Shown piece after piece: positions 1 through 58,577 of a stretch of DNA of 58,577 nucleotides. Location: the NCBI GenBank assembly GCA_003707115.1, contig PPNB01000026.1, positions 1-58,577 of the forward strand. Reading direction: 5' to 3'. Position numbers and translations under genes: made by a program. Each line of letters begins with the position of its first letter. Within the stretch, counting starts at the first letter, position 1. The notes under the pieces were generated by a model. That model was given only the letters and a program-made list of their open reading frames with translations, had not been told where the DNA came from and ran no database searches. The DNA comes from Tortispora ganteri (lineage: Eukaryota).

Positions 1-684
1 AAAAAAAAATTAGGTTATGGTAAGATAAATATTAGTAATAATATGATTAGTTATGTATTAAGAAATAAACAAGATATAGCTAAAGTATTATTGCCTATAT
101 TTGATAATTATCCTTTATTAACTAGTAAATCATATAATTATGAATTATTTAAAGATGCAACATTAATTTTAAATGATAACTCTTTAGATAAATTAATTAA
201 AAATAAATATTTAAATGAAATAAAGTCTAAAATCAATAATAAATCATTAATTACAAATTATTCTACTAGTTTAGATAAAGATTTTATTTTACAAAAATTT
301 AATATTTTAATATCTAAACCTTGATTATTAGGTTTTATAGAAGGTGATGGTTCATTTTATTTAACTCTAAAAGAGGATAAACGAATTGTACATGAATTTA
401 GTATAACTCAAAAATTAGATAAATACATTTTAGAATCTATTAAAAAAGTATTTCATATAAAAGCTAAAGTTAGATTTAAAATTTCAGGACATTATCAATT
501 AACTACTTCTAATTCTAGATCAATAGAAAATATAATAAATTATTGTGAAGGTCAATTTAAAGGTGTAAAATCATTAGAATGTAAAATATGAGCTAGATCT
601 TATAGAAAATATAAAGGAAATTATAACAAACTATTAAAAATACAATTATTATTACGTAAATTACGTACTAAATTTAAGGTATAG
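1..684 (+). CDS. double-motif LAGLIDADG homing endonuclease, 3' part (starts at 58353 across the origin)
   Basis: Second motif W(TGA)LLGFIEGDG; frame open to TAG at 682-684 when TGA=Trp. Confidence 0.9.
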
Positions 685-765
685 TCCAATCCCTTAAGTA
701 AAATTAAGGTATAACGATAGTTATATAATAAATTAATTATATAATGAGGTTAAAAATTTATTAAG
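1..765 (+). mobile_element. cox1 intron 3, group I, 3' part
   Basis: GGTATAGTCC core element near 680; terminal G765 before T-TAT-CCA-CCA. Confidence 0.9.
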
Positions 766-9452
<8,687 letters not shown>

Positions 9453-9508
9453 TTTATAGATATTAATTTATAAAATAATACTATATTATGTTAAGATTTT
9501 ACAATTTT

Positions 9509-9523
9509 TCACTTATTTTTAGT
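9509..9523 (+). promoter_or_regulatory. putative mRNA 3'-end motif TCACYTATTWTTAGT (first of 8 copies)
   Basis: Also at 12529, 22582, 23693, 33449, 34665, 54148(+) and 35747-35761(-), always just downstream of a stop codon on the coding strand. Confidence 0.8.
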
Positions 9524-9544
9524 AATCATAATTAATTTAAGGCC

Positions 9545-9601
9545 ATTGGCCGACCTTAATAACCTAATATTTGAATTTATAAACTGTTATTGGAGGCCAA
9601 T
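9545..9601 (+). repeat. small terminal-inverted-repeat element family D (ATTGGCCGAC...GGAGGCCAAT), about 10 copies
   Basis: Copies at about 9545, 16217, 47185, 48066, 48516 and 54184(+); 12967, 13344, 14083 and 34775(-). Confidence 0.85.
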
Positions 9602-10201
9602 ATATATTATATATTATATAATATTATAATTGATATATATTATATCTATCTAATTAAAAGAAATTTATTATAATATAACATAACATTATTACTTATTAAC
9701 AAAAGATAAATAAATATATATAAAGTAGGACTAAAAAATAAAGTCAGTGGCAATTATAGACGGCCTCCACGTTTCACAAAGACTTAATAGATAATATATC
9801 GGCCTGATTATTAAGATTATTAAATTATTTATTATATATAATATAAATATTATATAGATGATAAATTATATAACATAGGTCTAATATAAGTTATTATAAT
9901 AATTATTCTAATACTCGGCCTCTAATGGAAGGAAAATATTTTTATTAGATGGAATTTAAGGTCGGCCTCGAAATATAAAAATATAAATATATATATAAAT
10001 ATAGATATAAATATTAAATATAAATATAGATATAAATATATATATATATAAATAGCAGATATTAGATATCAGTCAAATATTAAATATAATATTGGAAAGA
10101 AAATTTCATAATTAAATAATTAATTATATATAGATAATAGATATTATAATCTAAAAGTAGTGTAATAAGTATAATTTATAAAAATAAAATAAAAAAAAAA
10201 T

Positions 10202-10474
10202 ATGAGTTTAAGTACAATATTATTTATAATAGGTATGATAGGTTTTGTATTAAACAAAAAGAATATCATATTACTATTAATATCAATTGAAATAATGTTA
10301 TTATCTGTAACATTATATATATTATTATTAAGTTCAAGTTATGAAGATATAACAGGTCAAATATTAGGTTTATATATAATAATATTAGCAGGAGCAGAAT
10401 CAGCTATAGGGTTATCTATAATTTTAGGATACTATAGATTAAGAGGTAATATAAATATTGATTCAACTGTTTAA
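10202..10474 (+). CDS. nad4L: NADH dehydrogenase subunit 4L
   Basis: 90 aa with ISIEIMLL and AGAESAIGL motifs; directly upstream of nad5. Confidence 0.97.
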   Translation: MSLSTILFIIGMIGFVLNKKNIILLLISIEIMLLSVTLYILLLSSSYEDITGQILGLYIIILAGAESAIGLSIILGYYRLRGNINIDSTV

Positions 10475-10477
10475 AAA

Positions 10478-12460
10478 ATGTCTATATATTTAACATTAAT
10501 ATTTTTACCAGGACTAAGTTGTTTAGTATCAGGTATGTTTGGTAAAGCTATGGGTATACAAGGAAGTAGATTAATTTCTACTGGATGTATAATTATAGCA
10601 GCTATATTATCTATATTTGCATTTATAGATGTAGCATATTTTGGTAATGAAGTATCAATAACATTAATAGAATGGATAAATATAGGAAGTTTACAAATCA
10701 ATTGGAGTTTTTATTTTGATGCATTAACTGTTAGTATGGTTGTACCTGTTTTAGTTATATCATCACTTGTACATCTTTATGCTACTGGTTATATGAGTCA
10801 TGATCCTCATCAACCTAGATTCTTTTCTTATTTATCTATGTTCACTTTCTTTATGATTATTTTAGTTACTGCTGATAATTATTTAGTTATGTTTGTAGGT
10901 TGGGAAATGATTGGTGTTGCATCATATTTATTAATTTCATTCTGGTATATGAAATTAGATGCTATTAGATCTGGTTTATCAGCTATATTAATGAATAGAT
11001 TTGGTGATACTTTCTTCATTTTAGGTATGTTTACATTAATTTGGACATATGGATCATTAAATTTTGGTACTATTTTCCCATTAGCTAGTTATACTAATGA
11101 AAATATTATAACTATTACATCTATATGTTTCATTTTAGCTGCTATGGCTAAAAGTGTACAATTAGGACTACATAATTGGTTACCTTTCTCAATGAATGGA
11201 CCTACTCCAGTTTCAAGTTTATTACATGCAGCTACTTTAGTTACTGCTGGTATTTATTTATTATTAAGATCTTCAGCTATTTTAGAATATAGTAGTACTG
11301 CTTTAATTATTATTTTATGGTTAGGAGCTTTAACTACATTCACTGGGGGATTAATGGCATTATTCTCTAATGATATTAAAAGAATTATTGCTTTTTCTAC
11401 TATGTCACAATTAGGTAATATGTTTATTGCTATGGGATTAAGTGCTTTTAATTTAGCTTTATTCCATCTATTTACTCATGCTTTCTTTAAAGCATTGTTA
11501 TTTATGAGTGCTGGATCTATTATTCATAGTGTTATTGCTGAATATCAAGATATTAGAAAATTTGGTGGGTTATTAAAATATTTACCTTTCACTTATACTT
11601 GTATATTAATTGCATCATTATCTTTAATGGCTGTTCCTGGATTAGCTGGATATTATAGTAAAGATATTATTATTGAATCAGCTTATGGAACTTTTGCGTG
11701 TTCAGGTTTAGTCGTTTATTGGTTAAGTACTTTATCTGCTATGTTTACTGGATTATATTCTATAAGATTATTATATTATACTTTCTTTGCTCAACCTTTA
11801 GCTAGTAAAAAAACTTATTTACATGTTCATGAACCTGATTTAAATATGGGAATACCTATGTTTATTTTAGCTATCGCTTCCATCTTTATAGGATACTTAA
11901 CTAAAGACTTCTTTATCGGATTAGGATCTAATACTGCTTTAGGTTATGTTTTATTTACTCATCCTGATCATTTAATATTACCTGATACAGAATTTGGTGC
12001 TACTACTTTAGTTAAAGTTATACCTTTAATTTTAAGTGTTGGAGGTTCTGCATTATTCTTAATATTATTAGAATTTAATAGTGAATATCTTTATAGATTA
12101 AAAACTAGTAAATTAGGAAGATCTATTCATAATCTATTTAGTAATAAATTATATTTAGATATTATTTATGGTAAATTTATTTATAGATCTGGATTAGATA
12201 TTGCTGGTATTTTAAATAAAGTTATTGATAAAGGTGCTTTATATCAATTTGGACCTCAAGGTTCTTATAATAGTCTATTCGCTATTAATAAACATATAGT
12301 TAATATGGATTCTGGAGCTATTCTTAATTATGCTCTATATATTCTTATTGGATTAATTACATTTATTGCTATATTATTTGTTAATGTTAATTATTTTGAC
12401 TCATTTGTTAATGTTTTAAATATTGTTATCATTTTAATATTAGGTAAAATACTTAAATAA
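10478..12460 (+). CDS. nad5: NADH dehydrogenase subunit 5
   Basis: HDPHQPRFF, GWE, NRFGD, PTPVSSLLHAAT and HAFFKALLF motifs. Confidence 0.98.
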   Translation: MSIYLTLIFLPGLSCLVSGMFGKAMGIQGSRLISTGCIIIAAILSIFAFIDVAYFGNEVSITLIEWINIGSLQINWSFYFDALTVSMVVPVLVISSLVHLYATGYMSHDPHQPRFFSYLSMFTFFMIILVTADNYLVMFVGWEMIGVASYLLISFWYMKLDAIRSGLSAILMNRFGDTFFILGMFTLIWTYGSLNFGTIFPLASYTNENIITITSICFILAAMAKSVQLGLHNWLPFSMNGPTPVSSLLHAATLVTAGIYLLLRSSAILEYSSTALIIILWLGALTTFTGGLMALFSNDIKRIIAFSTMSQLGNMFIAMGLSAFNLALFHLFTHAFFKALLFMSAGSIIHSVIAEYQDIRKFGGLLKYLPFTYTCILIASLSLMAVPGLAGYYSKDIIIESAYGTFACSGLVVYWLSTLSAMFTGLYSIRLLYYTFFAQPLASKKTYLHVHEPDLNMGIPMFILAIASIFIGYLTKDFFIGLGSNTALGYVLFTHPDHLILPDTEFGATTLVKVIPLILSVGGSALFLILLEFNSEYLYRLKTSKLGRSIHNLFSNKLYLDIIYGKFIYRSGLDIAGILNKVIDKGALYQFGPQGSYNSLFAINKHIVNMDSGAILNYALYILIGLITFIAILFVNVNYFDSFVNVLNIVIILILGKILK

Positions 12461-12647
12461 TATTAAGTTAAATTAATATTATTATAATATAGTTTAATTT
12501 TTGTTTTTTGACAATAAATATATAATTTTCACCTATTTTTAGTTAATTTTTATAAAACATAAATACTTTTGTTTTACTTTATTATTAGAATATTCGTAGA
12601 TCTATTTATTAATAAAATATATATATAAATATAATATATATAAATAA

Positions 12648-12732
12648 GCGATTGTGGCGAAATTGGTATACGCAATTAGTTTAGGTCTAATCAGAAAATT
12701 ATTCTTTAAGGGTTCAAGTCCCTTCAATCGTA
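12648..12732 (+). tRNA. trnL: tRNA-Leu(UAG)
   Basis: Cloverleaf; anticodon arm ATTAG-tttaggt-CTAAT; long variable arm. Confidence 0.9.
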
Positions 12733-12777
12733 ATTAACAATTTTATTTTTTAATATTTTTAATTAATTGTCATTTAA

Positions 12778-12850
12778 ACATCTTTAGCTTAATTGGTTAG
12801 AGCATTAATTTTCGGCATTAATTATATGGGTTCAAATCCTATAAGATGTA
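12778..12850 (+). tRNA. trnR: tRNA-Arg(UCG)
   Basis: Anticodon arm TTAAT-tttcggc-ATTAA. Confidence 0.9.
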
Positions 12851-13110
12851 ATATAATAATAATAATATATAAATAGAAATTAATTTTACTAAACAGAAAT
12901 ACTTTTTATAAAATAAAAAATAATATTTGAATAAGGTTATATTAAGAATAACTAAATAAGCCATATATTGGCCTCTACCCTATACATCTTCGATGATATA
13001 CTATAATATTTAATTATAAATATTAGGTTATTAAGGTCGGCCAATGACCAATGACCAATGAAATGACCAATAAAATAAAATAAATGATATATAAATAATA
13101 TATTATATAA

Positions 13111-13160
13111 TCCGGCCAAGGCGTAGAAATATCCCCGGACATTTGACTTTATACCTTAGC
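13111..13160 (-). repeat. small hairpin repeat family C (TGTCCGGG...GGCCGGA), about 9 copies
   Basis: Copies at about 13111 and 15116(-); 41543, 42960, 46545, 47381, 47495, 48327 and 48790(+). Confidence 0.85.
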
Positions 13161-13554
13161 TATAATATAATAGTTAATAAATGAGTAAAAGTAAGTCAAT
13201 CAATAAATATAAAATTAAATTAAATTAAGATATATAAAATATAACTTAAAATATAAAAATAAGTGAGTGTGTATAAATAAATTTAATATTACTGAATTAT
13301 GCAGGATTCATTATTAATTATTTAATACTTTAATAATAATAATATTGGCCTCCATTTATCGTTAATTAATTAATAATATAGGTATTTTAAGTCGGCCAAT
13401 TTAAGTTAAATTTATAATTGATAATTGATAACTGATTGTTTATAAATATTAATTAATTATAAAATTATTCTTGATTTTTTATAAAGACATATTTAGTTAA
13501 TTTTTATTTAACTATTACTAATTAATATATATATAATAAAAATATTAAGTAAAC

Positions 13555-13815
13555 TAAAAAAAAAGTGTAAAAAAGTATAAAAAAAGTATGAAAAATGATA
13601 AAATTTAACGTATTTTGTATAATTTGGTCTATATTACCGATAATCTTTGTAAATTAAGGATATTTTTTATATTTATTAAAGAGATAAAATATACCTTAAA
13701 TAGGGTTATAACACCGATAATCTTTAGCGATATTCGTATTTTCATAAAATTCGTACTTTTTGTAAGGCTACCCCCTTAGGAAATTTAAGGTTTTTAGAAT
13801 TATGGCTATACACCC
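13555..13815 (-). repeat. modular element family A, copy 1 of 7
   Basis: Invariant CTAAGGGGGTAGCCTTACAAAAAGT; other cores at about 14488(-), 26583(-), 41211, 42632, 44068 and 45382(+). Confidence 0.9.
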
Positions 13816-15439
13816 TATTATATATTCAAATATTTAGAGTAAAATTATGCTAATTTTTGATAGTTTTTGGACTTTAATTTACTCATTTGTTAAGAAATAA
13901 TTAATAATATTTAAATTATTATTTAATTAAATTTATTATAAAATATCTCATTAATAAATAAATAGTTATTAATATATATATTAAATATAATATAAGATTA
14001 TAGAATTTATAAAAATATATATTATATACTAATGACAATTGACAATAACAATTGGTATTTAAATTTGACAAGTAATAGTAATATTGGCCTCCACTTAAAG
14101 TGTATAATTATAACTATGAGGTATTAAAGGTCGGCCAATGTAAATTTTAATCTAATCTAATCTAATCTTAAATCAACTTTAACATTTAATTAATTTAATT
14201 TTATGTAAAAGTTAAGATTATATATATATTATAGATATTATATTAAAAATATATTTATATAATAAAACACTGAATTAATAAATAAAATTATAAAAAAGTA
14301 GAAAATTAGACAAAAAAAGTAGAAAAAATGACAAAAAACATACATATTTAGCTAAATTAGTCTATATCACCTATTATCTTTGTAAATAAATGATATTTTA
14401 TATAATAATAATAAATCAATTTAAGAGATAAAATTAGGCTATAATACCTATTATCTTTTGATATTATTGACATTTGATAAAAATCGTACTTTTTGTAAGG
14501 CTACCCCCTTAGAGATTTTTTACTTTTTAGTTATTGGCTTTTATTACCTATTATCTTTACATATTTTTAGCTAAATTTTATTCGTATTTTTAATAAATTA
14601 TTTACTATTTTTAACATTATTTTATTACTATAATTTTTAAATATAAATTAAGTTATACATATTTTATAGTTGGAATAATGATTTAGAATTTATATATATT
14701 CAAATTTATAGGATTATAATATATTAAAGTATTTAAATGTATAATATTAGCTTTATTTTTAAGATTTACTACTATATCGCTAATATTATAGGTAAATCTT
14801 AAAAATATATTGTTATAAAGTTACTTAGAAACGTTATTATAGTTATAGTAATAATATTGTATAACTTTGTAAATATATATATGTTATAGATTAATATTAT
14901 TAGGTTATATTATTTAACTTAATTATAATTATAAATATTATTTAGAGAATATAAATTGAATTCAATTATTAAAATTATTTAGAGATAGATATTAATAAGT
15001 ATATAATATTAAATATAAGATATTATATTACATAATAGATATTAGATAATAGATTTTAGATATTTCATAATAATATATTAAATAAAATAACATATATTAT
15101 ATAATCATTATATAATCCGGCCAAGGCGTATAAATATTCCCGGACATAAGACTTTATACCTTAGCTTATATAGTTAATTATAATTTAGTTATTTGTTAAA
15201 ATAGATTTTATTTAGATATTAATTTAAATAGATAGATAAATTTAATTTTAATAATAATTTGGATAGATATTTATAATTATATAATTAGATAATTTATATT
15301 ATTAATCATTAATCATTAATAATTGAACAATTATGTTATTAATAAATTTTATTGAGATATATATATTATTATAGAATTATTGAAATTATAGTATAAAAAC
15401 ATTAGAAATATATAATAATTAAGTAATAATTGACAATAA

Positions 15440-15886
15440 TTGTGTAAAAAAGTGTCAAAAATTGCACAAAATATACACATTTTTTTAAGCAATATTTAAA
15501 ATGTGGCTTCTAAGCCTAATATCTTTGTATAAAGATACTCACTAATAATAATCTTTGGTTTCAATTGCTCCCCAATACTACTTATACAATTCAATTTTAA
15601 TTTTAAAATTCTATATAATTTAATCATATAAAAGAGTTATAAAATTCTAGTAAATTAGTTAATTAATGCATTTATATACCTTATATTACCTATAATCTTT
15701 TATTTTAGTGTAATTATACTCTATTTTTTATATATTAAATAATAGTTGAAAAGTTTGACTAGATTTGAAAAAGTTTAAAAAAGTTCTAAAAGTAACGAAA
15801 ATGGGATTTTTTGGAACCTAAAAAAAGGTCTATTATACCTATAATCTACCCTAAACCTCTATTTTACCCCTGGAATTTTGAAAATT
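15440..15886 (-). repeat. modular element family B, copy 1 of 7
   Basis: Invariant TTTTCAAAATTCCAGGGGTAAAAT, TTTTCGTTACTTTT and TGTATAAG(TAG)TATTGGGGAGCAATT; other copies at about 16658-17103(-), 25670-26131(-), 41761, 43292, 44493 and 45869(+). Confidence 0.9.
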
Positions 15887-17375
15887 CTTAACCCGTTATT
15901 TAGTGGTTTTTTGACAATTATTATTATCATTAGTTTATTTTAATTTTTATTAAGCTCATTTAACTTATATTAATAATCATTAATTAATTAATTTTTATTA
16001 ATTATCAGAAAATTTCTTTAATTAGTAAATAATAAATATAATATAATTAAAGTTTTTTCGATAATAAAATTGAAATTGAATTTAAATAGGAATAAATAAA
16101 ATTTGGATAAATATATATAAATGTAATTTATAGGTTTTAATTTGTGATTTATAATTTATAATTTATAATTTGTAATTTATTATATATAATATCTAGTATT
16201 AAGTATTAGTGTATATTTGGCCGACCTTAAAAACCTTATTATAAACTATAATTTATATTAGTCTTGCTAATGAATGGAGGCCAATTATATTTATAAATAT
16301 ACTTTTTATATAGATCTTTAATTCAATGTAATAAGTTAAATATAAATAATTAAGTTATAATATTAATTTATAAATATATTTACTTAGAATTAAATATTAT
16401 CTAGAATATTTAAATAATATTTGTTTTAAATATATTATATTTAGAATAATCATCATTAAGTTTCAGATTAATTTTAAGATATTAATAATAAAATATTTAG
16501 ATTAAGATATAAAATTAGATAGAAATTATATTTATATAATAATTAGGATAAATATTTATTTATTAAATAATTTATCTATAAAATAAACAAATATAGTTAT
16601 AATTTTGTATAATATAAATAAATATGATAAAAATTATGTAATAATTATATAAAATAATGTAAAAAAGTGCAAAAAAAGTGTAAAAAATGACATAAAAAAA
16701 ATTAGGAAAATTAAAAATGAGGGTCTGGGACCGAATATCTTTGTATAAAGATACTCACTAATAATAATCTTTTGTTTTAATTGCTCCCCAATACTACTTA
16801 TACAGTTCTATTTTAATTTCATTTTTCTACCTTATTTAATATTATTATTTAGTTATAAAATTATATTAAATTAGTTAATTTATATATTATAATATATTGT
16901 ATTACCTATAATCTTTTATTATATATATATTCTATGACATTTCTAACTTAATATTTGATTCTAAAATTAAAGAGGGTATTTTAAAAAAGTTTAAAAAAGT
17001 TCTAAAAGTAACGAAAACGCGATTTTTCCACTAGCTAAAAAGGGCTTTCTAGACCTATAATCCACCCTAAACCTCTATTTTACCCCTGGAATTTTGAAAA
17101 TTCCTTGTCGCTTTTTTTTATACTTTTTGTTATAAAATTAATTAAAGATAAATTTCTTTTACTTCTGTAGACTTTATCTTTATAATTTAGTTGGATTATT
17201 GTAATATACTTTTAGATAAATTCGTAATTAATTAATTCTATATATATTAAAAAATAAATTATATATCTATTTAAATTTAGTAATAATTAATAAATAAATT
17301 TATAAGTAGTTTAAGAGATGTTTTGAGTAACACAAAAAAAAAATAAGAATTAAAAAAAAAAACAAAAAAAAAATT

Positions 17376-20300
17376 ATGGGATTAATATTTAATACATATA
17401 GAAATGATGTACCTCGACCATGGGGTATGTATTTCCAAGACAGTGCATCACCAGTCGAAGAAGGAATTATCGAGTTACATGACACAATAATGTTTTATTT
17501 AATAATAATATTAGTTGGAGTAACTTGGGGATTAGCATCAATAATCAAGAATTACAATGAATTTACACATCCAATGAGTTTAAAATATTTAACACATGGA
17601 ACAACATTAGAAATAATTTGGACAATTATACCAGGTTTAATATTATTAGTTATAGCATTTCCTTCATTTGCATTATTATATTTATGTGATGAAGTAATAG
17701 ATCCAGCTATGACAGTTAAGGTAATTGCCTCACAATGATATTGAAGTGCGTCGTCTAATGATATATACCGTTGTAAGACCTATAATCTTACCAATTTTTT
17801 GATCATAAATTGTAAAGCATTAAACTTATCCGATTCTGAAAAGATAGGGGAGTGTAGCATGTTTAAAAAGGATTTATATTTAAGTATTTCCGAGCTATTG
17901 TTGCTATGGTTTGACATTAAATATGTGGTGAGTTATACACTACTCTATTTTAGTGAAAATATTAATAATTATGTTAATATATATATAGCTAATATTCAAT
18001 ATTATATTTATAAAGTCAGTGTAAATATAAGATCAATATTGAAGCCTTATCATAATCTATGAGACAAGATATTTAAACCTAAGGCAATGACAATATATAA
18101 AGGTATATATCAGAATTCGAGATCACCTAAGGAAAGTAATTTCTATTATATGGCTAGAACATATAAATATATAAATAAACATTTTATATATGGTGACGGA
18201 GGTTTCGTAGTAGTTAATAGATTAAATAATAATTTAATTAATATTAGCAAAGGGAACCAGTTAAGGTCATTTCATAATTCTTCAGTTGGGTTTAATAAAA
18301 TTAATAATAAAATTATTAATAATAAAAATATTAATACTATACCGTCACAATTAATGAAAAAGTCTAATAATAATGTTAAAAATGTAGAAATAAAATGCAA
18401 TTATAAACAAATGTTTGATTTAAAATTTTGGATGGTCTGTTATAATTTCTTGAAATTAAATAAATTAGATCCATCTATAACTATTGAAGATATGGATCAT
18501 AAAGTAATAACTAAATTAGATAAGATCATAAATAGTATAAGAGATCGAACTTTCCAATTTAAATCTATAAATAATTTAAAGATATCAAAGAAAAAATCTA
18601 AATCTAAATCTAAATCTAAATCTCTTACTGTATCTAATTTTTGGGATAAATTAATATTGCAAGGTTATAGATTTATATTAGAATCTAAATATGAAAATGT
18701 ATTTGTTAATGAATCTCATGGATTTAGACCTTATAAATCACCTCAATCCGCTATTTTTCAAGTTAGAAAATGAACTGGTATAACTTGGATGATTAAAGGT
18801 AATTTACCTAATTTAATGAATAATATAGATCCTCATTTATTAGCTGAATTATTACGTAAAGAGATAAACGATAAAAATTTAATAGATGTATATTGGAAAA
18901 TCGTAAAATCTCGTTCTTTACTAAACGATTGTACTATGAATAACCTAAATATTCCACAAAATAATATTATATCCTCCTTTTTAGTAAATGTATATTTACA
19001 TGAATTTGATAAATTTATGTTAGAATTAATCGATAAATATTCAACTAAAGATAAAAGGATATCTTTTCCAAATCCTGAATATGATAGAATTGATCAGAAG
19101 ATTCGTAGAGATCATAAGAAATTAAAAAATATGCTTAGTAAAGCTAATGTAAAATTATCTAGAAAATTAAAAGATACTCATATTGATATTTATAATTTTT
19201 GGAAAGAATTAAATAAACTTATACAAGTACGTAGATCCTTAAATTCAAGTATTAGAACTAAAAATAAACTATATTATAACAGATATGGTAATACTTGGGT
19301 AGTTGGAATTATAGGTTCTTATGAATTTAGTAAATGTATTAAAAATCATATGGAGCAATATTTGATTAATCAACTTAAGATAAAATTATCAGATAATGAT
19401 AATAATATTAATATTTATCATTTAAGTAAAGATAATGTAGAATATTTAGGTTATATAATAAAAAGACATAATCAAAGATATAGTAATTCTAATATAGTTA
19501 ATGGACGAAGAGCGATAAATATGAGTGTAATTTTAGAAGTACCTATAATGTCTATAATTAATAAATTAATATCTTTCAATTTTGCTTTTAATAAAGAAAA
19601 ACCTAGAGCTTTAACTACATGAATATGGTTAAAGCCTCAGGATATCATAAAAAGATATAATGCAATAATTGGAGGTATATATCATTATTATAAATTTACT
19701 TCTAATATTTATAAATTTACTTATATATTTTGAATTTTATGGTTTTCAGCCGTTTTTACTTTAGCTCGTAAATGGCGAATAAGTCCAAGAAAAGTATTTA
19801 AAAAATTAGGTAAAGAATTAACTATTAAAGATGATAAAGGTGATATAATAATAAAATTATTTAAACCTGAAAATTTAAAAAGAAATTTAACAATAAAATA
19901 TAATAATAAAAATTATTATTATGATAATTTTGATCCTTTTGCTGTTAGATATTATAGTTTAAGATCTAATTTTATATGAAATAAAACTTGTGTGATTTGT
20001 AAAAGTAATGAAAATATTGTTATGCATCATATTAATCATGTTAGAAAAGGGAAAGTAATAGGATTTAATCAAATACGTAATCAATTAAAAAGAAATCAAA
20101 TACCCGTTTGTAAAAATTGTCATTTAAAAATACATAATGGTACATATGATGGTATTAAATTATCAAAATATGTTAATCATGGCTAGTACCTTAATGGAGA
20201 GCTCAATGCAGTGAAAGTTGCACGTTGAGTTCGGAGGGAGGTTAATTAGGTTCCTAGTTTAATTTATTATAGAAGAATATATTTTAATTAATATAATTTA

Positions 20301-20719
20301 TATTTTTATAAATTAAAAGGATTTGTTAATCCACCCTACCTTATGAATATTCAGATTTTATCACTGAAGATGGTGAATCTATTAATTTTGATTCATACAT
20401 CATTCCAGTTGATATGTTAGAACCAGGACAATTACGAATGTTAGATGTGGATAATAGATTAATTATTCCTGTTGATACTCATGTTAGATTTATTGTTACT
20501 TCTGGTGATGTTATTCATGATTTTGCATGTCCAGCTTTAGGATTAAAAATTGATGCTAACCCAGGGAGATTAAACCAAGTTTCAACTATTGCACAAAGAA
20601 CTGGAGTATTCTATGGAGGTTGTAGTGAATTATGTGGAGTTAAACATGATTCTATGCCTATTGCTATAGAAGCTGTTTCTCTTGAAAACTTCCTAGAATG
20701 GTTAGATGAACAAAGTTAA
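17376..20719 (+). CDS. cox2: cytochrome c oxidase subunit 2 (exons 17376-17745, 20340-20719)
   Basis: FQDSASP, LEIIWT, QW(TGA)YW(TGA)/TYEYSDF across the splice, CSELCG CuA motif. Confidence 0.97.
17746..20186 (+). CDS. degenerate group II intron RT-like protein, probable maturase, in frame with exon 1
   Basis: SHGFRP retained, YADD replaced by YGNT, HNH-like C-terminus; frame open when TGA=Trp. Confidence 0.85.
17746..20339 (+). mobile_element. cox2 group II intron
   Basis: 5' GTGCG; domain V GAGAGCTCAATGCAGTGAAAGTTGCACGTTGAGTTC; ends ...CCCTAC. Confidence 0.93.
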
Positions 20720-20847
20720 ATAAATATAAAATAATATATAAATAAAATATTATATCTTAATTATTAATTAATTAGATATAAATAATAAATTATATATATA
20801 TTATAAAATATAAAAATAAATTATGTAAAAATAATAAATAAAATAAA

Positions 20848-21522
20848 ATGAATTATATTTTAAATATAAATATATTTGAACCAATAATATTATTAGATAT
20901 ATTAAGTTATATTAGTATAATATCAGGTATAATGGTTATAACAGCAAAAAATCCTATAGTTTCTATATTATATTTAGTAGGTTTATTTATAAATACTGCT
21001 ATATATTTAGAAGTTGCAGGATTAAATTTAATAGGATTAATATATATACTTGTATATGTTGGAGCTATAGCTATATTATTATTATTTATAATAATGTTAT
21101 TAAATATAAAAATATCAGAATTACATAGTACAAGTAGTGGAGAAGATATACCATTAGCTACATTAATTAGTATTAGTTATATATATTTATGGTATAGTTT
21201 TAGTAAATCCACATATGAAGGTGTATTAGGTAATACAAGTAGTAATTGGTTATCTAATTTAAAAGGATTCTTAGATGAAATATTACTTCCTATTACTTAT
21301 GATAGTGAATATTTTTTAAGTAAATTTAAAAATAATATTTATAATTTAGATAATATTATTGAAGATCAAGTATCTTTAGGTACTATTAATGAATTAAAAA
21401 CTATAGGTGAATTATTTTATACTGAATATGGTATAAATTTAATAATCTTAAGTTTAGTTCTATTATTATCTATAATTACTGCAATAGTTGTTACACGAAA
21501 TTCTATAATATTAAAAGATTAA
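20848..21522 (+). CDS. nad6: NADH dehydrogenase subunit 6
   Basis: KNPIVSILYL and YVGAIAIL motifs. Confidence 0.96.
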   Translation: MNYILNINIFEPIILLDILSYISIISGIMVITAKNPIVSILYLVGLFINTAIYLEVAGLNLIGLIYILVYVGAIAILLLFIIMLLNIKISELHSTSSGEDIPLATLISISYIYLWYSFSKSTYEGVLGNTSSNWLSNLKGFLDEILLPITYDSEYFLSKFKNNIYNLDNIIEDQVSLGTINELKTIGELFYTEYGINLIILSLVLLLSIITAIVVTRNSIILKD

Positions 21523-21526
21523 TAAT

Positions 21527-22546
21527 ATGGGATACTTTTTAAGTAATATTTTAGAATTAATTATATTCTTACTTTGTGTTTTAATGGCAGTTGCTTATTT
21601 AACTGTTGCAGAAAGAAAAACATTAGGATATATGCAAAGAAGATTAGGACCTAATTATGTTGGGGTTTATGGATTATTACAAGCTTTTGCTGATGCATTA
21701 AAATTATTATTAAAAGAAATTATTATACCAAGAGATTCTAATTATATTATATTAATTGTTGCACCTTTTATTTCATTAGTTATTGCATTAATAGGTTGGG
21801 TTGTTATACCTATTGGACCTAATCTTACTTTAGCTGATTTACCTTTAGGGCTATTATATACATTAGCTGTTTCTTCTGTTGGAGTATTTGGAATATTATT
21901 AGCAGGATGGAGTGCTAACTCAAAATATGCTTTATTAGGATCAATTAGAAGTTCTGCTCAATTAATTAGTTATGAATTAGTTTTAACTACTGCTGTTATT
22001 ATTGTATTATTCTTTTCTAATACTTTAAATTATAGTTTACATATATTTTATCAAAGAAGTATATGGTTTGTTATACCTTGTATACCTTTATTTATTATAT
22101 ATTTTATATCAACATTAGCTGAAACTAATAGACCTCCTTTTGATTTACCTGAAGCTGAATCTGAATTAGTATCAGGTTATATGACTGAACATGGAGCTTC
22201 TCCTTTCGTATTCTTCTTCTTAGCTGAATACGCTAATGTTCTGTTTATGTCCTCTTTATCTGTACTATTATTCTTAGGTGGAGCTAATTTACCTATTAAC
22301 TTGTTTAATATTATTAATATTAATTCTGATATATTATATCAAACTTTATTAGGATTTAATTATGGATTAATATTTGGTATTAAAGTTAGTATGTTATTAT
22401 TCACCTTTATATGGGTTAGAGCTGCTTTCCCAAGACTAAGATATGATCATCTTATATTATTAGGATGGGGATCATTCTTACCTATCGTTATGGCTTTATG
22501 TTCTGTTGTTATAACTATATTATATGTGACAGATAGTCTATTATAA
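21527..22546 (+). CDS. nad1: NADH dehydrogenase subunit 1
   Basis: ERKTLGYMQRRLGPN and AETNRPPFDLPEAESELV motifs. Confidence 0.98.
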   Translation: MGYFLSNILELIIFLLCVLMAVAYLTVAERKTLGYMQRRLGPNYVGVYGLLQAFADALKLLLKEIIIPRDSNYIILIVAPFISLVIALIGWVVIPIGPNLTLADLPLGLLYTLAVSSVGVFGILLAGWSANSKYALLGSIRSSAQLISYELVLTTAVIIVLFFSNTLNYSLHIFYQRSIWFVIPCIPLFIIYFISTLAETNRPPFDLPEAESELVSGYMTEHGASPFVFFFLAEYANVLFMSSLSVLLFLGGANLPINLFNIININSDILYQTLLGFNYGLIFGIKVSMLLFTFIWVRAAFPRLRYDHLILLGWGSFLPIVMALCSVVITILYVTDSLL

Positions 22547-22634
22547 TTTAATTATATAATAATAATATTATGGATATATTTTCACCTATTTTTAGTTAAT
22601 ATCTTTGTTATAAAAAAATTAAATTAAAAAAAAT

Positions 22635-22781
22635 ATGCCACAATTAATACCATTTTATTTTGTTAATCAATTACTTTGGGGATTTACATTATTAAGTATA
22701 TTAATATACTTAACATCAGTATATATCTTACCTTCAATATTAAGATTATATTTAACACGATATTTTATAGTAAAATTATAA
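22635..22781 (+). CDS. atp8: ATP synthase subunit 8
   Basis: 48 aa MPQLIPFYFVNQ...; below the ORF-track size cutoff. Confidence 0.96.
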   Translation: MPQLIPFYFVNQLLWGFTLLSILIYLTSVYILPSILRLYLTRYFIVKL

Positions 22782-22922
22782 AATAATAAGATTATATAAA
22801 AAAAATATATAATTCAAATTAAGATCAAAAGCATACAAAAGTTCAAACTATATATAATATATAAATATATATATTAATCTTATAGTTAAAAGTCAGGTAA
22901 AAAGATCAAATTAAAAAAATCA

Positions 22923-23681
22923 ATGACATATTATATAAATAGTCCATTAGATCAATTTAATATAGTACCATTATTAAGTATAAACATGGGAAATATTAGT
23001 ATAAATCTAACAAATTTTGCATTATATTTTATATTATCAATATTAGTTATATTAACAATGTTAATAGCAGGTAATAACAACAATAAATTAATACCAAGTA
23101 AATGGTCATTAAGTCAAGAATCATTATTTAGTACAATGAGTGAAATGGTATTACATCAAATAGGAGGACCAAAAGGTCAATATTTTGTACCATTAATATA
23201 TTCATTATTTATGTTTATATTAGTTGCTAATTTAATAAGTATGATACCATATACTTTTGCAGTTAATTCACATTTAGTATTTACATTAAGTTTAAGTTTA
23301 ACATTATTTTTAGGTTATACAATATTAGGATTTTATACACATAAATGGGTATATTTTGCTATGTTTGTACCAGCAGGTAGTCCATTAGCTTTAGTTCCTG
23401 TTTTAGTTATAATTGAATTATTATCTTATCTTTCTAGAAGTGTATCTTTAGGATTACGATTAGGTGCTAATATTTTATCTGGACATACTTTATTAGCTGT
23501 TTTAAATGGATTCTTATTTGCTATTATGAGTTCTAATATTTTATTCTTCTTTATAGGATTTATACCTTTAACTATTGTTACTGGTATTACTATTTTAGAA
23601 TTCTTAATTGCATGTATTCAAGCTTATGTTTTCTGTATTTTAGCTTGTTCTTATATTAAAGAAGCTTTATACTTACATTAA
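22923..23681 (+). CDS. atp6: ATP synthase subunit 6
   Basis: SPLDQF, SLGLRLGANILSGH and IQAYVF motifs. Confidence 0.98.
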   Translation: MTYYINSPLDQFNIVPLLSINMGNISINLTNFALYFILSILVILTMLIAGNNNNKLIPSKWSLSQESLFSTMSEMVLHQIGGPKGQYFVPLIYSLFMFILVANLISMIPYTFAVNSHLVFTLSLSLTLFLGYTILGFYTHKWVYFAMFVPAGSPLALVPVLVIIELLSYLSRSVSLGLRLGANILSGHTLLAVLNGFLFAIMSSNILFFFIGFIPLTIVTGITILEFLIACIQAYVFCILACSYIKEALYLH

Positions 23682-23747
23682 ATTTTTATTTTTCACTTAT
23701 TTTTAGTATTATTATATTTATTATTATATTTATAATATAATTTAAAA

Positions 23748-23818
23748 TGTCTAAAAGAAGAATTGAACTTCTATCAAAACATCTTCAATGTTATGCTTTA
23801 CCATTAAGCTATTTAGAC
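23748..23818 (-). tRNA. trnF: tRNA-Phe(GAA)
   Basis: Cloverleaf on the minus strand; loop TTGAAGA. Confidence 0.88.
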
Positions 23819-23824
23819 ATAAAT

Positions 23825-23911
23825 CGGATAAAGTGAGATTCGAACTCACGGTATATTACTATACTTAATAGCTCAAATATTACGCCTTAAACCTGACTCG
23901 GCCATTTATCC
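23825..23911 (-). tRNA. trnS: tRNA-Ser(UGA)
   Basis: TAATA-tttgagc-TATTA; long variable arm. Confidence 0.9.
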
Positions 23912-23920
23912 ATTAATTTA

Positions 23921-23991
23921 TAGTTTTTAATGGAATCGAACCATTATTTTTTCATTATCAATGAAACACTTTACCGTTAAGTTAAAAAACT
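23921..23991 (-). tRNA. trnI: tRNA-Ile(GAU)
   Basis: TTTCA-ttgataa-TGAAA. Confidence 0.9.
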
Positions 23992-24033
23992 TAATTAATA
24001 AGTTAATAAATTGTATTTATCAATTATTATTAT

Positions 24034-24105
24034 CAAAAGTGAAGAGACTTGAACTCTTAACAAATAGTTTGGAACTACCGATTTTACCAATTAAACTACA
24101 CTTTT
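24034..24105 (-). tRNA. trnW: tRNA-Trp(CCA)
   Basis: GGTAG-ttccaaa-CTATT. Confidence 0.9.
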
Positions 24106-24150
24106 ATTATTATTTATTATTAATTAGTAGGAAAAAATTTTTATATTTAT

Positions 24151-24225
24151 GGATTAGATTTCTAAAAGGTTTTAGACTTGAATTGCAAATTCAATGTATT
24201 TAGGGTTCAATTCCCTTCTAATCCT
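24151..24225 (+). tRNA. trnC: tRNA-Cys(GCA)
   Basis: Acceptor GGATTAG/CTAATCC; anticodon loop contains GCA. Confidence 0.85.
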
Positions 24226-24286
24226 TTACTATTATTTTATTAATTATATTTATTATTATATATATATAAATATATATATCATTTCC

Positions 24287-24360
24287 AGTTCCCTCTAGGA
24301 GTCGAACCTAGACCCAGGAAATTAGAAGTATCCGACTCTAACCAATTAAGCTAAAGGAAC
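24287..24360 (-). tRNA. trnR: tRNA-Arg(UCU)
   Basis: Loop CTTCTAA; T-loop GTTCGAC. Confidence 0.9.
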
Positions 24361-26877
24361 AATTTTATTTGATTTTTGACTACATATAGACCTATTTAAC
24401 TATAAATCTTAATATTTTTTAATTTATAATAAGATTATATTTATAATTATTATAATAATTATTAAGTATTAAATTCTACGAAATAAGTCAAGATTATATA
24501 AATGGCCGGGAGGACCTAAAATAATAAAATATAGGCGATATGCTTATTACCCGGCCATATATTCATATAAATATATTAATATGATATGATATTTATTCAT
24601 TAGTTATTATTTATATTAATTTTATAAAATAATAATACAAAACAAATATATTTATATTGATTACTTAAATCCTACACAAAGGATATAAAGATTAAATGAT
24701 AACTACTACCCTCACTTCACTATTAAATAAAAGACTTTAATTCTTATTAAAAGTATTACGTTCGGGGAATGAAGTAATAGATAGAGTACTAGAGTAATAA
24801 AGTACTAGAGTACTAGAGTAATATAATAATATAATACAATATAATATAATATAATAAAATAAAATATAATATAATAATAGAGTAATAGAATACTAGAATA
24901 ATAGAGTAATGAAGTAATGTAATGTATTAATATAGTAATGGACTAATGTATTAATAAAGTAATGTAGTAATAAAGTAATGTAGTAATAAAGTAATGTAGT
25001 AATAGAGTAATGGAATAATGGTGTAATTAACTAATGGGGGGAATGGTGGAAGTTAATATTAAATATCTATTGTCTTAAAGATTATCGGGTTAGAAAGGTA
25101 TATTAAGTGTATATCTAATATACATATACGATTTTTACCCTCATAGCTTTTTAGATTTATTTATGTCATTCTTATATTATTAATATAATAAATAATAGTT
25201 AGATATAAATATAATAAATATAATTATATAATATAGTTATAATTAGTATAATAGGATAAATATCTAAGTAATATATAACAATTAAGACGTTGCAGACAAC
25301 AATGAACGAATTATTAATAATATAAAACTATTATTATAGATAAGATATATAAATATTATAATTTTAGGAAAATAAATTAAAATAGCAATAATACCCTCAC
25401 TTCACTATTTACTCAAGGGATTTTAGATTATTATTAAAAGTGTTACGTTCGGGGTTAAACATAAATATATATTTATTATTTAATTAATATTAAAATTAAT
25501 ATACATTAGATTTAGATATAATAAATTTAAATATATAAAATAATTTTATAATAATTATATTATAATTAAGAAATTATTTTAACTAATTATAAATAAATTA
25601 AATTATTAAAAATTATAAAAATATTGACATAAAGTAAGAATTATGATAAAAATATATAAAATTTAGTTAAAAATAGTGTAAAAATGTGCAAAAAAGTGTA
25701 AAAAATTGCATAAAAAATGCATAAAAAAAATAGCAATTATAAAAATAGGGGTCTGGACCCTAATATCTTTGAATAAAGATACTCACTAATAATAATCTTT
25801 TGTTTTAATTGCTCCCCAATACTACTTATACAGTTCTATTTTAATTTCATTTTTCTACTTTAATTAAAGACTATAAATAATAGATAAATTTTAGTTTTTA
25901 TCTTAATATTTAGTTAATTTATATCTGTAATACCTATAATCTTTTATTATGTTCATATTCTACTAGTTAAGCTTATACTTAAATTTAAGTTAGTAAATTA
26001 GTCTAAAAATAAAAAAGGTTAAAAAAAGTTCCAAAAGTAACGAAAATGGGATTTTTTGACTATCCTAAAATAGCTTACTAGACCTAATATCTACCCTAAG
26101 TCCCCATTTTACCCCTGGAATTTTGAAAATTCTTAGACGTAATTTTTTAGTTTAATAAACATAAACATAATTTTTATATCATTAATTATTAACTAATTTG
26201 TTGTAATATTTTTTGATTTATTAATCTTTATAATATACTAAATTTAATATTATAATTCTTTATTCTTTTATTTAATAAAATATAAATTTAAATATATGAT
26301 TTAATTTATTAATTAATTATTATATTATTAAAATATTATTCTTTCTAGATTTATTAAAATAATATTGACAAATAATAATTTATAAAAAAAAAGTATAAAA
26401 AAGTGCAAAAAAAAGTTAAATTTTTATAAAAAAGTACAGATTTTCTCAAAAATGGTCTTCTAGCCTTATAATCTTTTAAAAATAAGTCAATTAACTAATT
26501 TAAAAACGAATGTATAAAATTGGTAAAATAGGGGTATAAGCCCTATAATCTTTTGTAATATTTTCATTTACTGAAAAATGCAACTTTTTGTAAGGCTACC
26601 CCCTTAGAGATTTTTACATTTTTAGAAATATGTCTATAACACCTAATATCTTTACCTAAATTTTACCCTAAATTATACTAAAATATTACTTAATTTTTAT
26701 ATAATTTTAGATATATTTTTACTTAAATTTTATATTTAATTTTAAAATAATATTAATTTAATTAATAATAATAATTTATAAAATTAATATTTGTTAAATA
26801 AAATAATTAAAGATAATAAGTGTTTGTATTTAATAATTTAATACTTAAGTCTATGAGTAGAATTTTAAGTATTAAAA

Positions 26878-26949
26878 GCGAGTATATGTTAATTGGCAGA
26901 CATGATGATTTCCAATCATATAGTATCGGTTCAAGTCCGATTACTCGTA
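26878..26949 (+). tRNA. trnG: tRNA-Gly(UCC)
   Basis: ATGA-tttccaa-TCAT. Confidence 0.9.
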
Positions 26950-26956
26950 TAATTAA

Positions 26957-27029
26957 GGGATTATAGCTTAATTGGCAAAGCCCCAATTTGTCACATTGGA
27001 AGTTGCCTGTTCAAACCAGGTTGATCTCG
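26957..27029 (+). tRNA. trnD: tRNA-Asp(GUC)
   Basis: CCAAT-ttgtcac-ATTGG. Confidence 0.9.
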
Positions 27030-27119
27030 CTGTATCATATAATTAAATATTATAAATTATATATACAAATTAATTAATTATTAATAAACTAAAATCTAGA
27101 TAATTCAATATCTAGTTAA

Positions 27120-27202
27120 GGAAAAATACCCATTGGTAAGGGAAGATATTTGCTATATATCGATTATAATTAATCTTATGGGTTCAATTCCCATTTTTTC
27201 CG
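27120..27202 (+). tRNA. trnS: tRNA-Ser(GCU)
   Basis: GATAT-ttgctat-ATATC; long variable arm. Confidence 0.88.
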
Positions 27203-27204
27203 TA

Positions 27205-28700
27205 TAAAACAAATACTAAGAGTTTGATGTTGGCTCCGAATGAGTGCTAGATTGTAACTTAACACATGCAAGTTTAACATTAAATATATCTTACTATTAT
27301 AAATATAATAAGTATAAATTTAAGGTAGCGTATTCGTGAGTAAAATTCGTGAAATAAATTACCCCATCTTTAGGTTAAATACCTTTTAATAATGATTATT
27401 AAAAATATATTTAATAAAAAAATATATTGAGATGTTAGGATATGCCGATAAACATAGTTTAGGTAGTTGGAAGTCTAGTAAGCCTAACCAAGCCAAAGAT
27501 CTATAGCCAAAAGTTAACGCTTGATTGGCCACGTTGGGATTGAGATACCGCCCAATATTAAATAATACAGCAGTGAGGAATCTTGGTCAATGATCGAAAG
27601 ATTGAACCAGTTAACAATCAGAATGAATTAAATCGGTAAAAGTATAAAATGATTTAATAATCGTTAAACAAAAAGTTCTAATCTCATAAAAGATAATGAC
27701 AAAATATGAGATATGAGGGTCAGCCAAAAGAAGTGCCAGACGCTTCGGTGAAACTTCGGACTCAAGCACTATTCATAATAGATAGGTCTAAATAGTTTTA
27801 ACATTGTTATATTACTACTTTATTTTAAGTAAAAATATGACTAGAGTATAATAAGAAGTATTTAAGAATTAGTATAGTAAGGATGAAATCTTATAATAAT
27901 ACTAGGACTGCTATTAAGTGAAGACATAATACTATTTAAATACTGACATGTATAAACGAAGGCTTAAGTAACAAAACAGATTAGATACCTGCATAGTTTA
28001 AGCTGTAAACGATGAATGCTAAGTGTGAAGACTAAAGCATTTAACCGGGAGAGTATTAGCGCAAGCTTGAAATCCAAAACATTAGGCGGCTTTGGACCTA
28101 AGTAGTGGAGTGTGTTATTTAATTCGATAATCCCCGAAAATCTTACCATATCTTGAATATTTTATTCTTAATAATTTTTTTTATTAGAATAATTTACAGG
28201 TATTACATTGCTGTCTTCAGTTCGTGCTGTGAAGTATAAGGTTAAGTCCATTAACGAACGTAATCCTTAATATTAATTAATTTGTTATTAATATTCTTAG
28301 GCTTAAGACAAGTCATCATGATCCTTATGATATGGGCTATAGACGCACTACGATAATTAATACAAAAAGATGTTAAATTATTTTCTTAATATTTAACTAA
28401 TCCTTAAAATTAATGGAAATTTATCTCTTAGATATTAAGTCTTGGATTGTATTCTGAAACTCGAATACATGAAATAGTAATTACTAGTAATCGAATGTAA
28501 CCTGCATTCGGTGAATTTTGTATCTAAACGCGTACTAATCACTCGTCAATCGCATATAATTATTTAATCGTGAAATTCTTAATTTCTATAAAATTATTAT
28601 TATATATATAATAGATTAAGATATTAGCCATTTGATAATGATATGTGATAAGTCGAAATAAAGTTGTTGTGAGGGAACTTGCAGCGGGTAGTGAACATTT
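27205..28700 (+). rRNA. rns: small subunit rRNA (ends approximate)
   Basis: AGAGTTTGAT, ACACATGCAAGT, GTGCCAG, ATTAGATACC and AAGTCGAAATAAAG landmarks. Confidence 0.95.
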
Positions 28701-28710
28701 TTTTACCTTC

Positions 28711-28796
28711 GGAAGAGTTACCAGTGTTGGTTTTGGTGGCAAGCTGTAAACTTGCTGAATTTATTATTCACATAGGTTCGATTCCTATCTCTTTCA
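28711..28796 (+). tRNA. trnY: tRNA-Tyr(GUA)
   Basis: GCAAG-ctgtaaa-CTTGC; long variable arm. Confidence 0.9.
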
Positions 28797-28917
28797 TAAT
28801 ATTACATACATTACCCCCTTACACTTTAATAATAATATACTTTTTATTATACATATCAAATATACTTTTATAATAATATACTTTATATTATACAATATCA
28901 TTATACACTTTTATCTA

Positions 28918-28989
28918 TGAATTGTCATCCAATCGGTAGGATAGCTCAATTTGAGTGAGTTAATAAAAGTTCGAATCTTTTCAATTCAA
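28918..28989 (+). tRNA. trnQ: tRNA-Gln(UUG)
   Basis: GCTCA-atttgag-TGAGT. Confidence 0.85.
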
Positions 28990-29098
28990 TATAATATATA
29001 TATATTTAATTAATTAATAATAATAATAAATTTTATTTATTTATATATATAATAATAATAAATATCTTAATTAAAATGAAAGTATAAAGTATAAAGTA

Positions 29099-29171
29099 GA
29101 AAGTATAGTATAATAGGCAATACATCGGTCTTTTAAACCGCACTATATTGGTTCAAATCCAATTGCTTTCA
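29099..29171 (+). tRNA. trnK: tRNA-Lys(UUU)
   Basis: CGGT-cttttaa-ACCG. Confidence 0.88.
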
Positions 29172-29220
29172 ATATTCAATATTTAATATAAATGATAATA
29201 ATAATTTTAATTAACAATTT

Positions 29221-29292
29221 CGGTTAGTATCCTAATGGTAAGGAACTTCTTTTGGGTAGAAGAGTATATTAGTTCAAATCTAATCTAACCGA
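29221..29292 (+). tRNA. trnP: tRNA-Pro(UGG)
   Basis: CTTCT-tttgggt-AGAAG. Confidence 0.9.
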
Positions 29293-29441
29293 CAGCGAAT
29301 AATAAATAAATAATATATTTATTATAAAAAAAAATTAAGTTCTAATAATATGGATTAATATTATTACAACATCAACCAACCAATATGAGAAAAATAACAA
29401 GTGATTATAGGTCTAAAATAAAAATTAATAATTAAAAACAA

Positions 29442-32400
29442 ATGGCAATTAGAAAAACAAATCCGCTATTATCTATAGCAAATGGTTATATGTTAGATTC
29501 ACCACAACCATCATCTTTATCATATATGTGGAATTTTGGAAGTTTATTAGGATTATGTTTAGTAATTCAAATATTATCTGGAATATTTTTAGCAATGCAT
29601 TATAATTCAAGTACTTTAATGGCATTTGATAGTGTAGATCATATTATGAGAGATTTAAATTATGGTTGGTTAATCCGATATTGTCATGCTAATGGAGCAG
29701 GATTCTTCTTTATAATGGTATATTGTCATATGGCTAGAGGTATATATTATGGAAGTTATAAACAACCTAGACAATTAGCTTGGTCTATAGGTGTTATAAT
29801 ATTCTTAATAATGGTATTAACAGCTTTTATGGGTTATGTATTAGTATGGGGTTCTATGAGTTTCTGGGGTAAAGTTTTTGCCCTAAATGTTTTTAAATAA
29901 ATAATTATTTTTATTTCAGATTTTATCTTCAATAATAAAAAACCACAAAAAAAAATAAACAATGAAAAAGACATTAACAAAAAATGATTTAAACAGAATA
30001 TTAAAAGAAAATAATCTTTATACAGTTTTTACTAGACCAAATGTAAGATCATATAAAAGAATTGGTCCTCATAATAAATGTGTTCTAGATTTTATGTTTG
30101 GATCATTATTAGGATATTCAAAAATTAGAAATTACAATGATGTAGGTTATAAATTAAAAATTTATAATCAACATAGACATGCTTCTTATTTTGATTTCCC
30201 AGTTGATTTCTTAATTAAACATGGATATTTTATTAGAACTAATAGTATTTTTGATATGAATGTACATTCAAGAATGAATAAATATAATAAACCTTATATA
30301 TATTTAGAAATTAATTTAAAAGCTATATCAAGTTTATGTTGGTTATATGATATGTTTTATATAGAAGATGATCATAAAATTTTACCAAATAATAATGATT
30401 TAGATTTATATTTAACTCCTTTTGCTTTAGCTATCTTATTTATGAATAATGGATATAAATATCATTCTGGATTTAGATTAAAAACTAGTCATTTTACTTG
30501 TGAAGAAAATGTTAGATTATCTAATTTCTTAAATGCTAAATATAATTTAACAACTAATGTTATTTATAGTAGAAATCAAGATGATATTCAAACTTGTACT
30601 ATATATATATCATATAAAACTGTTGAACTTTTTAAAGAATTAATTTCTCCTTATTTACATCCTTCTATGTATTATAAATTAGGAATTGAGGATAAAAAGG
30701 AATAATTATTCTATTAAATACATAGTTAATTATTTATATTAGCAACATTAGTGAAAATAGGTCAAATATTATTATTTATTTAATTTAGACCATCGGTTAT
30801 TGATATTTTTAGATCTATTATATTTAGATTTTTATACAATAATCGCGACAGACTGGTCCACTAATGGGTAATGAACAATAATAAATATAAATTTCTATTA
30901 TATAATATTATTATTATTACATTGCTTAATGTACAGTCGAATATTAGATATATTAATAAATAATATTAATATATTCCAATGTTATAATAATTATTATTCA
31001 AGCGTATGTCAGAATATATTATAACAAGGTATTATAAACTTACTGAAATAAGAAAGATAATATATAATATTGGCAACAGTTATTACAAATTTAGTATCAG
31101 TTATACCTTGGGTTGGTAATAGTATTGTACAATTTATATGGGGTGGATTTGGAGTTGGAGCACCAACTTTAAGTAGATTCTTTAGTTTACATTACTTATT
31201 CCCATTCATCTTAGCTGCTTTAGCTGCTGCTCATTTAATCGCTTTACATAAAGATGGAAGTAATAATCCTTTAGGTATATCTAGTAATATGGATAAATTA
31301 TCTATGCATCCTTATTTTATATTTAAAGATCTAGTTACTATATTCGCTTTCTTATTCGTTTATGGTTACTTCGTATTCTTCTCTCCTGATACTTTAGGAC
31401 ATCATGATAATTATACTCCAGCTAATCCTTTAGTTACTCCTATTTCAATAAAATAATATTTATACTTAATAATTAAATGAAATTATATATTAAACAAAAA
31501 TTTTATAAAAAAAATCCTAAATTATTAAATAAATATGATTCATTAAATTTAAAAAATTTAATTTGTGGATTATTTCAAGCTAAAGGATATATAGAAATAG
31601 AATTTTATAGTAAACATAAATATACTTGTAGGCCTATAATATATATAAGTATGAATTATTCACATAATACTTTAGAATTGTTTAAAATTATAAATGAAGT
31701 ATTTAATTATAAATTGAATTTATCTATAAATTTACTAAAATCTGGTAAATATCAAATATGTATATATTCTAGAAATTGAAATTTTATATTAAATGAATTT
31801 ATACCTTATTTAAATAATGTTTATGGTAATAAATATAAAAAATTTAATTATTTAAAAAGAATTCATAGTTTATTAATAAAATTAATTATTAATCCTAATA
31901 ATATTAATAATAAAATTAAATTAATTTATCTTGCTTATAGTATAAGTCCTAATTTACAAAGAAAAATTAGGCTTATAGATAAACTTATTACTTTAAATAT
32001 TTATAATAAAGAATATCTTAATTATTTATTAATTAATAATTATGCTAAAAATGTTGAAAATAATAAATTTAATTGTAATATATTTTTTATATTAGGACTT
32101 TATTTAGGTAATGGAAATATTAATTTTGATATTAGATATTCTAATAAATTACCTTTATATATAGTTAAATTTATTATCTTTAAAAAATATACTAAAGATA
32201 ATACAAAATTAATAATATTAATACAAAAATATTTAGATTCAATTAATATTATTTCACAATTATGTATTTATAAAAACTATATTGTATTAATTATAGAAAA
32301 TAATAAATCATTAAATATATTAAATAATAAAATAAAGTATGAAAATATGCATTTTAATAAAAATATTCAATTAACTATGTTAAATATATATTTAATATTA

Positions 32401-33370
32401 CAAGGTCCTTCAAAATATTTAGAAGAAGCTAATTTATTACTTAATTATTTATTTAAGGGAAAAAATGAAAAATTAATAAAAGATCAATTTAGTTTAAAAT
32501 ATATTAATAAAGATATGAGATTTATTTATAAATATAAGGATAAAGGATATTCTGTATCATTACCCTTTAAGACAAAGCCTAAAATTAAGTATTTTTATTA
32601 TTCAACCTATAAAGATAATACTTTAATAGCAGCTAAATATTATAGAGATATAAGAATTAAAAATTGATTAAAAAGTATAAATATTATATTGTTGCATTAT
32701 AATTTATAAGTTATAATGAAAAAAGAGGTGAATTACAAAGATATCTAAGGTTTAATTATTTATAAAAATATAAATATATATATTAAACTATGACAATTTG
32801 TAGCGAAGCTTATTTGAGATACTAATATTAAGATTAATTTTTTTAATATAATAATTAGAATAAGAACGTTCAACGACTAATAAGTGAGTTTTAAAGTATC
32901 AACAATAATCTTAACACGAGTGCCTCTCAATATTATAGTTATATAACTATTATTGATGACATAGTCTGATCCATAATGAAAATTATGGAAATAAATTTTA
33001 AATGAATTTATGATAACACAAATGAGTACCTGAATTCTATCTTTTACCTTTCTATGCTATACTTAGAAGTATACCAGATAGATTATTAGGAGTTGTAGCT
33101 ATGGCTGGAGCTATTCTTATATATCTTGCTTTACCTATCTTAGATAGAAGTATTGTTAGAGGTAACCAATTTAGAATTTTAAGCCAATTAACTTTCTGGA
33201 TATTTGTATGTAATTTTATAGGTTTAGGACATATAGGAGAATTACATGTTGAAGCTCCATTCATTACTTTAGGACAAGTATTAACTGCATATTACTTTGG
33301 ACATTTCTTTATTATTTTACCATTTGTTACATCATTAGAAAATGTATTATTCGAATTAAATCAAGAATAA
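29442..33370 (+). CDS. cob: apocytochrome b (exons 29442-29870, 31073-31449, 33025-33370)
   Basis: [38 protein letters not shown]; exons total 1152 nt in frame. Confidence 0.97.
29871..31072 (+). mobile_element. cob intron 1, group I, immediately after codon G143 (nt 429)
   Basis: Exon ends GGT; core GCGACAGACTG...GTACAGTCG; terminal G. Confidence 0.9.
29962..30705 (+). CDS. degenerate LAGLIDADG protein
   Basis: [25 protein letters not shown] and C-terminal PSMYYKLG, typical of this family. Confidence 0.8.
   Translation: MKKTLTKNDLNRILKENNLYTVFTRPNVRSYKRIGPHNKCVLDFMFGSLLGYSKIRNYNDVGYKLKIYNQHRHASYFDFPVDFLIKHGYFIRTNSIFDMNVHSRMNKYNKPYIYLEINLKAISSLCWLYDMFYIEDDHKILPNNNDLDLYLTPFALAILFMNNGYKYHSGFRLKTSHFTCEENVRLSNFLNAKYNLTTNVIYSRNQDDIQTCTIYISYKTVELFKELISPYLHPSMYYKLGIEDKKE
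31450..33024 (+). mobile_element. cob intron 2, group I, with its ORF apparently in the P1 loop
   Basis: Exon ends TCAAT; candidate guide TATTGTTG near 32687; core GAACGTTCAACGACTA...ATAGTCTGATCC; terminal G. Confidence 0.88.
31477..32709 (+). CDS. degenerate LAGLIDADG protein with a C-terminal extension (about 410 aa, TGA=Trp)
   Basis: Motifs [10 protein letters not shown] and [10 protein letters not shown]; no TAA or TAG until 32707. Confidence 0.75.
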
Positions 33371-33487
33371 TATTAATAATTTTTCTAATTATTGATGTGT
33401 AGTTAAATAATTAAAGATATATTTTCATTTATTTATAAATAGTTAATTTCACTTATTATTAGTCCGATAATTATTGGATTTTAATTT

Positions 33488-33637
33488 TAGATTATAATTA
33501 GGAAAGTCTAATAACAAATTAATAAGAATTAATTAATGGTACTTTAAAGAAAATAATTATTGAAAATTAATAATCCATAAACTTATATTTTAGCAAAGAT
33601 AAATAAATTTATACTAAATTTAGCTTACTATAATCTA
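33488..33637 (+). ncRNA. rnpB: probable minimal RNase P RNA
   Basis: CR-I-like AGGAAAGTC at about 33500, CR-V-like ACTAAATTTAGCTTA at about 33613, closing helix TAGATTATA/TATAATCTA. Confidence 0.7.
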
Positions 33638-33839
33638 CTAAAGGCAGGTTCAATAATTATCGGTAGATTTTATGTAATGATAATTATTATTATATATATT
33701 GAGATAAATAATATTAATATATAATCTTATATATATATAAATTAATTAATATATTATTAATAATTAAATTATTATTAATAATAATATAAGACTATTATGA
33801 ATGTAATAGGAAACAAGAAAGATCTGAAATAAAAAAATT

Positions 33840-34643
33840 ATGAATTTAATAAATAGAGCAAAATTTCAACCTCATCCCTTTCATTTAGTGGATGCATCTC
33901 CATGGCCTATAGTTGTATCATTTTCAATGTTAGGATTAGGATTAGGTGCAGCATTAGCCTTTCATGGTTATGCCCCTAGTTATTATATAACATTAGGATT
34001 AATAGTATTAACAGCATCAATATTATTTTGGTTAAGAGATGTAGTATCAGAAGCTACTTACTTAGGAGATCATACTAAAGCTGTACAAAAAGGTATAAAT
34101 TTAGGATTTTTATTCTTTATTTTATCAGAAGCTTTTGCTTTTGCTGGAGTATTTTGGGCATATTTCCATTCTGCTTTATCTCCAACTATTGAAATAGTAT
34201 CTTGGCCTCCTTTAGGTATAGATTCTATAGGTCCACTTGGATTACCTTTATTAAATACTATGCTATTATTATCTTCGGGAGCTTTTGTAACTTATAGTCA
34301 TCATGGATTAATTAATGGTGATAGAAAAGCTGCTCTTATTGGATTAATATTTACTATCGTTTTAGCTAGTATTTTTACTGCTTGTCAAGGATTAGAATAT
34401 TATAATGCAACTTTCACTATTGCTGATTCAGTTTATGGATCTGTTTTCTATGCTGGTACTGGATTACATGGATTACATGTTATGTTAGGTACTATGATGC
34501 TTACTGCTGCCTTATGGAGAATTTATTCTTATCACTTAACTGATACTCATCATGTTGGATATGAAACTAGTATTTTATATTGGCATTTTGTTGATTTAGT
34601 TTGGTTATTCTTATATATTGTATTCTATTATTGGGGTAGTTAA
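33840..34643 (+). CDS. cox3: cytochrome c oxidase subunit 3
   Basis: HPFHLVDASPWP, WPPLGI, TGLHGLHV and YWHFVD motifs. Confidence 0.98.
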   Translation: MNLINRAKFQPHPFHLVDASPWPIVVSFSMLGLGLGAALAFHGYAPSYYITLGLIVLTASILFWLRDVVSEATYLGDHTKAVQKGINLGFLFFILSEAFAFAGVFWAYFHSALSPTIEIVSWPPLGIDSIGPLGLPLLNTMLLLSSGAFVTYSHHGLINGDRKAALIGLIFTIVLASIFTACQGLEYYNATFTIADSVYGSVFYAGTGLHGLHVMLGTMMLTAALWRIYSYHLTDTHHVGYETSILYWHFVDLVWLFLYIVFYYWGS

Positions 34644-35779
34644 TATATAATTTAGCATACATTTTCACTTATTTTTAGTACACATATATATAATTAATAT
34701 ATTATAATTATAATTTTACTTTTAAGTAAAAAACAAAAGAATATTAATTATTATCATTAATAAATATATTGACTATTGGCCTCCATTGATAGGATTAAAA
34801 TTTATTATATTAGGTCATTAAGGTCGGCCAATTTTAACTTTAAACTTTAAACTTTAAACTTTAAACTTTAAACTAATTGTATAATATTTCATAGTAAATC
34901 ATAAATATTATAGTAAATATTAGATAATAAATATAAATATTTTAGAATAAATAGAAAGTAAACAAAAAAAAATTAAGATAAATAAATTGAATAATATTAT
35001 GCAATTAGTTTAATGAAGCTAGATAAATAAATTTAGATTAAACTAAAAGCTATAATTAATTAATAAATTTAGGTTAAATATATATATAAAGATATAAATT
35101 TGTATAATATTAGCTTTTATTTTTAAGATTTACTAACATATTGCTAATATTATAGGTAAATCTTAAAAATATATTGTTATATAATCCCTAAATAAAGTTT
35201 ATAAGTTTAATTAAATATTATATATAATTTATATAAGTTCATAGTTAATTAAATATATCTTGGTTATTTTAATATAAATAAATAGCTTTATGAAATAATT
35301 AATAACATTTATAGTTATAATTTATTATAAACATTAAATAGATATAAATTAATCATAATAAAAGATATAAATTATAATAATAGATAAAAAATTTAATAAT
35401 AATAATAATCTAATCTAAAATATAAATTATAATAATAAAAGATATAAAAGCTATTAGATAATAATATTTATTTAATAATAATAATTTAATTATAAAATAT
35501 ATATATTTAAGATTATTTGGATTAAAGATATTATATAATAATAAGATTATTAAAGTTTTATTAAGTTAAATATTAAGATAACAAATCTTAAATTAATCTA
35601 GTAATTATAGTACGGGCCCTAAAACACTGTGGCTTATATTAATTTAACCTAAGAGTGGCCCGTACATTATAGAATAGTATATATAAGATATATATTCTTA
35701 AGATTAGATATATAAGTTTATATATAGATATAATAATATAATAGATACTAAAAATAAGTGATAATTATTGTAATAAGAT

Positions 35780-36037
<258 letters not shown>

Positions 36038-36160
36038 TTAATTATTATTCAATTATTTTAGAGTTGATTACTCTATATATTTCTTTTTATAATAATTAAA
36101 TTAAATATTATTATTATATATATAAAATAATTAATGCATAAGAATAATTTATGCTTATAA

Positions 36161-36231
36161 TGGAGATAATGGGAATTGAACCCATAAACTCAACTTGCAA
36201 AGTTGACATTATACCATTTAATTATATCCCC
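36161..36231 (-). tRNA. trnA: tRNA-Ala(UGC)
   Basis: TCAAC-tttgcaa-GTTGA. Confidence 0.9.
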
Positions 36232-36271
36232 TTAATAAAAATAAAAAATAAAATATCAAAGATAAATATAT

Positions 36272-36343
36272 CGTCGCTAACTGGAATCGAACCAATATAG
36301 TGATATTAACAGTATCATGCTTTAACCATTAAGCTATAGTGAC
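36272..36343 (-). tRNA. trnN: tRNA-Asn(GUU)
   Basis: TGATA-ctgttaa-TATCA. Confidence 0.9.
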
Positions 36344-36356
36344 AATAATAATTATA

Positions 36357-36427
36357 AGTTTAATAATGGGTTCGAACCAATATATATCACACATGAAATG
36401 ATTGTTTTACCATTAAACTAATTAAAC
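36357..36427 (-). tRNA. tRNA with CAU anticodon (third copy; probably AUA-reading Ile, otherwise Met)
   Basis: ATCAT-ttcatgt-GTGAT. Confidence 0.75.
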
Positions 36428-36444
36428 AATAAATTATATAGATA

Positions 36445-36516
36445 TAGGAATTGTAAGATTTGAACTTACGACCTATTGTGTGTAAAACAAGTGCTCTACC
36501 ACTGAGCTAAATTCCT
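36445..36516 (-). tRNA. trnV: tRNA-Val(UAC)
   Basis: Loop TTTACAC. Confidence 0.9.
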
Positions 36517-36559
36517 AATTATAAAAATATTAATTTTGTATATTATATATTATATTTTA

Positions 36560-36643
36560 TACCTGTAAAGGGATTTGAACCCTTACACCATTAGTGGTAA
36601 TCTCTTTTAAGGAGATCTTGTCTACCCGTTCCAACATACAGGC
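36560..36643 (-). tRNA. trnL: tRNA-Leu(UAA)
   Basis: ATCTC-cttaaaa-GAGAT; long variable arm. Confidence 0.9.
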
Positions 36644-36666
36644 AAGTATTTAATCATTTAGATTTG

Positions 36667-36737
36667 TAAGACTACAAGGAATTGAACCTCAATAGGTTTA
36701 TTATGAGTAAACTGCTTTACCATTAAGCTATAGTCTC
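36667..36737 (-). tRNA. trnM: tRNA-Met(CAU), probably elongator
   Basis: GTTTA-ctcataa-TAAAC. Confidence 0.85.
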
Positions 36738-36742
36738 AAAAA

Positions 36743-36816
36743 GCGCGAAAGCAGGATTTGAACCTACAATAATAAGTCATGAGCTTATAGTGTTAACCAT
36801 TTACTACCATTTCGCT
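36743..36816 (-). tRNA. trnM: tRNA-Met(CAU), probably initiator
   Basis: ATAAG-ctcatga-CTTAT; unpaired first acceptor position. Confidence 0.82.
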
Positions 36817-36849
36817 AATTATTTTTTTATATTAATATTATTAATATAT

Positions 36850-36921
36850 TAACCTTAATCGGAATTGAACCGATATTTTCGGGATGAAGATCCGATGTCT
36901 TAACCGTTGGACTATAAGGTC
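36850..36921 (-). tRNA. trnE: tRNA-Glu(UUC)
   Basis: Acceptor GACCTTA and loop TCTTCAT, as in yeast mitochondrial tRNA-Glu. Confidence 0.88.
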
Positions 36922-36935
36922 AAAGATAAATTTTA

Positions 36936-37007
36936 TGTTAGATTAAGGACTTGAACCTTAATTTTTTGATTACAAAACAAACACTTTACCAATTAAGTTA
37001 ATCTAAC
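36936..37007 (-). tRNA. trnT: tRNA-Thr(UGU)
   Basis: Loop TTTGTAA. Confidence 0.88.
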
Positions 37008-37464
37008 TAAGAAATTACATGTATCAATGAAATTATTTAGTTTAATATATTTAGTATAATTATTGTAGTAATTACCTATAATATTATTATATATATATAT
37101 ATAAAGATATATCTATATTGAAGATAAATATGTAATAGTCTAATTACAATATTAAATGTTATCCATTAAATTACTTCAAACTTAAGATGCCTTCAGTATT
37201 TATTAAACTTAACGTAGCTAAAAAAACCAGAGGTTAATGGTTATTATTCCTTTCGTACAAAACAACCTATTAATATTAACATTATTAAGTATAGAGGATA
37301 GAAACCATACTGTCTCACGACGTATTGAACTCAGCTCACGTTACTTTTTAATGGACGAACAGTCCAACCCTTCCTAGCTTTTGCAACCAGGAGGACAAGT
37401 AGAGCCAACATCGAGGTGCCAAACTGTGTAGCCAATATGTACTCTCTTACACAATCAGCCTGTT

Positions 37465-37837
37465 CATTTTTGTTATCATATATTCATTTAAAATATATTT
37501 CCATATATTATACCTACTCTATATGGATCAGACTATTTCATCATTATTTATCAAATCTAATATAAATAATATGTTATTTAATAATTAAAGCATATTATTA
37601 AATTAAATAAATTTTGATATTAAATGTCGGGCGCTCTTGTTGAGATTATTGTTGATATATACTCACTCATTAGTCGTTGAACGTTCTTATTACTTTTATA
37701 TTTATATCTTCATAAGCTTCGCTGCAGATTATCCTGGATATAATTAATTAATTAATTATATATAATTAGGAGGATTTCCCTGACAATTCACCCGATTTTC
37801 CTTATTAATTTTTATAATAAGGGGACTAACAGAATTA
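37465..37837 (-). mobile_element. rnl ORF-less group I intron at L2449 (omega site)
   Basis: Interrupts TAGGGAT/AACAGG; P1 GGGAU/GUCCC; P10 CUGUU/AACAG; terminal G. Confidence 0.93.
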
Positions 37838-38490
37838 ATCCCTAGCGTAACTTTGATCCATTGATCAAATATCCTATCTATCAGTATATTTTGATCACTA
37901 TACTAAACTTACGTTTCTATTAGACTTGTTAGTCAAATAGTTAAAACATGGTTATTCTATTATTATTCATAAAATTTACATATTGAATTAAATTATTTTT
38001 TGTGATTTTGGTTTATTCATTGATTCAATGATTCAATAATTGATTCATTGAGTGATTTATTTTTTTGTCTATTCTATCTTTTCATCGATTTCTCGAAGGT
38101 TTATTTTTTTATTATTTAATGTTTTTCTTAGTGATTAATTATCATTATAGATTTAATGATTAATTATAATATATATATTAATATATTGATTGATTGATTA
38201 ATTTATTAATTTAATTAATTATTTAATATGTTGCAAGCATATTTATACCATATTTTGATTTTTCTAGATTTACTAATTATCAGTAAATTAGATAAATTCA
38301 GTTATTTTTTATGAATTTGGCGCCCCACCAAAACTACCTATTAAAAATTGTCTATTTAATTATAAAAATTAATTAAGTTAAATATAAAATAATAAATAAG
38401 TGTTTCACTATTAATTAATCATTTACTTAATACTCTAAATTATTATTAATATTTAACGATTTTTAACTATAGTAAAGCTGCATAGGGTCT

Positions 38491-39166
38491 GTTGTGATAG
38501 GTATGCCCTCTCAAGCTTTCCCCCACTAAGAACCGTACGTGCAACTTTCATCGCATACGGCTCACAATATATTTTTTACAATATATCGATGTATAAGTCA
38601 GCCATCTTTCAATGTAGTACATGTTTATAAATATATTTTATTTATATTATACCTATTTAAATTTATTACCAATTTAACTTTCGCTTTTTATACAATCCTT
38701 TACCCTCTTATCTATATAAATAATTACTTATTTACTTCCTTAAATTAATAATATATTAAAAATTTAAGGTAATAATAGGGCTTACGGTGGTCATTCTTAT
38801 CATATAAATTACCCTTAGAATCCTTCTATACACCGGCTATTATATGAACTTATCATATTAAATGACGAGAAGACTTAATATTCAAATAGCAATAAATAAT
38901 TATAATAATAATTATTTGTAAGGTTAACGATGCTTCAACCGAAGATTCACTTTCGTTATTCATAGGTAATATAAAATCAATTTATACAATATTATTTATA
39001 ATAAATAATATCTTTTTCATAGCCTTAATACAAATTAATTACTCAAAATGCATCCTATATAGATTTCAAGAAGATAAGTATTCAAGTTATTAATAATAAA
39101 TTATATAAAAAATAATTAATTTATATAATATTAATAATAAAATACGATAAGACTCACACCTCAAAC
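38491..39166 (-). mobile_element. rnl ORF-less group II intron (L2059 site)
   Basis: Domain V GAGCCGTATGCGATGAAAGTTGCACGTACGGTTC; ends AAC; removal restores GGACGAGA/AGACCCTATGCAGC. Confidence 0.88.
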
Positions 39167-41169
39167 TCTCGTCCACCTATACTAATGTAGTATCTTCACT
39201 ACAACTAAAATTTCACTGGCTCTATTGTTGTGACAGTTGATGGATCATTTCGTCATTCATGCGGGACTTCAATTATAAGCCAAGGAATTTCGCTACCTTA
39301 GGACCCTCAGAATAAGGCCGCCATTTTATCGGGGATTACTTTAAACGTCATTTTAAACATTTAATATTACCCAGCCGTAATTGGGCAGAGTTCACACCTT
39401 ATACTATGAATTGCTTCTTTGCAAAGTGCTGTGTTTTTGGTAAACAGTTGCCCATCTTAGTTAACTTATTTCACATTATAGATGAAATATATTTTATGTT
39501 AACATTTTTGCCGAGTTCCATAACAATAGTTGTGCCATTCACCTTAGTTTACTAAACTAACATACCTGTGTCGGATTTCATGACAGTCTTTTATTATTGA
39601 TCTTTTATTTATTTGATTTTTATCAATAACTTATTCACACATCAATTATTCTTTTCAGAATATTATCTTAGTGACCGTTTTTTCATTTAACAACCTTATG
39701 TTTTAGGTGAAAAGGATTTTACCTTTTTTTCGTTACTCATGTTAGCATTATCAATCTCATATTATCAATTTTATTATTATATTATTGGTAATACAATATA
39801 ATTTAGATTTTTAATGAGTGTTGAGGTACCAATAAATAAATAAATTATTTATTACAAAATATCAGTAATATTCTTAGATCCGTTATATTTTAGACGCATA
39901 AAATATTATTATTAAATATCAGTGCCTTGTTACAGGTTCATTAAAAGGAAGCTATTGCTAAGCCAACTAACTGATTGATTTATATTAAATACTTTCTTAA
40001 TTTCACTTAGATTTTATTAATTAATTTATTAGATTAATTAATGAATATATTTTGGAACTTTAATTTTGTTCTTGGTTGTTTCCATTTTGACTAACTACCT
40101 TATCACAATTAGTCCGAGTATTAAACAATATACTTATATTACTTCCGAGATTAATTATTAAAGGTAAAAATCGTTAAATTCCCCCTTTAAATATTCAGTG
40201 CTGTACTAATTATAAGCTAAATTTAACCCTATACTAAAATATATTTCCCTCAAAACCAGCTAATTGTTAGTCAGATTTGTCTTTCACTTACTTAACTACA
40301 CTCATTGGATACTATTGCGACAGTAACCCATTCGGTCATAAATATTATTAGCATATTTATACCTGGTGTAACTAAGATCACTAACTTTCGGGTCTAATAT
40401 TAGTTACTTAAATTTTTACATTCTCATTTCATCTTTGAAATTCGCAACTAATATTAACTTGCTAACTCATTATGCAAAAGGCAATAATTCTTACTTATTT
40501 CATCATTATACCTTATAGAATTACTAATCTTATAATTTCCTTCACAGTACTTGTAGCTTTATTAACAATATTTAGCCTTAGAGATAGATTGTCCCTGTTT
40601 TCTACTATTTAGTATACTTAGTGGCTATTATGATTTCAATCGCCTTTACTTTCATAATCTCGGTTTGATTTTTTTTCCTTGAGTTACTAAGATGATTCAA
40701 TTCACTCAGTTTTCTTATTATTATTAAATATTTATTTAATAATTTATTTCCTTTTCAGGATAGGTATGAATAACTTTTTTATTAATTATTATTCATTTAA
40801 CCTTCTTGTTATAAGCTATTATAATTATAATAATCCCTTTAAAACTAAATAATTAGTTTCATTGATACTACCAATATAACATTTTAGATATTTAAATAAT
40901 ATAAGCATATTAGGTTATATAAATTAAAACAATAATAATAGATTTTATTTATACGGGCCACGCTTAGGAATTATAGATTTAGCCTAGGAGTTACAGGGCC
41001 CGTATCAGAATTTGATTTAAATTATAATTAGTCATTTGCGTTTAACTATTCTTATTAATTATTATTTATTATTATAATATTTTATTAATATTTATAAATA
41101 ATATAGATATAATTTTAGGTTAATTTTAGGTTAATTTTAGAAGATTTTGTGGTATAAATTATTAATACT

Positions 41170-44100
41170 TTTTAGGGGTTAAAGACCTAATTTAAAAAAT
41201 CGTAAATTCCCTAAGGGGGTAGCCTTACAAAAAGTTGCATTTTTGACTAAATGTAAATATTGCGAAAGATATTCGGGCTAGAAGCATACTTTTTAGTATT
41301 TTTATACTTAGCTATTTTTAAAAATTATATCATTTATTTTAATACATTATAGGTGCTATAGACATAAATTGGTATAAAGTACACTTTTTACACCTTTTTT
41401 ACACTTTTTTTTACACTTTTTTAATTAATTTTTTTTTATTTATAGATATTTAAAATTTTTAACTAATAATAAATATTAAAATATAGAATATATAGAATTA
41501 AAATTTAAGATAATAAAAACCATAAAGAGGTGGTAAATAATCAGATGTCCGGGAAGATTTTTACGCTTTGGCCGGAAGGTATAACTTTAGAATATTTAAC
41601 TTTATATATAAATATAATAAACTAATAGTTAATTAATGAGAAATATATAATTAAAAATAAAATTAAAATAACATTTTTTTTTTTAGGATTTTATAATTAA
41701 ATTATCTTTATAAAAATTATGATGGAAGTTAGTAGAAAATTTTAATAAAATTACGTATAAGAATTTTCAAAATTCCAGGGGTAAAATGGATAAGTTGGGT
41801 AGATTATAGGTTTAGAAAGCTATTTTTGGATAGCTGAAAAATCACGTTTTCGTTACTTTTGGAACTTTTTGTAACTTTTTTATTTTTAATAAAATATATT
41901 CAAAATATTACATGAGTTAAGTAAATTAATATTTATTAGTTATTTTTTAACATTATAGGGTTATAAGGGGTAATTTATAGATAAAGCTAAATTTAAAATA
42001 GCATTTAGAGACTAATTATAGACATTATTTTAAATAGAAAAATGAATTTAAAATAGAACTGTATAAGTAGTATTGGGGAGCAATTAAAACAAAAGATTAT
42101 TATTAGTGAGTATCTTTATTCAAAGATATTCGGGTCCAGACCCCTATTTTTAATTTTACTAATTTTTTTTATGCAAATTTTGTGCATTTTTTTACACTTT
42201 TTACATTATTTTCACATTATTTGACTCTTTTTTACATAAATTTAATAATTTATTTGTAAGTTTTATATTTAATTTGTAATATTATAATAAAATATATATA
42301 TATTAATAAATAAAAATATATTATAAACAATATTTAATATTTAATATTTAATAAAAAAAATATTAATATAATTTTAATTAGTTTAATATTTATAATATCT
42401 AAAAATAAATCTATTTAATTAGTTAGTTAACAATAGATTATATAAATATAAAAAAAATAATTTAATTTTTACTTTAAATAAATAACTATGAGATAATAAT
42501 ATTATAATAATTATCTATATTAAATTATATATATTTAGTATATTTTAACTAAATTAATTTAAATAATAGTTACAAATTATTTGCAAACATTTTAGGTATT
42601 TAAGCTATAATTATTCAACTATAAAAATCTCTAAGGGGGTAGCCTTACAAAAAGTACGATTTTTAGCTAAATGTAAATATTGCTAAAGATTATCGGTTTA
42701 GAAAGGTAATTTTATGGTAGTTTTTGATAATTTAGTTATTAGATAAATATCAATTATTCTTAAAGATTATAGGTTATAAAGCTATAATTTGATATAAAAT
42801 GCACTTTTTAACACTTTTTACACTTTTTTTTGTGTATTTTGATTGAAAGTTTATTATTTATATAAATTTTTAATTTTTAGTTAATAATAAATATTTAGAT
42901 ATAAAATATAGAGAATTAAATATTAAGATGATTAAGAAATATAAAGAGGGGGAAACCAATCAAATGTCCGGGAAGATTTTTACGCTTTGGCCGGAAGGTA
43001 AAGTAAGCAATAACTAAATAAATATTAAATATACTTTTGGTTTAATTTAATATAAATTAATTTAATTTAGATTTATTTACTTTATAAATTTTCTTAATTA
43101 AATAATAATAGTTAAGGTAAATTTTAATAATAATAATTAAGATAAATTTAAATTATAATAGTTAAGATAAATTTAAATTATAATAGTTAAGATAAAATTT
43201 AATAATAATAATAATTAAGATAAATTTAATCAACTAATGGTTAATTAATTATACATCAAAAATAGTCAAATTTTAATAAAATTACATGGTGGAATTTTCA
43301 AAATTCCAGGGGTAAAATAGAGGTTTAGGGTAGATATTAGGTCTAGGAAGCTATTTTTGATGAGTTAAAAAATCCCATTTTCGTTACTTTTAGAACTTTT
43401 TTAAACTTTTTTATTTTTAATAAAATATCTTCATAATATTACAAGGTTTAACTAAATTAAAATAGATAAGTTATTTTTCAACATTATCGGGTTATAAGGG
43501 GTAATTTATAGCTAAAGCTAAATTTAGAATAGCATTTAGAGAGTAATTATAGACCTTTAATTAAAGAGAATTTTGATTTTAAAAAAGAACTGTATAAGTA
43601 GTATTGGGGAGCAATTAAAACAAAAGATTATTATTAGTGAGTATCTTTATTCAAAGATATTCGGTCCCAGACCCTCTTTTTTAATATTGCTTAAAAAAAC
43701 TTACACTTTTTTTGCACTTTTTTGCACTTTTTTACATCGTTTTTACATTATTTTGATACTTTTTGACATAAATAGCCAAATTTATTTGTAATTTTTATGT
43801 AATTTTTATATTTATAAAATTTATTAATCTAAATATTTTATTAAACTATTTAATCATCTTAGTATAATTTTATTTAACATATTATTAATAATCTAAATAT
43901 CTATAAATTAGAAATGATAAATATATATTAAATATATTTTTAACTAAATTAATAAAATATTATTATTAAATAGCTGAATTTTTAAATAAAATAATTTAAG
44001 TAATATTTGTCAATTATTTTAAAACATTTTATAGGTTAAAGCTATTATTATAAAAAAGTAAAAATCTCTAAGGGGGTAGCCTTACAAAAAGTATGATTTT

Positions 44101-46340
44101 TAGGAAAATACAAATATACCTAAAGATTATCGGCTTAGGAAGGTAAATTTATACTATTATTTCATAGTTTAGTTATTACTTAAATATCAATTATTATGAA
44201 ATATTACCAGTAATATAAACCTAATTTGTGATAAAATACACTTTTTAATACTTTTTTAACTTTTTTTAACACTTTTTTACACTTTTTGTTAATTATCTTA
44301 ATAATTAATTTTTAGTATAAAATATATATAATTTATTGTTATAAAAATTATTGAAATTAAATTAGTTATTTAAATTATAATTTATATATTTAAAATATAT
44401 ATTAATAAAATATTAAATAGGGATTAATTAATATTTATTATTTTATAAACTAGAAAATAATTTAGTCCCAAAAATAAGAAAAATTACATGTAGGAATTTT
44501 CAAAATTCCAGGGGTAAAATGGATAATTAGGCTAGATTATAGGTGTAATAGACCATTTTTAAGTGGTTAAAAAATCCCATTTTCGTTACTTTTAGAACTT
44601 TTTTAAACTTTTTCATTTCTAAAGGGAGGAATTTATAGAATGATATTAAATTAGAAATATTAAAGTATTTAAATATATTAAAACATTATAGGGTATAAAG
44701 GGTGGAATTATATAATTAACTTATTTTAAACTAGTATTTAGAGAGTAATTATAGACCTTTAGTTAAAGAGAAAAATAAAATTAAAATAGAATTGTATAAG
44801 TAGTATTGGGGAGCAATTAAAACAAAAGATTATTATTACTCTGTATCTTTATTCAAAGATATTCGGGTCCAGACCCTCTTTTTTAATATTGCTTAAAAAA
44901 AGATGCTATTTTTTACACGTTTTTTACACTTTTTTGCACTTTTTTAACATTATTTATACATTATTACTCAATTTTTCAATAAATATCCATAAATAAATAT
45001 AATAATCTCATAATTCACATTTATATAATTTAATATTTTGAGATAATTATTATAATTAATAATTAATTAATATTAGCCTAATTTTATTAATTTGTATAAT
45101 AAATTTAATTGTATATATTTTTAATATCTGAAAATAATTAATATATATTATATTAGTATTCAAATGTAATTATTTTATTTATAATAGCTAATATTTATAA
45201 TTAATCTATATATAATAAAATTTTATATTATAATTATAATTATAGCTAAAAGTATACAAATTTATGTCTATAATATAACTAAAAGTGTTATAAATTTAAT
45301 TTCATTTTTAGCTCTTTTTTGTAGGATAAATTTCGATACATAATAGGTAATATAGTTAAAATTATAAAAATGTGAAATTTCCTAAGGGGGTAGCCTTACA
45401 AAAAGTGTAAATTTCCATTAAATTGAAAATATGCAAAAGATATTCGGTTTAGAAGCTATATTTTAACCATTTATTATATTGAAATTTAACTTAGTTTTTT
45501 AACTTATTTTTAATACATTATAGGTGTTATAAGCATAATTTGCCTAAATAGCTCAATTTTTGCCTTTTTTAGACATTTTTTTTTTACTTTTTTATACTTT
45601 TTTATAAATTACTTAGTTATTGTCATTGTCATTGTATAATTTTTATAATAATTAAATAAACTTATATTAATATACTTTAATATTATAATTATTATTTATT
45701 AATTTAATATATATAATCCATTAGCTAAATTATTAATTAATAAAAATTATATCTATTATTATTATTTTATTATTAAATTTAAGATTAATATAAAAATCTA
45801 ACTTATATTAATTTGCAAACTGAAATTAAAATAATTTAGTCCCAAAAAAGCTTAAAAATAAGTTATCGAGTTTTCAAAATTCCAGGGGTAAAATGGATGA
45901 TTAGGGTAGATTATAGGTATTAAAGACTATATTTTAGTAATGGAAAAATCCCATTTTCGTTACTTTTAGAACTTTTTACAACTTTTTTATTTTTAAATTA
46001 ATAAATTTATAACATTAAATTATTTTATTAATTTAAGTTTAGTTATATAATATTAAACATTATAGGGTATATTAAGTATATTAATGTAATATATTGATTA
46101 TTTAATCTAATTTTATGACTATTATACAAGATTAAATTAGATAGAATTTTGATTTTAAAATAGAATTGTATAAGTAGTATTGGGGAGCAATTGAAATCAA
46201 AGATTATTATTAGTGAGTATCTTTATTCAAAGATATTAGGCTTAGAAGCCACATTTTAAATATTGCTGATTTTTTTTGTGCATTTTTTGTCAATTTTTGT
46301 ACACTTTTTGTCAATTTTTGCATTGTTTTTGTAATATTAT
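41170..46340 (+). repeat. array of four alternating A+B modular elements (period about 1.3-1.5 kb)
   Basis: A cores at 41211, 42632, 44068 and 45382; B starts at 41761, 43292, 44493 and 45869. Confidence 0.9.
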
Positions 46341-46969
46341 TCATATTTTGAACACTTTTTTATAATTTATGTAATTATGTTAATTATTATTTGATATATT
46401 TTTATCAATATATATTTTATATTTAATATTTTATTGTATTGCTTTTCTATATCATTTCATTTATTTATCCTTATTAATATATATTATAATTATAAAAATA
46501 TAGATTATTAATTTATAAATATATTTATGTTAACTAACAACCATAGGATAAAGTCTTATGTCCGGGGAGATTTATACGCTTTGGCCGGATTATATTAACT
46601 AAAATAGCAAATCTTTATATATTTGAGTTTATTCATAATCTATTAGTTATATTTTAATAAATAATATTATTATAATATTTTATATATTTTAACTTTATAT
46701 TTATATATTATTATTATATTATAAATTAATAAAAAAAAATTATACTAGAATATTGGTAGATAAGGGGGGAGCCAAAAGTAGATAAAAGATAAAAAGAATA
46801 AAGTAAATAAAGAATAAATATATATTACTAACTTTTATATATATAATTCTTATATAATTTATTTATTATATTAAATAATTTATACCTTTTATATATTTAA
46901 AATATTTAATATACTTAGCATATATATAATATAACATATTTTTATTATACCTATAATTTATGATTATAT

Positions 46970-47046
46970 AACAATATATTTTTAAGATTTACCTATAATA
47001 TTAGCGATATAGTAGTAAATCTTAAAAATAAAGCTAATATTATACA
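46970..47046 (+). repeat. AT-rich hairpin repeat family E (TTTTAAGATTTAC...GTAAATCTTAAAA), 5 copies
   Basis: Copies at about 14740 and 35101(-); 46970, 47838 and 49155(+). Confidence 0.85.
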
Positions 47047-49714
47047 TTTAAATATTATAATATTCTTAATATCCTTGAGAATAAATATAAAGTTAATATT
47101 AATATATTATACCTCCTATATATAATATTATTTATCTATTAATTAATAATTTATATATTATTTATAAGCTATTAATTCTATTTCATTGGCCGACCTTTAA
47201 TCCCTAATAGCTATAATCTATACCCTTATAGTGGAGGCCAATTATAATCTCTAATCATATTATATATCTTACCTAGCTATATCTATTATTATATTATCTT
47301 AAATTATTTAATCTTATTATTAATTATAAAAAATTAGTAATGTAAATTAAAATAGAAATATATATCTCTATAACATAAGAATAAAGTCAAATGTCCGGGG
47401 ATATTTTTATGCCTTGGCCGGATTATATAAAACTTATAAATATTATATTTATTTATCTATATAAAAATAATAACTAAACTATGTTTCTTAAAACAAAGGT
47501 ATAAGTCAAATGTCCGGGGATATTTCTACGTTTGGGCCGGATAATCTATCTATCTATCTAATCTAATATAATATAATATAATCTTATCTAATATAATTAT
47601 ATCAATAAAATCTTTATATTATAATATCTATATTTTTAAATTAATCAATCATTGAATCTAATTTATTTATCTAATATATAATCTAATTAATTATTTAATT
47701 TCAATTTCGATTTCAATTTTAATTTTAATTTTAATTGAGTATAAAAATAATCTATTGTTTATATAATATAACTTATATAATAATAATATCTAAAGTATAT
47801 AAATCAAATATTTTAAAACCTATTTTAAGTAACTTTATAACAATATATTTTTAAGATTTACCTATAATATTAGCAATATGTTAGTAAATCTTAAAAATAA
47901 AAGCTAATATTATACAAATTTATATTATAGTGTTTTTAATATCCTTTATAATAACTCTAAATTATCTATTAGTTATTATACCTATCATTAATATTATTTA
48001 TTATATATTAATAATACAAATATCTATTATTAATTAGTAATATTCATTATATTTTATTTCATTTCATCGGCCGACCTTATAACCTAATATTTATAATTAT
48101 ATCCTTTAAGTGGAGGCCAATTATAACCTTAACCTTAACCTTAACTATAACCTATAATATATTATATCTAATATATAACATATAACAGCTATTATATTTA
48201 TATTATTTCTAAAATTATTATACATTTATATAATTACTTTTAACTTTTAATAAACCCCTATTATTATTATAATAAATTATGAAAATTTTCTAATATTATA
48301 ACAATTAAAAATATGTCTATATAATCAAGGTATAAAGTTTTATGTCCGGGAATATTTATACGATTTGGCCGGATTATATAAATGATTATTTATTTACTTA
48401 TTGAAACTTTTAACTAATTTTTTTTATAAATATAATTTATTATAAATGCAATATAATTTATTATATCTCTAATTTTAAATTTCTAAATTTATAAATTTCT
48501 AAAATTCTAAATTTCATTGGCCGACTAATAAACCAAATATTATAAATATTAACCCCAAAATTGGAGGCCAATATAGACTTATTTATGACTTAAACCTTAT
48601 AACTTATATTATCTATTACTCTTTATCTTATCTATAAATATTTATACCATCATCTAATATATACCTAATTTATCTATATTATTTAATCTATTATTAATCA
48701 CTAATTATTTCTAATTATATTAATTAATCACTATAATTTATTTATTAACACGAATAATTAAACCATATATAATTAACTATTATATTATAGCTAAGGTATA
48801 AAGTCAAATGTCCGGGGATATTTATACGTTTGGGCCGGATTATATAAATAAAAATAATATCTCTAAATAATATTTATTAATTATCTTAATATTTACAACT
48901 TAATAAATAATTATTTTATTATTATCTATTTAAATTATTTTATAATAACTAATAATTAAATTTATTATCAATGACATATTTTATATTTTAATATAAATTT
49001 ATATCTAACTATATATTTAACTATGATTTAATTTAATTTAATATCTAAAGTAGTAATATATAATAATCTTTTAATAGATGTATATATATTTATAAACCAA
49101 TATAATAAAGTATATTTCAAAAATATTTAAATAACCTATCTTAAGTAACTTTATAACAATATATTTTTAAGATTTACCTATAATATTAGCTAATATATAT
49201 AGTAGTAAATCTTAAAAATAAAAGCTAATATTATACAAATTTATACTTATTATTGTCTTATTAACCTAATATTATATTTATATATTATTCCTTATTTAAA
49301 CAATATTTGTAATTTTATAAAAATCCCTTTAATTTTATTTTCATATATAATAGTTTAAATATTTCTTTAATAAATAACATTTTAAATATTATATATATAT
49401 ATCTTTATATAATTAATTATAATAATTATCATTATAACTTATATATTAAATCTGAGCCGGTCAGATCCTATATAAAAATTAATGTACCTATAATAAAAAG
49501 TGACCGGCTATTATGATTCTATTTCTTATTAAATAATAAACCTTTAACTATCTTATTAAATATTTATATTTTCTAAAGTAACTAATAATATTATCTATTA
49601 TATAAATATAATAGTAGTGATAAATAGTATTTATATTTTTCTTATAAAATAACTTAAATAATAGTAAAAATAAATTTATTTATTTATCATTGAATGTAAG
49701 TATCATAAATATCT

Positions 49715-49786
49715 GATGATTATAGTTTAAAGGCAGAACAACTACTTGTGGTGTAGTGTATCTCGGTTCGACTCCGGGTATTCATC
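49715..49786 (+). tRNA. trnH: tRNA-His(GUG)
   Basis: ACTAC-ttgtggt-GTAGT; encoded G-1. Confidence 0.9.
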
Positions 49787-49792
49787 CAGAGC

Positions 49793-51259
49793 ATGTTATT
49801 TACATTGCTCACATTAGAATTAATGTTATCATCCTACAAAGACAGTCACATCCCAGGTACTAAATTAAGTATATCTCATTATTTATCGAGATTAACAATA
49901 ATAGGCCTAATTTATTCAATAATATTATTATATCATAATATGATATGAAGTGAAAATTTAATTCGCTTAAATTTATATAATGATAGTTTGACCACAACAA
50001 ATTATTTATCTTTAATAGAAATATTAATATATATGATAAGTATAATAATATTATTTATAAATACAACACGATTAAACCAAAGTTATGGTCGAATAATCAC
50101 AGAATACCCATTATTATGTTTATTTACGATATTGGGTAGCATATTATTAATAAAATCAAATAATATGTTAATGATGTTTATATCGATAGAATTACAAAGT
50201 TATTCTTTATATTGTTTAAGTGTAATATATAATGAAACTGAAAATTCAACAAAAGCAGGCTTAAAATATTTCTTTTTAGGTGGTTTAGCTTCAATATTAA
50301 TATTATTAGGAATAGGAATAATTTATGGAGAAACAGGTGTATTAAATATTGAATATATAATAAGTTTATTAAATTATACAAATATTAATACTCAAATAAA
50401 TTATGGTATAATAATTATAATAATCGGTTATTTATTCAAAGTAGGTGCAGCTCCTTTCCATAGTTGGTCTCCTGATGTATATAATGAAGTTCCAACTAAG
50501 ATAACAGCTTGGATAAGTGTAATCCCAAAAATAGGATTATTAGTTTATATAGGTTTATTATCAAATTTATTAATAAGTAATAATAAATTTTTATTAATGT
50601 TAGCAGGTATATTATCAATATTAATAGGAGCTATAGGTGGAATATCTGAAATAAATTTTAAAAGATTATTAGGATATAGTGGTATAACTAATGTAGGTTA
50701 TCTATTATTAACTTTAAGTTCTTATAATAATATAATAAAAGAAGGATTTATTGTATATTTAATTCAATATTCAATAATATCAGCTAATATATTTTTAATA
50801 ATAATATTATTAGGTATATATAAATCAAAATATTTATCAAATAAAAGTATATTATCACCAATAAGATATATAAAAGATTTTAATGAATTATATAATTATA
50901 ATCCATTATTAATAATATGTTTAACAATATCATTATTCTCATTAATAGGAATACCACCATTAATAGGATTTTATAGTAAATATTGGTTAATTCAAGAATT
51001 ATTAAGTGGAGGTTTAATTTATCCATCATTAATCTTAATATTAGGTAGTGTAATAAGTTCATATTATTATCTTAATGTAATACGAAATTTATATAAAATA
51101 AATGCCACAGAAGAATATGAAAAAGTAACTAATACTTTATCAATAAATTTATCACCAATATTAAGTTATTTAATATCAGTATTAACAATATTTACAGTAT
51201 TTATGTTTAGCGATTTTGAGTCTATATTAAAAGGTTTACATATATTAAGTAATATCTAA
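49793..51259 (+). CDS. nad2: NADH dehydrogenase subunit 2
   Basis: IELQSY, GLKYFFLG and FKVGAAPFHSWSPDVY motifs; frame extends upstream through TGA 49946 to ATG 49793 (start less certain). Confidence 0.92.
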
Positions 51260-51679
51260 ATGTCATTATTAAATTTAACAAATTATATATTAATAAATAA
51301 TGAATATAATTTAATATTATTTTTAATAATAATTCCAATATTAGGTTTATTATTATTAACAATAAATATATTATTTGCAGAAGTGGATAATTATGGAGAT
51401 AAAAATGGAAGATTTGAATGTGGTTTAACAAGTTTTGATCAATCAAGATCAGCATTTTCAATAAATTTTGTATTAATAGCTATATTATTTTTACCATTTG
51501 ATTTAGAAATAGCAAGTATATTACCATATGCAATATCATTAAATACAATAAATTGGTATGGATTAATATTTGTAATAATATTTTTAACAGTATTAACATT
51601 AGGATTTATTTATGAAATTTATAATAAAGCTATTGAGATAACTCCAAAATATAAGAATATAAAAATTAATGAAAAATAA
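51260..51679 (+). CDS. nad3: NADH dehydrogenase subunit 3
   Basis: FECG and FLPFDLEI motifs; abuts the nad2 stop. Confidence 0.97.
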   Translation: MSLLNLTNYILINNEYNLILFLIIIPILGLLLLTINILFAEVDNYGDKNGRFECGLTSFDQSRSAFSINFVLIAILFLPFDLEIASILPYAISLNTINWYGLIFVIIFLTVLTLGFIYEIYNKAIEITPKYKNIKINEK

Positions 51680-51682
51680 GAA

Positions 51683-52453
51683 ATGAGAAGAAATAATTGG
51701 AAAATAAAACATTATACATTTGATCATGATGAATTTGTATTAGATTTAGCAAGTTATCTTCAATTAATCGATATATTACAAAAATATTATAAAATAACAA
51801 TATATAGTTTACCAATATTATATCGAAGTGCAAATAAAGTAACAATAGTAATATCATATTTAGATATTGAAGAAAAAACAAAAAATTTAAATTATTGTTT
51901 ACGAAATTTTAAAATAATTCCATCATATTTAGCTCAAATATTAGAAATTTATGATTTAGAAGAATTAAAAAAATATATAAGATTAATATTAAATCTAGAT
52001 GATAAAATCGAAATTGATATAATCTTACATAAATTAAAAAATATTTATTTAGATAAAGATACTTTATGTGAATATATTGGTACAAAATATCAAAAAGGTC
52101 GATTACCTTTAGATTTATCAAGAAAATTACATAAAAATCTAAATAATACAACTAAATTATTATCTTATAATAAAATCTTAACAAATTATAATTATTATAA
52201 TAATAAAAATAATAGTTATCTTCGATTATCAAATTTAAATTTATTTTTAGATAATCAATTTATTACAGGATGTAATTTTACAGTAAAAGGAAGATTATCA
52301 GCACGAAAATCCGCAGATAAAGCTAAAAAAGTTTATACAAATGTTGGATCATTAAAATTAACTAATATAAATACAGTAAAATGTACACAAATTAATAAAA
52401 ATGGTACATTTAATGTAAATTTAAAATTAGGTTTAAATAGAATATTTAATTAA
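51683..52453 (+). CDS. rps3: ribosomal protein S3 (Var1-like), free-standing
   Basis: Basic, Asn-rich 256 aa protein with C-terminal ITGCNFTVKGRL...NKNGTFNVNLKL. Confidence 0.85.
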   Translation: MRRNNWKIKHYTFDHDEFVLDLASYLQLIDILQKYYKITIYSLPILYRSANKVTIVISYLDIEEKTKNLNYCLRNFKIIPSYLAQILEIYDLEELKKYIRLILNLDDKIEIDIILHKLKNIYLDKDTLCEYIGTKYQKGRLPLDLSRKLHKNLNNTTKLLSYNKILTNYNYYNNKNNSYLRLSNLNLFLDNQFITGCNFTVKGRLSARKSADKAKKVYTNVGSLKLTNINTVKCTQINKNGTFNVNLKLGLNRIFN

Positions 52454-52592
52454 TTTTTATAATTAAATATTATTTATATTATTATCTATAATATTATTGT
52501 ATATATATATATCATTTATTAAAATAACAAGAAAAAATTAATTAAGAAATAAAATTAATCAATCAATCAATCAAATCAAAAACTCAATCATT

Positions 52593-54104
52593 ATGAATTT
52601 AAATATATTATTATTATTAATACCATTACTAACAATTGGATTTTTGAGTCCTCTATATAGTAATGTTGAGATAGCAATTTTACCTTTAAAAAATTATTAT
52701 AAAAATATGCTTTTAGGGGTTTACGTTAAGAATTATAAAAATAAGATAATGGAATTATCATTATTAGGTTTAATAATATCCTTAGGTATAATATCTATAA
52801 TATGAGCAAATTTCAATAGCTTAGAATTAGGTTTTCAAGGTATAAGTTATACTTTTAATAGCTTAAATTTAGGTTATGATGGTAATTCAATATTTTTCAT
52901 TATATTAACAGGTTTAATAATGCCAATAGCTTTATTATCTAATTGGTATAACTTACCTAAAGGTAATCATAATGAAAAAGGATATGCAATATTAATCTTA
53001 TTATTAGATTTATTATTATTAACAAATTTTTTAATATTAGATATAATAGGATTTTATATATTCTTTGAAAGTATTTTAGCTCCATTTTATATATTAATTG
53101 GAATCTATGGAAGTACAAATAAAGAGAAAGCTTCCCTTTATCTTTTAATATATACATTAGCTAGTTCTTTATTAATGTTATTAGGAATATGTATGATAAA
53201 TATATTATCACATACAACATCTTTTATATTATTAAATAATTTTGTAATGTCAATAGAAGTTCAATCAATAATTTGGTTAGGAGTATTTATCGCAATAATG
53301 GTAAAGACTCCAATATTCCCAGTACATGGTTGGTTACCTGTAGTACATTCGGAATCTCCATTAGGTGGTTCAATAATCTTAGCTGGAATAGTCCTAAAAT
53401 TAGCAATATATGCAATAATTAGAATATTATTACCATTATTATCAGAAGCAACTATATTATTTACTCCATTAGTTTATGTAATATGTGCAATAACAGTAAT
53501 ATATACTTGTTTAGCAACAGTACGACAAACAGATACAAAAGTAATTATAGCTTATAGTTCAATATCACATATGGGAGTATGTTTATTAGGTGTATTTGCC
53601 AATAATTTATTAGGATTAGAAGGTGCAATGATGTTAGGATTAGCTCATGGATTTGTATCTCCAGCATTATTTATTTGTGTAGGAGGTGTACTTTATGATA
53701 GATATCATACTAGAATTGCTTATATATATCAAGGATTAGCAACATATTTACCATTATTTAGTACATATTTATTAGTATTTAGTTTAGCTAATATAGGTAC
53801 ACCATTATCAGGTAATTTCTTAGGAGAATTCTTAGCCTTAGCAGGTGCATATCAAAGATCTCCTCTAATTGCAGTATTAGGTGTAACTAGTGTATTATTA
53901 AGTGCAGTATATATGATGAGATTTACTTCAAAATTAATTGGAGGTATTAAACCTAAAAATTTACCTATAGTTAAAGATTTAACTAATAGAGAAATAACTA
54001 TGTTTAATTCATTATTAATACCTATGCTATTATTAGGTATTTTACCTAATTTTGTATTTAAATCTTTAGGTACTTCACTCTCAAGTTTACTATATATAAT
54101 ATAA
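52593..54104 (+). CDS. nad4: NADH dehydrogenase subunit 4
   Basis: The two ORF-track pieces join through TGA 52803; FFES, HGWLPVVHSESP and AYSSISHM motifs. Confidence 0.96.
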
Positions 54105-54811
54105 TAATATTTATTAAAAAATATATATATAACTTGATCTTTTTTTTTCACCTATTTTTAGTAATTATAAATTTATTTTGTTTATTGGCCGACTAATAAA
54201 CCTAATATTATAACTATTAAACCTATAAATGGAGGCCAATATATACTTTATACTTTATATATCTATCCTTATACTTTATTTTATAATATTATAACTCTTT
54301 TATATATATATGATATATTAATATAATTTTTATATAATAACTCTTAATATAAATAAAAAAAATATATAATTAATATCCCTCGCTTCACTTTTAAACTCAT
54401 TTAATTAAGTATAAACTTATGTATTTCGCTCGGGTAATTTCTAATTTATAATTTTTAATTATTAATTTCTAATTTAATAATTATTTAAATTGATTAAATA
54501 ATTATTATTTAATAGTAGACTATAAATAAGAATGGAATACTTCTTGACACACGTGTATAATAATATAATTATACAATGAATAACCATAAACTATAGGGTT
54601 TTACTGATTCCCTGCTTACCTTTCTATAGGGCAAATAATGAGTCAGGTTCTAAAATTTCTAAAGTTTATCTCACTCAACAAAATTTAAATAATTTAAATG
54701 ACTAATCTAATAATATTAATAATTAAATTAATATTATATTATCATTAGATAATATTTATATAAGAATATTATATTTTTATATAAACCTATAACTAAATTA
54801 ACAAAACAACT

Positions 54812-57800
54812 ATGCAATTTATATCACGATGATTATTTAGTACATCAGCTAAAGACATTAGTGTATTATATTTAATAATATCACTATTTTCAGGAATGAT
54901 GGGTACAGGATTTTCAGCAATAATGCGATTAGAACTATCTAGTCCAGGATATGTATTCCTACACGGGGACAATCAAGTCTTCAATACCGTGGTTTCTGCC
55001 CATGCGATCGCGATGAGTGCGCCAATGTGTGTTGCTGAAGGGTTGACCTTTCTAAATATAAGGTTAGCAAACGAAAATAGTTGCTTAAAGAGCTATCAGG
55101 CTGGTGGAATCAAACTCCATGAGGAAACTCAAACAGCTAAGCTGATAGAAACGGGAGTAATTGAAATTATAACTCAAATTTTATACTTTATTCCTTATCT
55201 AATTTGTTCAACGTTTAGGATAACGAACTTGATACACAATATTCATCACAATGGGATCGCTGTTAAATGAGTTAATAGAACAGTAGCGTTATTTCTCCTA
55301 ATTTTATCATCGGTTTTAGGACTATTTTCAACAAATAACGGAAAATATCACATAGATATCTATAATTGTGCAAGGAACCTAGAACAAAGCGCCCTCTCAA
55401 CGAACTTTGGGATCACCTACGGGAACCAAATTTATTCTAAAATTTATTCAAAAATTTATTGTGTTCCTAATAATTCTAATAATAATAAATTTATTAATAG
55501 AAGACCCTTTAATGGGTGGTGACGGAATTGTCATAGTAGCATACAAAACAATATGCAAAGGACAATAGTTGTGAACTTACAAGTGAGAACCTTTTCCTCA
55601 AAAGCCGATCTTAATAAATTTAGAAATATAGAGATGTTACGTGGCAGCGAAGATAAGAAATCACTCAAATCTATAAATATAAATATAAAAAATATTAGTA
55701 ATATCAAAAATCTGATAACTGCTTATGAATTAATAAAAAGTAATCCTAGTAATATGAATCAAAAAAGAGATAATCTAACTCTTGATGGTTTAACTATGAC
55801 AACTTTACAAGATATTCAAACTAAATTAAAAGCAGGTAAATATCTCTTTAATCCTAGTACTAGAATTCAAATACCTAAATTAATAACCAAGGGAACAAGA
55901 TCTCTAACAATATCTTCCCCTCGTGAAAAAATAGTGGAAAAAGCAATACATTTAGTATTAGAACGCTATTACGAAAACAAATTCTTACCCACTTCTCATG
56001 GATTTAGACCTGGTAAAAGTGTTCATACTGCTATGAAAAATTTAGAAGCAGAATTTCAAAGTGTACATTATATAATTGAAGCTGACTTCTCTAAAGCATT
56101 TGATAATATACAACATAAAACTCTGCTAACTATTCTTAAAAAAGATATAAAATGTGAAAAAACATTAAAATTAATTAAATCTTTACTAAAAGCTGGATAT
56201 ATTGAATTTGGAAATCTGCATAATGAATTAAGTATGGGTATATCTCAAGGTTCAATACTTAGTCCTATATTATGTAATATTTATTTAAATCAATTAGATT
56301 TATATATAGAAAAGTTAAAAAGTGAATATAATATAGGAAATAAAAGACCAAAAAATATAGAATATGAAAAATTACAGAGTAAAGCCAAATACTGAAGAAA
56401 AAAAGGATATGACAAAAGTCAACCTTTAGAATATCAACAATTATTAAAAAATTTAAGATCCATACCTAGTATTGTTCATAATAAGGAATTTATTAGAATA
56501 CAATATGTCAGATATGCGGATGACTTTCTTATAGGAATAGAAGGTAGTTATACAATGGCTAAAGAAATATTAACAAAAATAGATGAATTTATTACTAACG
56601 AATTACAATTAAAATTAAATCCAGATAAAACTCATATAACTAAATATTCAATATATCCTGTCTCATTTTTAGGTTATAATATTATGGCTCCTCATAAGAA
56701 GAATATTATAAAACCTATTGAAGTTATTCCAGTGAATGGTAAACTAATTAGCAGAAGAAAAAAGATCAGAATTAGAATAGGAATGGATTTAAACAAAGTT
56801 TTAGATAAACTAGCTCAAAACGGATTCATTCGAAAAAGGGTTTCCCATTCTAAACATAATAAGCTAATATATAGAGGAACTTTTAAAGGTAATCTAATTA
56901 ATTTAGATCATGCCGATATATTAAAATATTATAATTCTATAGTAAGAGGATTAACTAATTACTATCAATTTGTGGATAATAGAAGTTCATTAGCCTGAAT
57001 TCAATGGCTTATAAAAGAATCTTGTGCCTTAACGTTAGCAAGAAAATTTAAATTAAGAACTTTAGCTAAAACATTCAAAAAATTTGGTAAAGATTTATCT
57101 GTAAAAATAAAAGGCAATATAATATTATCATTTGTTAGTATTAAATATCAATCTGCTTCTAATATCGCATACATTATACCTGAAAAAAAGAATCCTTTCA
57201 AAAGCTTAGAGTCAGTATGAAACGCAAAATTTACCAAATCTAATTTAAATGCATCTTGTATAATTTGTAATAGTAAAGACAATGTTGAAATGCATCACGT
57301 CAGAAAAATTAGAGATTTAAAAAATAAAAATAGTAAATTAGACTTTTTCACAAGACAAATGGCAGCTATTAATAGAAAACAAGTTCCATTATGTAAAAAT
57401 CATCATATTAAATTACATAATAATATGTTAACATCTTTAGAAAGAACATTATTTAAACATAACATAAATAATAAACAATAAATAAATTACTAATATGACA
57501 TATACTTTATCTATAGAAGGTTTAGATTAACCAAGTTTACAATGGAAAGCCGTATGATGGGAGACTATCACGTACGGTTTGGAGGGCAGTAGTCTCTTAA
57601 GGAGCCTCGACTGACCCTACTATTCTTCATGGTGATGCCTGTTACAATGGGTGGATTAACGTTTTAGTCCCCTTATCATTCATTTATTAGGAATAATAAG
57701 GAAAATCGGGTGAATTGTCAGGGAAATCCTCCTAATTATATATAATTAATTAATTAATTATATCCAGGATAATCTGCAGCGAAGCTTATGAAGATATAAA

Positions 57801-58192
57801 TATAAAAGTAATAAGAACGTTCAACGACTAATGAGTGAGTATATATCAACAATAATCTCAACAAGAGCGCCCGACATTTAATATCAAAATTTATTTAATT
57901 TAATAATATGTTTTAATTAAATAGCATATAACATATTATTTATATTAAGATTTGATATATAATGATGAAATAGTCTGATCCATATAGAGTAGGAAGAATA
58001 TATGGAAATATATTTTAAATGAATATATGATAACAAAAATGTTGCCAATTTTTTCCTTCCCCTATTAATTGGGGCATGTGATATGGCATTCCCTAGATTG
58101 AATAATATTGCTGTGTGGCTGCTTGTACCATCGATAATCTTATTTGTATCTTCTGCTGTTGCCGAAAATGGTGCTGGTACTGGTTGGACAGT
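54812..58192 (+). CDS. cox1: cytochrome c oxidase subunit 1, exons 1-3 (54812-55016, 57621-57656, 58042-58192); gene continues across the window origin
   Basis: Spliced translation MQFISRW(TGA)LFSTSAKDI...[39 protein letters not shown]...GTGWTV matches the Cox1 N-terminus. Confidence 0.96.
55017..57481 (+). CDS. group II intron reverse transcriptase/maturase/HNH protein, in frame with cox1 exon 1 (TGA=Trp)
   Basis: SHGFRP, QGSILSP, YVRYADD and C-terminal HHVRK...CKNHH; the ORF-track fragments share one frame and are separated by TGA. Confidence 0.92.
55017..57620 (+). mobile_element. cox1 intron 1, group II
   Basis: 5' GTGCG; domain V GAAAGCCGTATGATGGGAGACTATCACGTACGGTTT near 57545; ends ...CCCTAC; removal restores M-IFF. 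Confidence 0.95.
57657..58041 (+). mobile_element. cox1 intron 2, ORF-less group I intron (omega/L2449-like)
   Basis: Exon ends GGAT; P1 GGAUUAA/UUAGUCC; core GTTCAACGACTA...ATAGTCT; terminal G; removal gives GGF-ANF; near-identical to the rnl intron. Confidence 0.93.
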
Positions 58193-58577
58193 GATAAGCT
58201 GTCATAAAACTCTTTTCGATGCGGAAATATCCTTCAAAGCTTACCACTACTCGTTAATTATTATTATTTTATCAGTAAAAATGTGGAAGATATGGGGACA
58301 ATTCGCCTGTAATTTTATGATTACATCAGAGACTTCTTGTATAAGATAACAAATGTATAATAATAATTTGTTAAATAAAGAGAAATTTAGTACTAATTAT
58401 CATAATAATAATAATAAATTTAGTATTAATCCTAATCAAAATGAATGATTTTATTATTGGTTTGTAGGTGTAACTGATGCAGATGGATCTTTTTCATTAT
58501 TATGTTATAATGGAAAATGAAATCTAACTTTTAAAATATCTCAATCAATATATAATGCTAAATTAGTCTATTATATA
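58193..58577 (+). mobile_element. cox1 intron 3, group I, 5' part, including start of a LAGLIDADG ORF (ATG 58353)
   Basis: Follows GTGWT-GT; TCAGAGAC core element; motif WFVGVTDADG; continues at base 1. Confidence 0.9.

What the first reader, a model, noticed from the sequence alone, without database searches (positions are those of the whole stretch)
24034..24105. Only tRNA-Trp(CCA), with a wobble-weakened anticodon stem, yet core genes need UGA=Trp
Seen: among 25 tRNAs none has a UCA anticodon. Trp is mostly TGG, but in-frame TGA occurs in cox1 (54830), cox2 (17736 and 17742, at the conserved QWYW), nad2 (49946), nad4 (52803) and repeatedly in intron ORFs. The tRNA has G27-U43 and G28-U42 wobble pairs at the top of the anticodon stem and A24. 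Known: S. pombe mitochondria have only tRNA-Trp(CCA) with rare UGA; a shortened anticodon stem (Blastocrithidia) or A24 (Hirsh suppressor) promotes UGA reading. Inference: an intermediate state of codon reassignment, solved by tRNA body structure or C34 editing/modification, which may also throttle maturase expression.
Basis: partly seen in the sequence, partly recalled or inferred. Interest (0 to 1): 0.7.

Follow-up and report, generated by a model that had tools for sequence, protein, structure and literature searches.

The report
Lone CCA tryptophan tRNA reading UGA
A budding-yeast mitochondrial genome carries only the ordinary tryptophan tRNA (anticodon CCA) yet needs the stop-like codon UGA read as tryptophan in a few core genes and in many mobile-intron genes, a half-way stage of a genetic-code change that is already known from fission yeast.

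Summary
The window is a complete circular fungal mitochondrial genome. Its length, AT content and gene coordinates equal the published annotation of Tortispora ganteri (PMC9154068 supplement).

- **tRNAs:** ARAGORN plus Rfam find 25. The only tRNA-Trp (24034-24105, minus strand) has anticodon CCA, and no UCA tRNA appears even at E<=10.
- **TGA use:** It is never a stop (24 of 24 ORFs end TAA/TAG). It is in frame 5 times in core genes (5 TGA, 55 TGG; other A/G-ending families are 94-100% A) and 30 times in nine intact intron ORFs (30 vs 34).
- **Meaning of TGA:** Four of five core sites and 6 of 7 tested intron-ORF sites align with Trp in homologues.
- **tRNA body:** G27.U43 and G28.U42 are real and unique among the 25 tRNAs. 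The arm is not unusually unstable, and U11-A24 occurs in 9 of 24 tRNAs.
- **Relatives:** Published tables show CCA-only in Lipomyces and the sister Tortispora (no TGA), CCA plus UCA in Trigonopsis variabilis, and UCA-only in T. vinaria.

This is therefore an early stage of UGA-to-Trp reassignment, of the fission-yeast kind, and this scan has seen it before on other DNA. How UGA is read could not be tested.

The parts
24034..24105 (-). Sole mitochondrial tRNA-Trp gene. Anticodon CCA at 24072-24070. Has G27.U43, G28.U42, G10.U25, U11-A24, A36-A37-A38 and discriminator G. No encoded CCA end.
   Evidence: ARAGORN, Rfam RF00005 at 56.5 bits, stem analysis, and the same coordinates as the published feature table.
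54830..54832 (+). TGA, codon 7 of cox1 (RW*LFST).
   Evidence: W aligns with W in P0132 and P0200 and in the sister species. It lies 187 nt upstream of the first group II intron.
17736..17744 (+). Two TGA codons (17736, 17742) of the cox2 QWYW motif. They are the third- and last-but-one codons of exon 1, 10 and 4 nt before the group II intron.
   Evidence: QWYW aligns with solved COX2 chains.
17746..20339 (+). cox2 group II intron. It starts GTGCG, has domain V at 20197-20339, and holds a reverse transcriptase/maturase ORF in frame with exon 1 with 5 TGA and 10 TGG. An EBS1 candidate TTCAAT at 17995 pairs with the last 6 exon bases.
   Evidence: and the published exon table.
49946..49948 (+). 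TGA, codon 52 of nad2, in a poorly conserved N-terminal stretch.
   Evidence: It aligns with F in the sister species and L in two solved ND2 chains.
52803..52805 (+). TGA, codon 71 of nad4.
   Evidence: W in the sister species and in chain 9iho_M; D in 7zm7_4.
55016..57481 (+). cox1 intron 1 (group II) reverse transcriptase ORF with 5 TGA and 2 TGG. It stands for the nine intron ORFs that together hold 30 TGA and 34 TGG. The other eight are 58353-58577 joined to 1-684, 1022-3541, 3750-4625, 4752-7292, 7739-8902, 17745-20186, 29962-30705 and 31477-32709.
   Evidence: no internal TAA/TAG in any of the nine. TGA aligns with W or aromatic residues.
45783..45859 (-). Low-score ARAGORN 'tRNA-Trp(tca)' call, rejected as noise.
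   Evidence: No Rfam tRNA hit there at E<=10.

Best explanation
This is the only tryptophan tRNA of a complete budding-yeast mitochondrial genome. The genome matches the published Tortispora ganteri record (family Trigonopsidaceae).

Shown: in this organelle UGA is not a stop. It is a rare tryptophan codon.

Inferred mechanism: the CCA tRNA itself reads UGA through a C34.A third-position mismatch. This would be tolerated because fungal mitochondria have no release factor that recognises UGA (recalled, not tested). It is probably helped by an i6A37-type modification, since the A36-A37-A38 signal is present. The G.U-weakened top of the anticodon stem may also help.

This reading would be slow. 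That would explain why selection holds UGA to 8% of Trp codons in core genes despite extreme A-bias, and to 47% in mobile-intron ORFs.

The lineage keeps the ancestral CCA anticodon of early-diverging budding yeasts. UGA codons are appearing before the anticodon has changed. They arise partly by G-to-A drift. For the two cox2 codons, they lie inside the exon bases that pair with a group II intron and probably arrived with it or are held by it.
For: - **One trnW, CCA; no other candidate:**
- **TGA never a stop:** 15 of 15 core genes end TAA, and the nine intron ORFs end 7 TAA and 2 TAG.
- **TGA means Trp:** cox1 codon 7, both cox2 codons and nad4 codon 71 align with W in homologues. In the cox2 intron ORF, 4 of 5 TGA align with W in at least 2 of 3 homologues. 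Two TGA in a cox1 LAGLIDADG ORF match FWNWFAG of P0132. Paralogue columns 299, 765 and 897 pair TGA with TGG.
- **Costly decoding:** core genes have 5 TGA and 55 TGG, while Lys, Glu, Gln, Leu(TTR) and Arg(AGR) are 94-100% A-ending. Intron ORFs have 30 and 34 against 0.89 expected. Core versus intron Fisher p is 2e-6.
- **Ancestral CCA and a staged series:** Table S7 lists CCA only in 7 Lipomyces and 2 Tortispora sheets, both genes in Trigonopsis variabilis, and UCA only in 13 other sheets. Table S4 shows no TGA in the sister Tortispora and two Lipomyces, and TGA dominant in both Trigonopsis.
- **General rule:** in 14 environmental loci, nad5 has 5-7 TGA with UCA and 0 TGA with CCA. This window's nad5 has 0 TGA and 8 TGG.
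- **Intron link for cox2:** the TGAs lie at -10 and -4 of the GTGCG intron start, and an EBS1 candidate pairs with the last six exon bases. The intron-less sister species has no TGA in cox2.
Against: - Nothing here shows which molecule reads UGA. No RNA or protein data could be seen.
- Cox1 needs one UGA and Cox2 needs two. Eight of nine intron ORFs need 2-5 each, and some are probably maturases needed for splicing. That argues decoding is not very inefficient, which plain C.A mispairing may not deliver.
- The release-factor argument rests on recall. The nuclear genome is not held.
- The intron link explains only 2 of 5 core TGA. No EBS2 partner was found for cox2 and no close donor of the intron ORF exists in the database (best 38-41% identity).
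- The cox1 TGA lies outside the visible patch of foreign-looking codons.
- The meaning of the Table S4 columns was inferred from the RSCU layout, not from a header.
Confidence: 0.5

Rival explanations
1. C34 of the tRNA is changed after transcription, by C-to-U editing as in kinetoplastid mitochondria or by a base modification that lets C pair with A. Part or all of the pool would then be a true UGA reader.
For: - UGA sits in essential, highly expressed cox1 and cox2 and in eight of nine intact intron ORFs, which calls for reasonably efficient decoding.
- The organelle very probably already modifies a C34 to read A. ATA is the commonest Ile codon (337 in core genes), yet the only Ile tRNA is GAU, alongside three CAU tRNAs.
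- The same idea was proposed for S. pombe (passage of PMC7200024).
Against: - In S. pombe, primer extension found no difference at C34 (same passage).
- Strong avoidance of TGA in core genes (5 of 60) is not expected if an efficient UGA reader existed.
- With a UCA tRNA, relatives use TGA almost exclusively.
- No editing of this kind is known to me in fungi (recalled).
Confidence: 0.25
2. Another decoder exists that the window does not show. It could be a nuclear-encoded UGA-reading tRNA imported into mitochondria, or a trnW(UCA) lost from the assembly.
For: A relative, Trigonopsis variabilis, carries both trnW genes, and one environmental locus has them in tandem (L002). About 15 kb of the window is AT-rich sequence without recognised genes.
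Against: - The sequence closes on itself: a 303-codon LAGLIDADG ORF runs across the window ends without TAA/TAG.
- No further tRNA-like hit appears at Rfam E<=10.
- Codon usage is that of a CCA-only genome.
- The sister species is also annotated CCA-only.
Confidence: 0.08
3. The TGA codons are not translated as Trp. They would be assembly errors, sites corrected at the RNA level, or stops in decaying genes.
For: No reads could be laid on the sites. The nad2 site is not a conserved Trp. Intron ORFs could be recent arrivals that are not expressed.
Against: - There are 35 in-frame TGA but no in-frame TAA or TAG in about 9,600 codons of a 78% AT genome.
- Most tested TGA fall on conserved Trp.
- cox1 and cox2 cannot be pseudogenes in a respiring yeast.
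- Two runs from different studies hold 99% of the sampled words of 17300-24400, though either may be the source.
Confidence: 0.05

Closest known systems
Schizosaccharomyces pombe mitochondria: single trnW(CCA) with rare UGA(Trp)
   Same: - One mitochondrial tRNA-Trp, encoded with C34 and the A36-A37-A38 signal for i6A37.
- UGA used rarely as Trp, and more often in accessory or intron ORFs than in core genes.
- Mechanism unsolved (passages of PMC7200024; the intron-ORF detail is recalled).
   Different: - A different subphylum (a budding yeast with complex I genes).
- Here UGA sits in cox1, cox2, nad2 and nad4. The passage read names only rps3 for S. pombe.
- Two of the codons lie in the intron-binding bases of a group II intron.
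Lipomyces species and the sister Tortispora species: trnW(CCA), no UGA
   Same: The same anticodon, and for the sister species the same trnC-trnW neighbourhood. TGG is used for Trp.
   Different: Those genomes show no TGA in the genes tabulated. This one has 5 in core exons and 30 in intron ORFs, and far more introns (about 11 against 1 in the sister species).
Trigonopsis variabilis (trnW CCA plus UCA) and T. vinaria (UCA only), same family
   Same: The same family and gene set, and UGA means Trp.
   Different: They possess the dedicated UCA reader and use TGA almost exclusively. The window has no such gene.
Blastocrithidia/Condylostoma nuclear tRNA-Trp(CCA) with a 4-bp anticodon stem
   Same: A CCA anticodon that must read UGA, and the weakening lies at the top of the anticodon stem.
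   Different: Here five pairs can form, the top two as G.U. The system is organellar, and no functional test exists. A weak 27-43 pair is also common in other tRNAs of this genome (6 of 24).
Kinetoplastid mitochondrial tRNA-Trp C34-to-U editing (recalled)
   Same: A CCA-encoded tRNA-Trp serving a mitochondrion that uses UGA as Trp.
   Different: That tRNA is nuclear-encoded and imported, and UGA is frequent there. Editing here is only a possibility.

Membership tests
Fission-yeast-type decoding state (single mt trnW(CCA) plus rare UGA-Trp) | Only one trnW in the mtDNA, with anticodon CCA | tested here: met
Fission-yeast-type decoding state (single mt trnW(CCA) plus rare UGA-Trp) | In-frame UGA at positions where homologues have Trp | tested here: met
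   4 of 5 core sites. 6 of 7 tested intron-ORF sites.
Fission-yeast-type decoding state (single mt trnW(CCA) plus rare UGA-Trp) | UGA not used as a stop, and UGG strongly preferred in core genes | tested here: met
   24 of 24 ORFs end TAA/TAG. 5 TGA against 55 TGG.
Fission-yeast-type decoding state (single mt trnW(CCA) plus rare UGA-Trp) | The CCA tRNA is the molecule that inserts Trp at UGA | not testable with these tools
   Needs tRNA sequencing and peptide data.
Standard fungal mitochondrial code 4 with trnW(UCA) | A tRNA-Trp gene with anticodon UCA | tested here: not met
   None among the 25 tRNAs. The one low-score 'tca' call is at chance level.
Standard fungal mitochondrial code 4 with trnW(UCA) | TGA as the main Trp codon under AT bias | tested here: not met
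   TGA share is 0.083 in core genes. UCA-bearing loci have 5-7 TGA against 0-1 TGG in nad5.
4-bp anticodon-stem tRNA-Trp(CCA) (Blastocrithidia type) | Anticodon stem shortened from 5 to 4 base pairs | tested here: not met
   Positions 27-43 and 28-42 can pair as G.U, so five pairs form. Whether they behave as unpaired is unknown.
Hirsh-type suppressor tRNA-Trp | A24 in place of G24, giving U11-A24 in the D stem | tested here: inconclusive
   U11-A24 is present, but 9 of 24 tRNAs of this genome share it, so it is not diagnostic.
C34-edited or C34-modified tRNA-Trp | Position 34 differs between the gene and the mature tRNA | not testable with these tools
   Requires sequence of the mature tRNA, which these tools do not give.

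The most novel reading that the evidence does not exclude
One cultivable yeast family holds every stage of the UGA stop-to-Trp change alive: CCA without UGA, CCA with UGA, CCA plus UCA, and UCA alone. In the CCA-with-UGA member, the tRNA-Trp would be made UGA-competent after transcription. One route is the organelle's own C34-modifying activity, the one that must already exist to read the 337 AUA codons, acting on part of the tRNA-Trp pool. Another is C-to-U editing. Either would be a tRNA modification or editing event not described in fungal mitochondria.
Probability: 0.15. Interest if true: 0.8.

Novelty: new member of a known kind. Interest (0 to 1): 0.45.

Why it matters
Theories of codon reassignment differ on whether a codon must vanish before it changes meaning, or can be read ambiguously first. 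This genome shows UGA at essential tryptophans of Cox1 and Cox2 while the anticodon is still CCA. Close relatives represent the stage before (no UGA) and the stages after (two tRNAs, then UCA only).

These yeasts can be grown, so the open question is directly testable with tRNA sequencing, ribosome profiling and peptide mass spectrometry. That question has also stood unsolved in fission yeast: how does a CCA tRNA serve UGA?

The practical point is smaller. The published annotation labels the genome 'code 4' and lists trnW(cca) without comment, and it leaves cox1 and rnl unannotated.

Tried and rejected
- **Whole genome:** not held, so no look at the nuclear release factor, MOD5, or TilS-like or NSUN3-like genes.
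- **Read laying:** Nothing could be read at the TGA sites or the tRNA.
- **Sequencing runs:** no RNA holder listed.
- **Papers not held:** the zygomycete mitogenome paper by DOI and by a recalled PMC id, and the mitovirus UGA paper PMC5517309.
- **Reversal idea dropped:** my interim idea was that the CCA anticodon is a secondary reversal inside a UCA clade. I dropped it when Table S7 showed CCA in all seven Lipomyces sheets and both genes in Trigonopsis variabilis.
- **Hidden UCA tRNA:** the low-threshold candidate at 45783-45859 was rejected.
- **Codon context:** the base after TGA is A 19, T 9, G 5, C 2 of 35, against a background A of 0.39 (p 0.08).
- **Donor of the cox2 intron:** the best database homologues of its ORF are 38-41% identical, so no recent donor is identified. 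No EBS2 partner was found for cox2.
- **Thermodynamic folding of the tRNA:** it does not return the cloverleaf (z -1.4), as is usual for AT-rich mitochondrial tRNAs, so it says nothing about the stem.
- **Wasted look-up:** one supplement search returned only tree labels.

Full report
**What the window is.** It is 58,577 bases at about 22% G+C. It carries bacterial-type small and large rRNA genes, five group II intron domain V hits and 25 tRNAs. The protein genes are the fungal mitochondrial set, with nad4L-nad5 and nad2-nad3 adjacent and a free-standing rps3.

An ORF of 303 codons runs from 58353 across the end to 684 without TAA or TAG, so the sequence is a closed circle.

nad5 has two close relatives known only from assembled sequencing runs (95% and 83% identity). 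Everything else is about 54%, with named hits in Ascomycota.

The supplementary tables of Christinaki et al. 2022 (PMC9154068; I read passages of the main text and parts of supplement file 1) list a mitogenome of exactly 58,577 bp and AT 0.7821 for Tortispora ganteri, family Trigonopsidaceae. Its feature table has the same coordinates as my calls for every gene I compared. That includes trnW(cca) at 24105..24034 and trnC(gca) at 24151..24225. I take the window to be that record.

**The tRNA set.** ARAGORN gives 24 tRNAs. Rfam adds one at 24152-24224, which ARAGORN's mitochondrial mode reads as Cys(GCA). The only tRNA-Trp is at 24034-24105 on the minus strand, with anticodon CCA.

Several searches for a hidden UCA tRNA found nothing:
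- Allowing tRNA introns changes nothing.
- A permissive Rfam scan of the whole window at E<=10 returns the same 25 loci and no further tRNA-like match.
- At 80% of ARAGORN's threshold, 32 extra calls appear, one of them a 'Trp(tca)' at 45783-45859. It has 17% G+C, two U.U mismatches in the acceptor stem and no T-loop consensus.
- Twelve random sequences with the window's dinucleotide transitions gave 31 such calls on average, and 3 of 12 contained a 'tca' call. That candidate is noise.

**TGA is a sense codon, and it means tryptophan.** All 15 core genes end in TAA. The nine intron ORFs end in TAA (7) or TAG (2). TGA never ends an ORF.

- **cox1 codon 7:** in RWLFST, with W in two database homologues and in the sister species.
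- **cox2, two codons:** in QWYW, aligned to solved COX2 chains.
- **nad4 codon 71:** W in the sister species and in the best solved homologue, D in another.
- **nad2 codon 52:** in a poorly conserved stretch, F in the sister species and L in two solved chains. This site shows only that the frame must be read through.

Intron ORFs give independent support:
- In the cox2 intron reverse-transcriptase ORF, four of five TGA align with W in at least two of three homologues.
- Two TGA of a cox1 LAGLIDADG ORF match FWNWFAG in P0132.
- Among the four reverse-transcriptase paralogues, TGA pairs with TGG in three columns and otherwise mostly with Y or F.

**Codon statistics.** For cox1 I mapped eight exons by tblastn with database homologues. 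A few junction codons were left out of the count.

| Gene set | TGA | TGG | TGA share | A-share of other purine-ending two-codon families |
|---|---|---|---|---|
| 15 core genes | 5 | 55 | 0.083 | 0.94-1.00 per family, 0.979 pooled (binomial p 4e-86) |
| 9 intron ORFs | 30 | 34 | 0.47 | 0.889 pooled (p 2e-16) |

The core and intron sets differ (Fisher p 2e-6). The other families compared are Lys, Glu, Gln, Leu(TTR) and Arg(AGR).

So TGA is strongly selected against where expression matters, and less so in mobile-element genes. This is the signature of a codon that is readable but costly.

**The tRNA body.** The gene folds into a normal cloverleaf with G18G19, a TTCAAGT T-loop and discriminator G.

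- **G.U pairs:** G27.U43 and G28.U42 are there. This is the only one of the 25 tRNAs with two non-Watson-Crick pairs in the anticodon stem, and the only one with a non-Watson-Crick 28-42.
- **Stability:** many stems in this genome are all A-U, so the arm is only the 8th weakest of 24 by energy. A non-Watson-Crick 27-43 occurs in 6 of 24.
- **A24:** it pairs with U11, as in 9 of 24 tRNAs, so the likeness to the Hirsh suppressor (recalled) carries no weight.
- **Position 37:** A36-A37-A38 is present, the recognition signal for isopentenylation of A37. [quoted passage not shown]

**Context from other fungi.** I scanned 80 environmental fungal mitochondrial loci fetched with a nad5 profile (817 kb, 392 tRNAs). 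They hold 15 tRNA-Trp genes in 14 loci: nine UCA and six CCA, with one locus carrying both in tandem.

- nad5 has 5-7 TGA and 0-1 TGG wherever the tRNA is UCA.
- nad5 has 0 TGA and 9-12 TGG wherever a CCA gene is present.
- The window's nad5 (0 and 8) behaves as a CCA genome.

All nine UCA genes have a non-Watson-Crick 27-43 pair (eight mismatches, one G.U), against two of six CCA genes (Fisher p 0.011). Many of the UCA genes are near-identical, so relatedness is not controlled. The S. cerevisiae mt-tRNA-Trp(UCA) probe printed in PMC7200024 implies G27.U43 as well.

A weak top of the anticodon stem thus goes with UGA reading in fungal mitochondria, and the window's CCA tRNA shares it.

**Evolutionary placement.** Table S7 of PMC9154068 has 23 sheets with a trnW gene:
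- trnW(cca) alone in seven Lipomyces species and both Tortispora species.
- Both trnW(cca) and trnW(tca) in Trigonopsis variabilis.
- trnW(tca) alone in T. vinaria, Sporopachydermia, Nakazawaea, Pachysolen, Peterozyma, Saccharomycopsis and seven Hanseniaspora sheets.

I read the last two count columns of each gene block in Table S4 as TGA and TGG. I inferred this from the RSCU layout, not from a header. On that reading there is no TGA in the sister Tortispora, L. mesembrius or L. lipofer, and TGA is dominant in both Trigonopsis.

I first thought CCA might be a reversal. These tables make retention of an ancestral CCA the better reading, with UCA arising by duplication and a C-to-T change.

Among the CCA-only species whose rows I saw, this genome is the only one with TGA. 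It represents the step at which UGA codons appear before the anticodon changes.

Neither the main text of that paper (the genus is never named) nor that of Wolters et al. 2023 comments on this (PMC10701893: no occurrence of UGA, TGA or tryptophan). Searches for the genus or family together with mitochondrial, UGA, tRNA or genetic code found nothing else. I did not read the supplements of PMC10701893.

**Where the core TGA codons may come from.** The two cox2 codons are the third- and last-but-one codons of exon 1. They lie 10 and 4 bases before a group II intron that starts GTGCG. That puts them inside the exon bases that pair with the intron RNA (the IBS1/IBS2 positions; established group II biology).

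- A unique TTCAAT at 17995 can pair with the last six exon bases. I found no second partner.
- The rare codons AAG and GCC sit just upstream.
- The intron-less sister species has no TGA in cox2.
- If the five TGA were scattered at random over the 60 Trp codons, both of these would be hit with probability 0.006. The site was chosen after seeing it.

At cox1 intron 1, the exon end GCGATC/CGATGA has exact partners GATCGC (55255) and TCATCG (55307) in the intron. A patch of G/C-ending codons, foreign to this genome, flanks introns 1 to 3. That is what co-conversion of exon flanks during intron homing leaves behind (recalled mechanism).

The cox1 TGA lies 187 bases upstream, outside that patch. nad2 and nad4 have no introns. 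So three of the five are better explained by G-to-A drift that is tolerated.

**How UGA is read.** This step is inferred, not shown.
- **Preferred (about 0.5):** the CCA tRNA reads UGA by a C.A mismatch, unopposed because the mitochondrial release factor does not see UGA (recalled). The strong avoidance of TGA speaks for an inefficient reader.
- **Main rival (about 0.25):** a change at C34. ATA is the commonest Ile codon (337 in core genes), while the only Ile tRNA is GAU and there are three CAU tRNAs. So an activity that makes C34 read A must already exist in this organelle. The need for UGA in Cox1, Cox2 and probable maturases also asks for fair efficiency.
- **Also considered:** an unseen UCA tRNA (0.08), and non-translation or sequence error (0.05).

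**Standing.** The same oddity was noted by this scan in at least six other genomes, and it is known from fission yeast. This is a new member of a known kind. Its distinguishing points are UGA in cox1 and cox2, the link of two codons to a group II intron, and a family that holds all stages of the change.

Noticed in passing
window 54812-58577 and 1-9452: cox1 spans the window ends. It has eight exons (about 54812-55016, 57621-57657, 58044-58193, 767-1021, 3672-3749, 4719-4751, 7370-7738 and 8982-9452) and seven introns: three group II with reverse-transcriptase ORFs and four group I. The published feature table lists only the ORFs and leaves cox1, and also rnl, unannotated.
   Followed up: partly
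window 54960-55016, 57621-57657, 58044-58140: A patch of G/C-ending codons (GCG, GTG, GGG, CCC, CTG, TCG) flanks cox1 introns 1-3 in a genome that is otherwise 96-98% A-ending. The exon end GCGATC/CGATGA has exact partners in intron 1 at 55255 and 55307. It looks like exon co-conversion from a more GC-rich intron donor.
   Followed up: partly
window 18893-19632 and 33499-33628: The published table marks two 'rnpB' copies, one of them inside the cox2 intron ORF. Rfam finds no RNase P RNA anywhere in the window at E<=10, so these labels are unsupported. Yeast mitochondrial RNase P RNAs are very reduced and could still escape the models.
   Followed up: partly
window 36357-36427, 36667-36737, 36743-36816 (minus strand): There are three CAU-anticodon tRNAs but only one Ile tRNA (GAU), while ATA is the commonest Ile codon (337 in core genes). 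One CAU tRNA is therefore probably a tRNA-Ile whose C34 is modified to read A. The third (36743-36816) scores low (33 bits) and has an odd D arm.
   Followed up: partly
window 12900-17300, 24400-26800, 41000-49700: About 15 kb of 16-19% G+C sequence has no ORF of 90 codons or more and no RNA family hit. Its content was not examined.
   Followed up: no
window 37169-40757 (minus strand): rnl is interrupted by a group II intron (domain V at 38491-38565) and a group I intron (37626-37843). No ORF of 90 codons or more was listed on that strand, unlike the ORF-bearing introns of cox1 and cox2.
   Followed up: no
L002 4582-4762: An environmental fungal mitochondrial contig carries trnW(cca) and trnW(tca) 34 bases apart on the same strand, yet its nad5 has 0 TGA and 9 TGG. 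This is a duplicated-gene stage like the one tabulated for Trigonopsis variabilis, but with TGA not yet in use in nad5.
   Followed up: partly

Follow-up and report, generated by a model that had tools for sequence, protein, structure and literature searches.

How mitochondrial DNA (mtDNA) replication starts in fungi, and how the molecule is partitioned, are open questions. The 58,577-nt window analysed here is a mitochondrial contig of a Tortispora yeast. Dispersed along it are 14 intact non-coding modules of two kinds, 7 A and 7 B, sized 280–460 bp, AT-rich and multi-part rather than hairpins (Table 1). The A core was exact in 7/7 copies (at 13755−, 14488−, 26583−, 41211+, 42631+, 44068+ and 45382+), as were blocks B2 and B3 in all seven B copies; B1 and B4 were each exact in 6/7, with one mismatch at 45869 in B1 and an altered loop in the B4 of the copy at 44.8 kb. 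An earlier note had listed these 7 + 7 copies and their order (A-B four times on the forward strand, A-B once and B,B,A,A once on the reverse strand), and both were confirmed. Every cluster sits in a gap separating transcription units, and within clusters the elements are strictly co-oriented. No truncated or decayed copies of A or B were found, and no reading frame was shared across copies (longest stop-free stretch 11–59 aa).

Table 1 Elements of the mitochondrial contig and their parts (positions in the window)
Feature	Positions	Strand	Remark
Element A copy 1	13560..13839	-	
Element A copy 2	14293..14572	-	
Element B copy 1	15440..15900	-	left end nearest copy 2; right end 96% like copy 7
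Element B copy 2	16656..17116	-	
Element B copy 3	25684..26145	-	sole internal indel, +1
Element A copy 3	26388..26667	-	
Element A copy 4	41151..41430	+	three copies of site I, 25-bp core and tail of phased T-tracts; approximate limits
Element B copy 4	41748..42208	+	limits approximate
Element A copy 5	42571..42850	+	
Element B copy 5	43279..43739	+	
Element A copy 6	44008..44287	+	weakest site scores of all; 2-nt shift at site I position 1
Element B copy 6	44481..44941	+	
Element A copy 7	45322..45601	+	
Element B copy 7	45855..46315	+	
Site I, A position 1 (-45 from core)	41166..41187	+	shown for copy 4
A core, 25 bp	41211..41235	+	invariant 7/7
Site I, A position 2 (+55)	41266..41287	+	
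Site I, A position 3 (+132)	41343..41364	+	
A tail, T-tracts phased 10–11 bp	41380..41440	+	bent-DNA signature
B1 block	41762..41787	+	short palindrome + G-run
Site I, B position 1 (+38)	41800..41821	+	
B2 block	41837..41882	+	four T-tracts with a period of 10 bp
Site I, B position 2 (+187)	41949..41970	+	alone between two diverged fixed-length spacers
B3 block	42060..42085	+	promoter-like TATAAGTAG at 42062–42070, then G-run; invariant 7/7
B4 block + site I B position 3 (+361; 42123–42144)	42092..42144	+	
B tail, phased T-tracts	42165..42240	+	

All conclusions are drawn from this one genome. Two DNA sequencing runs contained 0.90 of the words, and matching them lends no independent support because one may be the assembly source. 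At the protein level, close relatives of cox3 stood at 94%, 80% and 78%. The A core was confined to this contig when the 9.6-Mb assembly was searched, and a BLAST search of the assembly with one B copy returned seven places, all on the same contig. Exact matches to B3 numbered 0 in metagenome_contigs and genome_contigs, as did those to B1 and the A core in viral_contigs, but these collections include few fungal mitogenomes, so absence from them says little. An 18-nt part of the A core occurred at 10 metagenome loci, which we rejected as chance: at all 10 the sequence diverged directly past the match, in DNA of 36–47% GC, and 9/10 belong to one unrelated repeat.

The spacers between the blocks had been described as similar in length and, in formal alignment, proved base-exact, with gap columns at 0/240 positions in A and 1/416 in B; the B1-to-B3 distance is 298 nt in six copies and 299 in one. 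Divergence was unequal between blocks and spacers, as had been claimed: median pairwise spacer identity was about half (0.46–0.52 over 21 pairs, range 0.29–0.90; 0.35–0.39 expected from composition) and invariant columns made up 7% (A) and 14% (B) of spacers, so that invariant blocks of 25–26 nt cannot arise at the spacer rate. Homologous flanks between modules differ in length (427–487, 775–887, 216 vs 328 and 690 vs 740 nt), and gap openings per substitution reached 0.26 in seven flank pairs compared with 0.08–0.09 within elements (~3x), with the exception of one of the seven pairs, in which indels are as scarce as in the elements themselves (335 vs 334 nt). Together, the sequence comparisons support selection on both blocks and spacer length. 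The small C and D repeat families are likewise of fixed length. The proposal of a bipartite A-B system did not hold, since the distance from the A core to the next B1, when adjacent, varies (427, 487 or 476 nt) and the order in one cluster is B,B,A,A. It is more apt to view A and B as two layouts built from common parts.

One of these parts is a ~22-bp sequence, here called site I, which is common to A and B and occurs three times per element, the three copies being co-oriented. Trained on A, a matrix placed 21/21 B sites among the top 60 of 117,112 windows, and the reciprocal B-trained matrix placed 19/21 A sites there. Core matches within elements numbered 37 against 2.75 expected, all on the element strand, and identity between A and B sites was 0.58 in register compared with 0.17–0.34 when shifted. 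As defined by the 14 natural element variants, the site carries ~21 bits. Its strict pattern had a single match off the mitochondrial contig (9.6 Mb). Copies of site I are weakly palindromic and spaced 77–174 bp apart, out of helical phase (9.5, 7.3, 14.2 and 16.6 turns). Iteron-type plasmid origins and resolvase res sites, the latter with three recombinase subsites at fixed spacing, also combine several co-oriented ~20-bp sites, fixed distances and bent or AT-rich DNA; the Tortispora sites differ in being 77–174 bp apart, unphased and without a known Rep or recombinase gene. As a candidate binder of site I we rejected the cob-intron ORF (31477–32709), which has a LAGLIDADG-like fold (low-confidence model, pLDDT 46) and a homing junction unlike site I.

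Both element types also contain T-tracts phased at 10–11 bp, a signature that, from the phasing alone, would point to bent DNA. Of the intervals between T-tracts, 69/82 in elements measured 9.5–11.5 bp compared with 18/78 elsewhere, with a power peak at 10–10.5; the spacers had no clear A/T periodicity.

B alone carries a third feature, flagged in the earlier note and present in 7/7 copies: TATAAGTA followed by GGGG, absent from A. Motifs a short way upstream of actual transcription units match the TATAAGTAG of B. The pattern TAT[AG][AT]GTAG, built after upstream matches had been seen, had 10 matches, seven in B and three at 26–75 nt upstream of cox2, tRNA-Gly and tRNA-Arg; the identical 9-mer lies 75 nt upstream of cox2. 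Variants with one mismatch that left GTA unchanged occurred upstream of 6/11 starts against 0.14 per 100 nt, a partly post hoc comparison, and plain TATAAGTA with ≤1 mismatch matched at 8/11 gene starts, which is not telling given a background of 0.57 per 100 nt. In B, TATAAGTA is plausible as a mitochondrial promoter, with a G-run after it and with ~300 nt of B upstream of it and ~150 nt downstream. The B motifs are 1.5–7.7 kb from the next same-strand gene, or antisense, and thus do not serve as gene promoters.

The layout suggests that these modules are replication-start or DNA-anchoring elements of a type not described before. Our preferred reading, which we judge somewhat short of an even chance, is that A and B are protein-bound bent-DNA modules for replication initiation, with B primed by transcription. 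They would be cis-acting double-stranded DNA platforms that start mtDNA replication, kept and multiplied because molecules with more working copies would be better replicated or inherited. A sequence-specific protein, probably nuclear-encoded, would bind site I three times, and the bent tracts and exact spacers would permit wrapping or looping of the DNA into one complex. At TATAAGTAG in B, mitochondrial RNA polymerase might start a primer or an R-loop over the G-run; alternatively, the start could mark a break for recombination-dependent replication. The promoter-less A may play an accessory part, as a helper, in priming of the opposite strand or in anchoring. That Tortispora mitochondria have a dedicated sequence-specific initiator or partition protein, which acts on bent DNA at three iteron-like sites with base-exact distances, in modules both with a promoter (B) and without one (A), is possible but doubtful; if so, an iteron- or centromere-like control of fungal mtDNA would have evolved independently of Saccharomyces ori.

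Base-exact spacing, diverged spacers, site I, the phased tracts and the promoter-like motif of B all favour replication modules, as do precedents: Saccharomyces mtDNAs with 4–8 promoter-bearing ori each (PMC5726470), selection in favour of origin-dense mtDNA molecules (PMC9054137) and kinetoplast minicircles, whose conserved origin region is accompanied by a phased A-tract bend (PMC10719067). We counted against it the lack of a clean GC-skew switch at the clusters, although skew is uninformative here because the intergenic blocks are inverted duplicates; the absence of S. cerevisiae ori blocks; the promoter near the far end of B and its absence from half of the modules (A); the unphased site I, the one indel-poor flank pair and the fixed-length C and D families; and the post hoc promoter pattern, together with the disputed role of ori in wild-type S. 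cerevisiae replication (PMC5569933).

The interpretation in the earlier note, which drew on S. cerevisiae ori, was upheld in part, but membership of the ori/rep family was not supported. As in Saccharomyces ori/rep elements, a nonanucleotide promoter adjoins a G-run, in Tortispora B only, and multiple copies (7 + 7) are dispersed between genes. The ori blocks and their spacing, however, are missing: the G-rich 19-mer of cluster C given in PMC5726470 had 0 matches at ≤5 mismatches, hairpin clusters of the form GGGTCCC - 29 AT - GGGACC had 0 at 20–40 nt spacing with GGGTCCC itself absent, and Tortispora lacks the cluster C, B and A sequences and their ~200/29 spacing. Whereas the ori described there (C, ~200 AT, B, A) sits downstream of its own promoter, most of Tortispora B lies upstream. 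Tortispora also differs in having two families, one promoter-less, and no inactivated copies, and neither a thrice-repeated ~22-bp site nor phased T-tracts feature among the ori descriptions drawn from PMC5726470, PMC5569933 and PMC9054137. In the sections of a review available to us, ori-like elements are named only for S. cerevisiae and close relatives (PMC11277600). The kinetoplast minicircle region, as described in PMC10719067, is likewise mitochondrial, with invariant blocks and helix-phased A-tracts, but is unrelated in lineage and sequence and occurs once per minicircle, compared with 14 modules in one chromosome; its blocks are recognised by a sequence-specific protein, such as is proposed for the Tortispora modules.

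For mitochondrial genetics, an initiator or anchor with sequence specificity would be a new component, here in a deep-branching yeast; at a minimum, ori-like selfish elements would have arisen independently. The site, spacings and promoter of the 14 variants offer ready bait for pull-down of binding proteins and for mapping replication starts.

The main rival, unlikely in our estimate, is that the modules are nucleoid-organising or segregation anchors resembling point centromeres, with the B promoter secondary: sequence-defined protein sites would lie on either side of AT-rich DNA of fixed length, which would wind around a protein core and fasten mtDNA to the membrane or the inheritance machinery. 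In the point centromeres of budding yeast the length of CDE II is strict. Base-exact geometry, site I and phased tracts fit such anchors equally well, as do the sites and bend of promoter-less A and the lack of a skew switch, and the CDE I-II-III layout, two protein-binding motifs with an AT-rich region between them, gives a geometry-defined precedent (PMC5010909). Point centromeres differ, however, in being nuclear, 125 bp long and nucleosome-based, and have neither a promoter nor a repeated site as described there. Anchoring would also leave unexplained the invariant promoter and G-run in 7/7 B copies and the strict co-orientation within clusters, and no candidate protein was found in the assembly, where none of six HMG-box genes is established as mitochondrial.

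Transcription control, through arrays that load or hold RNA polymerase, enhancers, polar barriers or a short non-coding RNA from B, would suit the position of all clusters between transcription units, and the C. albicans promoter consensus WWATAGGTA (PMC4618339) overlaps the site I core, exactly so in 8/42 copies, and that nonamer is also present 73 nt upstream of tRNA-Thr. We nevertheless consider it improbable: the base of site I that would serve as +1 is under no constraint (A in 11/42), for which reason site I was rejected as a promoter, neighbouring units have their own promoter-like motifs 21–75 nt upstream, and fourteen copies, two of the B antisense, far exceed the number of units.

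It is distinctly improbable that A and B are sites of site-specific recombination or mobile elements of a non-autonomous kind, which spread by transposition or drive inversions. We report here that the A and B copies are mosaic (PHI-type test for exchange, p = 0.0005 for each family), and the three weakly palindromic sites per element and the change of gene strand at 2/3 clusters agree with such a role; ordinary recombination with crossovers in invariant blocks, however, also yields mosaics. No tyrosine recombinase (PF00589) or resolvase (PF00239) was matched in the assembly, which may be incomplete, whilst control searches gave matches in 14/14 and 12/14 genomes; for PF03796 there were two matches, both weak and partial. 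None of the 14 copies, whose edges are approximate, had consistent terminal repeats or target duplications, their termini sharing only 5–9-nt AT-rich matches that differed in each copy, no truncated copies accompany them, and group I intron homing junctions did not match site I (5/5 scored ≤2.9, compared with 8–28 for the sites themselves).

Neutral duplication with homogenisation of the GC-richer blocks by gene conversion, already doubted in the earlier note, is highly improbable: copies do exchange sequence and the clusters at 13–17 kb and 45–49 kb are inverted paralogues, but conversion would neither fix the length of ~50%-identical spacers, keep one motif at six positions in two families nor phase the tracts, and flanks do gather indels. 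Structured non-coding RNAs transcribed from the elements are hardly credible, for although B1, B4 and the stretch that follows site I position 3 could form short hairpins (one both-sided change in 2/7 copies), we found no conserved structure or Rfam match with only seven sequences per family, the covariation term, zero in A, was unfavourable in B at +2.82, spacers were unpaired, folding z-scores ran from −1.9 to +0.6 (28 strand-copies) and a 10.5-bp period is a property of duplex DNA. These comparisons support A and B acting as double-stranded DNA, not RNA. Finally, yeast GC clusters and double-hairpin elements, as described in PMC5726470 and PMC4618339, are also dispersed intergenic repeats; A and B differ from them in being AT-rich, multi-part and no hairpins, whereas the C and D families of this genome resemble them.

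The sequence is the entire contig C768 of a 9.6-Mb assembly and, because of its gene set (cox1-3, cob, nad1-6 and 4L, atp6, atp8, atp9, rps3, rns, rnl and ~25 tRNAs), is a fungal mitochondrial genome. A nuclear RNA polymerase III subunit of the assembly shared 98% identity with Tortispora caseinolytica, the next matches being to Lipomyces (≤75%), which identifies the host as a Tortispora yeast. Two types of non-coding element, A (~280 bp) and B (~460 bp), were confined to three gaps without genes (12.9-17.4 kb, 24.4-26.9 kb and 40.8-49.7 kb). All 14 copies were recovered at the positions reported in an earlier note, and no A or B copies were found on other contigs of the assembly.

The invariant 25-bp core of A and blocks B2 and B3 of B were exact in 7/7 copies, and B1 and B4 in 6/7. 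Offsets from B1 were fixed in six B copies (B2 +85, B3 +298, B4 +330); in the seventh, landmarks after B2 were displaced by +1. The earlier note held that spacers diverge in sequence whilst keeping a similar length, and the alignment it called for bore this out: gap columns numbered 1/416 in B and 0/240 in A, and median spacer identity was 0.46-0.52 over 21 pairs, close to the composition expectation of 0.35-0.39. The distances separating modules whose neighbours match served as a control, and these differed by tens to a hundred bases. Gap openings per substitution reached 0.26 in seven flank pairs versus 0.08-0.09 within elements, the latter an overestimate raised by the pairwise aligner. The exception was the flank pair from A to the small module C (335 vs 334 nt), which was as poor in indels as the elements. 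Copies were mosaic, with nearest neighbours switching along the element (PHI-type P = 0.0005 in each family, a test that can be inflated by rate differences among sites).

Every A and every B carried three copies of a ~22-bp motif, site I (AA(G/C)AT(TA/AT)T(A/C)GG-K-N3-R-N-A-R-N-C), at -45, +55 and +132 from the A core and +38, +187 and +361 from B1. Its core occurred 37 times within elements (2.75 expected), without exception on the strand of the element, compared to 21 in genes (24.5 expected) and a slight excess in other intergenic DNA (20 vs 13.6). Agreement among the six position classes was 0.58 in register and 0.17-0.34 when shifted. A matrix trained on A only placed all 21 B sites in the top 60 of 117,112 windows, and the reverse test recovered 19/21 A sites. 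Above 9 bits, the full matrix returned the 42 element sites plus 7 other windows; the strict pattern had one match outside the mitochondrial contig. Conserved bases clustered in a pair of patches separated by roughly one turn of the helix, the arrangement expected of a protein reading one DNA face, and the three copies within an element were out of helical phase with each other. An intron homing site was rejected on comparison of homing junctions with site I, and a plain promoter because the +1 base is unconstrained.

B also contains a promoter-like motif, TATAAGTAG, an identical copy of which lies 75 nt upstream of cox2. The yeast and Candida albicans mitochondrial promoter motifs are given as WTATAAGTA (PMC5726470) and WWATAGGTA (PMC4618339), respectively. 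A pattern widened after the data had been seen gave 10 matches, seven in B and three directly upstream of cox2, tRNA-Gly and tRNA-Arg, with none in genes (4.0 expected). One-mismatch variants with GTA intact preceded 6/11 gene starts (background 0.14 per 100 nt; the starts were our choice and the binomial P ~0.001 our own arithmetic); with the GTA condition dropped, 8/11 was not significant (background 0.57 per 100 nt). Each B motif is separated by kilobases from the nearest gene on its own strand, and two are antisense; therefore, if active, their role would be other than gene expression.

T-tracts at 10-11-bp intervals were frequent in the A tail (20/27), B tail (28/31) and B2 block (21/24) versus 18/78 in remaining intergenic DNA, with maximum power at 10-10.5, although tail windows were picked after the tracts were seen and the copies are related, so counts are not independent. 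By analogy with kinetoplast minicircles, bent by phased A-tracts (PMC10719067), these regions are predicted to be bent.

Given this geometry and helical period, A and B very probably act through a nucleoprotein complex on duplex DNA. Somewhat tentatively, the B promoter and G-run, the copy number and the lack of decayed copies suggest replication-initiation modules that would be retained because mtDNA molecules compete with one another, as in the case of Saccharomyces ori (PMC9054137; PMC5592933). The likeness to ori/rep elements drawn previously stands for the outline of action but not for membership, as the blocks that define ori, their spacing and the position of its promoter are not found here. 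Counting against replication, GC skew did not switch at the clusters and A has no promoter. An anchoring or segregation role is the less likely of the two. The bipartite A-B system proposed in the earlier note was not supported: the A-B distance varies and a B,B,A,A cluster occurs, both arguing against an obligate two-part unit. A structured RNA is disfavoured: no conserved fold was detected (covariation term unfavourable or zero, spacers unpaired, z-scores -1.9 to +0.6) and Rfam gave no match over the elements. Neither a reading frame common to copies nor a consistent terminal repeat or target duplication was found at the elements, nor an integrase or resolvase in the assembly.

A full-text literature search on Tortispora or Trigonopsidales, covering older ori papers thinly, returned no report of such elements. 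Main-text passages of three surveys (10.1101/2021.06.11.448017, PMC9154068 and PMC10701893) do not mention them. As described there, the repeat screen of the first two retained only repeats with 90% identity and a GC content of 50% or more, thresholds by which A and B would be dropped. The elements thus far offer a clean, unusual anatomy, known from one genome, with a directly testable site and a putative function.

Positions of further repeats, motifs and genes in the contig
Feature	Positions and strand	Observation
Strong solo site I matches outside A/B	1658-, 17791-, 25076+	two within group II introns, one intergenic
Family C, nine copies	13111-, 15116-, 41546+, 42965+, 46559+, 47392+, 47511+, 48343+, 48809+	31-nt GC-rich inverted-repeat module, length identical; upstream flank conserved in most copies; orientation within clusters as A and B
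Family D, nine copies	9546+, 13347-, 14086-, 16217+, 34778-, 47186+, 48067+, 48517+, 54185+	GGCC-ended, hairpin-like; 52-54 nt in 8/9, 66 nt in one; several with site I-like core on opposite strand
Family E, five copies	14779-, 35143-, 46984+, 47853+, 49169+	AT-rich palindromic, ~90 nt, near-identical; reverse site I-like core in each
18-nt motif, eight copies	9506+, 12526+, 22579+, 23690+, 33446+, 34662+, 35747-, 54145+	after cox1, nad5, nad1, atp6, cob, cox3, atp9, nad4
Tandem repeat	24780-25040	degenerate, short-period; flanked by small-module copies at 24756 and 25443
Hairpin module, two copies	35611-35664, 40952-41004	53 nt, GGGCCC-ended; one directly upstream of rnl
Intron stretch	37465-37829, 57664-58041	378 nt, 94% identity, rnl intron vs cox1 intron, inverted
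ORF in second cob intron	31477-32709 +	410 aa; no Pfam match; three relatives at 35-38%
Cytochrome b motif	33026-33040 +	PEFY
tRNA-Trp	24033-24106 -	sole copy; anticodon CCA
nad2, nad4	49793-51259, 52593-54104	one in-frame TGA each

The 18-nt motif is likely a 3'-end RNA processing element, a class reported in Trigonopsidaceae (PMC11789488). The near-identity of the rnl and cox1 intron stretches suggests recent intron movement. In a low-confidence model, the cob-intron ORF product looks to have a LAGLIDADG-like fold; in both motifs the acidic residue normally present is missing. The C-terminal tail of the product is conserved and, to us, AP2-like in appearance, the structure model being unreliable in that region. 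The PEFY sequence stands in place of the PEWY motif usual in cytochrome b. In-frame TGA was absent from most core genes, and intron ORFs carried several.
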